A DNA stretch of 57,787 nucleotides, taken from positions 1 through 57,787 of IMG/VR virus record IMGVR_UViG_3300017763_000019; one strand, given 5' to 3'. The notes under the pieces were generated by a model, which ran no database searches, was not told the origin of the DNA, and worked only from the letters and a program-made list of their open reading frames with translations. The DNA is from a virus. Taxonomy: Duplodnaviria > Caudoviricetes. Positions 1 through 57,787 of this stretch are shown piece by piece (within the stretch, counting starts at the first letter, position 1; each line of letters starts with the position of its first letter). The position numbers and the translations under genes were made by a program.

Positions 1-153
1 GATACTTCAGCTAGTATGACTAGTGTAAGTGCGTTTACTGATCAAGTTGATCTTCTTAAAATAAACGAAACTATTGATACTGAGAAAACTGATGTGTTAT
101 ATACTTCGGGAGTAGCGGAAGAACCACCACAAGACCTATTTGCTGGTTGGTAA
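1..153 (+). CDS. 3' end of probable neck protein (gp14-like), partial
   Basis: Frame 1 is open from the window edge (DTSASMTSVSAFT...PPQDLFAGW*). It lies directly upstream of gp15, as in the T4 gene order. Confidence 0.5.
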   Translation, partial: DTSASMTSVSAFTDQVDLLKINETIDTEKTDVLYTSGVAEEPPQDLFAGW

Positions 154-161
154 TCTGTAAG

Positions 162-169
162 TATAAATA
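162..169 (+). promoter_or_regulatory. T4-type late promoter
   Basis: TATAAATA upstream of gp15, followed by a GGAG RBS. Confidence 0.75.
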
Positions 170-193
170 CTCTTAAATAAGTGGAGATACATA

Positions 194-1030
194 ATGCCAG
201 GTATACAATATTATTACCCTGAAACAATTAGAGGAATTACAGTAGCTTTACTGGATGTCTTTAATAATATGGAAGTTAGAAGACGTGATGATAATGGTGA
301 TGTAGCTAAAACTTTTAAATTACCAATTACATTTGGCCCAGCCGAAAAGTATCACTACCTAAGAGACGAAGATGGGCAACAGAAAAGGTATTATTTACAA
401 TTACCTCGTCTTGCTCTTGCTTTAACAGGTTTTAACTATTCGGGTGATAGAGCAGTTGGTGTAAATGAGAATAGGTACTTCTTTAATGAAGAACTTGGTT
501 TGGAACTTTCAACAAAATTTACAAAGGACGCTCAACCAACACCATACGACTTAACATTCACACTTTATATTCGCACAGAGTCGATGGACGACTTTTCACA
601 AGTTATTGAACAAATACTTCCATACTTTAATCCAGCCTTACACCTAAGAGTGAAAGAATTTACTGGAATGAATATAGAAAGAAACTTAAAAGTGACAATG
701 GAAGGTGTTTCACCTGAGTTTTTAGATGTACAAGAAGAGAATTCAAAAAGATATATTAATGGTACGATTAACTTAACAGTTAATGCATATATGTATAGAC
801 CTATTAGTGATAGTGCTATCATTAAAGAAATACAATCACGATACTTTGTTGATAATGGTACATCCGCAATAATGTCGGAAAAGTTTAACACATCCGGACA
901 CACTGAAACAAGTGCGTTCCCATCAAGTAGTGATTACATACTTAGTGGGTCATTAGATGGAAGTTATAGTACGGCTCCGAATGTAAGTTCCACAGCTTAC
1001 TATTTCACATCAGCAATAAGTAATACCTGA
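194..1030 (+). CDS. gp15: Tail terminator / sheath stabilizer, T4 gp15-like
   Basis: YYYPETIR..VALLDVFNN, KLPITFGPAEK, LQLPRLAL, PTPYDLTFTL and QVIEQILPYFNP motifs; synteny. Confidence 0.9.
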   Translation: MPGIQYYYPETIRGITVALLDVFNNMEVRRRDDNGDVAKTFKLPITFGPAEKYHYLRDEDGQQKRYYLQLPRLALALTGFNYSGDRAVGVNENRYFFNEELGLELSTKFTKDAQPTPYDLTFTLYIRTESMDDFSQVIEQILPYFNPALHLRVKEFTGMNIERNLKVTMEGVSPEFLDVQEENSKRYINGTINLTVNAYMYRPISDSAIIKEIQSRYFVDNGTSAIMSEKFNTSGHTETSAFPSSSDYILSGSLDGSYSTAPNVSSTAYYFTSAISNT

Positions 1031-1039
1031 GGTAAATAA

Positions 1040-1543
1040 ATGTCAATTGAAGAAAGTTTTAAAGGAATGACTTCGGCGTTGGATGTAGAATATGTCCACG
1101 ATGTAGCTGAAAGTGAAAAACTGTTTAATAAAATGGAAACGAAGAAGAATGAGATAGCACAAAAGGTACAAACCTCCACTGTTATAACACTCGAAGACCA
1201 AGAATATATGCAATTTGAATTGAAAAGTTTAATTCAAGGTGGTATGACAATATTAGAAGTATTATCACAAGACATTAAGATTGGAACTAAACCAAGTACA
1301 CACGAAGCATACTTTAACGGTCTAGACAAAGTGGGTAAGTTGGTTAGAGAGTTAAGGGATCTTAATTTATCTGTTAAGAAATTGGAAATTGACGAAATTA
1401 GGGCTGGTAATACACAATCAGCAGATGTTTCTGTAACACATAAGTTAGATGGACGTGCCATACTTAAAATGTTAAAAAAGGTAAAAGAAGAAAGCGTTTT
1501 AAATACAATAGAGGCTAACTTCGAGGTGGAAGATAAAGAATGA
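1040..1543 (+). CDS. gp16: Small terminase subunit, gp16-like
   Basis: Helical 167-aa protein; PSTHEAYF...VRELRDL resembles the gp16 PRAFEV segment; between gp15 and gp17. Confidence 0.65.
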   Translation: MSIEESFKGMTSALDVEYVHDVAESEKLFNKMETKKNEIAQKVQTSTVITLEDQEYMQFELKSLIQGGMTILEVLSQDIKIGTKPSTHEAYFNGLDKVGKLVRELRDLNLSVKKLEIDEIRAGNTQSADVSVTHKLDGRAILKMLKKVKEESVLNTIEANFEVEDKE

Positions 1544-1890
1544 GATTTTTAGAATATTATGATTTTCATAAAAAGAATAAATTAATGTTTGAAGAAACCT
1601 TTGAAAAATATTACACTAGAGGTTACTTTGGTAAACTCGATAAAAAAGAAATAAAGACTCAGCAGAAGGCATGGTTTGAAAAACTGATGTATTTTACTAA
1701 GGATAAAAACTTATTTGAATTGTGTATGGCACTATCAAGTAAGGAGAATAGAATTAGTAGAGAATGGTTTTCACATATGACTGGACATGAAATAAAGTAC
1801 GAAACTAAAGAGAAAGTTATTGAAATTATTCATGAATATGTTGAGAACGGCCATTGTATTATAAATACAAGCAATAAAGGGAAGTTATAA
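1540..1890 (+). CDS. Hypothetical protein, possibly an internal head protein
   Basis: ATGA overlap with gp16; N-terminus MRFLEY is weakly CTS-like. Confidence 0.6.
   Translation: MRFLEYYDFHKKNKLMFEETFEKYYTRGYFGKLDKKEIKTQQKAWFEKLMYFTKDKNLFELCMALSSKENRISREWFSHMTGHEIKYETKEKVIEIIHEYVENGHCIINTSNKGKL
1860..1867 (+). promoter_or_regulatory. T4-type late promoter
   Basis: TATAAATA upstream of ORF 1892. Confidence 0.7.
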
Positions 1891-1891
1891 T

Positions 1892-3643
1892 ATGGATTAT
1901 AGAGAATTAATTAACGAAGCACAAGAAATGCTTAATGATGATATTAATGATATTGGTAAGGAGTTTTCACCTGAAGAAAAAGAAAAAATTTTAGCAAATG
2001 CTAAAAAAACATATGGTGAAATTAAAAAATCACTCGAAGCAGAAGGTGGTAACATTGCCGAAGAAGTACGTGAGTTAGTTACCAGACAATTATTTAAGCT
2101 GTCTAAAGCTATAAAAAAAAATGATCCTAATACACTTACAGCTTTATCAAACCAAGTTCAGGACTCTTATACCAATCAAGACCCAGCTGCAGCGAAAAAA
2201 TTATTAAGAAGAATGAAGTCAAAGGAGGACTCCAAGAAAACTAAAACAATGTCGTCAGTGAGTTCAAACGCCGATAGTGAGGGGTCTGATGAAACTCAAA
2301 AAATGACTCCAACACTACAACCATCGAAAATAGCGCAAGAAGTTACACCAAAAGTACCAGCTGGTACTAAGGAAACACAAAAAAAATACAAAGTAGATTT
2401 AAATAAACCAATAGAAGCAGCAATTTTGGGACTTCGGTGTATCCATGACACCGGGACAGTACCATACTTAGGTAGTGGTAAAATATTTCTTGACCAAATA
2501 ACTCAGAAACTAGCATCAAGAGAGTCTGCCATCGAAAAATTTATGAAGCTAGCAGCTGATGAAGACTATAAGGAACAATTTACCGACAATCTTGAAAGGC
2601 TTGCTGATGAAAGTGATGTAACAGCCAGTAGTGAGAATGTGATAGTCATTGATGATAAAAAGTTTAGTATAACAAAAGCTGAAAATACTCTGAATACATG
2701 GTTGTCAGCATTGGTGGATTATACATACAACAACTGTTATGATAAAGTGAAGAAGAATATAAGAGACAGTAGAAAAATTAAGCCGGCTCATAAGGATGAA
2801 CTTCAAGGTCAAGCAAAGGGTATGATCAATGGGTTTTATACGACAATGGTCGCTGCTTTCCCTTTTCAGACTTATCAACAGGCAGTAGTCGATGCTGAAA
2901 AAAGAGATGAAGAAGTTGAGGATTGGATAAAGGCATGTATATATAATCGACTATACTACATATACATAATGTATAGATTCTCAGTATCTATTGGTTTTAA
3001 GGAGCTCATACCAAGGTCGGAAGGAGCGAGAACGTATATAAAATTATCTAGTATGAATAAAGTGCTTGGTGGTGATGGAGATAATGATAATCAACAAAGC
3101 GTTTTTGGTACAGAAACTAATGTGCAAAATATTTTCAAACAAGCTTTAGAACAAGCATCACAAATAAAATCCAGTGATATTACTTTCTTTGAGAATGTTA
3201 CACATACAATAGATATGGCGAATAGATTTCTGGGTGAGGCCACCGACGATCCAACAGTTACCGATGAAAAAGACTTCCTACCAAAAATACTTACCGACTT
3301 TGTTGCAATCATGAAGATGGTAAAGAATAGAAATGCATTCAGTCTAGAAAAGTTTAATAATCTTGTAAAAGCTGATGAATTAAATAAGGTAGATTTAATG
3401 CAGGGTTGGTTAGATAAAAATAAAAAAGTGAAAGAAAAAAATAATTATTTACAAACCGCTCTACAATTTATGGTATACGCAAAAATGTACGGTGAGGGTG
3501 GAGATGTTGGTTGGGCTAAGAAATTCGCAAAGAGATGGCCCAAACTTACTGGTGGTTTCGGAATTGTAACGACATTTAAGGCTGGAAAAAAAGCAGTTGA
3601 GATTGGAAAAAAAGCATTAGGTATTGCACAAAAGATTCTTTAA
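1892..3643 (+). CDS. 583-aa putative internal head (ejected) protein
   Basis: Own late promoter; MDYRELINE/A resembles the T4 capsid targeting sequence; helical and charged. Confidence 0.55.
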   Translation: MDYRELINEAQEMLNDDINDIGKEFSPEEKEKILANAKKTYGEIKKSLEAEGGNIAEEVRELVTRQLFKLSKAIKKNDPNTLTALSNQVQDSYTNQDPAAAKKLLRRMKSKEDSKKTKTMSSVSSNADSEGSDETQKMTPTLQPSKIAQEVTPKVPAGTKETQKKYKVDLNKPIEAAILGLRCIHDTGTVPYLGSGKIFLDQITQKLASRESAIEKFMKLAADEDYKEQFTDNLERLADESDVTASSENVIVIDDKKFSITKAENTLNTWLSALVDYTYNNCYDKVKKNIRDSRKIKPAHKDELQGQAKGMINGFYTTMVAAFPFQTYQQAVVDAEKRDEEVEDWIKACIYNRLYYIYIMYRFSVSIGFKELIPRSEGARTYIKLSSMNKVLGGDGDNDNQQSVFGTETNVQNIFKQALEQASQIKSSDITFFENVTHTIDMANRFLGEATDDPTVTDEKDFLPKILTDFVAIMKMVKNRNAFSLEKFNNLVKADELNKVDLMQGWLDKNKKVKEKNNYLQTALQFMVYAKMYGEGGDVGWAKKFAKRWPKLTGGFGIVTTFKAGKKAVEIGKKALGIAQKIL

Positions 3644-3661
3644 TTGAATAAAGGTTGATTT

Positions 3662-5251
3662 ATGTATAATGGTAATAAGATGCTTCGAGCAAAGGGTGAG
3701 GAAATTGAGTACTCACCCGAACTGCTTGAGGAGTATGCTAGATGTCAAGAAGACATAATTTACTTTGCAGAAAAATATTTTAAGATTGTAACAATTGATG
3801 AAGGTGAACACCTCATTAAATTATTTGATTTCCAACGAAAGATGTTAAAAGCATTTGTTGGTGATGATGATCCAAGACAGCATTTAGCTTTGTGTTCCTC
3901 ACGTCAGATTGGTAAAACTACCATATCCACAATTTATATTTTATGGTTCATTCTTTTCAACGAAGAGAAGACTGTTGCTGTACTTGCGAATAGAGAAAAG
4001 ACAGCAATTGAAATTTTAAAAAGAATTAAAGAAGCGTATCAGAATTTGCCTTTGTGGTTACAACAAGGTATTGATACTGATTGGAGTAAGACTGAGATCC
4101 TACTAGAAAACAAAAGTCGTATTGTTGCCGGTTCAACTGCATCAAGTGCTATTCGTGGTTATGTAATTAACTTACTATTTTTGGATGAGTTTGCTTTTGT
4201 ACCTAATAATATCGCAGATGACTTTATGGCTTCCGTTTATCCTACTATTGTAACTGGTAAAACGTCGAAAATAATTGTTGCTTCAACACCAAATGGTATG
4301 AATCACTTCTATCACATCTGGCGTGAAGCCGTAAAAGGTGAAAGTGGGTTTAGACCAATTAAAGTTAATTGGTGGGAAGTGCCAGGTCGTGACGCACAGT
4401 TCAAAGAACAAACAATTAAAGATATTGGTATTATACGATGGAACCAAGAGTTTCAAGCTAAATTCTTAGGGTCATCAAGTACATTGATAGATTCGGATTT
4501 ACTAGAAAGAATGGGTCAGTCAACAAGGGACCCAAGTAGCCTTTCAATGGGCGATTTACTTTACATATATGAACGACCAGAACTTGATACAATGTATATT
4601 ATGGGTGTAGACACAGCAAAGGGTACAGGTGGTGATTATTCGTGTGTACAAGTTTTAAAAATTAAAGATGAACATGACATTGATCACGTTGCGACCTATA
4701 GATGTAATACAATATCACCACATGACTTTGCACAAGTCTGTATATCCATTTCACAATACTATAATGGATGTTACATGATGGTGGAGAACAATGATGTAGG
4801 TGGTCAAGTAGCGGATAGTATTTGGTTTGAATACGAGTATGATAAAATTCTTAACACTGATAGAAAAGGTATTGGTACAAGGTCAACAAGGAAATCAAAA
4901 CTAGCAGCTAACATATTAATGAAAAGATATTTAGAATCTGGTTGGTTAGACATTAAGGATCAAAGAACGGTATATGAGTTTGGTGTATATGAAGAAATAC
5001 GGCCTGATGTATTCCAAGCACCAAGAACTGAACATGATGATTGTGTAACAAGTTTACTATGGGGTTTATATTTTATAACAACCGAATTCTTTGATAATAA
5101 GTCTTTACAAGTTAAAACAATAGATGCTAAATGGCGAATTGATGGTGGTGAAGACTACGATTTACCAATTATGATGAGTAATGATATACAACACAATTAT
5201 GATGAAGATGGATTTGATTGGAGTCAGGACGGTAATGGTTTCTTACCGTAA
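3662..5251 (+). CDS. gp17: Large terminase subunit
   Basis: Walker A SSRQIGKT, Walker B LLFLDE, ASTPNG, nuclease GVDTAKG..GDYS and HDDCV. Confidence 0.97.
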   Translation: MYNGNKMLRAKGEEIEYSPELLEEYARCQEDIIYFAEKYFKIVTIDEGEHLIKLFDFQRKMLKAFVGDDDPRQHLALCSSRQIGKTTISTIYILWFILFNEEKTVAVLANREKTAIEILKRIKEAYQNLPLWLQQGIDTDWSKTEILLENKSRIVAGSTASSAIRGYVINLLFLDEFAFVPNNIADDFMASVYPTIVTGKTSKIIVASTPNGMNHFYHIWREAVKGESGFRPIKVNWWEVPGRDAQFKEQTIKDIGIIRWNQEFQAKFLGSSSTLIDSDLLERMGQSTRDPSSLSMGDLLYIYERPELDTMYIMGVDTAKGTGGDYSCVQVLKIKDEHDIDHVATYRCNTISPHDFAQVCISISQYYNGCYMMVENNDVGGQVADSIWFEYEYDKILNTDRKGIGTRSTRKSKLAANILMKRYLESGWLDIKDQRTVYEFGVYEEIRPDVFQAPRTEHDDCVTSLLWGLYFITTEFFDNKSLQVKTIDAKWRIDGGEDYDLPIMMSNDIQHNYDEDGFDWSQDGNGFLP

Positions 5252-5262
5252 TTAATAGATTA

Positions 5263-5270
5263 TATAAATA
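5263..5270 (+). promoter_or_regulatory. T4-type late promoter
   Basis: TATAAATA upstream of the sheath gene (AAGGAG RBS). Confidence 0.75.
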
Positions 5271-5343
5271 CAGTTATAATGGATATAAATTCAGTAATTG
5301 ATGTGAGTGAAATTATTAAAAAAAATTTAAAAGGAGATATAAT

Positions 5344-7257
5344 ATGGCTGGAGGATTTAAAGCACCTGGCATAACAAGAATAGAAACAGACTTATCAGAG
5401 GTGGCTGAGGCTGCCGGTACTTCTGTTGGTGCATTAGTAGGGGGTGCTGATAAAGGACCCACAAATAGACGAGTATTAATAACAAGTAACAAACAACTAG
5501 TTGACACATTTGGAGCTCCAACAGGCACTGATGCTGATATGACGATCTATGCAGGATTAGAGTTTTTAAAAGAAAGTAATGCATTATACTTTGTTCGTGC
5601 AAGTCATGGTGGAGAAAAGTATGCATCCATGGAAGTTCCTAAAACTTCTGCTGGTTATATAGCACCAAGAACAACTGGTGTTACAGCATCAGCTACAAGT
5701 ACTGTTTTAATAGATAATGAGTACACTGATGGTAATACTAAACGTCGAGTGGACGGACAAGGTGGTAACTATGATGTTGAAAAATACACATATGAATTTG
5801 GAGATACAGGTTCAGCAACTTTATCCGCCAAACCCTCTTCAATAGTTATTGCTGCCCAAGGACCTGGTACTTATGGTAATGATGTTGGTATTTCAATTGT
5901 AACTTGTGCAGATACTGATTATAGAGGAACATACGGATTTAATTGGGAAATGAACTATGACGATCCTAATGCAACATCATATTTATGGACTTCGGGATCA
6001 AAAATAGAAAATTTGGATGGTACACCTTCATCAGCTACTGATGCTTTATGGAAAAAAGTGTATCGTGTTAATGTTTATGAAAAACCTTTAAATACAGATG
6101 ACTCATATTGGCCTGCTACAAGTGCTACAACACCAGTTGAAACATACTTAGTATCAAACTCAAAAATAAAAGACTCACAAGGTAATAACCTTTACGCACC
6201 TGATGTAATTAACAGTTCTTCAAAATATGTTTATGTTAAAGTTAAAGATGATGCTATGCCTATGAGTACATTATTAACTTCTACTCGTACAGTACCTACA
6301 AATGCATACGATACAACTGCTATCAATTCAGTTATTTCATTAAATGGTGGTACTGATGCAAAAGCTTCTGTTACCGAGTCTGATAAAGCGAGTGCTTGGT
6401 ATTTATTTACAGAACGTGAGAGTTCATCACCTAATATCCTATTAGTTCCTGATAGACCAAATTCTGTTGATACCGGTAGTGGTGTTATTGGTACAATTAA
6501 AACGGTTGGTAACATTGCTGCTGAACGTCAGGATTGTATAGCTGTTGGACAGGTTGGTGCGATTTCTGAAACATTACCACAGGATCTGGTCAATAAAGTA
6601 AATAAATACTATTCATTTAACAATCCGAGTTATGTAGCATTATATACTGGTTATGATAAAGTTAATGATAGTTTTACTGGTCAACAAATTTTATTACCAA
6701 AAGCAATCTTTGGTGCTGCTTTAATGGCTCGCACTGACGAACTTGCGAACACATGGGATGCCCCGGCAGGTATCAATAGAGGTATTATAGGTGCCTCGGC
6801 AGGACAAATTAAAAGTTATAGTGAAAACGATATTGGTTTCATGTATGACAATAACATCAACGCTTCAAAATTCATTCGTGGTATTGGACACGTTATGTGG
6901 GGTCAAAAAACGGCACAGCGTAAAAAATCTGCATTGGATCGTATTAATGTAAGAAGATTATTACTCTTTTTACAAAATACTATTGAACCAAGCCTTTTAC
7001 CATTCCTGTTTGAGCCAAACGATGAAAAAACACGTGACCGAGTGTTTAGTGTCGTCGATGGTTTTCTTTCGGGTGTGTTCTCGGCCGGTGGTTTGACGGC
7101 TTATGAAGTAGTTGTAAACGAAACTAACAATACTCCTCAGGTAATTGATAATAATCAATTAAACGTGGATATTTATGTACAACCTACTAGAACTATTGAA
7201 TTCATTCAGTTACAAACTGTCGTAACAAGAACTGGTGTTTCATTTAGTGAAGTTTAA
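5344..7257 (+). CDS. gp18: Contractile tail sheath protein
   Basis: APGITRIETDLS N-terminus, WDAPAGINRG, WGQKT, ALDRINVRRL, VNETNNTPQVID, QPTRTIEFI. Confidence 0.96.
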   Translation: MAGGFKAPGITRIETDLSEVAEAAGTSVGALVGGADKGPTNRRVLITSNKQLVDTFGAPTGTDADMTIYAGLEFLKESNALYFVRASHGGEKYASMEVPKTSAGYIAPRTTGVTASATSTVLIDNEYTDGNTKRRVDGQGGNYDVEKYTYEFGDTGSATLSAKPSSIVIAAQGPGTYGNDVGISIVTCADTDYRGTYGFNWEMNYDDPNATSYLWTSGSKIENLDGTPSSATDALWKKVYRVNVYEKPLNTDDSYWPATSATTPVETYLVSNSKIKDSQGNNLYAPDVINSSSKYVYVKVKDDAMPMSTLLTSTRTVPTNAYDTTAINSVISLNGGTDAKASVTESDKASAWYLFTERESSSPNILLVPDRPNSVDTGSGVIGTIKTVGNIAAERQDCIAVGQVGAISETLPQDLVNKVNKYYSFNNPSYVALYTGYDKVNDSFTGQQILLPKAIFGAALMARTDELANTWDAPAGINRGIIGASAGQIKSYSENDIGFMYDNNINASKFIRGIGHVMWGQKTAQRKKSALDRINVRRLLLFLQNTIEPSLLPFLFEPNDEKTRDRVFSVVDGFLSGVFSAGGLTAYEVVVNETNNTPQVIDNNQLNVDIYVQPTRTIEFIQLQTVVTRTGVSFSEV

Positions 7258-7262
7258 TTAAT

Positions 7263-7280
7263 GGGGAGGACAACCTCCCC
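7263..7280 (+). terminator. GC-rich hairpin after sheath gene (terminator or stabilizer; no clear U-tract)
   Basis: GGGGAGG-ACAA-CCTCCCC. Confidence 0.5.
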
Positions 7281-7291
7281 TACTTCAAAAC

Positions 7292-7299
7292 TATAAATA
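7292..7299 (+). promoter_or_regulatory. T4-type late promoter
   Basis: TATAAATA upstream of the tube gene. Confidence 0.75.
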
Positions 7300-7326
7300 A
7301 GTTTAGAAGAAAATAAGGAGATAAAA

Positions 7327-7896
7327 ATGGCAGATTTTCATATCGACAAAAGAATTGCTAAAAACAAAGACATACAAAGAGCGTATCAGTTTGAATTGAT
7401 AATACCTTCAGTAACAGGCACCGATTTAATTTCAGACAACTTTGCGGTTCAAGTTAGATCAGCGAGTATACCTGGTCGAGGCAACGAACCTATAACAAGT
7501 ACTTTTTTCGGACAAGAAAAATTTTACCCAGGAAAACCAACTTGGGGAGGTAATCAATTAACTGTTGAAGTTGAGGAGTACGATGATCATTCAGGTTTAA
7601 AAGCTCTTAATAGTTGGAGTGAATTAATGTTCAATTCTGATTTCAAGGATAGTGGAGCAAAAGGTGGTGGTGTGGCAAAATTATCTCGAGCAAGTGGCAA
7701 TTCACTAAATCTTTGTAAAGATATCACATTAAAAATGTATAAATACGATGGAACTCCTATGCCGAAGCAATGTGTATTTAAACAGGCGTGGCCAGAAACA
7801 GTTAGTGAAACAGCATTAGCTTACACTTCTAATGATTCCGTCAAATATAGTGTACAGTTTCGATGGGATTATTGGTTATTGCAAGATAATACTTAA
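7327..7896 (+). CDS. gp19: Tail tube protein
   Basis: VRSASIPG, FFGQEKFYPG, AWPETVSETALAY and YSVQFRWDYW match the gp19 pattern; follows the sheath. Confidence 0.9.
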   Translation: MADFHIDKRIAKNKDIQRAYQFELIIPSVTGTDLISDNFAVQVRSASIPGRGNEPITSTFFGQEKFYPGKPTWGGNQLTVEVEEYDDHSGLKALNSWSELMFNSDFKDSGAKGGGVAKLSRASGNSLNLCKDITLKMYKYDGTPMPKQCVFKQAWPETVSETALAYTSNDSVKYSVQFRWDYWLLQDNT

Positions 7897-7926
7897 TAAA
7901 ATTTGTAACTTAATAAATATAAAAAT

Positions 7927-7963
7927 AACAAAAAAGGGGGTTTGACGATTCCCTTTTTTGTTG
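7927..7963 (+). terminator. Intrinsic terminator (possibly bidirectional)
   Basis: AACAAAAAAGGG...CCCTTTTTTGTT inverted repeat. Confidence 0.7.
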
Positions 7964-7971
7964 TATAAATA
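7964..7971 (+). promoter_or_regulatory. T4-type late promoter
   Basis: TATAAATA; places the next start at ATG 7994. Confidence 0.7.
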
Positions 7972-7993
7972 CTGTTATAGTGAGGTATTAAAA

Positions 7994-8650
7994 ATGTCAA
8001 AAATTAAGCTTGGTAATTCATTTGGTAATTTCTTTTTTAAAGATATACAAAGAGCATATCAGTTTGTTGTAGATTTTCGGGGTCTGAATGGTGGTGGTAT
8101 TGATGAATTTAGATTAGATTTTCATACAAAGGGTAAGCACAATATTGAAATAGCAAGGACATTAAAAAAATCTCATGTGAAGAATGTTGTACTACCACAA
8201 TATCAATTTGAATCACAGGGATTGGATATGGGACCGTATGTAAAATCGTTTCCTGTACTACAAAGAGTACCACTGGATTTAAAAATAGAAATGGTTGAAG
8301 ATGAAGAGCATACAATTGGTTTTTTTATACAATATTTACAAAATCAGGTAATGAATGAGTATGGTGTATATAGACCAACAAACCTTCTTCCCACAGACGA
8401 GAAATTACCAACTGCAAAAGAGAAATTACAAATTGCGGTGACAATAGTTGGATATGACGGTGAAAAAATAGCGACTTATACATATTATAATTGTTATATA
8501 CAATCAGCATCGGAAGCTACATATGACTATACATCAAATGACGCAATTACCCATAACATATCTTTTAAAACAGATTATTATGGTGTAAAATATTATCCTA
8601 AACCAAGGAACCCACAAGCAGGTAGAACTTCATTTGATTCGCCTACTTAA
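7994..8650 (+). CDS. Tail-tube-fold protein (gp54-like tube initiator)
   Basis: Shares KDIQRAYQF and Y(T)SND with the adjacent gp19; GAGG RBS. Confidence 0.65.
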   Translation: MSKIKLGNSFGNFFFKDIQRAYQFVVDFRGLNGGGIDEFRLDFHTKGKHNIEIARTLKKSHVKNVVLPQYQFESQGLDMGPYVKSFPVLQRVPLDLKIEMVEDEEHTIGFFIQYLQNQVMNEYGVYRPTNLLPTDEKLPTAKEKLQIAVTIVGYDGEKIATYTYYNCYIQSASEATYDYTSNDAITHNISFKTDYYGVKYYPKPRNPQAGRTSFDSPT

Positions 8651-8653
8651 AAA

Positions 8654-8661
8654 TATAAATA
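8654..8661 (+). promoter_or_regulatory. T4-type late promoter
   Basis: TATAAATA upstream of the gp26-like gene. Confidence 0.7.
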
Positions 8662-8696
8662 CATATATAATAAATTGATTTGAAGGAGAATATATT

Positions 8697-9551
8697 ATGA
8701 AATCAGAAGATTTTACTGCGGAAGAGTTGTCGCAAGTGACAAACCCACAACCAACACAACAAAGTATACAACCTGCTAATCCATTAGCAGAGATGACTAA
8801 AGAGGTTGATAACAATGATATTGGTGATAATTATTGGCCAATTGACGACCTACCGAGTAAGTTTAAACTGTACCCAGAAGGTACTAAGATATTTGCAAGA
8901 CCGTTAAAAGTACTTGAAGTAAAAATGTTGTCATCTTTAAATAACGATAATTTTCATCATGTTATTACAGAAGTACTAAAAAAATCCGTTCGAGGTATTA
9001 ACATTGATGAAATGCTAGTTTCTGATAAACTGTTTATCATTTTCTGGTTGCGAGCAAATACATATAAGGAATCCGGTTATACGGTAGACTTTGAGTGTGA
9101 TATATGTAATACGGACTCAACATATGAGTTTGAGATTGATAATTTGGATATTATTGATATTAAAGATGATTATAATCCAGATGGTATTATTAAACTATCA
9201 CAAAGTGGTGATGAAATAAGAACTCGTCAGTTGACTATTAAAGAAGAAAATAATGTGAAAAACTTCTTAACAAGAAATAAACGAAGTGCAGCAGTGTATG
9301 ACGAAGACATACTAACAATTGCTAATTTAATAGAATCGGTTAATGATAAAAAATTATCACTGATGGATATGTATGATTATATTATTAACATGAACCCTAT
9401 TGATTTTGGTAAAATTGAAACATATTTAAATCATTACGATATGGGTATTAGTCCAATTATGAATGTTACTTGTAAAAACTGTGGGGGTGCTGCCGATGTG
9501 GCGGTGTCGTTTCGCTCCGACTTCTTTGTTCCCAAAGCTCCTCTTAACTGA
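8697..9551 (+). CDS. gp26: Baseplate hub assembly chaperone, gp26-like
   Basis: LPS..LYP, RPLKVLE, DKLFIIFWLR, two CxxC motifs (CDIC, CKNC) and C-terminal DFF. Confidence 0.8.
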   Translation: MKSEDFTAEELSQVTNPQPTQQSIQPANPLAEMTKEVDNNDIGDNYWPIDDLPSKFKLYPEGTKIFARPLKVLEVKMLSSLNNDNFHHVITEVLKKSVRGINIDEMLVSDKLFIIFWLRANTYKESGYTVDFECDICNTDSTYEFEIDNLDIIDIKDDYNPDGIIKLSQSGDEIRTRQLTIKEENNVKNFLTRNKRSAAVYDEDILTIANLIESVNDKKLSLMDMYDYIINMNPIDFGKIETYLNHYDMGISPIMNVTCKNCGGAADVAVSFRSDFFVPKAPLN

Positions 9552-9702
9552 AATACTTGAAATGGAATTTGTAGCATCCCTTAAAGTGGGGATGCCTCCA
9601 AGTCCGGATAGGGATTTTTTTGAACTAAACTGGTTCTACGAAAGATATGTTAAATACCATAAGGATATGGAACAAACCCAGAGTAATTCTTATCAGTTAT
9701 AA
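9511..9702 (+). CDS. gp51-like short chaperone segment in the +1 frame; start uncertain (frameshift or ATG 9562)
   Basis: LTEILEMEF...DFFELNWFYERY; sits between gp26 and the tape-measure-like gene; no SD-led start. Confidence 0.55.
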   Translation, partial: FAPTSLFPKLLLTEILEMEFVASLKVGMPPSPDRDFFELNWFYERYVKYHKDMEQTQSNSYQL

Positions 9703-9705
9703 ATA
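9698..9705 (+). promoter_or_regulatory. T4-type late promoter
   Basis: TATAAATA upstream of ORF 9727. Confidence 0.7.
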
Positions 9706-9726
9706 GTATTAAAGTAGGATATAAAT

Positions 9727-11610
9727 ATGGCTGAAAATGAAGATAAAGGTAATGCTGGTAACAGTAATAAATCTGCTGGGTATAGGGACTATCAAAAACT
9801 AAATAAGCGGGGTGATGCACAAACCGCTACACTCGATAAAATTTCTTCAGGTATTAACTTGATTAACGGAAATCTTATACGTATTTTCGACGACCAAAAG
9901 AAAAATTCTAAAAAAGGTTCTAGTAATAATGTAAGTACAGAAAAAAAATCTAACTCAGGTGCAACACTCACGTTACTTGCTCAACTAGTGAATAATTTGA
10001 AGAAGGAGGAAGACTCATATAGAACAGATGATAAAGACCCAATGGGTAAAACTATTAAAGTTCTTAAAGATATGAGAGGAGACTTAAAGGAAGGCTTCAA
10101 AAATAAAGGTGGTGGTGAAATAATCAATACACTTAAAATGCTGGTTATTGGTGGTGCCGGATACGCTCTTGGTAATCTCATAAATATGGATGATGTGAAA
10201 GCGCTTGGACCTGTAAAAATACTTATGAAAACTTACAAAGTATACCAACAGACCATAAAGATGATGGATAAATTAAAAAATGTTATTAGTGGTAAAACTT
10301 TGTTTACAAAGTTTGGTAAAATCTTTGATACAGTGGGAGACTTTTTCAATCCAGTAACAAGGGTTATGGACAAAGCAAAAGACTTTTTCAAACCAGTAAC
10401 AAAGGTTATTGACAAAGCAAAAGACTTTTTCAATCCAGTTATGAGTGTTGTGGATGGAGCAAAAAAAATGTTCAAACCAGTTGCTAAATTATTAGGTGGT
10501 GGTGCCAAAGTTGGAGCAGTTGCTGGAAAGCTTGGACTGAAAGCATTGGCAAAAATACCAGGTCTCGGTTTAATCGCAGCAGTTGCATTGTCAGTACCAC
10601 GATTTAAAAAAGGTGATATTATTGGTGGTATGATGGAGTTAGCATCAGGCGCCGCATCAATATTTCCAGGTATTGGTACAGGTATAGCGTTAGCTATAGA
10701 CGCAGCACTGTTAATGAAAGATGTGGCAGAAGGTGGCTGGGGCAAATCTGTAATGAATAGTGTAACATCATTTTTGGGTTTTGGTGGCAATAAAAAGAAA
10801 ATGGAAGGAGATCCTCGTAAAGGTTTTATTGACAACTCAAAAACAGGTCTAGTTAAAACGAAATTAGGAAGACAATCAGAAGGTGGACTTGACAGTGGTA
10901 TTCCCATAGAAGGTAGAGCGACTAGTTTAATGTCGAAATCAAGTGTAAATCTTAATAATCTGGATTTTGGACCAAATCATGATAGTATAGATGGACACAT
11001 ATTAGATTCTTATGGTAAACACTTAGGAGGAAGTTACTCACCAGTAATTACAAGTGCTAGAAGAACGTCACAAGGAAACGCTGCACTAGAAGAGTCAGTT
11101 AAAAAATCAAAACATTTAACTGGAAACGCTTTAGATTTGAGGGTGAACGATATTGACATAAAAACGTCAAATAAAATTACAAGATCGTTAGCAGACGCCT
11201 TGGGTAAGGACTTCGATGTATTACAGCATGGTAAAGGTACTAATAGACATATTCATTTGGAGTATGATCCAAAAGGAACTGGATATAACAATGGTGGTAT
11301 TGTTCCTGGAAGTTCTATGACCGGTGATCTCGTACCCGTAAGAGTAAATTCTGGGGAGATGATTTTAAATCGTAATCAACAGAATGAACTTTTTCAAATT
11401 GCAAAAGGTGGTAGTGTCAATCAAAAAATTCCAAGACTTGATTTGGCTGGTAGTGACTCAAAATCATCCACCAAAGAAATGATGGTATTTCTTGAAGGAA
11501 AATTTGCCAGTGTATTATCAAATGCTATTGCAGCGGCTACAGAAACCGCTGTTGGGAAAAGACCCAAAGACTACGGCGCTGGTGCGATGACCGCAGTTGA
11601 CATTACATAA
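9727..11610 (+). CDS. Tape-measure/baseplate hub protein (gp29-like) with a peptidase M15-type Zn domain
   Basis: Gly/Ala hydrophobic segment KIPGLGLIAAVALS; ITSARRT, SKHLTGNALDL and HIHLEY (HxxxxxxD...HxH); VPVRVNSGEMILN motif. Confidence 0.7.
   Translation: MAENEDKGNAGNSNKSAGYRDYQKLNKRGDAQTATLDKISSGINLINGNLIRIFDDQKKNSKKGSSNNVSTEKKSNSGATLTLLAQLVNNLKKEEDSYRTDDKDPMGKTIKVLKDMRGDLKEGFKNKGGGEIINTLKMLVIGGAGYALGNLINMDDVKALGPVKILMKTYKVYQQTIKMMDKLKNVISGKTLFTKFGKIFDTVGDFFNPVTRVMDKAKDFFKPVTKVIDKAKDFFNPVMSVVDGAKKMFKPVAKLLGGGAKVGAVAGKLGLKALAKIPGLGLIAAVALSVPRFKKGDIIGGMMELASGAASIFPGIGTGIALAIDAALLMKDVAEGGWGKSVMNSVTSFLGFGGNKKKMEGDPRKGFIDNSKTGLVKTKLGRQSEGGLDSGIPIEGRATSLMSKSSVNLNNLDFGPNHDSIDGHILDSYGKHLGGSYSPVITSARRTSQGNAALEESVKKSKHLTGNALDLRVNDIDIKTSNKITRSLADALGKDFDVLQHGKGTNRHIHLEYDPKGTGYNNGGIVPGSSMTGDLVPVRVNSGEMILNRNQQNELFQIAKGGSVNQKIPRLDLAGSDSKSSTKEMMVFLEGKFASVLSNAIAAATETAVGKRPKDYGAGAMTAVDIT
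10339..10464 (+). repeat. Three tandem 42-bp (14-aa) coding repeats
   Basis: DFFNPVTRVMDKAK / DFFKPVTKVIDKAK / DFFNPVMSVVDGAK starting at 10339, 10381 and 10423. Confidence 0.9.
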
Positions 11611-11619
11611 GGGGATAAT

Positions 11620-12546
11620 ATGAAATTACAGTCAGAACAATTGTTTTTTTTCAATGACGAAACACATCTACATGGTGCAAACGCACAACATAAAGTAGTG
11701 ATTCAATCACTTGATGGTAAAACACTCAAAACACCACATGGTGAAATTGTGTCGCCGTATGTTGAGGGTTATTTACAAAATGAATTTAATTATGGTGTCA
11801 CAGCAGACTGGCAGCCTTTGTTAGATAATATTGTCGGTAACGGTTTACTGGGTAAAGCGTCTGGTTTTACCGGAAGTCCACTGTTTCAATCTGGACTTTA
11901 TAAAAGAAAATTTTATAAAGGTGGCGGTTACATATCATTTAATGTTGATATACGTTTATTAAGTGATGAACACAGCTCCCTATCTGACAAAAAACTAGAT
12001 TCAAAAGGTGGTGGTAAAATTACAAATCCCAAAACGGCTGCACATTGGCTATCCAGTCTTTGTTTACCAACAACTGATCCATCAGTGGTGAAGATATTAG
12101 AAGGGGCGGGTAATTTTTTATTAGAAGGTGTCAAGGGTGCGGCAGATTTAGCGACAGGAGGACTTGTTAAATTTGAAAACGAAAATAATACACTTGATAA
12201 AGCCGTAGAGGCTATGGGTAAACCTTATGCAAGAACAATTAGAGTAAGCATTGGTAATATGTTTGATAGTTCCGACATGGTTATTGATTCTGTTGATGTT
12301 AAATATTCAAGGCAACAAGTTCTTACTAAAAACGGTGGAGATAGCGGATCAGATGATGATCATGACACTAGGAATATGACAAGTTATCAACCTTTATATG
12401 TGGATATATCATTGAAGGTGTCTACAAGAACAATTCCGTCAGTTGAAAAAGATGGTTCTGCAAATACTGGTCTTTTAAAACCACAACCTTCCGTTTCTTT
12501 TGCAACTGAAGGAAAGAAAATTATCTTGGGAGTTAATGAAAAATGA
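11620..12546 (+). CDS. Baseplate/tube-cap protein (gp48-like)
   Basis: Tube-fold-like C-terminal pattern (MVIDSVDVKYS...PLYVDISLKV); lies between tape measure and gp53. Confidence 0.45.
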   Translation: MKLQSEQLFFFNDETHLHGANAQHKVVIQSLDGKTLKTPHGEIVSPYVEGYLQNEFNYGVTADWQPLLDNIVGNGLLGKASGFTGSPLFQSGLYKRKFYKGGGYISFNVDIRLLSDEHSSLSDKKLDSKGGGKITNPKTAAHWLSSLCLPTTDPSVVKILEGAGNFLLEGVKGAADLATGGLVKFENENNTLDKAVEAMGKPYARTIRVSIGNMFDSSDMVIDSVDVKYSRQQVLTKNGGDSGSDDDHDTRNMTSYQPLYVDISLKVSTRTIPSVEKDGSANTGLLKPQPSVSFATEGKKIILGVNEK

Positions 12547-12851
12547 GTAAGTATAGAAGAGATGATTTTTCAGAAAAGAATATTGTTAATGGTGTTAATG
12601 AAGTAGACTTACCATTGAACGGTTTTAATAAACACGAGTTCGTTTCAGAACCCGGACTATATGCAGTAAAAGAATCTGACATACAAAGACCTGAATTAAT
12701 ATGTCTAAAGGTATATGGTTCAATGGATATGTGGTGGCTATTAATGAAGTATAATAAAATAGAAGATATATGGAATGATTTATTTATTGGACAAGTATTA
12801 GAGGTTCCCTCTAGATCAGACCTGGAAGCATATTATAGAAGTAGACGGTAA
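12543..12851 (+). CDS. gp53: Baseplate wedge protein gp53-like (LysM-like)
   Basis: RPELICLKVYGSMDMWWLLMKYN...GQVLEVP. Confidence 0.8.
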   Translation: MSKYRRDDFSEKNIVNGVNEVDLPLNGFNKHEFVSEPGLYAVKESDIQRPELICLKVYGSMDMWWLLMKYNKIEDIWNDLFIGQVLEVPSRSDLEAYYRSRR

Positions 12852-12853
12852 TT

Positions 12854-14149
12854 ATGGATTTCTCAAGAAGTATTAAATTAAACGGAAACGATCTTAGTGA
12901 AGATGGTATTATGATGAAAATGTTAGTTATAAAAGACTGGTTTTTCGATATGGTGCCAAGGTTGGAAATTGTATTAACCGACTCTAATGATGTATTGTTT
13001 AATACATATCCAATACAGGACGATAGTATTATTGAGTTAGAAATGAATAAAAACGTGGACCCCGATAAACAGGAAGATCCAATAATTATCAAATTTAATG
13101 TGTTGGATTGGTCTTCCATGCCAATGATTACTGGTCAAGATTCGGGGCATGTACATGAAATAACTGGATATTTAAATGTTTCTGATTTGTTTCATCCAAT
13201 TGTAACAAAGTCCTTCAAAGAAAAGACTAGTGGAGGTGTTTTAAAAGAAATAGCGGGGTCATTAGGTCTTGACTATGTTAAGACCATTGATACAGAACCA
13301 AGTGATACGATGACTTGGTTACAGATTGGACAAAATAATCACGATATGATAAAGTATGTTAATAATAGGTCATTTTTTTCCGATGATGATACTTCACTAA
13401 CATATGTAAATTTAAAAAATGAATTGATATTTACAACATTAAAAACAGAATGTGAAAAAGAAGTGGCCTTTGTTGGTAAAATGGGTCAACAACAGCAGGA
13501 CGATGTACAAAATAATTTTAATGATGTAAACAGTACTACTGGTGATAAGAAGGATATACCAACATTTTTCTATTCATTCGCTACTAACAAAACTTTAGCT
13601 AGTCGTAATAAAATGGGTGGTTATGGAACTAAGTCCACATACTACGATGGTAAAGATGAACAAGCAAATTTTCCTGGTAATGGTAATGGTGATAAGTTGT
13701 TAAATAACTTGTCACAAAAGAATAAAAATAATGTTGGACAGGAAGTCAAACATTATGAGTTTGGTATTTTAAACGGTGGAGACCAGTTCTCAGAGGGTAT
13801 ACATAAAGAGTTCTTTGATTCTCAAGTAAGACATGAGTATACAATATCAAACTTCTTTAAAACATCGGTTATAGTCAAAATTAAAGGTAATAGTTTAATC
13901 AAGAAATATGATATTGTCGATTTGGTCACGCACAGTTCGGTGGATCAGGAAATGAATGAACCCCATTCTGGAAAGTACATTGTTGGTGGTATTATACATA
14001 CTTTAGGTGATGAGACAGAATACTCAGTTCAGTTAGTTCTGTACAGAAGTGGTATTAATAAACCATCCAAGAAGGATTTGATGGATCTTATCTCGGATGA
14101 TGAGAGTGGTGATGGAAAAGGTACTGGATTTATAGATCGCCTATTATGA
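12854..14149 (+). CDS. Baseplate hub protein (gp27/gpD-like)
   Basis: DTMTWLQ, IKGN..I and SGKYIVGGIIH motifs; directly upstream of the spike. Confidence 0.7.
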   Translation: MDFSRSIKLNGNDLSEDGIMMKMLVIKDWFFDMVPRLEIVLTDSNDVLFNTYPIQDDSIIELEMNKNVDPDKQEDPIIIKFNVLDWSSMPMITGQDSGHVHEITGYLNVSDLFHPIVTKSFKEKTSGGVLKEIAGSLGLDYVKTIDTEPSDTMTWLQIGQNNHDMIKYVNNRSFFSDDDTSLTYVNLKNELIFTTLKTECEKEVAFVGKMGQQQQDDVQNNFNDVNSTTGDKKDIPTFFYSFATNKTLASRNKMGGYGTKSTYYDGKDEQANFPGNGNGDKLLNNLSQKNKNNVGQEVKHYEFGILNGGDQFSEGIHKEFFDSQVRHEYTISNFFKTSVIVKIKGNSLIKKYDIVDLVTHSSVDQEMNEPHSGKYIVGGIIHTLGDETEYSVQLVLYRSGINKPSKKDLMDLISDDESGDGKGTGFIDRLL

Positions 14150-14179
14150 TAATGTGGAAAATTTAGTTTTGGAGTAATA

Positions 14180-14962
14180 ATGAATATTGATGATAAATTG
14201 AGACAAGAAATTGGATTGCCTTTAGCAGACTTGCTTAAAAAGTTTGTAGACACTGGAAATACTAGTGAACCACAGATGACGTTTTATAGTGGTTATGTAG
14301 TTAATAATAACGATCCCGATAAATTAGGTAGATGTAAAATAAGAGTGCTTGGTGTATTTGACGAAGAGATACCGGACGATGATTTACCTTGGGCAATACC
14401 GGATTTTAATTTTATCGGAGGAAACGGCTCGTTTATAGTACCGCCTATCGACCAACTAGTTAGAGTATATTTTGATAATAATGATTATCACACACCAAGA
14501 TACACAACAAAAGTAATTGCTAACGAAGTTAAATTTCAGGCTGATAAAAATGATGATTACCCAGACACCATGGTTTTCTTTGAAACAGATCAAGGTGAGT
14601 ATTTTAAAATTAATAGAAAAACATATTTAACAACGTATAAACACGCTTCTGGCACAATGATTACTATTGACAAGGACGGAAATATTAATATTGACAATAA
14701 GTTCTCCGCAGGTGCTGCAGGTAATTTAATTGTTAATATTGAAGGTAATACAACACTTAATTGTGGTGGTAACATAGATGCCATTGCTACAGAAGATGTT
14801 ACAGTACAAGGTAAAAATGTCACAATTAAATCTGCTGATGGATCGATGTGGCACCCAAACACTGTTTCAAAATGTTTTTTTAATAACCAAGTTCATGGTG
14901 GTCTAGCGTCTGGTACTGGTGTGGGTGGACCAATTGATTCTATTAAGGGTGAAACTATTTAA
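14180..14962 (+). CDS. Baseplate central spike (gp5/gpV OB-fold), short and without lysozyme
   Basis: YSGYVVNNNDPDKLGRCKIRV, LPWA, HASGTMITID, short beta-helix and C-terminal CxxxxxxH. Confidence 0.85.
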   Translation: MNIDDKLRQEIGLPLADLLKKFVDTGNTSEPQMTFYSGYVVNNNDPDKLGRCKIRVLGVFDEEIPDDDLPWAIPDFNFIGGNGSFIVPPIDQLVRVYFDNNDYHTPRYTTKVIANEVKFQADKNDDYPDTMVFFETDQGEYFKINRKTYLTTYKHASGTMITIDKDGNINIDNKFSAGAAGNLIVNIEGNTTLNCGGNIDAIATEDVTVQGKNVTIKSADGSMWHPNTVSKCFFNNQVHGGLASGTGVGGPIDSIKGETI

Positions 14963-15631
14963 ATGTCTATCATTTTAAAAAATATTATTGTTGATAAATT
15001 TAAAGAAATAAACGACAATACGGATCAGGAAAATCAAGAAGGTGGGTGGTTTGAAGTAGAAGACACAATTGATAAATCATTTGAACTTCTCGCGACAGGT
15101 ATTTTTGAATATATAACCAATAGTAATAAAACATATTTCCCATCATCTACAATAGTTTCAACGTCTGTTGGTGTTCTTGTAACTCCTGCTGGTGTTTCGA
15201 GCCCATTATCAGACGTTATTATAACGACTGATGTAAGTATGGGTAGTTTAGAAGCGCTTATCAGTGCTTTAAAATGTGCTGTTGGAGCTTCAACAGATTT
15301 AACAACTTTGGAATATATGCAAAAGTTTTTTGAAGGTCTTTCAGCGTGGTTAAATATGGGTTGGCTAGCAAATATTGTTCAGGGCACGGTACTAACCACA
15401 GTAACAGGTGCCGGACCAATACTATTTCCAGTAATGTCGACATTGGGTGGACCATGTTTTCTTTCAATGCAGTCCGAAACACCATTATCATATGAGGAAT
15501 CACACGAAATAATGGCTAAATATATACATCAAGGTTTGTTGGCAAATGTTATAGCCCCAATACCAACAATTGGTGCGGTCGGTCCTAGTAGTTTTACAGG
15601 TATGACAACTACATTATGGACATTTATTTGA
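14963..15631 (+). CDS. Hypothetical protein, spike-associated
   Basis: Abuts the spike gene in the structural operon. Confidence 0.6.
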   Translation: MSIILKNIIVDKFKEINDNTDQENQEGGWFEVEDTIDKSFELLATGIFEYITNSNKTYFPSSTIVSTSVGVLVTPAGVSSPLSDVIITTDVSMGSLEALISALKCAVGASTDLTTLEYMQKFFEGLSAWLNMGWLANIVQGTVLTTVTGAGPILFPVMSTLGGPCFLSMQSETPLSYEESHEIMAKYIHQGLLANVIAPIPTIGAVGPSSFTGMTTTLWTFI

Positions 15632-15639
15632 GGTAATTT

Positions 15640-16092
15640 ATGGCAAGTTGTTCAGGAGGAATGGGTGGATTAATAACAGTGAGTTTTACAACCGGTAATC
15701 CACAAAACAGTGTGACTGATACTGGATCAAAATCTGAAATTGGTGCTGGAATAGTAGCCGCTGTTACTGCTTCATTGTTATTTATGTTAAACATATTACC
15801 AATTGAGATACCAGATTTGACAGGTTTAGGATTGAGTGTTGACCAAACAAATTTTTTTAATGATTTATACAATAATGGGTCTGGTACATTAGGTACGACT
15901 ACTGTAACGGACGAAAATTATAAAATAGGTAATATAAATTCGAACTATTCTAATGTCAAGGTTGATACAGGTAGTCTTTCAAAAACAAACGCTAAGAGTA
16001 GTGAAATGAAAACTACTATAAATATAATGAGACCGGTAGTGATTATTAATAGAGCTGGTGTGATTGATAAACAAAGATTTGTAACGGAGTAA
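15640..16092 (+). CDS. Hypothetical protein with a hydrophobic segment
   Basis: GAGG RBS; GAGIVAAVTASLLFMLNILP. Confidence 0.6.
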   Translation: MASCSGGMGGLITVSFTTGNPQNSVTDTGSKSEIGAGIVAAVTASLLFMLNILPIEIPDLTGLGLSVDQTNFFNDLYNNGSGTLGTTTVTDENYKIGNINSNYSNVKVDTGSLSKTNAKSSEMKTTINIMRPVVIINRAGVIDKQRFVTE

Positions 16093-16097
16093 TTTAT

Positions 16098-16901
16098 ATG
16101 TTTTTAACAGGTGAAGCCTTATTTTGTAGTATACTTGAAGTTCAGTACGATGCTCTTGTAACAATTATCAACCAACTCATCCAAGCACCACGACAAGCAA
16201 TAAATTTGATTTTGAATCTTGTACAATCCACGACTATGTTAATATTTGAGGCGATTAGAACTTTAGTCATTGCAACTGAACAAATAATAATAGATTATTT
16301 GCAGTTTGATGGTTTCGATTTAAGTCAAACTAAAGAAAATATTTGTCAAATTGCTTGGGACTGTGCAATCCTAAAAAATAAGTTACTAGATTACTTTGGT
16401 CTGTCAGATAACTTCAAAGATGACTTCCAAAAATTTGAGGATGTAGTATGTAAACAGGGTCTTCGAGACTTTTTTGAGGACTGGGTATCTACTGAACTGC
16501 TTGGTGGTATCGATGAACAACTTATTAAATGGTTAGCAGAGATCAATGAAGCCTATGATAAAGTTAGTAATGCGGTAGACGAATGGTTAAATGACTTACT
16601 AACAAAGCCAATATATGATGGTAAGTCATTTGTAGAATGGATGGATGAAATAGATAAATATGTGCAATGTGCCTTTGCTACTTGTAACTGGGCGTTGACT
16701 AGTTCTAACCAAAAAGAAGATTATTTGGACAACTTATCCATCGCTAGAGCAGAAGGTGGTGGATTTGCATTCATTGCTGATGAGTGGGTCAAATTTACAG
16801 ATGATAAGGACTTTCTAACAGATTATATTGATGGACTAAGACTCAAGTTAGCAGCCGCTACTCCTGCACGTGGTATACAACCGGATGATTTGGCAAGATA
16901 A
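16098..16901 (+). CDS. Hypothetical acidic helical Cys-containing protein
   Basis: GGAG RBS; CQIAWDC, VC and CAFATC. Confidence 0.65.
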   Translation: MFLTGEALFCSILEVQYDALVTIINQLIQAPRQAINLILNLVQSTTMLIFEAIRTLVIATEQIIIDYLQFDGFDLSQTKENICQIAWDCAILKNKLLDYFGLSDNFKDDFQKFEDVVCKQGLRDFFEDWVSTELLGGIDEQLIKWLAEINEAYDKVSNAVDEWLNDLLTKPIYDGKSFVEWMDEIDKYVQCAFATCNWALTSSNQKEDYLDNLSIARAEGGGFAFIADEWVKFTDDKDFLTDYIDGLRLKLAAATPARGIQPDDLAR

Positions 16902-16922
16902 ATAGTAATAAAGGAGTGTATA

Positions 16923-17318
16923 ATGTCAGAATTTAAAACGGTATTTGATGTAGTAAAAAATTACGCGTTTGATTTAGGAAAAAATGTTATAACAGATGCT
17001 GATGTTGTAGATGAAGCTGCCATTAACCAATCAATAGAAAATATTTTTTTCACAAACAAAGGTGAACGAGTATTTAGACCTAGATTTGGTTCAAACCTAC
17101 TAGCCAGTCTATTTGAAGCTGGTAATCAGGAAACCCTGATCCGTCTTTATTCAGATGTATTAGTACAGATAGGTGAACGTGAAACTCGTGTTACTATTGA
17201 TCAGGCACGAAGTAGTTTGTATTTTGATGATTTAAACAATGTGATGTATATTACTATTAAGTATGCAATTAACCGAACTGGAATGCAGGGTAGTTTGAGT
17301 AAAAAAGTAACTTTATAA
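16923..17318 (+). CDS. gp25: Baseplate wedge protein gp25-like
   Basis: AINQSIENIFFTNKGERVFRPRFGSNL..LFE. Confidence 0.92.
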   Translation: MSEFKTVFDVVKNYAFDLGKNVITDADVVDEAAINQSIENIFFTNKGERVFRPRFGSNLLASLFEAGNQETLIRLYSDVLVQIGERETRVTIDQARSSLYFDDLNNVMYITIKYAINRTGMQGSLSKKVTL

Positions 17319-17321
17319 ATA
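17314..17321 (+). promoter_or_regulatory. T4-type late promoter
   Basis: TATAAATA overlapping the gp25 stop. Confidence 0.7.
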
Positions 17322-17344
17322 AGAGTATATATGGAGTTTACAAT

Positions 17345-19732
17345 ATGCCTAAACAATTTTTAAATTATACCGACTTGACATTCAACGAGATTATTAGTCA
17401 GGTAAATGATAGATTAAGAGAAGATCCCGAAAAACGATTCGATAGTTTTTTAGAAAGTACAGTAGCACAAACAATGATTGACATTTTTGCTGCTTCTACA
17501 GACATGACAAATTACTATATCGAACGAAGAGCCGAGGAACAGTTCCTCGACACCGCAAGACTTAAAAGTTCAGTAATACAACTCTCCAAAATTTTGGGTT
17601 ATGTAGTACAAAGACCAGTACCTGGTCAGAGTTCAGTAAAAATTATATTGAAAGGACCCTTACCTACTAGTGTACTTGAGGGGCATACGGTAGACTTTAA
17701 GGCATTTGAAACAGCATTTGCAGTTGGTGACAAGAAATTTGTCCTAAAGAAAGATTATCAATACAAATTTACAGCAGCTGATATTGCCGGTGGTACAGCT
17801 AATAGTTTTAGAAAAGAAATATCCGTAAGTGTTCCAAATGGAACAGAACTATATTTAAACGAAGCCGGTTTAGTGCCTACTTCAGCCACATCACCCATTG
17901 AAATTATACAAGGTGAAATTAAAACTAAAACAATTGCTGGATCGAGTAATACACAAGTTGGTAATATTTTCCAAAAATATCTTATTGATGATGTAACATT
18001 TAGTAATGTTTTTGGTTCTGAGGATTTAAACTATGATGACACTACTAATTCAGCATCAAATTTAGCTGACGGTTTAACAAAAATTGCTATAACTCCAGCA
18101 TCAACACCGATCACTGCTGCGTTTATAGATGAATCCAGTTTGTATGAGATTGATAGAAGATCAATACTAACATCTGAAACAGTAATTGATCAGACCTCAG
18201 TACTTAATGATGTACCAAATGTTTGTAGTATTAGAACTACTGATAGTCAAGGTGTTGAAATACTATTTGGTGATAATAAAATCGCTAGTAAAGGTGTGGC
18301 TGGTAGTAATCAAAATCTTTATATACAATACTTTTCAACTAAAGGTTTGGAAGGAAATGAAACAGGTATATTAAGTAAGAAATTAACAACTTCAAATTCT
18401 TTTGAAACAAGTAATGGTGATTCAATAACACAAAACATAGAATGGCAATTCAACTCATCCATAATTGCTGGAGCTGATATGGAGTCTATCGATTCCATTA
18501 AGTTAAATGCACCAGGTTTGTTCTATTCATTGGATAGATTGGTTACATCTAAGGATTATACTACATTTTTAAAATCCTTAACCACACCAGTCAATATTAA
18601 GAACGCCTTAGCTTGGGGTGAACAAGAGGAACTTGAAAAAGACTCTACTCTTACAGCAATAACGGCATTGCTTAATGTTATCTTTTATAGTTGTGTTGGA
18701 CCATTGTATAATATTGGAGAGAGTAAAACAACACATACACATAAAGATTTACTGTCAAATACTGCTAGTGATGACGATAAAATAAGTACCTTCATTGAAG
18801 GTGTACAATATGATCTTGGTGGTAATACATTTGTGGAACAGAACTATTTTGATATTTTTATCAAAAATAATATGGTGGATTATTTACAAAACATAGAAAC
18901 TAGTACAGCACCGGGTGTTAGTATAGTAAACAACAAGATTAAAAAGAGATCACAAATAACTCTTCGTAATGCTTATGTGTCACCATTGTTACAACAGTTT
19001 AATTTGACAGGTGATGTGTATATTAAAAATCTCGTATCTGTTAATGAAATAGAAAGAAGGGTTAATAATGCAATTTATGAGTTCTTAGATGAAAAGTCTG
19101 ACTTTGCTCAGCCGTTATACTTATCAAACATAATTGAGTTAATTGAAAGCTTTCCAGAAGTGATTAATACAACACCTACATTCACACCGGTTGCAGGAAC
19201 AGGAACCCCACTAGTATCAGCATTAGAGTTAGATCCTGACATTACAGGTTATACTGCGGATGAGAAACAAATAATCGTTCCTCAATTTTCAAATTCGTTT
19301 CAAAACTTCATGCCAAACTACGGTTATGATAGTACGGAAAATTTTAACAGAAGTCTAATGACATCCGGACCTAGTGCCGCGTATGATATTAAGGTGTGGG
19401 AAAATTCAAATTATCTAAATAATCCACCGTACGGTGCTAATAGTACCGGAGTACCAAATACTGAATTAAAAGGGCATATTAGAGTTGCTAATATTTCTGA
19501 AAGAAATTTCTATGAAAAATTTGTAAAACATTTTTATGACGAAATTCAAGGTACAGCAGGGGGATCTTTTGGAAATTCTAATGATTTTAAATCATTGTTT
19601 AGTAGAGCAAATCAGGAAATGAAATATATGATTCGTAGTTCAATGAAAGATCAAAGTGGTAATATTGTTAATTATAGTTTCAAACATGAAATTGTACAAG
19701 TTATATCAAAATTAAATTTTAAATATCGTTGA
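17345..19732 (+). CDS. gp6: Baseplate wedge protein gp6-like
   Basis: YTDLTF, EQFLDTARLKSSV..LGY, ILFGD, GADMESIDSIKLNAP, RLVTSKDY, AWG. Confidence 0.9.
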   Translation: MPKQFLNYTDLTFNEIISQVNDRLREDPEKRFDSFLESTVAQTMIDIFAASTDMTNYYIERRAEEQFLDTARLKSSVIQLSKILGYVVQRPVPGQSSVKIILKGPLPTSVLEGHTVDFKAFETAFAVGDKKFVLKKDYQYKFTAADIAGGTANSFRKEISVSVPNGTELYLNEAGLVPTSATSPIEIIQGEIKTKTIAGSSNTQVGNIFQKYLIDDVTFSNVFGSEDLNYDDTTNSASNLADGLTKIAITPASTPITAAFIDESSLYEIDRRSILTSETVIDQTSVLNDVPNVCSIRTTDSQGVEILFGDNKIASKGVAGSNQNLYIQYFSTKGLEGNETGILSKKLTTSNSFETSNGDSITQNIEWQFNSSIIAGADMESIDSIKLNAPGLFYSLDRLVTSKDYTTFLKSLTTPVNIKNALAWGEQEELEKDSTLTAITALLNVIFYSCVGPLYNIGESKTTHTHKDLLSNTASDDDKISTFIEGVQYDLGGNTFVEQNYFDIFIKNNMVDYLQNIETSTAPGVSIVNNKIKKRSQITLRNAYVSPLLQQFNLTGDVYIKNLVSVNEIERRVNNAIYEFLDEKSDFAQPLYLSNIIELIESFPEVINTTPTFTPVAGTGTPLVSALELDPDITGYTADEKQIIVPQFSNSFQNFMPNYGYDSTENFNRSLMTSGPSAAYDIKVWENSNYLNNPPYGANSTGVPNTELKGHIRVANISERNFYEKFVKHFYDEIQGTAGGSFGNSNDFKSLFSRANQEMKYMIRSSMKDQSGNIVNYSFKHEIVQVISKLNFKYR

Positions 19733-19740
19733 GGTAAATA

Positions 19741-22700
19741 ATGACAGCCACAAGTGAAAAAATATGGCATGGTTATCAAAGTAATCTTTGGAGTAATGGT
19801 AATAATTGGTCGACAAGTGCTACAATACCACAACCATCAGAAACAGCAATTTTTGATAGTACAGTATCTAACAATAATTGTTTATTAGATGTGGACACAT
19901 CAATAAATGGATTATCTGCTAATACTTATACTGGTTCATTAAATTTAAGTTCATACACTTTATCAGTTAAAACAGATGCTTATTTAGAACATTTAACAAA
20001 TTTGGAGACGAGTGCTAGTACACTTAAATTTACAGATACTGGTGTAGCAACTCTTTCGTCAAATACATTTTATAATCTCGAATTTGCAGGAAATACTGGT
20101 TTGAGTGGATCTAATACTTCAGCCGTAGCAACGGAAGTTTCAAACAACTTGACTGTTGGTGGAACTTTAAACATAGGTAATGATAACAATGGATCAGGTG
20201 TACATGATTTAAAACTACTATCGGGCTCAACAATGAACTCGAGTAATGGGATAATTACTGGTGATGGTAGATTGTATATAGTCGATGACGTTCTATTGGA
20301 TACGACAGGTACTTTGAGTAATTACGCTATTAATTATGTGTCTAGTGCTGCCAATGTTACTGTAATGTCAGGTGATTATAGTAATGTTAGTATAGTTCAA
20401 CTGATAAATGATGATTCCACACCACACATATTTGAATTTCAAGGTGGAATACATAAATATACATATTTAGATGCAGGTCTTGGTAACAATACTGACGTGG
20501 CCGGTACAATTATTTCTCTTTCAGCAAATAGTCCGTCTGTGTCAGCATCTACAATAGATGTACGGAACTACGCAGTAACGAACCATGTTCAGTTTTTCAT
20601 TGGTGATACAGATTTCCTTTGTAACTCATTACTTTCTACCTCTGGTACAAAAACAATTAGTGCTTCTGGTGGAAGAATTATACTTGGTGGAGAAGATACA
20701 ATTAATAATTTCCAAGGTATGGATAATGTTATTGAAACGGATTTAGTATTTGAAGATGGTCCTTATACCATTTATGGAACTACAAGTCCAGCCCCAATTA
20801 ACGAAGCTGTTATCAAAGCAAACAATATAACAGTTTCAGGATCATCAACTAACACACCAATTCTTAATTTCCTCCACGTTGACACTTTAAGTGCCGTGAA
20901 TGACATTATTATAAGTGGTGGACCATCAACATTTACAAATCTACAAGGAAGTAAACTTGCTGCAGGTAACAATATTAAATTTATTGGACAAGGAAATACT
21001 CCAACTACTAGATTAAATATGGATCCAACAAGTACATGGTATCAAGAAGCTGGTAATAAAATTTGGGCCTGGTACGCAGATATACAAAACGCAGTTGTGA
21101 GTGGTGGAACAACAGAAATCAGTGGTAATGTTACTGTTACAGCTACTGTTAGTACATTTGCCGGCTCTGGCAGCTCTGGTGATACTAATGGTACTGGATC
21201 TTCTGCTAGTTTCAATACACCAAGTGGTGTAGCGGTAGATTCTTCCGGTAATATATATGTGGCAGATCTTTTGAATCATAAAATACGTAAAATTACACCA
21301 GCAGGTGTAGTTAGTACAATAGCTGGAACTGGAAGTGTAGGTAGTAATGATGGGGCTGGTGCTTCCGCTAGTTTTAATGGGCCTAGGGGACTAGCCGTAG
21401 ATGCTTCCGGAAATGTGTATGTAGCAGATACATATAATAATAAAATACGTAAGATAACGTCAGCAGGAGTTGTGAGTACGTTTGCTGGAACAGGTAGTCA
21501 AGGTGATACTGATGGGGCTGGTGCTTCCGCTAGTTTTAATCAGCCTTATGGAGTTGCTGTAGATGGTGTAGGAAATGTTTACGTGGCAGATACGTATAAT
21601 CATAAAATACGTAAAATTACACCAAGTGGTGTAGTTAGTACATTAGCTGGAACTGGTAGTGCAGGAAGTAATGATGGTGCTGGATCTTCTGCAACTTTTA
21701 GTTATCCTTATGATGTTGCTGTTGATTCTTCGGGTAATATATATGTGGCAGATAGAAATAATTATAAAATTCGTAAAATTACACCAAGTGGTGTAGTTAG
21801 TACCGTAGCTGGAACAGGTAGTCAAGGTAGTATTAATGATCCTGCTACTTTTAATGCCCCTGAGGCTGTAGCGATAGATGCTTCCGGTAATATATATGTG
21901 GCAGATACTATTAATGCCAAAATACGTAAAATAACACCAGCGGGTGTAGTTAGTACATTTGTGGGAGATTTATCACTAGGTGATAAGGATGGTGCTGCTG
22001 AGAATGCTAGGTTTCATACACCAAGTGGTGTAGCGGTAGATGCTTCCGGTAATGTATATGTGGCAGATGCGGGTAATGATAAAATACGTAAGATAGTATT
22101 AACACAAACAATTTCATATCATGACGTTAGTACGTTTGCTGGAACAGGTGGTAATGGTGATACTAATGGTGCTGGCACTACTGCTAGTTTTAACGATCCT
22201 CGTGGTGTAACTTTAGATTCTTCAGGTAATGTTTACGTTGCCGATACTGACAATCATAGAATACGTAAAATAACACCACTTGGTGTAGTTAGTACATTTG
22301 CTGGTACTGGAGCTTTTGGTTCTGTTGATGGTGCTGGTGCTTCCGCTACTTTTTGGGATCCTTATGATGTTACTGTTGATTCTTCAGATAATATCTATGT
22401 AGCTGATATGAATAGTCGTAAAATTCGTAAGATTACACCATCAGGTGTAGTTAGTACCTTAGCTGGTAATGGATCTTATGGTGCAGGTGATGGTGCTGGT
22501 GCTTCGGCTAGTTTTAATCAACCTAAAGGATTAGCAGTAGATTCTTCAGATAATATTTATGTAGCAGATTATAATAATGATAAAATACGTAAAATAACTC
22601 CAGCAGGTGTGGTTAGTACCTTAGCTGGAACAGGTAGTCAAGGTAGTAATGATGGTGCTGGCTCTTCCGCTACGTTTTACGCCCCTCTTGATGTTGCTGT

Positions 22701-25700
22701 TGATTCTTCAAATAATATATATGTAGCAGATGCGGGTAATAACAAAATACGTAAGATTACACCACTTGGTGTGGTTAGTACCTTTGCCGGCAGTGGTGTT
22801 GCTGGTAGTACAAATGGTACTGGTACTTTAGCTACTTTTGATTCTCCCCAAGGTGTAGTGTTAGATTCATCGGATAATATTTATGTTGCATCGCTTGTCA
22901 ACGATTTAATACGTAAAATAACTCCAGCAGGTGTGGTTAGTACTTTTGCTGGTACTGGTGAATCCGCTCCCTATATAGGTGCTCCCGGTACTGGTGGTAC
23001 TGATGGTCCAGGGAATGTAGCTACTTTTTATAGACCCCAAGGATTAGCCGTAGATTCTTCAGATAATATTTATGTAGCGGATAAGAGTAATCATAAGATC
23101 CGTAAGATACAAAGTGCTGGAGAAGGTAGTACTATCTTTACTTCAGGTAATGCCGCTGCAACTGATAATTTGGGTGGTAATACTAATTGGTTTTTTGAAA
23201 ATGACCGTAACAATTTAACAGATGGTGCTATTGTTACTGTTGATCAAACAACTAAAAGATCTGGATCACCTATAACATTGAGTTTTACTGCAACAGACAC
23301 ACAAACTGGAATTACTTCATCTGATATAAGTATTGATTTAGATCCTTTAATTGGTGCGATTGTTCCAGGTTCGTTTAATTATGAGGTTGCCAACGAACTT
23401 ACCTTCAATGTTGAAATTTCAGCTGTAACTTCCTCAGCTACAAATATTGAAGTAACTACAATTAACGGTTCTCAACTAACAGCAACTGACACTTTCGGAC
23501 CTTATGATTACGATACAACCGCGGGTACAATAAGTTTTCAAAATTCGGTACCTAGTTATGGTATTAAAAATGATGAAATATCTGTTTTAATATTTGCTGA
23601 TGATATATTAGGTTTCCCATTGGGTGGTCCAGCTACTGTTTTTTATGGTGAATATAATGGACAGGTGGTAAGTTTTAATAATTTTTATATTGAGGACACT
23701 ACAAGAGCAGTTGTGGAGGCGATTTTACCCGCGACAACCGAAACCCTAAGTGGAAATTTATCAATTTCAGCCACAAATATTGAAGGAACTACTTTTACAG
23801 GTAACTCAAGTGCTGTGGGTAAGTACTATACCGTAGACTTAACTCCACCAGAAGTCACATTTACATATAGTCCTACAAATCAAATAGCATATAATTTTAT
23901 TAGTGTAAGTGCAAACGTGTCAGACAATGTTGGTTTCTCAACCTCGTTTGATTCAACAATAACGGATTATTATTTCATCGACTCAAACGGTGTGACATAT
24001 CCATCTCCTGCAACAAGTGTTTTAAGTACTGATAAAACCTTACTAACACAAACATTTGATTCATATGGGGACGTTAGTACAATAGCTGGAACTGGAACTA
24101 ATGGTAGTAATAATGGGGCTGGTGCTTCTGCTACTTTTCACCTGCCTGCTAATATTGCTGTAGATTCTTCAGGTAATGTGTATGTAGCAGATACATATAA
24201 TCATAAAATACGTAAGATTGATACTAACAATGTAGTTAGCACCTTTGCTGGAACTGGTAGTCAAGGTGATACTGATGGCGCTTCTGCTACTTTTTATGGA
24301 CCTCAGGATGTAGCGTTAGATTCTTCAGGTAATGTGTATGTAGCAGATACATATAATAATAAAATACGTAAGATAACGTCAACAGGAGTAGTTAGTACAT
24401 TGGCTGGAACAGGTAGTCAAGGTAGTAATGATGGGGTTGGTGCTTCTGCTACTTTTTACTATCCTTATGGAGTGGCTGTTGATTCTTCAGGTAATGTGTA
24501 TGTTGCGGATGGTGTTAATCGTAAAGTGCGTAAGATTACACCAAGTGGTGTAGTTAGTACATTAGCTGTGACCGGCAGTTCTGGATTTCCTCAGGATGTA
24601 GCTTTAGATTCTTCAGGAAATGTATATGTAGCAGATTATGATGGTAACAAAATACTTAAAATTACACCAAGTGGTGTAGTTAGTACATTAGCTGGAACAG
24701 GTAGTCAAGGTGAGGATAATGGTGTTGGAGCGTCTGCTACTTTTTATAGACCTAGAGGAGTAGCGGTAGATTCTTCTGGAAATGTGTATGTGGCAGATAC
24801 ATATAATCATGAAATACGTAAAATTACACCAAGTGGTGTAGTTAGTACATTTGTGGGTTCTGGAGCTATTGGTAGTAATAATGGTACAGGTTCTTCTGCT
24901 ACTTTTTATAGACCTGGAGGAGTAGCGGTGGATACTTCCGGCAATGTCTATGTGGCAGATACTAATAATCATAAAATACGTAAGATTCTAGTAACACCTG
25001 AAAAGGAAATGAATGCATTTGAATTTGAGATAAGTGCGTCAGGTACTTTATATTTAACACTTAAAGACACAGCAGGAAATATAACAACTTGTGCTGACGA
25101 TGGGTACATAACAGAACCAACAATTATTATTGGTACACCATCACCATCAAAGGCAACACCGATTGATACAAATATAGTAGTACCAATAAGTGCATTTGGA
25201 ACACTTACAGATAACAAAGATAATTACTATGCTAAACTTTTAAGTACTAATAATGACGAAGTTGAATTATTTTGGAGTGATGTTACTTCACCGGCAATAA
25301 ATGTAAATACATTTAACGTGATTCTATCAGGAAATGATAAGTTGGTTGGAAGCGTAGTTGTTTCTGGTGGAGTTTTAAAATTAGCTATGGTTAGTACTTT
25401 GGCTGGAACTGGAAGTCCTGGTAGTAATGATGGTGTTGGAACATTGGCTACTTTTTTAGTACCTAATGGAATAGTAGTGGATTCTTCCGGCAACGTCTAT
25501 GTAGCAGACGAAGCCAATAATAAAATTCGTAAGATTAATACAAATGGAATTGTTAGTACCTTTGCTAGTGTTACTTCACCACAAGGATTGATAACGGATT
25601 CTTCAGACAATCTCTATGTAACAGATTTTATTAATAATAAAATTCTAAAAATTACACCAAGTGGTGTAGTTAGTACCGTAGCTGGAACTGGGAGTCCTGG

Positions 25701-26322
25701 TTCTGTTAATGGGCCTGGTGCTTCTGCTAGTTTTGCAGGGCCAAATGATATAGCAATGGATTCTTTAGGTAATATTTACGTTGCTGATACATTTAATTGT
25801 AATATTCGTAAGATTGATACTAATAATGTAGTTAGCACCTTTGCTGGGACTGGTAGTGCAGGTAGTATTGATGGTACTGGCACTGCCGCAAGTTTTTCCT
25901 TTCCAGCAGGAGTAGATATTGATTCTTCAGACAATATCTATGTAGGAGATACTAGTAATCATAAAATACGTAAAATAACTCCAGCAGGAGTGGTTAGTAC
26001 TTTTGCGGGTACAGGTACTCCCATTCCCGGCGGAGTCGATGGACCTGGTGCTACTGCTAGTTTTGCTATACCTCATGGAGTAGATGTGGATTCATCGGAT
26101 AACATATATGTGGCAGATACAGGCAATTCTAAAATACGTAAAATAACACCAAGTGGTGTAGTTAGTACTTTTGCGGGCTCTTTTAGTACAGGAGACGCAG
26201 ATGGTCCAGTTAATGCAGCTCGTTTTAACTTTCCTAGAAAAGTTGTAGTAGATGCATCCGGTAATGTATATGTATCAGACACTAATAATAATAAAATACG
26301 TAAGATTGTTATTGATCCATAA
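19741..26322 (+). CDS. 2193-aa virion-associated protein: beta-helix-like N-terminus, Ig-like domains and four 6-bladed NHL propellers
   Basis: 24 repeats of VSTxAG...FxxPxGVAVDSSGNxYVADxxNxKIRKI in four groups of six; lies between gp6 and the gp7-like gene. Confidence 0.8.
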   Translation: MTATSEKIWHGYQSNLWSNGNNWSTSATIPQPSETAIFDSTVSNNNCLLDVDTSINGLSANTYTGSLNLSSYTLSVKTDAYLEHLTNLETSASTLKFTDTGVATLSSNTFYNLEFAGNTGLSGSNTSAVATEVSNNLTVGGTLNIGNDNNGSGVHDLKLLSGSTMNSSNGIITGDGRLYIVDDVLLDTTGTLSNYAINYVSSAANVTVMSGDYSNVSIVQLINDDSTPHIFEFQGGIHKYTYLDAGLGNNTDVAGTIISLSANSPSVSASTIDVRNYAVTNHVQFFIGDTDFLCNSLLSTSGTKTISASGGRIILGGEDTINNFQGMDNVIETDLVFEDGPYTIYGTTSPAPINEAVIKANNITVSGSSTNTPILNFLHVDTLSAVNDIIISGGPSTFTNLQGSKLAAGNNIKFIGQGNTPTTRLNMDPTSTWYQEAGNKIWAWYADIQNAVVSGGTTEISGNVTVTATVSTFAGSGSSGDTNGTGSSASFNTPSGVAVDSSGNIYVADLLNHKIRKITPAGVVSTIAGTGSVGSNDGAGASASFNGPRGLAVDASGNVYVADTYNNKIRKITSAGVVSTFAGTGSQGDTDGAGASASFNQPYGVAVDGVGNVYVADTYNHKIRKITPSGVVSTLAGTGSAGSNDGAGSSATFSYPYDVAVDSSGNIYVADRNNYKIRKITPSGVVSTVAGTGSQGSINDPATFNAPEAVAIDASGNIYVADTINAKIRKITPAGVVSTFVGDLSLGDKDGAAENARFHTPSGVAVDASGNVYVADAGNDKIRKIVLTQTISYHDVSTFAGTGGNGDTNGAGTTASFNDPRGVTLDSSGNVYVADTDNHRIRKITPLGVVSTFAGTGAFGSVDGAGASATFWDPYDVTVDSSDNIYVADMNSRKIRKITPSGVVSTLAGNGSYGAGDGAGASASFNQPKGLAVDSSDNIYVADYNNDKIRKITPAGVVSTLAGTGSQGSNDGAGSSATFYAPLDVAVDSSNNIYVADAGNNKIRKITPLGVVSTFAGSGVAGSTNGTGTLATFDSPQGVVLDSSDNIYVASLVNDLIRKITPAGVVSTFAGTGESAPYIGAPGTGGTDGPGNVATFYRPQGLAVDSSDNIYVADKSNHKIRKIQSAGEGSTIFTSGNAAATDNLGGNTNWFFENDRNNLTDGAIVTVDQTTKRSGSPITLSFTATDTQTGITSSDISIDLDPLIGAIVPGSFNYEVANELTFNVEISAVTSSATNIEVTTINGSQLTATDTFGPYDYDTTAGTISFQNSVPSYGIKNDEISVLIFADDILGFPLGGPATVFYGEYNGQVVSFNNFYIEDTTRAVVEAILPATTETLSGNLSISATNIEGTTFTGNSSAVGKYYTVDLTPPEVTFTYSPTNQIAYNFISVSANVSDNVGFSTSFDSTITDYYFIDSNGVTYPSPATSVLSTDKTLLTQTFDSYGDVSTIAGTGTNGSNNGAGASATFHLPANIAVDSSGNVYVADTYNHKIRKIDTNNVVSTFAGTGSQGDTDGASATFYGPQDVALDSSGNVYVADTYNNKIRKITSTGVVSTLAGTGSQGSNDGVGASATFYYPYGVAVDSSGNVYVADGVNRKVRKITPSGVVSTLAVTGSSGFPQDVALDSSGNVYVADYDGNKILKITPSGVVSTLAGTGSQGEDNGVGASATFYRPRGVAVDSSGNVYVADTYNHEIRKITPSGVVSTFVGSGAIGSNNGTGSSATFYRPGGVAVDTSGNVYVADTNNHKIRKILVTPEKEMNAFEFEISASGTLYLTLKDTAGNITTCADDGYITEPTIIIGTPSPSKATPIDTNIVVPISAFGTLTDNKDNYYAKLLSTNNDEVELFWSDVTSPAINVNTFNVILSGNDKLVGSVVVSGGVLKLAMVSTLAGTGSPGSNDGVGTLATFLVPNGIVVDSSGNVYVADEANNKIRKINTNGIVSTFASVTSPQGLITDSSDNLYVTDFINNKILKITPSGVVSTVAGTGSPGSVNGPGASASFAGPNDIAMDSLGNIYVADTFNCNIRKIDTNNVVSTFAGTGSAGSIDGTGTAASFSFPAGVDIDSSDNIYVGDTSNHKIRKITPAGVVSTFAGTGTPIPGGVDGPGATASFAIPHGVDVDSSDNIYVADTGNSKIRKITPSGVVSTFAGSFSTGDADGPVNAARFNFPRKVVVDASGNVYVSDTNNNKIRKIVIDP
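21148..23109 (+). repeat. NHL repeats, propellers 1 and 2 (12 blades)
   Basis: ~54-aa coding repeats, similar at the DNA level. Confidence 0.9.
24073..24987 (+). repeat. NHL repeats, propeller 3 (6 blades)
   Basis: Same repeat unit. Confidence 0.9.
25390..26307 (+). repeat. NHL repeats, propeller 4 (6 blades)
   Basis: Same repeat unit. Confidence 0.9.
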
Positions 26323-26325
26323 ACT

Positions 26326-26333
26326 TATAAATA
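26326..26333 (+). promoter_or_regulatory. T4-type late promoter
   Basis: TATAAATA. Confidence 0.7.
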
Positions 26334-26355
26334 TTAAAAACAGGATTAAATTGAT

Positions 26356-28839
26356 ATGAGTCTTTCAGCATTTTCACCACCATATATAATTAGTGTAACA
26401 AATACAGGTTATACATATGGTAATACACCACCGATAATTACTGTTGACAGTTCCGTACCATCAACAAAATATAGTAACAGTAATATAACACAATATTTTA
26501 CTATTACATATGAGGCGGGTATTGCACCATCTGGACTCGTATTAAGCGCTGGTTCACCTGTATCGACTAGTGCAGTGACAGTAGTTGATTCCACAACACT
26601 GATGCTCGAAGTATCAGTTAGTGCGTCTGGAAGTATTGGTATATCCGCAACTGACATTGGTGGACTAACGTCAACAGAAACAGTTTCAGACTATATAATT
26701 GATACTTCAGTAACAGGGCCACTTGGTAGTTCATCAGATGTATACGGACCAGGTATTAAATACACTCTTCATAATCCAAGTGATAGATTTGTTATAACCA
26801 AAGATGGAAACAATACAGGTTCAGTTCATGTCACAGTAACAGATGATATAGAAATTGTTTATGAAAGTGGAAATCCTTCAAATTGGATTGGGTTAGTTCC
26901 GGGTAGTGTTGGTGAAATTGATAACACATCATGGGTACAGACGACAAGTGCGGTTGTAGAATTTGATGTTATAAACATTTCTGCAACAGGTGATGTAATT
27001 GTTTCAGCAACAGATTTTTGGGGTGGTAATACCAACACAGAAAGTGATACAAGATGGATGGTAGGTTGTTCGGACAATGACAGACTGATAAATCTGGTCA
27101 ACTTTTTACCACAACACTTATACGATTCAGAAACATTTGATTTTACAAAACTTTTTGAGAACTTTCTAAACACTATGTATGAGGATAGAGACCATCCTTG
27201 TAATTATGGTATACTTAAAAAAATAGAACAGATAGGTGACTTACATGATCCACAATTAATGGATTCTGAATACTTACAATTCTACGCAAATTTTTTAGGT
27301 TATGATTTGACAATAAATAGGGGTGAAATTGGAAACATAACAAATGAAGTGACTGATGACGGTACATATATAGATGATGAAGAATCAAAAAAGTATTTAA
27401 GATTTGTAGTTGAAAATTTACCTAACTGGTATAAAATTAAATCAACTAGAAACGCAGTAAAAATTATGTTATTTTCATTTGGTATAATTGGGGATTTATT
27501 TACACTTTTTTCAAACGATTATGATAAAAATTGGATAAGTGACAGGGAAGACGATAGATCATCAATTGGAACCCAAATACCAAGTGGTTATTATCCCACT
27601 CCTCATTTTCAACTAGCTGTAAACCTACGAGAAACATCACCCAAGTGGTTACAGAACCTTGGATCAATACTAAACGCTATTGATGGTATAAGACCCATCA
27701 ATACGGTATTTGAGCGCTTTGGTGGTTATTATGATATGGACCCAGCAATTATAAATGTAGTTGCAGGTAGTCCACATATAACACAGAGTGTATATATTGA
27801 TTGGACAAACTCTCCTGCGACGCTTACACCTACACCTACATACACTGTTAGTACATTTGCGGGAACCGGTAGTCAAGGAAGTAATGATGGCGCAGGTTCT
27901 TCTGCTACATTTAATGAACCTAGAGGAGTAGCGGTAGATGCTTCCGGAAATGTGTATGTGGCCGATGAAGACAACAATAGAATCCGTAAAATAACTCCGG
28001 CAGGTGTGGTTAGTACATTTGCGGGTTCTTCTTATGGTGATGTAGATGCAAATGGAACTGCAGCAAAGCTTGGCCAACCTAGAGGAGTAGCGTTAGATGC
28101 TTCCGGAAATGTATATGTGGCAGATGCTGGCAATAATAAAATCCGTAGGATTACACCAGCTGGTGACGTTAGTACATTTGCTGGAACCGGTGCTTATGGT
28201 GATACAGATGGTGCAGGAAATGTTGCTACTTTTAAAGCTCCTTATGGAGTAACCTTAGATGCTTCCGGTAATGTGTATGTTGCAGATACTTATAATCATA
28301 AAATTCGTAAGATAACTCCCTCAGGTGTAGTTAGTACAATTGCTGGAAGTGGTACTCAAGGAGATGCTAATGGTACTGGAACTGCTGCTAGTTTTAATCA
28401 GCCTCATGGTGTTGCTGTAGATGCTTCCGGTAATGTGTATGTTACAGATACGGGTAATCATAAAATTCGTAAGATTACACCAGCAGGTGTAGTTAGTACA
28501 TTTGCTGGAAGTGGTACTCAAGGAAGTAATGATGGTGTAAGTTCCTCTGCTACTTTTTTTAATCCTAGAGGGGTGTCTATTGATTCTTCAGGTATTGTGT
28601 ATGTTGCAGATCCGTATAACAAAAAAATCCGTAAGATTATACCAGCGGGTGACGTTAGTACAATTGTATTGACAGGTTTTAACTATTCAGGTTTCGACCA
28701 ACCTGGTGACTTAGTAGTAGATTCATCTAATGATATTTATGTGGTAGATACCGCTAATGATAGAATTAATAAATTTACACAGGGTGTGGTTAATACTAAT
28801 ATGTATAGTAACTCAGTTGATGGTAACTTAGACTATTAG
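26356..28839 (+). CDS. Baseplate wedge protein (gp7/gpI-like) with Ig-like N-terminus and C-terminal NHL propeller
   Basis: LVNFLP, EYLQFYANFLGY, LPNWYKIKSTRNAVKIML and IRPINT core motifs; six NHL repeats at 27847-28776. Confidence 0.75.
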   Translation: MSLSAFSPPYIISVTNTGYTYGNTPPIITVDSSVPSTKYSNSNITQYFTITYEAGIAPSGLVLSAGSPVSTSAVTVVDSTTLMLEVSVSASGSIGISATDIGGLTSTETVSDYIIDTSVTGPLGSSSDVYGPGIKYTLHNPSDRFVITKDGNNTGSVHVTVTDDIEIVYESGNPSNWIGLVPGSVGEIDNTSWVQTTSAVVEFDVINISATGDVIVSATDFWGGNTNTESDTRWMVGCSDNDRLINLVNFLPQHLYDSETFDFTKLFENFLNTMYEDRDHPCNYGILKKIEQIGDLHDPQLMDSEYLQFYANFLGYDLTINRGEIGNITNEVTDDGTYIDDEESKKYLRFVVENLPNWYKIKSTRNAVKIMLFSFGIIGDLFTLFSNDYDKNWISDREDDRSSIGTQIPSGYYPTPHFQLAVNLRETSPKWLQNLGSILNAIDGIRPINTVFERFGGYYDMDPAIINVVAGSPHITQSVYIDWTNSPATLTPTPTYTVSTFAGTGSQGSNDGAGSSATFNEPRGVAVDASGNVYVADEDNNRIRKITPAGVVSTFAGSSYGDVDANGTAAKLGQPRGVALDASGNVYVADAGNNKIRRITPAGDVSTFAGTGAYGDTDGAGNVATFKAPYGVTLDASGNVYVADTYNHKIRKITPSGVVSTIAGSGTQGDANGTGTAASFNQPHGVAVDASGNVYVTDTGNHKIRKITPAGVVSTFAGSGTQGSNDGVSSSATFFNPRGVSIDSSGIVYVADPYNKKIRKIIPAGDVSTIVLTGFNYSGFDQPGDLVVDSSNDIYVVDTANDRINKFTQGVVNTNMYSNSVDGNLDY

Positions 28840-28847
28840 ATTGAAAG

Positions 28848-28855
28848 TATAAATA
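28848..28855 (+). promoter_or_regulatory. T4-type late promoter
   Basis: TATAAATA upstream of the fibre gene. Confidence 0.7.
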
Positions 28856-28894
28856 TTAAAAAATAGCATAAGAATCTTTTGAAGGAGAAAATGA

Positions 28895-31867
28895 ATGTCA
28901 CTTACAATCGTAACAAGTGGTGGATTGTCCGCAGTTAATATATCAGATGGGTATCCAGTATTTTCAGTTAAATATTTTTTACCAATCTATGATCAGAGTA
29001 TAGATCCAGTAATACATAGCACAGATAATAGTATTGTAACAAGTGCGGTACCATTATCGGGTGCTAGTTTAGTTTCAACAACACATAATACACTCACCGG
29101 AGAAAAGATTTGGAACTTTGACACTAGTACATCGGCTTATATAATATCAGATGATAATTTTCATATGTACAAAGATACGGGTGGTTCATTTTCGTTAAAT
29201 ACTTACACTAATAGTACAATGTCAAACAGTACCACTGTAAATTTACTTAGTGGTGCTGATGGTATTCATCCTTTATCAGATATTGTTTCTGGTAATGAAA
29301 CACCAACAATTACATCAGCTAATGCAGTTGATGGTTCAAATTTTATTTGGTCAACAACACCTAACGCAACGGTGTCAGCCAATAATAATAATGTTCTTGC
29401 ACTAAATTACCAAAATCTTTGGGATGGTGTATCTTATACACCTTCAACTAACGACTTAGATCCATTATCTGCTACAGCCGCATTGTTTCACTGTACAATA
29501 CCTAATAGTTCGGGCGACTTCAAATTTAATAAAGTAGCATTGTATGTACAAAAAGTATTACCAACTGGAGCTTCAGATACTAACGAACCCCCTATACTAT
29601 TTGGTGTGTCTGTTTTAAACAACACAATAGAAGTGACGAATGATGTTGATGGAGTACAAAACTTTACATTAGATGTTAAACTACAATTTAGTGTGGACAA
29701 CTTAACAACAAATACAGTATATTATGATAGTGACTATTGGTATAAACTACCCCCAGCTGTTTCATCACCATATGGATTGTTTGCAGTAGGGGATGTAGCA
29801 ATTGGTACATCCGCTAATAATGGTTCATGGAATCCTAATGCTAAACTACATTTAACTGACAGTGAAAAGCCTCAGTTAATTTTGAGTAAGACATATCATA
29901 GTGATCAGGCCGTATTTGAAATGCAGGACAATGGTGGTTTACGCATTACCACGTCAGCCGGTGGACCTTTGTTGTCTGTTGGATTAGAAACATCTGCAAT
30001 TGGTAATTATTCAATAGCGTCTGGACAAGAAACTTCAGCATCAGGTACTCATTCATTCGCGAGTGGTTATCAAACATTAGCCGGTGGTGATCAATCATTT
30101 ACTTTTGGTACATTTACTAGTGCTGATGGGCGTAGAGCTGTTTCATTTGGTAACACTACTAGAGCATCAGGTGCAAATTCAATAGCGTCTGGATATCAAT
30201 CAGAAGCACATGGTGAAGCATCATATGCATTGGGTTATCAAACAACTGCTAGGGGTTATTATTCAACAGCGTTAGGTCAAAAAACAAGTGCTGTTAATGT
30301 TGGTTGCGTAGCAATGGGTAGAGAAACATCAGCTATTGGTAATTATTCAACAGCGTTGGGAAAAACAACACAAGCGAATGGAGACCATTCGCTTGCCGGT
30401 GGATTTGAAACCTGTGCTGTAGGTGATGAATCCTTTACTTTTGGTAAATCTACTACTGCTTTTGGCCATAGAGCTACTGCTTTTGGTAACACTACTAGAG
30501 CATATGGTGTAAATTCACTTACTCAGGGTATTAATACTTATGCTTATGCTCCACAATCAGTAGCATTTGGTGATGACGTTAGAGTTGGTATAGAGACTGT
30601 GGGGGAAGCGTTTAATACTCTTGCAATAGGTAAAAATAACTGGGCTAGAGGCAATCAAACAATTATGGGTGGAAGTAATAACAATACTACTGATACTTCT
30701 CACAATTCATTAATAGCTGGTGAAGATAATAGAATTGGTTCTGATGGCACTAATAAAAATGCTTTTATTGTTGGTCAAGACAATAAAGTGTTTGCTAGTC
30801 AAACTGCAATAATGGGTAGTGAAAACTTAGCTTATGGCCAAAACTCTTTTGTTGGTGGTTTTGGATCCCAAACAGGACTAATTGGTTCTGCTAATTCGAC
30901 TGCTACTGGTGTTAATAGTATTGCATTTGGTTCAAATGTAAATGCTTATGGTGCTCAATCATTTGTATTTGGTAAAAGTTCTCTTGCATCAAATGATGAA
31001 TCAATAGCATTTGGTTTGAACAATCGATCTGAAGGAATTCAATCAGCAGTTTTTGGCTCATCTGTAACTGCAGAAGGTGAGCAGTCTTTTGCAATTGGTA
31101 GTGGTTCTACTGCAAAAGGTAATAAGTCCTTTGCTGGTGGTTCTGGTTCAATCTCTAATGGTAATATGTCTTTTGCATTTGGCAATCAATGTGTTGCAAC
31201 TGGAATAGGCTCACAATCTTTTGGTGATGGAACAATAACGACAGGTAATTATTCACAAGCGTTTGGTGAAAACAATCAAGCTTTAGCAGGACATGCTCAA
31301 GCATTTGGAGAAAACACTATTGCATCCGCTAACTATTCCCATACTTTTGGAAAGGATGTTAGTGCGAGTAATAGAGCAGAATTCGCATATGGTACAGGCA
31401 AATTTACAGGAGGTACAGGTTCTGGTCATGCACAAGTTTCAAGAGTGACAATGTCTGATGAACTAGCTACTGCAGGTAGTTCTTTCACTTTAACCATAAA
31501 TAACATAACTGCTAATGGTTTTAAACCCTTGGCTGGCACGGTTGGAATGGCAAAAATCGATCTTATTATAGTTGACCAATTCGGTCTTATTGGTGAGACT
31601 TTTACTGCTTCAAATGCATACAGATGCGCTACCGACGGTACAGTCTCTCTCGATCTGAGTGAACAGCGTAACCCAGCATCGGGTGGATTTGGTCATTCTA
31701 GAACCCTTGGACCCTCAACTCCATCTATCAACGTAGCGGTGGCGGAGACTAAATGGCAAGTCCAGAGTAATAGTTTAGTTTTTATAGTCAAAACAAATAC
31801 AGCAGCTGGCCAGTATTCTCGTGCTTTTGGGGAAGCTAAGTTTATCCAACTTGCTCATCATACATAA
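28895..31867 (+). CDS. Tail fibre / adhesin with YadA-head (Hep_Hag)-like repeats
   Basis: N-terminal baseplate-anchor motif GDFKFNKVALY...LFG; many 14-aa repeats SxAxGxxTxAxGxx. Confidence 0.8.
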   Translation: MSLTIVTSGGLSAVNISDGYPVFSVKYFLPIYDQSIDPVIHSTDNSIVTSAVPLSGASLVSTTHNTLTGEKIWNFDTSTSAYIISDDNFHMYKDTGGSFSLNTYTNSTMSNSTTVNLLSGADGIHPLSDIVSGNETPTITSANAVDGSNFIWSTTPNATVSANNNNVLALNYQNLWDGVSYTPSTNDLDPLSATAALFHCTIPNSSGDFKFNKVALYVQKVLPTGASDTNEPPILFGVSVLNNTIEVTNDVDGVQNFTLDVKLQFSVDNLTTNTVYYDSDYWYKLPPAVSSPYGLFAVGDVAIGTSANNGSWNPNAKLHLTDSEKPQLILSKTYHSDQAVFEMQDNGGLRITTSAGGPLLSVGLETSAIGNYSIASGQETSASGTHSFASGYQTLAGGDQSFTFGTFTSADGRRAVSFGNTTRASGANSIASGYQSEAHGEASYALGYQTTARGYYSTALGQKTSAVNVGCVAMGRETSAIGNYSTALGKTTQANGDHSLAGGFETCAVGDESFTFGKSTTAFGHRATAFGNTTRAYGVNSLTQGINTYAYAPQSVAFGDDVRVGIETVGEAFNTLAIGKNNWARGNQTIMGGSNNNTTDTSHNSLIAGEDNRIGSDGTNKNAFIVGQDNKVFASQTAIMGSENLAYGQNSFVGGFGSQTGLIGSANSTATGVNSIAFGSNVNAYGAQSFVFGKSSLASNDESIAFGLNNRSEGIQSAVFGSSVTAEGEQSFAIGSGSTAKGNKSFAGGSGSISNGNMSFAFGNQCVATGIGSQSFGDGTITTGNYSQAFGENNQALAGHAQAFGENTIASANYSHTFGKDVSASNRAEFAYGTGKFTGGTGSGHAQVSRVTMSDELATAGSSFTLTINNITANGFKPLAGTVGMAKIDLIIVDQFGLIGETFTASNAYRCATDGTVSLDLSEQRNPASGGFGHSRTLGPSTPSINVAVAETKWQVQSNSLVFIVKTNTAAGQYSRAFGEAKFIQLAHHT

Positions 31868-31882
31868 AAAAATATAATCTAC

Positions 31883-31915
31883 AAAAAAGGAGACTTCTAA
31901 AGTCTCCTTTTTTTT
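31883..31915 (+). terminator. Bidirectional intrinsic terminator ending the structural module
   Basis: AAAAAAGGAGACTT-CTA-AAGTCTCCTTTTTTTT. Confidence 0.85.
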
Positions 31916-31922
31916 GTTGGTG

Positions 31923-31952
31923 TTGACAAATAAATTAAATTAATATATATTT
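31923..31952 (+). promoter_or_regulatory. Sigma70-type early promoter; copy 1 of an exact 30-bp repeat
   Basis: TTGACA-N17-TATATT; identical to 35696-35725. Confidence 0.85.
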
Positions 31953-32029
31953 GTTATAGAAGCATTAAAATATGTAAATAAATTATAACTTTATATATAT
32001 TTAAAGTTCGTATTTAATTGAGGGTGTAT

Positions 32030-32575
32030 ATGAGAAAAAAGGTAAAAATTAAAAGAAAAGATGCAATAGTTCTTTATAATCTGTTCGCAAATGCTAAAGG
32101 TAATTTTAGTGAACAGTTTGCATATTGCATACAAGAAAATCTATTATTGATGTCATCTTTTTATGATGAGATGGTAATATTAGAACAATCCATTGTACCT
32201 ACCGAACGCTACAAGAAATTTATGCGTGAAAAGGTAGAACTGTCTAGAGAATGTTCACAATTGAATGAAAAAGGTCAGATTTTAATGCAAGAGGATGGAA
32301 CACCATTATTCAAATCTTATGAATCAATTGAGAAATTTAGAGATAATTTTAGAAGTTTAGTTGCTGAATATCAGGATGATGTAATAGAATATGATACTTC
32401 TGTTAATCGTTTGAGTGAAATTAAATCTGAAAAAATAGAAATGTCAATTTTCCAAGTACCCATTGAATTTATTCCAAACATAGATTTAGAAAATAGAAAT
32501 CTATTGACTAAATATATTTGTAGTGATTCTAAAGATATTATTGAACAAAGGCTATTTGGAAATGTTGTTAAATAA
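32030..32575 (+). CDS. Hypothetical protein
   Basis: ATG 32030 after GAGG; first gene of the island. Confidence 0.65.
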   Translation: MRKKVKIKRKDAIVLYNLFANAKGNFSEQFAYCIQENLLLMSSFYDEMVILEQSIVPTERYKKFMREKVELSRECSQLNEKGQILMQEDGTPLFKSYESIEKFRDNFRSLVAEYQDDVIEYDTSVNRLSEIKSEKIEMSIFQVPIEFIPNIDLENRNLLTKYICSDSKDIIEQRLFGNVVK

Positions 32576-33233
32576 TATATCGCTTACCACAACTTGTATG
32601 GATAGAAATGATTTTTTAGAAGAATCATTAGAAACGTGGGTTCAATTTGATTTTGGTGAGATTGTTATAATTGATTGGTCATCTAAAGAAAGTCTTAGGG
32701 ATATTGTAAGTAAATATCCTAATAAAAAAATTAAATTGGTTGAAGTTAAGAATGAAGATTATTATCATTATTCACGTGCAAGAAACTTCAAAGTTAAAAT
32801 GACAGAATTAGATTATGTTATGTCGATTGATTGTGATGTTAAATTGAAGAAGAATCTTTTTGATAACATAGAACTTAAAAAAGATACTTTCTATACAACA
32901 GTAATTGATAATCCAATTACTGGAATTATTGGTACTTCTATAATACCAAGAGAAATGTATTTTAGTGTTAATGGTTGTAATGAGAAAATGTCTTGTTGGG
33001 GTTCTGAAGACATAGATTTGTATAAACGATTAATTGGAAATGGTTTTAATAGGAAAATGCTAAATCCATTAGAAGTGTCACATATTGAACATGGTGATGA
33101 ATTAAGAATAAAAAATACTAAGAGTAAAGATAAATGGAGATCAAATTCTAAAAATAACTTAATTGCTGAATTATATGAAAATGATACAGATCTAAGTCAA
33201 ATTATAGAAGACTATGAGGTTACTAGAATATGA
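32562..33233 (+). CDS. Glycosyltransferase, GT-A fold (GT2/GT7-like)
   Basis: IVIIDWSS, ARN, IDCD (DxD), GCNEKMSCWGSEDIDL. Confidence 0.85.
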   Translation: MLLNNISLTTTCMDRNDFLEESLETWVQFDFGEIVIIDWSSKESLRDIVSKYPNKKIKLVEVKNEDYYHYSRARNFKVKMTELDYVMSIDCDVKLKKNLFDNIELKKDTFYTTVIDNPITGIIGTSIIPREMYFSVNGCNEKMSCWGSEDIDLYKRLIGNGFNRKMLNPLEVSHIEHGDELRIKNTKSKDKWRSNSKNNLIAELYENDTDLSQIIEDYEVTRI

Positions 33234-34435
33234 AATTATCTATTTTAATTTGTACATTAGAAAGTCGTGTAGAACAACTACAAATAATTCTAAAAGTATT
33301 ACAAAGGCAATCTAATAAAGATGTTGAAATTCTTATTGAAAGTGATAATGGAGAATTATCTACCGGTTCTAAAAGACAAAAATTATTAGAACGTGCAATA
33401 GGTGATTACATTTGCTATGTGGATGATGATGATATGGTTTCCAATAATTATGTGGATTCTATATTGAATGCAATTTCATACAAACCAGATTGTGTAGGTA
33501 TTATAGTTGAAAAACGTAAAGATGATTTACCTTATCGAAAAGTAGTTAAAACAACTCAAACATTGAAAAATCAGTGGATTTGGAATTTTAACGAAAAGAC
33601 AAATACTCAATCAATGATTCCTGACCATTTAACACCAGTTAAGCGTGAAATTGCACTTAAAGTTGGATTTAAGGATATTAGTAAGGGTGAAGATACAGTT
33701 TATTCCATTGGAATTATAGAGTATTTAAAAACAGAAATCTTTATTGATACGCCAATCTATTTGTATGATCTCAAAACTACCAAGAAATTATATGAAAATG
33801 TAGAAAACAATCCAAAAGTTACTGCAATTACAATTACTAAAGATAGAGTTGATTTTGTAAAACAAAGCATTGGTTACTTCAAAGATCAAACACATAAAAA
33901 TACAGAAATGATTATTGTTTGTCATGGTAATTCTGAAACTAAAAAAGAATTGAGTGCCTTTGTTAAATCTGAAACAAATATTAAATTTATTGAAGTTAAA
34001 GATGAAGTAACTAAAGGTTATATGATTAATATAGCAATTAAAGAGTCTAACAGTGACTATTGCATACAATGGGATGATGATGACTACCATTCACCAAAAA
34101 GAATTGAACAGCAATTAATACCAATACAATATAATGTTGCAGATGTAACAACACTAGCAACATTCAAAATGGATAATGGTGAACTTGTAAAAGATGTTCT
34201 TTGGTGTGATGGATTAGATGGAACTATGTTGTGGAAAAACACTGGTGTACTTTCACCAGAAGTTACACGCGGACATGATACTGCATTTATGCAAGTTTTA
34301 AAATCTAAATATAGAACATTAAAAATTTATGATGATTATTCCACCTATACATATTTTATTCACGATATGCAAATGTATAGCAAAAAAGAAATATTTAATA
34401 CTGTTACTGCACCATACAAAGTTGTTAAAAAATAA
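33230..34435 (+). CDS. Two-domain GT2 glycosyltransferase
   Basis: KLSILICT..YVDDDD..GED followed by a second domain KVTAITIT..QWDDDDYH. Confidence 0.88.
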   Translation: MKLSILICTLESRVEQLQIILKVLQRQSNKDVEILIESDNGELSTGSKRQKLLERAIGDYICYVDDDDMVSNNYVDSILNAISYKPDCVGIIVEKRKDDLPYRKVVKTTQTLKNQWIWNFNEKTNTQSMIPDHLTPVKREIALKVGFKDISKGEDTVYSIGIIEYLKTEIFIDTPIYLYDLKTTKKLYENVENNPKVTAITITKDRVDFVKQSIGYFKDQTHKNTEMIIVCHGNSETKKELSAFVKSETNIKFIEVKDEVTKGYMINIAIKESNSDYCIQWDDDDYHSPKRIEQQLIPIQYNVADVTTLATFKMDNGELVKDVLWCDGLDGTMLWKNTGVLSPEVTRGHDTAFMQVLKSKYRTLKIYDDYSTYTYFIHDMQMYSKKEIFNTVTAPYKVVKK

Positions 34436-34440
34436 AAAAA

Positions 34441-34469
34441 ATGACATTAAATATAAAAATATATATTAT
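34441..34469 (+). promoter_or_regulatory. Putative sigma70-type promoter for sqdB
   Basis: ATGACA-N17-TATTAT. Confidence 0.45.
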
Positions 34470-34501
34470 ATTTTATATAGAAATATTTGTAAGGAGTGTA
34501 A

Positions 34502-35644
34502 ATGAGTAAAATTATGACAAAGAAAATATTAGTATTGGGATCTAAAGGCTACATTGGACAGTCTTTATTACACCATTTAGTAAATAATGGTCATGAAGTA
34601 ATTGGAATTGATAGCGGAATCAAAGAAAAGCAAATGGAAAATTTGGGTGTAAAATCTCTTTTTGAACCTATTTCTTCAAACCATACTAAAATTTCAAAAT
34701 TACAAAAATGGTTACAAACTCCATTTCCTCTAGATGTTCGAGATTATGAAGAATTAAGAAAAGTCGTGAAGGTTTTTAAACCAGATGTTATTGTTCATTT
34801 GGCAGAACAACCATCAGCACCTTATTCAGAAATTGACATGGAAAAATCACATGAAACATTAATGAACAATGTGGAGACAACTTTTAATGTTGCTAGAGTT
34901 GTAAAAGAAGTCGTTCCTGAATGCCATATCGTAAAACTTGGTACAATGGGAGAATATGGTAATCCAAATATTGATATAGAAGAAGGATATTTGGATGTGG
35001 AGCATAATGGAAGAAAGGAAACTTTTCTTTATCCACGTTCTGCAAACTCTCTTTATCATACCAGTAAAATAATGGACACTGATTTATTATCATATTATTG
35101 TAGAGTCCATCGTTTGCGAGTTAGTGACATAATGCAAGGCCCAGTATATGGGTTTGATACAGACACTGCTAGAACTTCCTTTTATTATGATGATGTTTTT
35201 GGAACTGTTTTAAATAGATTTTTGGTGCAGGCTATTGTTGGTGAGCCATTGAGTATATATGGATCTGGAGGACAAACTAAAGGATTTATAAATTTGAAAG
35301 ACGTAATGAAATGTGTGGAACTCATTATTAACAATCCAGCAGAAAAAGGCAAGCTAGAGATTTATAATCAATATACTGAAGTATATAGTGTGTTGGAATT
35401 GGCTGAAATGGTAAAAACTGCTGGTGATGAAATTGGATTAGATGTGAAAATTAATAACATTGATAATCCAAGAAAAGAACCCGAAGATCATTATTTTAAT
35501 CCTAAGAATGAAAAACTATTAGAATTGGGATTACAGCCTACAAAACTTAGCAAGGATATTATTCAAGATATGCTTGTGGAAATTGGAAAACATAAACTTA
35601 ATATTGATAAAAGTAAATTTTTACCTAATCATTCTTGGAAGTGA
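34502..35644 (+). CDS. sqdB: UDP-sulfoquinovose synthase (SqdB/SQD1/Agl3 family)
   Basis: GSKGYIG, HLAEQPSAPYS, VKLGTMGEYG, PNIDIEEG, SLYHTSK, QGPVYG, FYYDDVFGTVLNRF, NPRKEPEDHY. Confidence 0.92.
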   Translation: MSKIMTKKILVLGSKGYIGQSLLHHLVNNGHEVIGIDSGIKEKQMENLGVKSLFEPISSNHTKISKLQKWLQTPFPLDVRDYEELRKVVKVFKPDVIVHLAEQPSAPYSEIDMEKSHETLMNNVETTFNVARVVKEVVPECHIVKLGTMGEYGNPNIDIEEGYLDVEHNGRKETFLYPRSANSLYHTSKIMDTDLLSYYCRVHRLRVSDIMQGPVYGFDTDTARTSFYYDDVFGTVLNRFLVQAIVGEPLSIYGSGGQTKGFINLKDVMKCVELIINNPAEKGKLEIYNQYTEVYSVLELAEMVKTAGDEIGLDVKINNIDNPRKEPEDHYFNPKNEKLLELGLQPTKLSKDIIQDMLVEIGKHKLNIDKSKFLPNHSWK

Positions 35645-35695
35645 TGGTATTATATAGTTATGAAAAAGTATTAGTAGTTGTAGATATTCGTGGTA

Positions 35696-35725
35696 TTGAC
35701 AAATAAATTAAATTAATATATATTT
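35696..35725 (+). promoter_or_regulatory. Sigma70-type early promoter; copy 2 of the exact 30-bp repeat
   Basis: TTGACAAATAAATTAAATTAATATATATTT. Confidence 0.85.
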
Positions 35726-35754
35726 ATGTTAAAGATTGAAAATGGAATTGAAAA

Positions 35755-36549
35755 ATGATTAAGATAATTTCAGGTTGGTCCAATCCGGGTGGTTCAACAA
35801 CAGCGTTTATAAACTTATGTAATCTATTTAATGAGAACGGGTATGATTGTACATTCTACGGACCACATGATTGGCACTTAGATAAGTGTAAGAGTGGAAA
35901 TTTTCAGGATATCAATTTGAAAAAGAAGGATGTACTTATATATCACTTTTTAGATATCTTTAAAACAAGACCTCCTGTAAAGAAATTTGTACTAAGTTTA
36001 CACGAAAAGGACTTGTACAATCTGAATGTTAAAGAACATAATATGTTTGATACAATACACTTCCTAAACGACAAACACATTGAATGGCATGGTGGTAAAG
36101 ACCAATTTAAAAACTACTTTATAAGTCCTAACGTAGTAGATAATCTAATGCCTTCACCAAAAAAAGACTTGAAAATTGGTGGAGTAATTGGTACGGTTGA
36201 TTATAACAAACAGACACATAAATCTATTGAACGAGCTTTGAATGATGGTTGTGAACAGGTTCATGTCTATGGTAATATAACAGACCAAACCTACTATCAG
36301 AAATATGTTAGTAAGTATCATATGTATGAGAATGTTCATTTTTCCGGATTTGCTGAGGACAAACAAGCTATGTATGATAGTGTGACAGATGTTTATCAGG
36401 ATTCGCTAAGTGAAACTTGGGGATATATTAAAGTGGAATGTGATTTAACTAATACTAACTACCACGGAAATGATTCTATAAAGGATAATTTTGTTAGTAT
36501 GGGTAGTAAAGGAATACTTGAGAAATGGGTAAAGGAACTTGAATTATGA
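35755..36549 (+). CDS. Glycosyltransferase, GT-B (GT4-like)
   Basis: PGGS..F, IGTVDYNKQTH, VHFSGF, SETWGYIKVE (Ex7E). Confidence 0.75.
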   Translation: MIKIISGWSNPGGSTTAFINLCNLFNENGYDCTFYGPHDWHLDKCKSGNFQDINLKKKDVLIYHFLDIFKTRPPVKKFVLSLHEKDLYNLNVKEHNMFDTIHFLNDKHIEWHGGKDQFKNYFISPNVVDNLMPSPKKDLKIGGVIGTVDYNKQTHKSIERALNDGCEQVHVYGNITDQTYYQKYVSKYHMYENVHFSGFAEDKQAMYDSVTDVYQDSLSETWGYIKVECDLTNTNYHGNDSIKDNFVSMGSKGILEKWVKELEL

Positions 36550-37340
36550 TATCGGTTGTAATGTCTTATTTTAATAGGAAACCACAATTAAGGGCTACAT
36601 TGAAAAGTATTGATATTTCAGGGATGAAAGATTTGGAAATTATCATTGTGGATGATTGTTCTGATTTGGAACACAAACTGGATAAGGACTTTTTAAACGA
36701 GTTTAAGGATTTGAAAATTAATGTTATAGAAATGAATCCAGAAAAGAAATGGTATAAAAATCCTTGTATTCCATATAATGTTGGTATAGCAGCTGTAACA
36801 GGTGATGTAACAGTATTACAGAATCCTGAGTGTATGCATTTTGGAGACATTCTAACAGAAATAGATAACAATTTACAGGAAAATGAATATATTTCGTTTC
36901 CAACATACTCATTAAGTAAAGATCAAACTGACACAATATTAAATTTGGAATTTGATAAGAACTTTCATGGTAATGTAGTAGAATGTGTAAGTCCAATTTC
37001 AAGTTCACCTGCCAACCACTACGCCGAAGGATGGTATAATCATTCAACGATAAAACCATTATTTTATCATTTTTGTTGTGCGGTAAATACTAAACATTTA
37101 AAAGAAATGGGAGGTTTTGATGAAAGGTATGCTGAAGGTATATCATATGATGACGACGAACTTGTTATTAGATTGAAAAGAAAAGGTTTGAAAATGTTTA
37201 TACCTATGTCACCAATTGTTTTTCATTTATTTCACGAAAAGTTTATGTTTAGGGATGGAAATTTTATGGAGTATGTATATAAAAATATGGCATTATTGGA
37301 AGTGACAAAGAAAGAAGAGGGGTGGAAAGTAAATGAATAA
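36546..37340 (+). CDS. Glycosyltransferase GT2
   Basis: ISVVMSYFNR, IIIVDDCS, GGFDERY...YDDDE. Confidence 0.88.
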   Translation: MISVVMSYFNRKPQLRATLKSIDISGMKDLEIIIVDDCSDLEHKLDKDFLNEFKDLKINVIEMNPEKKWYKNPCIPYNVGIAAVTGDVTVLQNPECMHFGDILTEIDNNLQENEYISFPTYSLSKDQTDTILNLEFDKNFHGNVVECVSPISSSPANHYAEGWYNHSTIKPLFYHFCCAVNTKHLKEMGGFDERYAEGISYDDDELVIRLKRKGLKMFIPMSPIVFHLFHEKFMFRDGNFMEYVYKNMALLEVTKKEEGWKVNE

Positions 37341-38454
37341 GCTTAAAGTAATGACAATAGTTGGTACTAGACCAGAGTTGATTAGACTGTCTTGTATTTT
37401 AAAAGAATTGGAAAAGTATGTTGAGAGTGTTTTAGTACATACTGGGCAAAACTATGACTATGAGTTAAACGAAATATTTTTTGATGATTTGGACATTACT
37501 AAACCAAAGTATTATTTTGATATAAAGACTACATCAGTAGCAACTGCGTATTCAGATGTTTTGTTGAACACTGAAAAGATTCTAACTAAGGAAAAACCTG
37601 ACGCTATTATGATTTTGGGTGACACTAACAGTGCAATATCAGCACTTATCGCAAGACGTATGAAAATACCTATATATCATTTAGAGGCTGGGAATAGAAG
37701 TTTTGATGATAACATACCAGAGGAAATTAATAGAAGGGTTATTGACCATATAAGTGATTTCAACTTGGCTTATACTGAACACTCAAGAAGAAATTTGCTC
37801 AACGAGGGTTGTCATCCAAGAGATACTTTTGTTATAGGTTCACCTTTACGTGAAGTATACAATCAATATAAGACTAAGATCGAACATTCTAAGGTTCTTA
37901 AACAGTATGATTTGGAAAAGGGTAATTACTTTCTAGTAAGTACACATCGAGAAGAAAATGTGGATAGTGAGGAAAAGCTAAGGGATATTATATGTAGTAT
38001 AAATGCTGTCTCCAAAAAGTTTGATAAGAAAGTAATTTTTAGTTTACATCCAAGAACAAAAAAACGCTTAGAAAGTATTGAAATTGATACAAAAAATATT
38101 ATATTTACTAAACCATTGTCGTATACGGATTATTGTAATTTACAAACAAATTCATTTTGTGTACTGTCTGACAGTGGTACTATTAGTGAGGAATCGAGTA
38201 TCATGAATTTTCCAGCAGTAACTATTAGAAATAGTATGGAACGACCTGAAGCACTGGATGCTGGGTCTATTGTTTTGTCTGGAATTAAAAAGGATGCTGT
38301 TTTAACATCCGTAAATATTGTTACTCAAAATTTTAATAAAAGAGAATGTCCTCATGATTATATAAGTGATAATGTTTCAAACAAAGTTATTAGTTTAATT
38401 GTGGGTACTTGTGGGTTAAGGGATAAGTGGAAGGGGATTGAAGTTGAAAAATAA
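37333..38454 (+). CDS. Non-hydrolysing UDP-HexNAc 2-epimerase (FnlC/WbjD/QnlB type)
   Basis: GTRPELIRLS, HTGQNYDYELNEIFF, GDTNS, HLEAGNRS, PEEINR, SDSGTISEES, ERPE. Confidence 0.9.
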   Translation: MNKLKVMTIVGTRPELIRLSCILKELEKYVESVLVHTGQNYDYELNEIFFDDLDITKPKYYFDIKTTSVATAYSDVLLNTEKILTKEKPDAIMILGDTNSAISALIARRMKIPIYHLEAGNRSFDDNIPEEINRRVIDHISDFNLAYTEHSRRNLLNEGCHPRDTFVIGSPLREVYNQYKTKIEHSKVLKQYDLEKGNYFLVSTHREENVDSEEKLRDIICSINAVSKKFDKKVIFSLHPRTKKRLESIEIDTKNIIFTKPLSYTDYCNLQTNSFCVLSDSGTISEESSIMNFPAVTIRNSMERPEALDAGSIVLSGIKKDAVLTSVNIVTQNFNKRECPHDYISDNVSNKVISLIVGTCGLRDKWKGIEVEK

Positions 38455-39370
38455 AAAGATATTTATAACAGGTGGTGCTGGCTTTTTGGGTAGTAATCTT
38501 GTAAGAAGATTTTATGATGAGAACGAAATAACTGTTTATAGTAGAGATGAAGCTAAACATTATTATTTAAAGAAACAGTTTCCAAAAATACGATGTATTA
38601 TTGGTGATGTCCGTGATTATGATAATATGAAGAAGAGTTCTGAAGGACATGACATTGGAATTTTTACAGCAAGTCTAAAACAGATTGGTGTGGTGGATCA
38701 GAATGTTAATGAAAGTGTTAAAATTATTATTGATGGTGCGTTGAATAGTAGACGTATTGCTGAAGAACACAACTTTGAATCCGCTTGTTTTATATCAACT
38801 GATAAGAGTCGTTCAGCAACAACCTTGTATGGTGCTATGAAGTTTGTGGCTGGTGAATCATTTATTGTAAATAGTGATGTGACAAAAACTAGATTGAGTA
38901 CTGCACTATATGGTAATGTTACCAATTCAACTGGATCTATAATTCCTTTAATATGGGACTCGATTAGGCGTAAGTATGAACTGACTTTATTTTCAAAAGA
39001 AATGACACGCTTTATAATTGACATTGAGGACGCAATGGATTTGGTTGAAGTTGCTTTGAACTATGATGGATATAATGTTATACCAAAAATTAAATCAATT
39101 AGAATTAGCGACTTGTTTGAATTGTATGAAGAAGAATTTGGTTTGTGTTATAATCATGGTGTACCTAGAATTTCTGAGAAGTTACATGAGATTATGATTT
39201 CCTCTGAGGAAGTGCCTAGAACAAGTGCTGACAACAACCATTACTTCATGCATTATAAAGATGTGTGTGAAGGTGTGAGCTTTTCAAACAATGAGTATTC
39301 TAGTAAGGACTGTATAATGAGTAAGGAAGAGTTAAAAGATATGTTAAAAAAGAATAATTGGTATGAATAA
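38438..39370 (+). CDS. UDP-GlcNAc 4,6-dehydratase(/5-epimerase), FnlA/PseB-like; TTG start
   Basis: TGGAGFLG, YSRDEAK, IGDVRD, ISTDKS, LYGAMK, YGNV..STGSIIP, MTRF, EKLHE. Confidence 0.88.
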   Translation: MKLKNKKIFITGGAGFLGSNLVRRFYDENEITVYSRDEAKHYYLKKQFPKIRCIIGDVRDYDNMKKSSEGHDIGIFTASLKQIGVVDQNVNESVKIIIDGALNSRRIAEEHNFESACFISTDKSRSATTLYGAMKFVAGESFIVNSDVTKTRLSTALYGNVTNSTGSIIPLIWDSIRRKYELTLFSKEMTRFIIDIEDAMDLVEVALNYDGYNVIPKIKSIRISDLFELYEEEFGLCYNHGVPRISEKLHEIMISSEEVPRTSADNNHYFMHYKDVCEGVSFSNNEYSSKDCIMSKEELKDMLKKNNWYE

Positions 39371-40151
39371 AGTACTTGTGTTTGGTTCCAATGGTATGTT
39401 GGGTAGATATGTTGTTAAATATTTATCTAACTTTTTTGAAGTTAGTAGTGTGACAAGAAATGATTTGGATTTAACAAATTATGGTTTGGAAGATTTGGAA
39501 TTAGTTGTTGGTACCCATGATGTTGTCATTAATGCCGCTGGTTTGATAAAACAACGAAGTCCGAGTAATTATGATATGGTTAAGGTTAATTCATTGTTTC
39601 CAATAGAACTAGCAGATTTGTGTGAAATGACAGGTAAGAAACTCATACACATTTCAACGGATTGTGTATATTCAGGAACCATAGGGAAGTATGATGAGAA
39701 CGCACTACACGATGCTCTAGACGCTTATGGAAAGACAAAGTCTTTAGGTGAACCAGAAAACGCTACTGTGGTTAGGGCATCCATTATAGGTGAGGAACAA
39801 TCAAACAAACATTCTTTCATTGAATGGGTTAAGACTAGAAAAGATAGTACTGCTGATGGATATGTAAATCATCTATGGAATGGTATAACTTGTTTGCAGT
39901 TTGCAAAAATATGTAGGGATATTATTATCAACAATCATTACTGGATGGGAGTTAGACATATTGTATCTGATACGGTTTCAAAATATGATATGGTTAAATA
40001 TACAAATGAAACTTTTGATTTGAACATACAAGTGAATGAAGTGGAAGCAGATACTGTAATTGATAGAACTCTATCATCCAACTTTGGATATTTCTTTGAT
40101 ATACCAAGTGTACAGAAACAAATAGAAGAGTTGAAAGGTTTTGAATTATAA
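39363..40151 (+). CDS. RmlD-like NDP-4-keto-6-deoxysugar reductase
   Basis: GSNGMLG, INAAG, HISTDCVYSG, YGKTK. Confidence 0.88.
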   Translation: MNKVLVFGSNGMLGRYVVKYLSNFFEVSSVTRNDLDLTNYGLEDLELVVGTHDVVINAAGLIKQRSPSNYDMVKVNSLFPIELADLCEMTGKKLIHISTDCVYSGTIGKYDENALHDALDAYGKTKSLGEPENATVVRASIIGEEQSNKHSFIEWVKTRKDSTADGYVNHLWNGITCLQFAKICRDIIINNHYWMGVRHIVSDTVSKYDMVKYTNETFDLNIQVNEVEADTVIDRTLSSNFGYFFDIPSVQKQIEELKGFEL

Positions 40152-40153
40152 TG

Positions 40154-40182
40154 TTGACGAGTAGTAATGATATTAATATATT
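40154..40182 (+). promoter_or_regulatory. Sigma70-type promoter
   Basis: TTGACG-N17-TATATT. Confidence 0.65.
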
Positions 40183-40211
40183 TACTGGTATTAAAAAGTT
40201 GGAGTTACAAA

Positions 40212-41000
40212 ATGAAAATAGTAGCATTTTTACAATTATACAATGAATTTGAAAAAGGTAATTTAATTAGGTGTTTGGAAAATTGTAAACAGTGGTCGGA
40301 TGAAATAGTTATTTATGATGATTGTTCAGATGATGGAAGCAATCTAATATATAAAGAATATACTGATCATGTGATATATGGAAAGGAACGAAAGTTTACT
40401 TCGGAACTTGCACATAAAAAAGAATTGTTGAAACTTGCACTATCTTTAAATCCTGATTGGATTGGTTGGATTGATGGAGATGTAGTATTTGACAAGGAGT
40501 GTACCGAAGGTAAGTTAAGGCTTCATGCCGAATATGGCTCTTTACACAATATTGATGCTTGGGCTTTCCATAATATTAATATGTGGAGAGATCCTTCATG
40601 GTACAGACTAGACAATCAATTCAACACATTAAACCATATTTGTTTTTGGCGAAATAATGGTAAACTACATTATGTTGAAGAAGAAGGTTTACATAAACAT
40701 CAGTTTCCACGAGGGTTAGATAAAATTGAGATGTCGCCCAATAAGATATTACATTATGGGTTTGCATCATATAACAACATAATCAATAAATATTTGACAT
40801 ATAAATCTTATGGGCAAAGTGGTTATACATTGGATAGATTGATTGATGAAACTTCTTCATTTGACTTGGTTAAAGTACCGAAAGAGTTTTTTCCAATAGA
40901 AAATATTCCTACTGATTACGATGTGTCTAGAAGACCTATTCCATTAACATACAATGAGGTTAGAAATTATGAGTCGTGGGAAAAATATAAAAATGTCTAA
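40212..41000 (+). CDS. Glycosyltransferase GT2-like
   Basis: Start moved to ATG 40212 (GGAG RBS); YDDCSDDGS, WIDGD, ILHYG. Confidence 0.82.
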   Translation: MKIVAFLQLYNEFEKGNLIRCLENCKQWSDEIVIYDDCSDDGSNLIYKEYTDHVIYGKERKFTSELAHKKELLKLALSLNPDWIGWIDGDVVFDKECTEGKLRLHAEYGSLHNIDAWAFHNINMWRDPSWYRLDNQFNTLNHICFWRNNGKLHYVEEEGLHKHQFPRGLDKIEMSPNKILHYGFASYNNIINKYLTYKSYGQSGYTLDRLIDETSSFDLVKVPKEFFPIENIPTDYDVSRRPIPLTYNEVRNYESWEKYKNV

Positions 41001-41724
41001 GAGTATAGAAATAGTTTCGTTAATTTTTAAATCTAAAGATTATTTAAATTTTATATACAACCAACTTAAAAAAGAATGTAATAAAGTAGATGGGTGGGAT
41101 GTGGGTATTAGGATTGTTGCTAATGATGCGACAGAAGAGGTGTTGGATCATTTAAAAACATTAGATATACCATATACTATTTACAATGACGATATTCCAA
41201 ATGATTATTATTTGAATAGAGTTTATAGATGTTATAACCATTCTGTTGAAACTAGTGAGTATGACAATGTATGTTTAGTTAATTCTGATATGGCATTTTC
41301 GGAAAATTGGTTGGATAATTTATTAAAACATCATGATGGTAATAATATACCTTGTAGTAGATTGATTGAAAGTGGTAAAATGCCAAGTGGTTTGCATGGT
41401 GTTTCTAATAATTTTGGTAAAACTCCACTAACATTTAGTGATGTTGATTTTGATGAGTATGTTAATATAATAAAACAACCTTTTGTTCATGAAAGTGGAT
41501 TATATATGCCTTGTATTTTTGAAAGAAAACGATTTATTGAAAGTGGTATGTATCCTGAAGGTAACTTATATAAAGATGGTATTGGTAAGTTTGGAAGTGA
41601 ATTTGTAATGTCTGGTGACAAGTATTACTTTGAAGAAGTTCTATTGAAAAAATATAATATGAAACACATAACTGTTTTTGATTCAATAGTGTATCATATT
41701 CAGGAGGGTGAGAAAGATGAGTAA
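40993..41724 (+). CDS. Probable GT-A glycosyltransferase
   Basis: CLVNSDMAFSENWL, GD..F and SIVYH; context. Confidence 0.7.
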   Translation: MSKSIEIVSLIFKSKDYLNFIYNQLKKECNKVDGWDVGIRIVANDATEEVLDHLKTLDIPYTIYNDDIPNDYYLNRVYRCYNHSVETSEYDNVCLVNSDMAFSENWLDNLLKHHDGNNIPCSRLIESGKMPSGLHGVSNNFGKTPLTFSDVDFDEYVNIIKQPFVHESGLYMPCIFERKRFIESGMYPEGNLYKDGIGKFGSEFVMSGDKYYFEEVLLKKYNMKHITVFDSIVYHIQEGEKDE

Positions 41725-42640
41725 AGGATGGTTAGTAAATGATTGTTTGACTTGTATACCAGGAACTAAAACTTTTTGGCATGACCTGTTAGAGAATGTT
41801 GATGGTTTAGTTGATAAGTGTAATGGTCATACTCCATATAATATTTTACCCACAAGAATTGAAAGTGAGTTACAGGTGGAACAACCAGATTATATAATTC
41901 GTAACGCTACTTTCTTTAGAAATATGAATACTTTAGTTCCAACAATTTCTCTATTACAAGATGTAGTAGTTGGTCGTGACGTACAGATAGATACTTGTAA
42001 TAGATCAACTGTTACGGTTTTTAATTCACAATACACTAAATCACTTTACCCAGAAATTACAAATTCTGTTGTGATTCCTTTAGGTACGGATTTTGAAAAG
42101 TTTAAACCTTTAGATAATGTTAATGAACTTAAACAGAAGTATGGTATAAATGATAATACTATATTATATGTGGGTAGTTCAACAGTATATCCTAAAGGTT
42201 TTGATATGGTAGAGTCCATTATAGACAACACTGAGTATAAATATGTTTTAATTATGAAAGATGATTATCAATCATCAAATCCTAGAGTAAAAGTTTTTAA
42301 CAGAATCACTCAAGACGAAATTGTTGAGATTACAAACTGTTGTAGTATGTTATTATGTACATCAAAAGAGGAGACTTTACATTTAGGTGGTGTTGAATCG
42401 GCTGCTTGTGGGTTACCAATTATTACTACAAATGTGGGTATATATCCAAGTATTAATGGTGATGGGTGGGGTCATATATGTGACTCGTTGGAAATGTTCT
42501 TACAAACAATAGAGTTGGTTTTTAAGAATGTCGATAGTTATAATCCAAGAGAAGTATTTTTGAAAAATGGTTTGGATAAGAACTCGTCAATGGAGAGTTG
42601 GAATATGTTAATTGATAAACTCTTAATGAAGGAAAAGTAA
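41717..42640 (+). CDS. Glycosyltransferase GT4-like
   Basis: VIPLGTD, KGFD, EETLHLGGVESAACGLPIITTNVG. Confidence 0.85.
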   Translation: MSKGWLVNDCLTCIPGTKTFWHDLLENVDGLVDKCNGHTPYNILPTRIESELQVEQPDYIIRNATFFRNMNTLVPTISLLQDVVVGRDVQIDTCNRSTVTVFNSQYTKSLYPEITNSVVIPLGTDFEKFKPLDNVNELKQKYGINDNTILYVGSSTVYPKGFDMVESIIDNTEYKYVLIMKDDYQSSNPRVKVFNRITQDEIVEITNCCSMLLCTSKEETLHLGGVESAACGLPIITTNVGIYPSINGDGWGHICDSLEMFLQTIELVFKNVDSYNPREVFLKNGLDKNSSMESWNMLIDKLLMKEK

Positions 42641-43393
42641 ATGTTGGAACATATATATAGCGATGAGTATTTCAATTGGACAAAATTTGAAAGTATTGTT
42701 AAAAGTAAAAAGTGTGAGTATGAGAATGCTAGTCCATTCCCTCACACTTTACTTGACAGTTTATTTACTGATAGTGTACTTGATGATGTGTTGAATTGTT
42801 TCCCACCAATCGAATCTGATGAATGGGATAGAAGAAATGATATTGGTGTACAAGTTAAACTAAGAACTAAATGGAAAGACGAAAGAGACATTCCACCAAA
42901 AGTTCTAAGAGTAATACAAATATTACAATCAGGAAGGTTTGTTCGTTTGTTATCTGAGTATACTGGGATAGATGGTTTAATGCCTGATTACTGGTATGGT
43001 GGTGGTGGACTAAATCAAATACTACCAGGTGGAGAATTGGCTGTTCATGTTGATGGTACACTTAATGATGAGATAAAAATGTATCGTAGAGTAAATCTAA
43101 TTGTATTTCTCAATAAGGATTGGGAAGAAGAATATGGTGGACATTTGGAATTTTGGGATTCAGAAAAGAAATGGTGTGTTAAAAAATTAACACCATCATT
43201 TAATAAAATTGCTATTTTTAATACAAGTGATTTGACATATCATGGTCATCCATACCCTTTAACTTGTCCTGAGGATCGTTCGAGGAAGTCATTGATCTTA
43301 TATTATTACACAGCAACTAGACCAGAATCCGAAATTAAGTTTGGTAAACAGCACCGCGCTTTATTTTCAACACGAGAAGAATTGGGGATATAA
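42641..43393 (+). CDS. 2OG-Fe(II) oxygenase (prolyl-hydroxylase-like)
   Basis: PFPH, HVD, W..EYGGHLEFW, YHGHP, RKS. Confidence 0.9.
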   Translation: MLEHIYSDEYFNWTKFESIVKSKKCEYENASPFPHTLLDSLFTDSVLDDVLNCFPPIESDEWDRRNDIGVQVKLRTKWKDERDIPPKVLRVIQILQSGRFVRLLSEYTGIDGLMPDYWYGGGGLNQILPGGELAVHVDGTLNDEIKMYRRVNLIVFLNKDWEEEYGGHLEFWDSEKKWCVKKLTPSFNKIAIFNTSDLTYHGHPYPLTCPEDRSRKSLILYYYTATRPESEIKFGKQHRALFSTREELGI

Positions 43394-43398
43394 AAAAG

Positions 43399-44043
43399 AT
43401 GGAAAAAGGAATAAACACTAATATATTTGTAAAACACTTTAAAGATAATATAGAGGGTTATCCTATTAATATATTTGAAATTGGTGCGGAGGATGCGAGA
43501 GACTCAGTAATATTTTATAACGAATTTAACAGATCTAATATATACGCATTTGAAGCTAATGTAGACACTTTTAATAATAATAAATCAAATATTAATAATA
43601 TAAACTATATAAACTGTGCAATTTCAGACGTAGAACATGATACTATTTTTTATAAAAAGACCGAACAGTATCCGGGTATATCGTCTTTACGCAATAGAGG
43701 TCAGCAATACCCGGGTGTAACTGTTACGGTTAAAACGAAGCGTATAGATACTTTTTGTAATGAGAATGATATAACAAGTATTGATATATGTAAGGTTGAT
43801 GTTGAAGGATGTACATATGAAGCATTAAAAAGTTTTGGTGATATGTTAAGTAAAACAAAAATATTTCATATTGAAACTGAAACATCACAACACTTTGAAA
43901 ACCAAATTGTAGAGTCTGAGGTTTTTGATTTATTGAAACAACACAATTTTGAAATGTTACAGCACGAACATTGTTGCTTAAATCAATATGATTCTGTGTG
44001 GATAAATAAGATGTATAAAAAGGATGTAACAAGAAATGATTAA
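43399..44043 (+). CDS. FkbM-family methyltransferase
   Basis: FEIGA, YAFEAN, IDICKVDVEG. Confidence 0.88.
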   Translation: MEKGINTNIFVKHFKDNIEGYPINIFEIGAEDARDSVIFYNEFNRSNIYAFEANVDTFNNNKSNINNINYINCAISDVEHDTIFYKKTEQYPGISSLRNRGQQYPGVTVTVKTKRIDTFCNENDITSIDICKVDVEGCTYEALKSFGDMLSKTKIFHIETETSQHFENQIVESEVFDLLKQHNFEMLQHEHCCLNQYDSVWINKMYKKDVTRND

Positions 44044-44485
44044 ATTTGAAAAAGTGAGTAAATATGAAGAACAAGATATTAAGTTACCTAAACGAGCTAC
44101 AGCTAGAAGTGCTGGTTATGATATATACAATAATGGATCCGAAATTAGAGTACTACCACAATCGTACTCGAATGCTATTTCAACAAAACTAAAAGTGTGT
44201 ATGGAAGATGATATGGTATTAAAAATATATCTTCGTTCAGGTCATGGTTTTAAGTTTGGTGTTGGACTTGCTAATACAGTAGGTATTATTGATGCCGACT
44301 ATTACAATAACGAAAAGAATGAAGGTGAAGTCTTTATTAAGATTTACAATCCTTCTCCTAACTACTTTATTATACCACCAGGTGAAGCAATGGCTCAAGG
44401 TATATTTGAGAAGTACTATCTTGTAGATGGTGATGAGTATGGTGAAGGTGATGTTAGAGACGGAGGGTTTGGCTCCACAACATGA
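44036..44485 (+). CDS. dut: Trimeric dUTPase
   Basis: SAGYD, RSG, GIIDADY, AQGIF, RDGGFGST. Confidence 0.95.
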   Translation: MIKFEKVSKYEEQDIKLPKRATARSAGYDIYNNGSEIRVLPQSYSNAISTKLKVCMEDDMVLKIYLRSGHGFKFGVGLANTVGIIDADYYNNEKNEGEVFIKIYNPSPNYFIIPPGEAMAQGIFEKYYLVDGDEYGEGDVRDGGFGSTT

Positions 44486-44655
44486 GATGTCCAATCTGTA
44501 ATACAACTAAGATAGAATCGTTAGGTGCTTGTAACTGTGATGGTGATGTAAAGTTTCATGACTTCATGTGTGAGAACGAACATATGTGGACAGTATGTAC
44601 AGATAAGAAGACTGGAAAAGTAACTATCGATCTGGTTTCAAAGCCGAAGTTATAA
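44482..44655 (+). CDS. 57-aa zinc-ribbon protein (not in the ORF track)
   Basis: MRCPICNTT...FMCENEHMW...PKL*; ATGA overlap with the dut stop. Confidence 0.7.
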   Translation: MRCPICNTTKIESLGACNCDGDVKFHDFMCENEHMWTVCTDKKTGKVTIDLVSKPKL

Positions 44656-44658
44656 ATA
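44651..44658 (+). promoter_or_regulatory. T4-type late promoter (candidate sRNA promoter)
   Basis: TATAAATA with no ORF before the next terminator. Confidence 0.6.
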
Positions 44659-44663
44659 CAATT

Positions 44664-44726
44664 AACCTTGGACGGCTACAAAGTACTAAGGTGTAGGTAG
44701 ACCTCTTCGGGAAGTCTACTTTTTTT
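44664..44726 (+). ncRNA. Candidate ~60-nt late small RNA
   Basis: Promoter, then stem ACCTTGG/CTAAGGT, then a C(UUCG)G terminator hairpin with U-tract. Confidence 0.45.
44696..44726 (+). terminator. Intrinsic terminator with UUCG loop
   Basis: GTAGAC-CTC-TTCG-GGAA-GTCTAC-TTTTTTT. Confidence 0.8.
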
Positions 44727-44730
44727 GTTT

Positions 44731-44738
44731 TATAAATA
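44731..44738 (+). promoter_or_regulatory. T4-type late promoter for gp3
   Basis: TATAAATA followed by an AAGGAG RBS. Confidence 0.75.
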
Positions 44739-44758
44739 ATTGAAAGAAGGAGTAATCG

Positions 44759-45283
44759 ATGGGATTTCCAAATATTTTTAATTCTGACTCGTGGTCCATA
44801 ACTATATCTAATATGCCAAGCGTAGATCAGGGTAAGATTGATGTACATAAACTTTATGACTTATATATAAAGTCAATATCAGTACCAAACATAGATCTTG
44901 AAGTAATACATTCAGACTTAATGGAGTCGAGTACATTTCATCCAATAGGACGAGCTAATGTAGATTTACCAAACCTATCAATAGAGTTTAAGTGTGACGA
45001 AGACTTGGAAAACTATTACAATCTATACGAGTGGATGCAAGCACTCAAGTATGGAAGAGAAGTAATTAGTTCAGATACTGCTAAGGGTACTAATATTAAG
45101 TCTATTGATATTGTATTTTTAGATAATGAGAATAGAAGACGAGGCTTTTTTAGATTTACCAACGCTTACATAACTAGTCTGGGCAGTTTAAATTTGACAC
45201 AAGGTAGTTCAGAGGAGGTGACTTTTCCAGTCACGTTCAACTATGAAGAAATTAAACTAATCAAAGTTCCACCTGCAACATAG
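44759..45283 (+). CDS. gp3: Tail tube terminator / completion protein gp3-like
   Basis: IKSISVPNI, LSIEFKCDEDLENYYNLYEWM, FRFTNAYITSLGSL, FPVTFNY. Confidence 0.85.
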   Translation: MGFPNIFNSDSWSITISNMPSVDQGKIDVHKLYDLYIKSISVPNIDLEVIHSDLMESSTFHPIGRANVDLPNLSIEFKCDEDLENYYNLYEWMQALKYGREVISSDTAKGTNIKSIDIVFLDNENRRRGFFRFTNAYITSLGSLNLTQGSSEEVTFPVTFNYEEIKLIKVPPAT

Positions 45284-45290
45284 GTATAAT

Positions 45291-45575
45291 ATGAAATTTA
45301 GAGAATTAATAGAAGAGTTTGAATCCACATTTGATGGAAAGATTGGTAAAAGTGACCAAAAATATTTTGAAACAGACTTTGTCTCGGACTACACTATTGA
45401 CTACGATGACGATATTCCATCAGCAATATTTAGAAGGGATAAAGAAAAAATTTCAAGTGAAGATATAAACACAGCAAAGGAATGGTGTGAGTGGTGGAAC
45501 TCAACAAATGACATTAAAGTGATGGTGTTGTCTACTGACCTGGGTGACCTTGGTGTTAATTTAGCTGTAAAATGA
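45291..45575 (+). CDS. Small putative internal head protein
   Basis: N-terminus MKFRELIEE is CTS-like. Confidence 0.55.
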   Translation: MKFRELIEEFESTFDGKIGKSDQKYFETDFVSDYTIDYDDDIPSAIFRRDKEKISSEDINTAKEWCEWWNSTNDIKVMVLSTDLGDLGVNLAVK

Positions 45576-45595
45576 TATCTTTGGAAATACAATAT

Positions 45596-45603
45596 TATAA
45601 ATA
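45596..45603 (+). promoter_or_regulatory. T4-type late promoter upstream of regA
   Basis: TATAAATA. Confidence 0.55.
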
Positions 45604-45606
45604 ATT

Positions 45607-45630
45607 AAGGATGTGTAAAAACATCCTTTT
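45607..45630 (+). terminator. Hairpin with U-tract
   Basis: AAGGATGT-GTAAAA-ACATCCTT-TT. Confidence 0.6.
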
Positions 45631-45659
45631 ATTTTATCAGTGAGTGAAAGGGGTTTACT

Positions 45660-46061
45660 ATGGAAGAATTGGATATGGAGGGGATGATACAAGTCGAGCC
45701 CCTCGTAGATTTAAAAATTATAAAAGAAACATTATCAAGAATGGGTATTGCAAACAAAAAAAGAAAAGTTCTTTATCCAACTTGTTACATCTACCAAAAC
45801 TTTGACGAATTTTATATTGTACATTTTAAAGAGTTGTTTTTAATAACACGACCGGATGGATATAATAACCTTTGTCAAGAAGATGTAGAAAGAAAGAATT
45901 CAATACTATTTTGTTTAAAAACTTGGGGATTAATTGATGTGGAAGAAATGACCATACAACCACACGACAAGTATATCTTTGTATTGCCACACGAAGAAAA
46001 ACATGAATGGCAAATAGAACACAAATTTAATATGAATAGTATCCAGCAGGTAGTAGAATGA
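45660..46061 (+). CDS. regA: Translational repressor RegA
   Basis: KETLSRMGIANKKRKVLYPTCYI...YIVHFKELF, WGLI, EKHEW. Confidence 0.93.
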   Translation: MEELDMEGMIQVEPLVDLKIIKETLSRMGIANKKRKVLYPTCYIYQNFDEFYIVHFKELFLITRPDGYNNLCQEDVERKNSILFCLKTWGLIDVEEMTIQPHDKYIFVLPHEEKHEWQIEHKFNMNSIQQVVE

Positions 46062-46159
46062 GTGGAAAGTATTACGAAGAAGAATATGATGAAGATGAAC
46101 ATATTGAGGAAGAATACGAAGAAGAAACACCAGAGATAAACTTCGACCACTGGGATTAA
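46058..46159 (+). CDS. 33-aa highly acidic peptide (not in the ORF track)
   Basis: MSGKYYEEEYDEDEHIEEEYEEETPEINFDHWD*; ATGA overlap with regA. Confidence 0.55.
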   Translation: MSGKYYEEEYDEDEHIEEEYEEETPEINFDHWD

Positions 46160-46162
46160 ACA

Positions 46163-46288
46163 ATGCGGTATAGACTTTACAGTGATAATACTAATGGGTC
46201 AATTGAGTTCATAGCATCCTTAATAACTGTTATACTTATCTTAGGTTCGTTTACACTAGTATTTTGGTTCTATGGTATTTTTAAATGA
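46163..46288 (+). CDS. 41-aa single-TM peptide (not in the ORF track)
   Basis: MRYRLYSDNTNGSIEFIASLITVILILGSFTLVFWFYGIFK*. Confidence 0.5.
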   Translation: MRYRLYSDNTNGSIEFIASLITVILILGSFTLVFWFYGIFK

Positions 46289-46312
46289 CACGTTTAAAAT
46301 AATTAATTATAT

Positions 46313-46320
46313 TATAAATA
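46313..46320 (+). promoter_or_regulatory. T4-type late promoter for the NTase operon
   Basis: TATAAATA, then a GAGG RBS. Confidence 0.7.
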
Positions 46321-46350
46321 GTAATATTATAGCGAACATAACGAGGTTTT

Positions 46351-47334
46351 ATGAAAAATTTTTTAAACGAGGGTGGTAATGTTTTTAAAGGTAAAACGGA
46401 TCGTATCAAAAAAGAAGATATTGATCCTACTTTAAACAGTTACTTCGCAGAACTCAAAAGAGTCTTCCCAAAAAAGACTAACATCTTTTCAACTGAATAT
46501 TTTCGTCCGATTGGTTCGGTTGGAAAAAAAGATTATAGTGGTGACATTGACTTAGCAATTGATGTAAGTATGTTCCTTGACAAAGATATGTCTGAAGAAT
46601 CTATGAAGGAATGGGATATTGAACCATCATTTGTGGATGAGCGTTTTGTAAAATTACGCAAACGTGCTCGTACAGCAACGGATGAACAATTAAGAATAAA
46701 AGCATTCTTACAAGAACTGTCTGTTCGTATAAATGAAAAAAGTCAAAACATCTATATTGATGAAAAGAAAGTAGGACCTGGAACAGTCTTTGGTTTATAC
46801 CCACAACTTACACCAGAAGGTGAAGACTTAGACGTTGGTGTCCAAATTGATTGGATGATTGGTAACCTTGAGTGGTTAGAATTTAGTTATTACTCAAACA
46901 CATATTCCGGTGTTGTAAAAGGTTTACATCGTACGCAGTTAATGTTAAGTTTATTTGTAAACAAAGGTCTTAGTTTTAACCATACAAACGGTGTTAAAGA
47001 TAAAGATACTGGTGAAGTCCTAGCAACAAGTCCTAATGAGGCTATAGCGTTGCTTAACACTATATATAACTTCGATATAACAAGAACTACACTAGAAGAC
47101 TACTTTAAATTACATGCCTTTATAAAAGCTAATATAAGTTCAGAAGATTATGATAGTTTAATTGATATCTATTTAAAAATACTCGACAAGACAAGAGCCG
47201 ACATACCTGAAGACTTACAGAAAGAATGGATGTTAAGAAAAGATAGTTTAGGTCTTACAGGTAAATTCTTACCTGATGATAGTAAGTTAAAACAAAATGA
47301 AAGTTTTGTAAGTTATCTTAAAGGAGTTATTTAA
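46351..47334 (+). CDS. Pol-beta-superfamily nucleotidyltransferase with CTS-like N-terminus
   Basis: IGSVGKKDYSGDIDLAI (hGS..DxD) plus VQID third Asp; MKNFLNE/G leader. Confidence 0.8.
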   Translation: MKNFLNEGGNVFKGKTDRIKKEDIDPTLNSYFAELKRVFPKKTNIFSTEYFRPIGSVGKKDYSGDIDLAIDVSMFLDKDMSEESMKEWDIEPSFVDERFVKLRKRARTATDEQLRIKAFLQELSVRINEKSQNIYIDEKKVGPGTVFGLYPQLTPEGEDLDVGVQIDWMIGNLEWLEFSYYSNTYSGVVKGLHRTQLMLSLFVNKGLSFNHTNGVKDKDTGEVLATSPNEAIALLNTIYNFDITRTTLEDYFKLHAFIKANISSEDYDSLIDIYLKILDKTRADIPEDLQKEWMLRKDSLGLTGKFLPDDSKLKQNESFVSYLKGVI

Positions 47335-47335
47335 T

Positions 47336-48262
47336 ATGTCGGGGGTTAGTGGTTCTGATAGAATTAGCAGAGAACATTTTAGTGTTGTCCTAAATGACTA
47401 TAAAAAACTCATTTCGCAATATCCAGGTTTTAAAAGTATAGAACCATCAGGTTCATTTAAATCGGATATGTCAAAAGATAGTTTTGGTGATATGGATTTA
47501 ATCCTACACATTGAAAGTGATAAAGATAAGAAATCACTTAAACTAGATTTAGTAAAATGGTTTAAAGGAATGTCCGACAATGTTGTAGTACCTTTCACAA
47601 GTGAAAAGTATAAAGGTCGTAAGGTATATAATAGTGGTGAAATTGTTACTATTAATTACCCACAAAAAATTGATGATCTCACAGTACAGATAGATAACAT
47701 TATAGCATTGGACGAAGTTGAAGCATCTTTCAAAGGCGACTTCTTAGATATGCCAGCACAGAAACAAGGTTTGGTCTTAGGTTTAATGAAAGTTATACTT
47801 ATTGAAAACACTCCTGAAGTAGTGTTTGAAAAACTAGGAGTTGATTTACCAACTGAGTTATCCGAAGTAGAAGAGTACGAGTTTAATTTAAGTAGTATGG
47901 AAATACAATTACGAAAAGTTACTTACATAGAACCTGGATCATTTAAACAAAAAAGTCGTGAAGTTGTATGGAGTAGTCGTAATTGGAATGAGTTGAAAAA
48001 GATATTGTGGCAATATGATTTGGACCAGAGTTTTGAAGAACTGTTGGTTGAGATTAAAAAACAATTAAAGAATCCTCGTAGTGCAAGACGAATGGCTGGT
48101 GTGTTCAGTTCTATGATCAGTGTTAAGTCGGGCGAGTTAGGTACACCAAAAGGTGATGCTAAAAAAGATGCATTGGATAAAGTACAAAGTATGTTTGGTG
48201 AATCATTCAGTACATTTAAAAGTTATTATTTAGAAATAAAAAGAGGTCGTGATGAACTTTAA
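47336..48262 (+). CDS. Second Pol-beta-superfamily nucleotidyltransferase
   Basis: SGSFKSDMSKDSFGDMDLIL plus VQID; shares the DRIxxE N-terminal motif with the upstream gene. Confidence 0.8.
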   Translation: MSGVSGSDRISREHFSVVLNDYKKLISQYPGFKSIEPSGSFKSDMSKDSFGDMDLILHIESDKDKKSLKLDLVKWFKGMSDNVVVPFTSEKYKGRKVYNSGEIVTINYPQKIDDLTVQIDNIIALDEVEASFKGDFLDMPAQKQGLVLGLMKVILIENTPEVVFEKLGVDLPTELSEVEEYEFNLSSMEIQLRKVTYIEPGSFKQKSREVVWSSRNWNELKKILWQYDLDQSFEELLVEIKKQLKNPRSARRMAGVFSSMISVKSGELGTPKGDAKKDALDKVQSMFGESFSTFKSYYLEIKRGRDEL

Positions 48263-49019
48263 TGATTATAAAAAGTTAATATTAGAAGGTAAACAAGAGG
48301 ACGCGTTTGTTGTGTATGCTGGAAAGTTTCAACCATTCCATATCAATCACTACAGAACATATCAATACTTAGTTGAGCGTTTCGGAAAAGAACGTGTCTA
48401 CATTGCTACTGCAGATACGCCCAAGAAACCAAAGCCGGGTGAACATATACTAGACTTTAAAGAAAAGAAAGAAATAATTACAACTATGTTTAAAGACATA
48501 CCAGCAGACAATGTTGTTCATGAACAAAATGTTTATAACCCCAAAGCAATTAAAAGTAAATTTTCAGAAGACACTCCATACATTGCTATCGTTGGAAAGA
48601 AAGATGCTGAACGACTTTCAAGTGGTAACTACTTCTCTTTCTTAAAGGATCAGGAAGACGATAATTTAAAAGGGTGGAGTGAAAAGGGTTATGTAGAACT
48701 TGCACCACAACAAAATATACAGTACGCAGGTGAAGTTGTAACAGGTACACTTATTAGGGATATCCTAAGCGGTACTGATGAAATTTCTAAGACAGAGATA
48801 CTATCACTAATATATACAGAACTTGATGACTATACAGTAAACTTTATTAAACGAAAGTTTAAAGGTGTTGAAACTAAAGAGGAGCAAATGGGTATGACAC
48901 AGTCTTCTGAAGAAGTTGATAAAAATACCAGTGAACTTTCAGGATCTAAGACAATAAACGTAGTAACGGATAAGGGTAAGATTGTACAAAGGACGGTAGT
49001 ACCAGAAGACAAACTCTAG
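48249..49019 (+). CDS. HIGH-superfamily (cytidylyl/NMN-adenylyl-transferase-like) nucleotidyltransferase with CTS-like N-terminus
   Basis: VYAGKFQPFHINH (HxGH variant), VGKKD, VTGTLIR; MNFNDYKKLILE/G leader. Confidence 0.8.
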   Translation: MMNFNDYKKLILEGKQEDAFVVYAGKFQPFHINHYRTYQYLVERFGKERVYIATADTPKKPKPGEHILDFKEKKEIITTMFKDIPADNVVHEQNVYNPKAIKSKFSEDTPYIAIVGKKDAERLSSGNYFSFLKDQEDDNLKGWSEKGYVELAPQQNIQYAGEVVTGTLIRDILSGTDEISKTEILSLIYTELDDYTVNFIKRKFKGVETKEEQMGMTQSSEEVDKNTSELSGSKTINVVTDKGKIVQRTVVPEDKL

Positions 49020-49031
49020 TAGAAATAACAG

Positions 49032-49060
49032 TTGACAGAATAAGACATAATTATTATTAT
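49032..49060 (+). promoter_or_regulatory. Sigma70-type promoter
   Basis: TTGACA-N17-TATTAT. Confidence 0.7.
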
Positions 49061-49061
49061 T

Positions 49062-49093
49062 AGTGTAGGTATAGTTTGTACCTGCACTTTTTT
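49062..49093 (+). terminator. Terminator closing the NTase operon
   Basis: AGTGTAGGTA-TAGTTTG-TACCTGCACT-TTTTT. Confidence 0.7.
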
Positions 49094-49102
49094 GTTGGTC
49101 AT

Positions 49103-49723
49103 ATGGAAAATATTACAGTAGAGATATATAGTGAAGGAATGGAACTAGCAGAAGTCAAAAGAACAATTAGTAAATTTCAAAAAAAGAATAAGTTAGATTT
49201 TAAAGTAAAGATATTAATTGATTGGTTTAGTGAGTTCGCTGGATATTATTATTTTGGGGAAGACGAGGTGAAACTATTTGTCAATCCAATAAACTGTCAA
49301 TACTTTGATAGGACGTTTGGATATACAGATGATAATTCTTTTGTTGGAGTAATGACACATGAGTTCTCCCATTGTATTGATGACAAGTATGGACTACAAG
49401 CAGACTATCGTGTTTATACTAAAGCTAATGGTAGATTAATGTTAAATGATTATGTTAGAAGAACTAACATAAGTGAAGAGATTGCTGAACTGGTTTGTCT
49501 GTATATTAACAACCCATACTTATTAAAACATATAGATGTTCCAAGATACAAGTGGTTGTCAAAATACTTCAAGTCTACCACACCTTGTTCGGAAAAGAAT
49601 TTTAAGGAAAGATGGAAAGCTTGGGATGGTGAGACTAGAAAGCTTTGTTGGAAGGATTGGGGAATTAAAGTAGTAAAACAGAATATCTATCTTAGGAAGC
49701 GAAAAAGAGTTGACAAGAAGTGA
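49103..49723 (+). CDS. Zincin-like metallopeptidase
   Basis: THEFSHCID (HExxH) plus downstream EEIAE. Confidence 0.7.
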   Translation: MENITVEIYSEGMELAEVKRTISKFQKKNKLDFKVKILIDWFSEFAGYYYFGEDEVKLFVNPINCQYFDRTFGYTDDNSFVGVMTHEFSHCIDDKYGLQADYRVYTKANGRLMLNDYVRRTNISEEIAELVCLYINNPYLLKHIDVPRYKWLSKYFKSTTPCSEKNFKERWKAWDGETRKLCWKDWGIKVVKQNIYLRKRKRVDKK

Positions 49724-49738
49724 TTAAATAACTAACTT
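49710..49738 (+). promoter_or_regulatory. Sigma70-type promoter
   Basis: TTGACA-N17-TAACTT. Confidence 0.55.
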
Positions 49739-49771
49739 TTATTTATAATCAAACAACCGAAGGAATAGATT

Positions 49772-50083
49772 ATGTTTAAAGCAATAATTGTAATAATAGT
49801 ATTAATAGTATTAACTGTAACTGTATGTACTGAAGAAGAAAAGAAGACTGTTGTGAAGAATACTAAAGAAACTGGTTCATTTCTGATCAATATGAAGAAT
49901 GCGTTTGTGGAAGGTCTTGAAGAAATGGATGCAAAAAGTAGAAAAATATTACAAGAAGGGACGGATGCTCGAAATAAACAAGTAAGAGATAATGAGTTAA
50001 GGGAGATGAGAGCTTTTAAAAAGAATCGTGCCAAGGAAGATGCTATATTAAAAGAACAAATTAAAAATCATGTAAGACAGTAA
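49772..50083 (+). CDS. Membrane-anchored coiled-coil protein
   Basis: N-terminal hydrophobic helix followed by a charged helix. Confidence 0.6.
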   Translation: MFKAIIVIIVLIVLTVTVCTEEEKKTVVKNTKETGSFLINMKNAFVEGLEEMDAKSRKILQEGTDARNKQVRDNELREMRAFKKNRAKEDAILKEQIKNHVRQ

Positions 50084-50091
50084 GGAATTAA

Positions 50092-50589
50092 ATGTTAAAA
50101 GAAATTACCGCAACAGGTTTTAAAGGAGCCTCCCAAGGTGGATTGGCTGCAGGATTTAGTAGAGACATAACAACAAGTGGTTTTGCACCAAAGGGTTATA
50201 GAATACCAGGTGGTGAAGATCCAGGTCTGAAATATTTAGGTTTAGAAGAACATGAGAGTGATAAGATTGGTACTGTTGTTGAGAGTAATCTTTTTAAGGC
50301 AGATGCTGTCCTATTCTTTTGTAGTGAAATAGAATCAGAAATGGAAAAGAAGATATTGGAGATGGTAGACATTCTTAACATTCCAATCTTAAAAGTAAAT
50401 ATTACCAAACCCTTGGACAAAAGAATTGTAGTCAACTTCATTGTACATAATAAAGTTAAAATATTACACATCACAGGTAAGACAGATACACATAGTAACA
50501 AGACAGTCTATTCATTTGTTAGGAACTATGTAATAACTATTATTGATGAGTTACGACTAGACTACTCCTTTAGAAATAGTATTTATTAA
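50092..50589 (+). CDS. Divergent SLOG-fold protein (cpYpsA / 'MoCo carrier' family)
   Basis: KEITATGFKGASQGGL, TSGFAPKGY, N...ADAVLFF, ILHITG. Confidence 0.65.
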   Translation: MLKEITATGFKGASQGGLAAGFSRDITTSGFAPKGYRIPGGEDPGLKYLGLEEHESDKIGTVVESNLFKADAVLFFCSEIESEMEKKILEMVDILNIPILKVNITKPLDKRIVVNFIVHNKVKILHITGKTDTHSNKTVYSFVRNYVITIIDELRLDYSFRNSIY

Positions 50590-50598
50590 GGATAAGAA

Positions 50599-50835
50599 AT
50601 GAACAAGACGATATTCCAATTATTAATAGTAGTGCCTGCATTAGTGGGTAGTATAATGTTAAGTTTTGACAATGAGAGTTGGGAATTAGGTGGTTGGACA
50701 CTCTACCTAATCTCGGACTTTATTGGAATTGTCTTTTTCTTAAGAGAAAAGATGTTGCCAATGACCTTTCAATTTATTATATTTGCTTTTATAGCATTGA
50801 ACGCAATTTACCAAAGACTTGGAGATGTACTATGA
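50599..50835 (+). CDS. Small 3-TM membrane protein (half-PnuC/SemiSWEET-like)
   Basis: Three hydrophobic segments; GWTLYLISD, FQF...N. Confidence 0.5.
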   Translation: MNKTIFQLLIVVPALVGSIMLSFDNESWELGGWTLYLISDFIGIVFFLREKMLPMTFQFIIFAFIALNAIYQRLGDVL

Positions 50836-51284
50836 AAGACTTTATTTTGAACATACAGGTATTGTATGTACTAGTCAAAACGGTTCTAATTGGATCTATT
50901 GGATTGACCTACCTGGGTTATATTGATTATACTATATTTAACTATATTTTAATTGGTGTGAATGTTCTTTTACTAATTAAAATATATGATGAGTTTGAAG
51001 CATTTATGATACTACGAATTATTAAAAAAGCGGAGGTTATGACAGTTGATGTATCAAGACTACTTTACCAAATGTATATGAATGATAATAGTTTTGGTGG
51101 AGTTATTACTAAGTACATCTTCGAATTTCCACTAATGTTATTTTTCGCATATCATGGTTACATCTTCACCACTATTGTGTGGATGTACCTTCTAGTAATT
51201 GATGCAATAATTAGAGATGGTACAGTACATATTTTAACTACTAAGACTATCGTTGATAATCCCGTTGATGATAAAGAAGTTTAA
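50832..51284 (+). CDS. Multi-TM membrane protein
   Basis: Start moved to ATG 50832 (GGAG RBS, ATGA overlap). Confidence 0.6.
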   Translation: MKDFILNIQVLYVLVKTVLIGSIGLTYLGYIDYTIFNYILIGVNVLLLIKIYDEFEAFMILRIIKKAEVMTVDVSRLLYQMYMNDNSFGGVITKYIFEFPLMLFFAYHGYIFTTIVWMYLLVIDAIIRDGTVHILTTKTIVDNPVDDKEV

Positions 51285-51315
51285 TCTATATTTGTAATAA
51301 AGAAAAGAGTAATGT

Positions 51316-51972
51316 ATGAGTAAGCGAAATAAAAATGTTTTACACTTTAGTCACCAAGATGATTTTTACAACAAACGTGAACAGGTATTGGAACATCTTA
51401 TAAACAAATATCATGTTATAGAAAAAATGTATAGTAGAGTTATTGTAAAAGTAAATGGGATGACAATTCACATACAGTTGTTTGAGGTAAACTCTCGTGA
51501 TTATGATAATTGTAAAGTTCGTGTGGTAGTTAGTAATCAAACACCAGATGAGAGGAAGTATCGCTATACGAGTAAACACCAGAAATCTTTTAGTGAGGGT
51601 GAGGGTACTGGAAAACCTATACTATCTTTAAACAAAGTATATAAGTATGTTGATCAGCTTGCTAAAAAGTTGTGTGAACTAGAAGTTACTACTGCTAAGA
51701 ACGAGAAATTAGAAGCTATGAAACAGATGAAACATCGTACTTTAATTTCTAGACAATTAAACAACGCACAGGTAGTTGTTAGGTATGGTGACACATATGA
51801 AATAAAAGAGGATTCAAATATTAGGTTCAATGTTCAAAGTGACGGAACGATTAGTACCATTTTCAATACTTTTATGGTCAAGTTAAATGAAAACACCAGT
51901 GAAATGATTTTAGAATTACAAGATGTTTTAAAGAGGTTAGAAGAAGCGAATGTCCAAACAAGTATTAATTGA
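51316..51972 (+). CDS. Hypothetical protein
   Basis: ORF downstream of TATATTTG at 51287. Confidence 0.6.
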   Translation: MSKRNKNVLHFSHQDDFYNKREQVLEHLINKYHVIEKMYSRVIVKVNGMTIHIQLFEVNSRDYDNCKVRVVVSNQTPDERKYRYTSKHQKSFSEGEGTGKPILSLNKVYKYVDQLAKKLCELEVTTAKNEKLEAMKQMKHRTLISRQLNNAQVVVRYGDTYEIKEDSNIRFNVQSDGTISTIFNTFMVKLNENTSEMILELQDVLKRLEEANVQTSIN

Positions 51973-52504
51973 CCGGTTAAAAGAGGAATATGGAGAGAAG
52001 TTTGTATATCAAGAGCAAGGGCGTGGTTATTTTGAACACAATGAGATTACCCTAAGCATAAACATACAAAATAGAAAGTGTGGATTAGAATTTAGTTTCT
52101 ACACGATCGATTATCCTGGGAGAGTTCGTGTCAGTGATAAGAATGGTACGAACGAGAACTTCATACCAAATGTCATTTCCAAATTGGAAACTGAGTTGAA
52201 GTTAAGGGAACAAAAAATGATTAGTGAACTCAAGTTAAGTAGGATTAAGGAACTTGAACAAATGTCGATTAAAGCTTATACAAATAAGTTTATCAACTTG
52301 GATGACTATGGGTTCAACGAACACTCGTCCGGTATTAATTTAAGTTTTAATAAGAACACCGTATCGGTTTCAAGACCAAAAGCAAGACCGGGGAGAATGT
52401 TGTTGGATACCAATAAGAAGTTTCGCTGTGTATGTGATATGAAATTTACAAACGAAGAGTATTCAAAATTTTTAAACTTTTTAAAGGAGATGAAAAACGT
52501 ATAA
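51950..52504 (+). CDS. Hypothetical protein
   Basis: Overlapping ORF in the operon. Confidence 0.6.
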   Translation: MSKQVLIDRLKEEYGEKFVYQEQGRGYFEHNEITLSINIQNRKCGLEFSFYTIDYPGRVRVSDKNGTNENFIPNVISKLETELKLREQKMISELKLSRIKELEQMSIKAYTNKFINLDDYGFNEHSSGINLSFNKNTVSVSRPKARPGRMLLDTNKKFRCVCDMKFTNEEYSKFLNFLKEMKNV

Positions 52505-52755
52505 TGAAAAAGAAAAAATATAATGTAGAAGTGTATACCGACGGATCTGAATTTTGGTATTACAATGGATTAATGCACAGGGAAAATGGACCGGCGGTTA
52601 CTGAAGAAACGGGTGATAATTATTGGTATCTAGAAGGTAAATGTATGACTAAAGAAGATTGGGATGGAACTCTTAATCGGCTTGTGACTGACATGACATT
52701 GAAAGAAGTTGAAGATAAACTTGGATATAAGATTAGAATAGTAGAGGAAGATTAA
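52504..52755 (+). CDS. Phage protein with HRxxGPA motif
   Basis: WYYNGLMHRENGPAV...WYLEGK and MTLKEVEDKLGYKIRIV, common in small phage proteins. Confidence 0.7.
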   Translation: MKKKKYNVEVYTDGSEFWYYNGLMHRENGPAVTEETGDNYWYLEGKCMTKEDWDGTLNRLVTDMTLKEVEDKLGYKIRIVEED

Positions 52756-52756
52756 A

Positions 52757-53101
52757 ATGCAAGAAAAATTAATTATACATTGTGATGAATACAACTGGAC
52801 ACTGACGGCACAAAGGGTGGTGAGTAAAAAAGGTTCGAAGAATATGGGTGGAACATATGAACATACAATAGGATTCTTTTCTACACTAGCTACTTTAGCA
52901 AAGTATGCAAACGAACGACAACTACGAGTACATGGTTTGAAAGATTACGAAGAGGCACGAGACGAACTTCAACGTGTCTTGGATGATACTATTGCAAAAT
53001 TAAATGTACATGAGTGTGGTAGTAATGTAAAAGCTTGTATTAACGCGGATACCAATTCAACTCTTACTAAACAGAAACGTGGACGTAAGAAAACTGAATA
53101 G
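52757..53101 (+). CDS. Hypothetical protein
   Basis: GAGG RBS; DEYNWTL...IGFFSTL. Confidence 0.65.
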   Translation: MQEKLIIHCDEYNWTLTAQRVVSKKGSKNMGGTYEHTIGFFSTLATLAKYANERQLRVHGLKDYEEARDELQRVLDDTIAKLNVHECGSNVKACINADTNSTLTKQKRGRKKTE

Positions 53102-53121
53102 ACCAACTCATAAATACCTAT

Positions 53122-53448
53122 ATGAAAGATTTGTATATTAAACGTAAACTATCCTTTTGTTCAAGAGATGGATTTGTATCACCAGGATGTCTATCTGATG
53201 TGCCGTTAGGAATGAGATATACTTTTGTTTTATATGAAAGAAATACCACACCGAAACATTTATCGGGTGGTGTTTTTGAGGTTTATGAAATTGAAAGATA
53301 TGATAAGTTGATAGAGGGTATATGTAACAGTACCACCAATGCCATACTATCATCTAGACATAGTGAAAATTTTATTAGAAAATTGTGTGAGTATAAATTA
53401 CATTATAAGAGACGAATAGAAATATATTACGAAGAAGATTATATCTAA
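53122..53448 (+). CDS. Hypothetical protein, paralog 1 of 3
   Basis: ICNS..AIL..HSENFIRKLC motif. Confidence 0.6.
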   Translation: MKDLYIKRKLSFCSRDGFVSPGCLSDVPLGMRYTFVLYERNTTPKHLSGGVFEVYEIERYDKLIEGICNSTTNAILSSRHSENFIRKLCEYKLHYKRRIEIYYEEDYI

Positions 53449-53516
53449 GGAGAACTAACAAAGAATACCTGTAAAAATTGGTGGTGATTTATCAATTCAA
53501 TTTAGGAGAACTTAAC

Positions 53517-53873
53517 ATGAGTCTTGTTATTATAAAGAAATATTTAAACGCTGAAGGACATATAGATTGTCTATACGAACTTCAAAATGATAATGGAATA
53601 GGTAATAAAAAAATAAACATCATTGAGAAAAGTGATGTACAAATCATTAGGGAGATATGTAATAGTGCTGTATGTGCGTTATTATATAAACATCACTCAA
53701 ATGATTTTATGAGAAGATTGTGTAATGTTAGAATGAACCAAAGAGAAAATTTGGAAATACTTACTGAGGATTTTGTTTATAGTAATCTAGATGATGCCTC
53801 TGGAACAGTAAAGGAAATAGAAATTGACGATGCTATTAACATCAAAAGACAGTTGATGTTAATGTTAGTGTAA
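53517..53873 (+). CDS. Hypothetical protein, paralog 2 of 3
   Basis: AGGAG RBS; ICNS..ALL..HSNDFMRRLC. Confidence 0.6.
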   Translation: MSLVIIKKYLNAEGHIDCLYELQNDNGIGNKKINIIEKSDVQIIREICNSAVCALLYKHHSNDFMRRLCNVRMNQRENLEILTEDFVYSNLDDASGTVKEIEIDDAINIKRQLMLMLV

Positions 53874-53883
53874 AGAGAATGGT

Positions 53884-54159
53884 ATGAAATTAATTGAAGT
53901 GAATGGAACAACGAACTATTATTTGGAACTGTACCAACATAATTATATGCAGGACAGTTTGTATGGTATGGTCAAGGAACGAGGGGTTACTGTTATGACT
54001 GTCCAGTTTAAACTTAGACAATATCCATTGATAGTAGAAATATGTAGAGGAAAAGATAGAAAACTTTTAATGGGGATCTATAAAAATGATAGTATTAAGA
54101 GTTTGTGTAAACTTAGAATACGCAATAAGAAGCCTATTAAAATGGTTAATTATACTTAG
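53884..54159 (+). CDS. Hypothetical protein, paralog 3 of 3
   Basis: EICRG..KLL...NDSIKSLC. Confidence 0.55.
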   Translation: MKLIEVNGTTNYYLELYQHNYMQDSLYGMVKERGVTVMTVQFKLRQYPLIVEICRGKDRKLLMGIYKNDSIKSLCKLRIRNKKPIKMVNYT

Positions 54160-54161
54160 AT

Positions 54162-54169
54162 TATAAATA
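54162..54169 (+). promoter_or_regulatory. T4-type late promoter
   Basis: TATAAATA, then a GGAGG RBS. Confidence 0.75.
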
Positions 54170-54189
54170 CTTAAAACGGAGGATATGTA

Positions 54190-54450
54190 ATGAGATTTAC
54201 AGATTTTATATCAAAGGACAAAGTAATTTCAGAATCGGGTTTTGATAATAGATTTGAATATATTTCAAACACATTTCAAACCGCGATTGAAAGTATGATG
54301 GATGAACAAGAATTTGTGGGTAAAGCAAACACTAAACAAATACAAAAGTTAAACACTTTACTCACACAGACTTTTGAGAAATGGGCTCAAGAGTTTGAAA
54401 AAGAACTAAACGATATAGACAGACAAGAGTCTGACGAAGGAGAAAAATAG
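54190..54450 (+). CDS. Putative internal head protein
   Basis: MRFTDFISKDKVISE/S leader; acidic and helical. Confidence 0.6.
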   Translation: MRFTDFISKDKVISESGFDNRFEYISNTFQTAIESMMDEQEFVGKANTKQIQKLNTLLTQTFEKWAQEFEKELNDIDRQESDEGEK

Positions 54451-54451
54451 T

Positions 54452-54736
54452 ATGAGTACTAAATTTAAACAGTATGTAACAGAAGCTGAAGCTACTGGAA
54501 GAATCACATCACAGGTAGTAAAAGTAACAGAAGAATTTGTTGCTAAAGTAGAATCACTCACAAAAGAATCCGAGGACATTTATAGACCAGGTGGAGATGA
54601 AGCTACTTCTTATCGTGATAAGTACACAGCTGTTCGTGACCAATTGGTTTTGGTACAGAAAGCTTGTGAACGTCTTATTAATGTTGCAGAAGACGCAGAT
54701 CGTGTCCTTGATACAGCAAAGACACAACAAGCATAA
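54452..54736 (+). CDS. Putative internal head protein
   Basis: MSTKFKQYVTE/A leader. Confidence 0.6.
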   Translation: MSTKFKQYVTEAEATGRITSQVVKVTEEFVAKVESLTKESEDIYRPGGDEATSYRDKYTAVRDQLVLVQKACERLINVAEDADRVLDTAKTQQA

Positions 54737-54996
54737 TGAGTCTAAGAAGATTTATAAGAGAGGCGAATGGTGAGGTTATAGAACCTCTACCTGTTGTTGA
54801 AGCTACTCCACTCGATGTTAAGTTGGGTGATATAGAGGAACACTTCGAAAACTACACAGGTGCCATTGCCGATTTTATAATGACCCTCAAAGAAAATGGA
54901 TTGAAGAGTGATGATGAGTTTAAAGATTCCATTGATCAGTTGATGGAAGTACATGAAGAACTTAAAAATAATTTGTGGAAACATAATAAAGAATAG
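54736..54996 (+). CDS. Putative internal head protein
   Basis: MSLRRFIRE/A leader. Confidence 0.6.
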   Translation: MSLRRFIREANGEVIEPLPVVEATPLDVKLGDIEEHFENYTGAIADFIMTLKENGLKSDDEFKDSIDQLMEVHEELKNNLWKHNKE

Positions 54997-55014
54997 CTCT
55001 TACTATTAAACTAA

Positions 55015-55022
55015 TATAAATA
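55015..55022 (+). promoter_or_regulatory. T4-type late promoter
   Basis: TATAAATA. Confidence 0.75.
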
Positions 55023-55054
55023 CTATGAAGAAAGTATTTAAAAGGAGAAAAATA

Positions 55055-55495
55055 ATGTCTGATTATAGAGAGTTAATTAATGAAGCGATTAAATTGGGCT
55101 CACGAAGACTTGTAGAAGAAGAGGAAGAAACAGCACCAATTGAAAACTTAGAAGATGGAACTTCGTCGGATGTTATTGGTGTTTCAAAACAACTAACAGA
55201 TGCATTTGACAACTACCTCGATCTACTGGCAAGTTCAATTTCCGATTTGGAAGATGTTGCGGCTAATGATCCAGAAGGAATGGAATATATTATTGACCTA
55301 ACAACTAAAGGTCAAAAAATGGAAACAGCGTTTTCAAGATTAAAAGAAGTTCTACTTAAAGCACCTAAAAAACTTGGTGGACCAGTAGACGACCCTTCAA
55401 CAGAAGTTGCACCGGTACCTGTTGAAACCGAACCCGAACCTGAAACTGTAAGAAGTGATGGATTTGGATCAGTAGAGGATGTAGAAGAAATCTAA
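55055..55495 (+). CDS. Putative internal head protein
   Basis: ATG 55055 after AAGGAG; MSDYRELINEA shares DYRELINEA with ORF 1892. Confidence 0.65.
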   Translation: MSDYRELINEAIKLGSRRLVEEEEETAPIENLEDGTSSDVIGVSKQLTDAFDNYLDLLASSISDLEDVAANDPEGMEYIIDLTTKGQKMETAFSRLKEVLLKAPKKLGGPVDDPSTEVAPVPVETEPEPETVRSDGFGSVEDVEEI

Positions 55496-55510
55496 AAAAA
55501 GGAGTCGACG

Positions 55511-55750
55511 ATGGCTAGGAAAACAAAGGCGGATAATGATGATCTTGTGGAGAACTTCATTGCTGTTGTAAAGTCATCCATCATATTACAACTTGGTATA
55601 TTGATTTTTTTTACGGCTATTTCATTTGTGATCGTTGTGGGTGGTGGTATCAAAGTGATGGGTTTTAATATTATTGAATCGGAAGTGTCCGATGAAGTGT
55701 ATAAAGACCACGATGAAAATGATAAATTGGATATTTTAGAAATGAAATAA
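55511..55750 (+). CDS. Small membrane protein
   Basis: GGAG RBS; central hydrophobic segment. Confidence 0.6.
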   Translation: MARKTKADNDDLVENFIAVVKSSIILQLGILIFFTAISFVIVVGGGIKVMGFNIIESEVSDEVYKDHDENDKLDILEMK

Positions 55751-55772
55751 TATTATGAAATAACAGAACTAC

Positions 55773-55804
55773 AAACGACTACTTGAAAGAGTAGTCGTTT
55801 TTTT
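55773..55804 (+). terminator. Intrinsic terminator
   Basis: AAACGACTACT-TGAAAG-AGTAGTCGTTT-TTTT. Confidence 0.85.
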
Positions 55805-55834
55805 GTATGTCCATAGATAATCCACAATATATCC

Positions 55835-55863
55835 TTGACAAGACAGTAGAATGATACTATATT
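55835..55863 (+). promoter_or_regulatory. Sigma70-type early promoter
   Basis: TTGACA-N17-TATATT. Confidence 0.8.
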
Positions 55864-55897
55864 TATTATATAATAAAACACAACAGAAAGATATGTT

Positions 55898-56041
55898 ATG
55901 AATTGGAAACACTCAATGATACTCTACGGACTGCTTATTATCCCAAATATATTACCTGCTATTGGTGGTAATATAATTAGTATAGCTGCAATAGTTTTTA
56001 TCACTACACTAGCCGTTAAAACTTACTACGAGTTTCGTTAG
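55898..56041 (+). CDS. 47-aa membrane peptide (not in the ORF track)
   Basis: MNWKHSMILYGLLIIPNILPAIGGNIISIAAIVFITTLAVKTYYEFR*. Confidence 0.55.
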   Translation: MNWKHSMILYGLLIIPNILPAIGGNIISIAAIVFITTLAVKTYYEFR

Positions 56042-56050
56042 GAGAACAAT

Positions 56051-56197
56051 ATGAATAAATCAAAGAAAACTGAAACAGATCATGAGTTCTTATCTAGAAG
56101 TAAGTCGTACATGAAAGAACCGGTCCCTCGTGACAACAGAGACGATTATCTGGACATGATGTATAAGCGACAACAAATAATTGACGATGCGAGGTAA
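56051..56197 (+). CDS. 48-aa hypothetical protein (not in the ORF track)
   Basis: AGGAG RBS; MNKSKKTETDHEF...IIDDAR*. Confidence 0.6.
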   Translation: MNKSKKTETDHEFLSRSKSYMKEPVPRDNRDDYLDMMYKRQQIIDDAR

Positions 56198-56202
56198 ATT
56201 GA

Positions 56203-56727
56203 ATGAAAAAACAATTTGATGGTGTTGATGAATGGTCAGAGTCAATAAAACAATTTGATAGTGTTGATGAATGGTTAGAGTCAATGGAAGTGAAACAAAC
56301 TTGGTTTGAAACATATATCGAAATTCCCTTTTATCATATGGTAATCAATCCTTTTCGTGATACTTACTATAACCTAAAACATTTACCAGGTAACCTAAAA
56401 AGATGGTTACCGTTTATATGGACATACCGTACATGGGATTCGTTTTATACTTTAAAGGCATTGAGAATTTCTCTTGAGGGTCAGTACGAACAGTTTGAAT
56501 ATGCAAAGACGCGTGGCTGGTGTTCTGTTGATATTGATTCACGGATGAAAGACATTAAGATTTGTATTAATTTAATTAAACGGATTGAGAAAGATAATTA
56601 TTGTTTAGAGGAATACAAAGTGTTTACAAACAAGACATCTAAATATAAACGTATGCATCAACAAGAAAAAAATGATGTTGAATACTTAATGAATAAACTT
56701 AAAGATATAAAGTGTTGGTGGGATTAA
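56203..56727 (+). CDS. Hypothetical phage protein
   Basis: GAGG RBS; NLKRWLPFIW..R.WD and C-terminal KCWWD. Confidence 0.7.
   Translation: MKKQFDGVDEWSESIKQFDSVDEWLESMEVKQTWFETYIEIPFYHMVINPFRDTYYNLKHLPGNLKRWLPFIWTYRTWDSFYTLKALRISLEGQYEQFEYAKTRGWCSVDIDSRMKDIKICINLIKRIEKDNYCLEEYKVFTNKTSKYKRMHQQEKNDVEYLMNKLKDIKCWWD
56208..56285 (+). repeat. Tandem 39-bp duplication (2 mismatches)
   Basis: KQFDGVDEWSES / KQFDSVDEWLES. Confidence 0.9.
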
Positions 56728-56961
56728 ATGGAATTTGATAATGATGGAAATTTGATCACTAGTAGACAATCATGTAGAGGATCTGATAATGAATGGGTAT
56801 CTTATATATCAGCTCGTGATGTAAAACTTGTAATAGATAACCATGAAAAGGGATTACCTACAAGTCAAGGTTTATCACCCGCACAAGAATTAACTAGAGA
56901 ACAGATTGCAACAATCATAACTAATAAAGAAGATTTCAAAAAAATGAGAGAATATAAATGA
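56728..56961 (+). CDS. Hypothetical protein
   Basis: Abutting ORF in the early operon. Confidence 0.55.
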   Translation: MEFDNDGNLITSRQSCRGSDNEWVSYISARDVKLVIDNHEKGLPTSQGLSPAQELTREQIATIITNKEDFKKMREYK

Positions 56962-57182
56962 GTACAACATTTGCAGTTAAAGTACCCTCTCGATATGATG
57001 AAGGAGAATTTGAAGAAATTGAAGTAGCCTTTAGAAGTGCATATGTAAGATGGGAAAATCCATTAGCACAACTATTACCTGATGATTTAGAGGTTATACC
57101 GTTAGACAATTCAGCACAAGGTATTTACACTATTGGAGATATACGAAAAGCTGTCAATGATAATAATTTGGGTATACGTTGA
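56958..57182 (+). CDS. Hypothetical protein
   Basis: ATGA overlap; DNSAQGIYTIGDI. Confidence 0.6.
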   Translation: MSTTFAVKVPSRYDEGEFEEIEVAFRSAYVRWENPLAQLLPDDLEVIPLDNSAQGIYTIGDIRKAVNDNNLGIR

Positions 57183-57367
57183 GGAAACAAATGAGAATAT
57201 CAAGTATAATGATTGTAACGCCTAACGACCTAAAAAAAGAGTCAATAGCTGTAAAGCTAAAGGATATAGAAATTAATGATTTGCAAGACGATGTGTTTAG
57301 GGCTTGCTTGCCTTATGAATATGTGCTTTATATATCCAAACAAGGTGAAAATTTGTTAAAAGGATGA
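57179..57367 (+). CDS. Hypothetical protein
   Basis: Overlapping ORF; start uncertain. Confidence 0.45.
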   Translation: MRKQMRISSIMIVTPNDLKKESIAVKLKDIEINDLQDDVFRACLPYEYVLYISKQGENLLKG

Positions 57368-57441
57368 AGAAAGTAGATAATTACAAATTTAATATTGGTG
57401 ATAAGGTTAAGATATTAACTGCCACCTACCTAGTAAATGCC

Positions 57442-57509
57442 ACATAACGGTTTGGCTAAAATTATGTTTATGAACGAAGTGAATAAATTAAATTTAGGTA
57501 GTGTTAGCA
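57442..57509 (+). mobile_element. attC-like imperfect palindrome (gene-cassette recombination site)
   Basis: ACATAAC ... CTAAAATT/AATTTAG ... TTTAT/ATAAA ... cGAAg loop ... GTTAGCA. Confidence 0.5.
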
Positions 57510-57658
57510 ATAGTTCTAAGCACCCTAAATGTAAAGGATATAAATATTGGACTGATTGTGGTTATGAGTTTGATTGCGGTTATGAAACAACAATAGATTG
57601 TGACCAATGTAAATATGGTGGTGGTAGAAAAGACCCTGAAGCAAAATGTAATCAATAA
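57470..57658 (+). CDS. Small Cys-rich protein carried in the putative cassette
   Basis: C-x8-C-x5-C...CDQC...C; start uncertain, inside the attC-like site. Confidence 0.55.
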   Translation: MNEVNKLNLGSVSNSSKHPKCKGYKYWTDCGYEFDCGYETTIDCDQCKYGGGRKDPEAKCNQ

Positions 57659-57685
57659 TTATTGCTAACAAAGAAATATAAACCC

Positions 57686-57714
57686 TTGCCATTCTAAGAT
57701 CTAATTACTATATT
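57686..57714 (+). promoter_or_regulatory. Sigma70-type early promoter
   Basis: TTGCCA-N17-TATATT. Confidence 0.65.
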
Positions 57715-57787
57715 TGTTATATACAAATGATCAAATCAACCAAAGGAAAGAAAGAATAAAAAACTTGAACCACAAGAAAGAGAAACA

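What the first reader, a model, noticed from the sequence alone, without database searches (positions are those of the whole stretch)
46313..49093. Late operon of three nucleotidyltransferases that appear to be capsid-packaged: candidate virion-delivered nucleotidylation system
Seen: one TATAAATA promoter and one terminator bound three tightly coupled genes. Two are paralogous Pol-beta-fold NTases (both with DRIxxE, hGS..GDxD and VQID) and the third is a HIGH-family NTase (GKFQPFHINH). Genes 1 and 3 begin with MKNFLNE/G and MNFNDYKKLILE/G. Genes 1 and 2 end in similar tails (ESFVSYLK, ESFSTFKSYYLE). Known: T4 internal proteins carry MKTYQEFIAE-type capsid targeting sequences that gp21 cleaves after (I/L)xE, and T4 injects the enzyme Alt this way. 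Inference: these enzymes are injected with the DNA and act before phage gene expression. Possible roles are AMPylation of host or defence proteins, tRNA 3'-end repair by a split enzyme pair, decoy cyclic-nucleotide synthesis, or NAD+ rebuilding by the NMNAT-like subunit. I know of no characterised system of this form.
Basis: partly seen in the sequence, partly recalled or inferred. Interest (0 to 1): 0.88.

Follow-up and report, generated by a model that had tools for sequence, protein, structure and literature searches.

The report
Capsid-targeted PolX-like enzyme trio
A T4-like phage operon encodes two enzymes shaped like family-X DNA polymerases and a small adenylyltransferase, each carrying the short peptide tag that T4 uses to load proteins into its head, so they are probably injected with the DNA, though their job there is unknown.

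Summary
A TATAAATA late-type promoter (46313) and a strong terminator (49062-49088) bound three coupled genes: g1 46351-47334, g2 47336-48262 and g3 48252-49019.

g1 and g2 have no Pfam or PHROG family. Their confident AlphaFold models match family-X DNA polymerases best, over palm plus thumb and almost all of ASFV Pol X. Other Pol-beta-fold nucleotidyltransferases match the palm only. g3 is a small HIGH-motif adenylyltransferase. It matches PPAT and archaeal NMNAT equally well, so the NMNAT label is not established.

The module is widespread in uncultured T4-like phages. g2 follows g1 in 73 of 75 loci, and g1+g2, g2+g3 and g1+g3 fusions all exist.

The capsid-targeting idea gains independent support:
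- 97 of 99 g1 homologues with an N-terminal extension end it in [LIVMF]-x-E, right before an invariant GGNVF.
- The same motif sits at every fusion junction.
- Lineages without the g1 tag also lack the g2 tail and the g3 extension.
- Related contigs encode a gp21-type prohead protease.

Packaging is therefore likely (about 0.65) but unproven. The biochemical role is inferred only. My best guess is polymerase or end-processing work on nucleic acid, possibly repair of the incoming genome.

The parts
46313..46320 (+). TATAAATA, the T4-type late-promoter motif, 38 nt upstream of g1
   Evidence: 23 copies against 12.2 expected, 21 on the + strand; the same motif lies 28-81 nt before the sheath, baseplate and tail-tube genes and the gp15-like gene.
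46351..46371 (+). g1 N-terminal 7-residue predicted propeptide (MKNFLNE), ending L-N-E just before the invariant GGNVF
   Evidence: 97 of 99 extended homologues end the extension in [LIVMF]xE. 19 homologues start M-GGNVF.
46351..47334 (+). g1: PolX-like nucleotidyltransferase, 327 aa. Catalytic G55-S56, D65, D67 and D167 are invariant.
47302..47331 (+). g1 C-terminal amphipathic tail (SFVSYLKGVI), present only in the closest relatives
   Evidence: relatives P0003, P0011, P0013 and P0017 carry similar tails after L-x-E.
47336..48262 (+). g2: second PolX-like nucleotidyltransferase, 308 aa. G39-S40, D52, D54 and D120 are invariant, and the N-terminus is the invariant M-SG..G...SR.
48203..48259 (+). 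g2 C-terminal tail after the conserved F-G-E289 (SFSTFKSYYLE...). It resembles a targeting peptide and holds a second Y-L-E.
   Evidence: 106 of 112 homologues have [FLIVM]xE at this spot; 65 have 6-30-residue tails, 62 of them aromatic-x-x-hydrophobic; the tail is absent in 15 of 16 loci whose g1 lacks the N-terminal tag.
48252..48287 (+). g3 N-terminal 12-residue predicted propeptide (MNFNDYKKLILE)
   Evidence: it resembles the N-termini MDYRELINE and MSDYRELINE of two other late-promoter genes in this window; about half of the stand-alone g3 homologues carry such an extension ending hxE.
48252..49019 (+). g3: HIGH-superfamily adenylyltransferase of the PPAT/NMNAT type, 255 aa (GKFQPFHINH at residues 24-33, R169)
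   Evidence: PF01467, 22.7 bits against a cut-off of 21. PPAT E 3.9e-9, archaeal NMNAT E 6.2e-9; far below the equivalog cut-offs.
49062..49097 (+). Intrinsic terminator (12-pair stem, 3-nt loop, T run) closing the operon

Best explanation
This is a three-gene late operon of a T4-like myophage. It encodes two paralogous enzymes with the palm-plus-thumb architecture of family-X DNA polymerases (g1, g2) and a small HIGH-motif adenylyltransferase (g3).

Shown:
- The genes, the promoter motif and the terminator.
- The fold similarity and the intact catalytic carboxylates in both paralogues.
- The near-obligate g1-g2 pairing and the fusions among all three genes.
- The conserved hxE motifs.

Inferred:
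- Each polypeptide carries a T4-type capsid-targeting peptide, N-terminal on g1 and g3 and C-terminal on g2.
- A gp21-type prohead protease cuts after [LIVF]-x-E inside the prohead. This releases mature enzymes that begin exactly at GGNVF (g1) and SG..G (g2).
- The enzymes are ejected with the DNA and act before phage genes are expressed.
- Because the propeptide abuts a conserved N-terminal segment, cleavage may also switch the enzymes on.

Most speculative step (about one in three): the pair acts as a polymerase or terminal transferase on nucleic-acid 3' ends or gaps, for example repairing or end-processing the incoming genome. g3 would supply or attach an adenylylated cofactor or group.
For: Operon anatomy.

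Fold:
- The AF2 models have pLDDT 89.3 and 91.0.
- All 50 listed Foldseek PDB hits for each model are Pol beta, lambda or mu.
- In BFVD, giant-virus PolX proteins appear among the hits.
- The g2 part of one relative passes the Pfam DNA_pol_B_palm cut-off, 25.7 bits against 25.
- The catalytic residues are invariant.

Functional linkage:
- g2 lies downstream of g1 in 73 of 75 loci that have room, and is adjacent in 62.
- g3 lies within 6 kb in 42 of 68 loci.
- There are 9 g1+g2 and 19 g2+g3 fusions among 80 loci, and a g1+HIGH+metallopeptidase fusion, P0304.

Targeting and cleavage:
- 97 of 99 g1 extensions end in [LIVMF]xE, against a background of 1.2% per position.
- The 10-residue class has an aromatic residue at positions 4 and 7, L/I at 8 and E at 10. 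The review PMC9026906 names these same positions as the targeting and processing determinants of the T4 IPIII targeting sequence (passages read).
- g1+g2 fusion junctions read [LM]-x-E then SG..G, exactly where stand-alone g2 begins M-SG..G.
- g2-g3 linkers are short amphipathic peptides flanked by two hxE sites.
- All 44 tagged loci with a separate g2 have at least 37 residues after the landmark. 15 of 16 untagged loci have 30 or fewer, and their g3 lacks an extension.
- Peptidase_S77 is present in 4 of 5 long tagged contigs and in phage immuto.
- The gp23-type capsid proteins of those contigs carry several LxE sites in their N-terminal 45 residues.
- Two unrelated late genes of the window share the N-terminus DYRELINEA.
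- T4 Alt has a 7-residue N-propeptide and is also processed at its C-terminus (review).

DNA context in relatives: DnaB in 20 loci, primase in 11, ATP-dependent ligase in 17, and UvdE UV-endonuclease (E 3e-36) in 10.
Against: Packaging:
- There is no virion or expression data.
- The window is a fragment estimated at 24% complete, without head or protease genes.
- g1's own propeptide is only 7 residues.
- The residue three before the cut at the g2 site is F in 71 of 106 homologues. None of the passages I read reports that for gp21.
- A C-terminal or internal targeting peptide is inferred, not known.
- 17 of 80 loci, many of the 50%-identity representatives and the only cultured relative, immuto (stop codon just upstream of M-GGNVF), lack the tag. 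Packaging is therefore not intrinsic to the family.
- TATAAATA precedes g1 in only 4 of the 80 loci with a g1 ORF, the window included.
- In relatives the module sits among replication genes, not head genes.

PolX likeness:
- TM-scores are only 0.31-0.41.
- Neither window protein has a Pfam hit at E <= 1, and profile searches of PDB sequences find nothing for g1.
- No 8-kDa lyase domain or helix-hairpin-helix fingers are present.

Repair reading:
- The ligase-UvdE neighbourhood belongs to essentially one clade.
- g3 is missing from 26 of 68 loci.
Confidence: 0.5

Rival explanations
1. The enzymes are cytoplasmic replication or repair accessory factors and are never packaged. On this reading the N-terminal extensions, tails and linkers are flexible spacers, or are processed by another protease such as the HExxH domains fused in some relatives. 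The late promoter simply times expression.
For: - Immuto and 17 of 80 loci lack the tag.
- Many distant representatives start at GGNVF.
- Neighbours in relatives are DnaB, primase, ligase, UvdE and an exonuclease.
- HExxH or DUF6782 metallopeptidase-like domains are fused to the module.
- Polyvalent proteins are proposed to be cut by zincin-like peptidases (PMC5512222, passages read).
Against: - A spacer would not keep [LIVMF]xE in 97 of 99 cases while varying from 4 to 135 residues.
- A spacer would not reappear at every fusion junction.
- A spacer would not be gained or lost together on three proteins.
- The motif is the documented cleavage signature of gp21-type proteases, which act inside proheads.
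Confidence: 0.22
2. The system is a small-molecule nucleotide system aimed at host defence. g3 would rebuild NAD+ as an NMNAT. g1 and g2 would make or cap a signalling nucleotide, acting as a decoy or sponge against Thoeris, CBASS or similar systems.
For: - g3 has the GRFQPxHxGH-type motif of archaeal/NadM NMNATs.
- The immuto fusion is annotated as NadR-type NMNAT and lies about 5 kb from an NAD synthetase gene.
- A cpYpsA SLOG-domain gene lies two genes downstream in the window.
- Phage NAD+ salvage and packaged ADP-ribose-related enzymes are known themes (PMC9503650, passages read).
- CD-NTases appear among the lower fold hits.
Against: - g3 matches PPAT as well as NMNAT and scores 12-18 bits against NMNAT equivalog cut-offs of 112-449.
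- CD-NTases, OAS and SAS enzymes match only the roughly 100-residue palm, while PolX matches palm plus thumb.
- According to PMC9503650, every phage with NadM also has NadV. I ran no dedicated search for NadV, and none appeared in the parts of the window and loci I annotated.
- g3 is absent from 26 of 68 loci.
Confidence: 0.13
3. g1 and g2 are template-independent RNA 3'-tailing enzymes, like TUTases or poly(A) polymerases. Injected with the DNA, they would mark host RNAs for decay or repair tRNA 3' ends.
Against: - These hits cover the palm only, about 100 residues.
- The thumb matches PolX.
- There are no tRNA genes in the window, and no RNA-repair genes appeared among the neighbours I annotated.
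Confidence: 0.08

Closest known systems
T4 Alt and internal proteins IPI-III (head-internal proteins targeted by a capsid targeting sequence, cut by gp21 and injected)
   Same: - Late expression.
- A short N-terminal propeptide with its determinants at positions 4, 7, 8 and 10.
- Cleavage after Glu.
- Alt has a 7-residue N-propeptide and is also trimmed at its C-terminus (review PMC9026906; PMC5694885).
- The cargo is an enzyme, as with Alt.
   Different: - The cargo is a different enzyme class: PolX-like nucleotidyltransferases and a HIGH adenylyltransferase, not an ADP-ribosyltransferase.
- The tags are also found at a C-terminus and between fused domains.
- Processing and packaging are only inferred here.
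Minimal family-X DNA polymerases (ASFV Pol X; the Pol beta 31-kDa palm-thumb)
   Same: - Palm with hGS, DxD and a third Asp, followed by a PolX-type thumb.
- No 8-kDa domain, as in ASFV Pol X.
   Different: - No sequence-level family membership.
- Low TM-scores.
- An extra C-terminal helical region.
- The proteins occur as an obligate pair of paralogues, both with intact active sites.
- The substrate is unknown.
- That ASFV Pol X serves base-excision repair is recalled from memory; no call checked it.
PPAT (CoaD) and archaeal/NadM-type NMNAT
   Same: A small (about 170-200 residue) Rossmann-like HIGH nucleotidyltransferase with the (H/T)xGH and SxTxxR motifs. The profile hits run the full length, E 4e-9 to 6e-9.
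   Different: - It scores below every curated equivalog cut-off, so the substrate cannot be assigned.
- It is fused or coupled to PolX-like proteins.
- It carries a predicted propeptide.
Polyvalent virion-delivered effector proteins (Iyer et al. 2017, PMC5512222)
   Same: Large multidomain fusions of up to 1549 aa combine enzymatic domains with HExxH peptidase-like, GNAT and DUF domains, and are predicted to be delivered with the DNA.
   Different: - That paper reports Pol-beta NTases only as minimal versions in conjugative elements, not in phages (passages read).
- Here the domains are PolX-like.
- Here the signals for separating the domains are gp21-type hxE sites.

Membership tests
Family X DNA polymerase | Pol-beta palm with hG[GS], DxD and a third catalytic Asp | tested here: met
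   g1 has G55-S56, D65, D67 and D167. g2 has G39-S40, D52, D54 and D120. All are invariant in 42 and 41 aligned sequences.
Family X DNA polymerase | PolX-type thumb (N-subdomain) directly after the palm | tested here: met
   Alignments run from about Pol beta residue 142 to 328-338 and cover 165 and 163 of 176 ASFV Pol X residues. PolX rows stand above the palm-only rows. This rests on predicted models.
Family X DNA polymerase | 8-kDa dRP-lyase domain and helix-hairpin-helix fingers | tested here: not met
   The models begin at the equivalent of Pol beta residue 142, so no such N-terminal domains exist. ASFV Pol X also lacks them, so they are not universal in the family.
Family X DNA polymerase | Sequence membership (Pfam DNA_pol_B_palm or DNA_pol_B_thumb) | tested here: not met
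   The window proteins have no Pfam family at E <= 1. 10 of 41 g2 relatives give sub-threshold palm hits. One relative passes, 25.7 bits against 25.
Family X DNA polymerase | Template-directed dNMP addition to a primer 3'-OH | not testable with these tools
   This needs a biochemical assay.
T4-type capsid-targeted internal head protein | Short terminal propeptide ending (L/I)-x-E, with hydrophobic residues at positions 4 and 7 | tested here: met
   g1 has MKNFLNE and g3 has MNFNDYKKLILE. Family-wide, 97 of 99 extensions fit, and the 10-residue class has F4, Y/F7, L/I8 and E10. The determinant positions come from the review.
T4-type capsid-targeted internal head protein | A gp21-type (Peptidase_S77) prohead protease in the same phage | tested here: inconclusive
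   It was not found in the window, which is a fragment without head genes. It is present in 4 of 5 long related tag-bearing contigs and in immuto.
T4-type capsid-targeted internal head protein | Presence of the processed protein in virions and its ejection into the host | not testable with these tools
   This needs virion mass spectrometry.
T4-type late gene | TATAAATA at about -10, with no -35 element needed | tested here: met
   The motif is at 46313-46320. It is enriched, strand-biased and placed before structural genes. The timing of transcription was not measured.
HIGH-superfamily nucleotidyltransferase (PF01467) | (H/T)xGH motif, a C-terminal SxTxxR-type motif and a Rossmann-like core | tested here: met
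   PF01467 scores 22.7 bits against a cut-off of 21. G24, P28, H33 and R169 are invariant. There are full-length profile matches to PPAT and NMNAT structures.
NMN adenylyltransferase (NadM, NadR, NadD) | A score above the curated equivalog cut-offs, or specific similarity over other HIGH adenylyltransferases | tested here: not met
   The best NCBIfam NMNAT or NaMNAT score is 17.5 bits against a cut-off of 112. PPAT (E 3.9e-9) ties with NMNAT (E 6.2e-9).

The most novel reading that the evidence does not exclude
The module is a virion-delivered first-aid kit for DNA. Two PolX-like enzymes and an adenylyltransferase are loaded into the head as inactive pro-forms. The prohead protease switches them on by exposing their exact N-termini. 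They are then injected with the genome to fill gaps or process ends of DNA damaged outside the host, for example by sunlight, before any phage gene is read. Untagged lineages would make the same kit inside the cell, next to UvdE and ligase.
Probability: 0.2. Interest if true: 0.9.

Novelty: new variant of a known kind. Interest (0 to 1): 0.74.

Why it matters
If the reading holds, it extends the T4 principle of tag, package, cleave and inject from Alt and the small internal proteins to a new enzyme class. It would show that the same tag can sit at a C-terminus or between fused domains, turning polyproteins into several injected enzymes.

It also gives a name and a testable activity to a large uncharacterised family. 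That family has 1718 clusters at 90% identity for g1 and 614 representatives at 50% identity. Nearly all come from uncultured aquatic T4-like phages, and none has a Pfam or PHROG family.

A packaged PolX-like polymerase pair would be, as far as my searches went, the first phage counterpart of the virion-borne repair polymerases of large eukaryotic DNA viruses.

The invariant mature N-termini, produced either by Met removal or by protease cleavage, make the prediction directly checkable by mass spectrometry.

Tried and rejected
- Sequence searches for known relatives of g1 and g2 gave nothing usable: Pfam and PHROGs, NCBIfam, and profiles against PDB sequences.
- blastn and tblastn against 50,697 phage records found only the four Flavobacterium phage immuto records.
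- g4 (49103-49723, HEFSH) as a fourth member: BLASTP against the immuto fusion gave E 4.8, and Pfam PhageMetallopep gave E 0.093. It also lies beyond the terminator, behind its own sigma-70-like promoter. I did not include it.
- A g1-g2 heterodimer: complex prediction gave no verdict (score 0.00, controls not run). This is evidence neither way.
- The ESM Atlas gave only leads: viral hypothetical clusters, DUF6267, and Pol beta palm and thumb at low shares.
- Literature. No paper mentions DUF6267. A search on PolX, family X, bacteriophage and virion found no phage-packaged PolX (listing and abstracts only). Searches on polyvalent proteins and nucleotidyltransferase and on immuto found no description of this module. 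These four searches are my only basis for calling it undescribed.
- The Atu_ph07 virion proteome could show whether a distant structural relative (BFVD hit, E 1.8e-11) is virion-borne.
- There are no tRNA genes in the window.
- I considered a sliding-clamp-binding role for the tails from recall only and dropped it, because the tails co-vary with the g1 N-terminal tag.
- I did not use the sequencing-run tools. Bulk reads from an uncultured phage cannot time expression.


Full report
**Setting.** The window is the whole of a 57.8-kb viral contig, estimated 24% complete. It has 33.5% G+C, and all long ORFs lie on the + strand. It belongs to a T4-like myophage:
- a gp15-like sheath stabiliser at 194-1030;
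- the large terminase, tail sheath and baseplate wedge;
- the tail tube, a RegA-like translational repressor at 45660-46061, and a dUTPase.

No tRNA genes are present.

**Observation.** The three ORFs, their motifs and their tight coupling are as described. TATAAATA occurs 23 times against 12.2 expected, and 21 copies are on the coding strand. 17 copies lie within 120 nt upstream of 15 gene starts, including structural genes. The copy at 46313, 38 nt before g1, is therefore a credible late promoter. A 12-pair hairpin with a T run at 49062-49088 closes the unit. The next gene has its own sigma-70-like promoter, matching 11 of 12 positions at 49032-49060. I leave that gene out of the operon.

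**What the proteins are.**

g1 and g2 match no Pfam, PHROG or NCBIfam family, and profile searches find no PDB sequence for their domains. By sequence they are barely recognisable paralogues (E 0.009; hhalign E 0.0064).

AlphaFold2 models built on alignments of 42 and 41 sequences are confident, with pLDDT 89.3 and 91.0:
- By Foldseek against the PDB, all 50 listed hits for each model are Pol beta, lambda or mu, with E 1e-5 to 2e-4 and TM 0.31-0.41.
- In BFVD the hits include giant-virus PolX proteins and a distant uncharacterised protein of Agrobacterium phage Atu_ph07.

Both proteins keep the hGS, DxD and third-Asp residues invariantly. They therefore work like minimal palm-plus-thumb PolX enzymes. 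I do not file them as members of the family, because sequence-level membership fails and the 8-kDa and fingers domains are absent.

g3 passes PF01467 narrowly, 22.7 bits against 21. A 12-sequence profile matches PPAT (E 3.9e-9) and archaeal NMNAT (E 6.2e-9) over their full length. It lies far below every equivalog cut-off. It is a PPAT/NMNAT-type adenylyltransferase of unassigned substrate.

**Distribution and linkage.**
- g1 has 1718 relatives at 90% clustering and g2 has 335. All are metagenomic hypothetical proteins.
- A g1 profile finds 614 representatives at 50% identity.
- The only cultured carrier is Flavobacterium phage immuto.
- I fetched 80 IMG/VR loci (some are near-duplicates). 75 have at least 300 nt downstream of g1. 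Of these, 73 have g2 within 2.6 kb on the same strand, and 62 have it within 60 nt.
- Of the 68 loci with at least 2 kb downstream, 67 have g2 and 42 have a HIGH nucleotidyltransferase within 6 kb.
- Nine loci fuse g1 to g2 and nineteen fuse g2 to g3. One representative fuses g1 directly to a HIGH domain and a DUF6782 metallopeptidase-like domain.
- Fusions reach 1122-1549 residues, with mostly unknown extra domains: DUF6321, DUF5661 and GNAT.
- The immuto protein is 907 residues and holds two HExxH motifs.

So g1 and g2 are an obligate pair, and g3 is a frequent but dispensable third member.

**Targeting and processing.** This is the strongest new evidence.
- Of 120 g1 homologues, 118 contain GGN[VI]F near the start. 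19 begin M-GGNVF. 99 carry an extension of 4-135 residues, and 97 of those end in [LIVMF]-x-E (L 65, I 25, V 7) immediately before GG. The background rate of that tripeptide is 1.2% per position.
- The common 10-residue class reads M-[LKI]-[TS]-F-[KR]-[QE]-[YF]-[LI]-T-E. The review of T4 head assembly states that the first 10 residues of IPIII form the capsid targeting sequence, that residues 4 and 7 govern targeting and residues 8 and 10 govern processing, that Alt has a 7-residue propeptide, and that Alt is also processed at its C-terminus (PMC9026906, passages read). PMC5694885 adds that cleavage follows Glu and that long propeptides hold extra sites (passages read).
- In the g1+g2 fusions the junction reads [LM]-x-E followed by SG..G, exactly where stand-alone g2 begins M-SG..G. 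Both mature N-termini are thus the same whether they are made by Met removal or by cleavage.
- After the g2 domain, 106 of 112 homologues have [FLIVM]-x-E (F 71, L 32). 65 then carry a 6-30-residue tail, and 62 of those tails are aromatic-x-x-hydrophobic. 13 of the 14 direct fusions to the HIGH domain have a second hxE at the end of the linker.
- The tags co-vary. All 44 loci with a tagged g1 and a separate g2 have at least 37 residues after the g2 landmark. 15 of 16 untagged loci have 30 or fewer, and their g3 starts directly at the first strand. These loci are related to one another, so the number of independent gain or loss events is smaller than these counts.
- A gp21-type Peptidase_S77 is encoded by 4 of 5 long tag-bearing contigs; the fifth is a 39%-complete fragment. 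Immuto encodes one too. The gp23-type capsid proteins of those contigs hold several LxE sites in their first 45 residues.
- Within the window itself, two unrelated genes behind TATAAATA motifs (1892-3643, and the ATG at 55055) share the N-terminus DYRELINEA. The g3 N-terminus resembles it (DYKKLILE). Three small genes at 54190-54996 start with similar peptides.

Together this makes cleavage at these sites by a prohead protease, and hence residence in the prohead, the most economical reading.

**Limits of the targeting argument.**
- The window lacks head genes.
- F at the position three residues before the cut is not documented in what I read.
- A C-terminal or internal targeting peptide has no tested precedent.
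- 17 of 80 loci, many distant representatives, and immuto lack the tag. In immuto a stop codon lies 5 codons upstream of M-GGNVF.
- TATAAATA precedes g1 in only 4 of the 80 loci with a g1 ORF, the window included.

**Function.** Nothing here shows an activity. Three points favour work on nucleic acid:
- The PolX-type thumb.
- The neighbours in relatives: DnaB in 20 loci, primase in 11, ATP-dependent ligase in 17, and primase plus exonuclease in immuto.
- One clade with the same-strand order ligase, UvdE UV-endonuclease (PF03851, E 3e-36), three unknown genes, then g1, g2 and g3.

This suggests gap filling or end processing, and for the tagged forms repair or protection of the entering genome. 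It rests on fold and on one clade's gene order, so I give it about one in three.

They are NAD+ rebuilding, cyclic-nucleotide decoys, tRNA repair and AMPylation.

**Comparison and novelty.** The delivery logic is that of T4 Alt and the internal proteins. The cargo resembles ASFV-type minimal PolX plus a PPAT/NMNAT-type enzyme. The large fusions resemble the polyvalent proteins of Iyer et al. 2017, who report Pol-beta nucleotidyltransferases only as minimal domains in conjugative elements. My searches found no description of this module. I rate it a new variant of a known kind, with high interest because of its breadth and because it can be tested directly.

Noticed in passing
window 1892-3643 and 55025-55495 (internal ATG at 55055): Two otherwise unrelated proteins (583 aa and about 146 aa) start with the same peptide, DYRELINEA. 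Each lies behind a TATAAATA motif (1860 and 55015). Neither has a Pfam hit, and the PHROG scan of the 583-aa protein, the only one of the two that I scanned there, also found nothing. They look like further capsid-targeted internal proteins.
   Followed up: partly
window 54190-54996 and 45291-45575: Four small genes (86-94 aa) begin with targeting-peptide-like sequences: MRFTDFISK...VISE, MSTKFKQYVTE, MSLRRFIRE and MKFRELIEE. A TATAAATA lies at 54162. They are candidate internal-protein genes.
   Followed up: partly
window 50092-50589: A circularly permuted YpsA SLOG-family protein (PF12694, E 1.1e-10) lies two genes downstream of the operon. [quoted passage not shown]
   Followed up: no
window 49032-49723: A strong sigma-70-like promoter (TTGACA, 17 nt, TATTAT) overlaps the start of the operon terminator. 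It precedes a 206-aa protein with an HEFSH motif, which gives only a weak PhageMetallopep hit (E 0.093). Metallopeptidase-like HExxH domains are fused to the module in relatives, but I could not show homology to this protein.
   Followed up: partly
L016, L038, L040, L047-L050, L053, L060, L061: One clade has a conserved same-strand order: ATP-dependent DNA ligase, small genes, UvdE, an unknown protein of about 315 aa, two small genes, then g1, g2, g3 and later an epimerase. In L047, L048, L053 and L060/L061 the ligase is split by a 299-aa ORF, and one ligase piece gives an intein-splicing hit (E 6e-7).
   Followed up: partly
P0056, P0077, P0101; L032 6611-7948: Some g1 homologues carry a roughly 130-residue N-terminal domain with an HELAH/HELVH motif. 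It sits between a targeting-peptide-like start and the hxE site before GGNVF, as if a small metallopeptidase-like protein were co-delivered as part of the propeptide.
   Followed up: no
23 and 17 of the related loci, 4-5 kb upstream of g1 (e.g. L007 3113-5386, L021 2971-3801): A 757-aa two-AAA+ ATP-dependent protease-type protein (phrog_4871, E 1e-245) and a full DnaJ (J domain plus C-terminal domain) recur near the module.
   Followed up: no
window 32018-44043: A long block of sugar-modifying genes (glycosyltransferase and nucleotide-sugar epimerase hits, then a methyltransferase) lies between the tail genes and the dUTPase. I did not analyse the 2193-aa ORF at 19741-26322.
   Followed up: no
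P0202: One g2 homologue is fused to an NADPH-dependent FMN reductase / flavodoxin-like domain (E 4.6e-13) instead of the HIGH nucleotidyltransferase.
   Followed up: no
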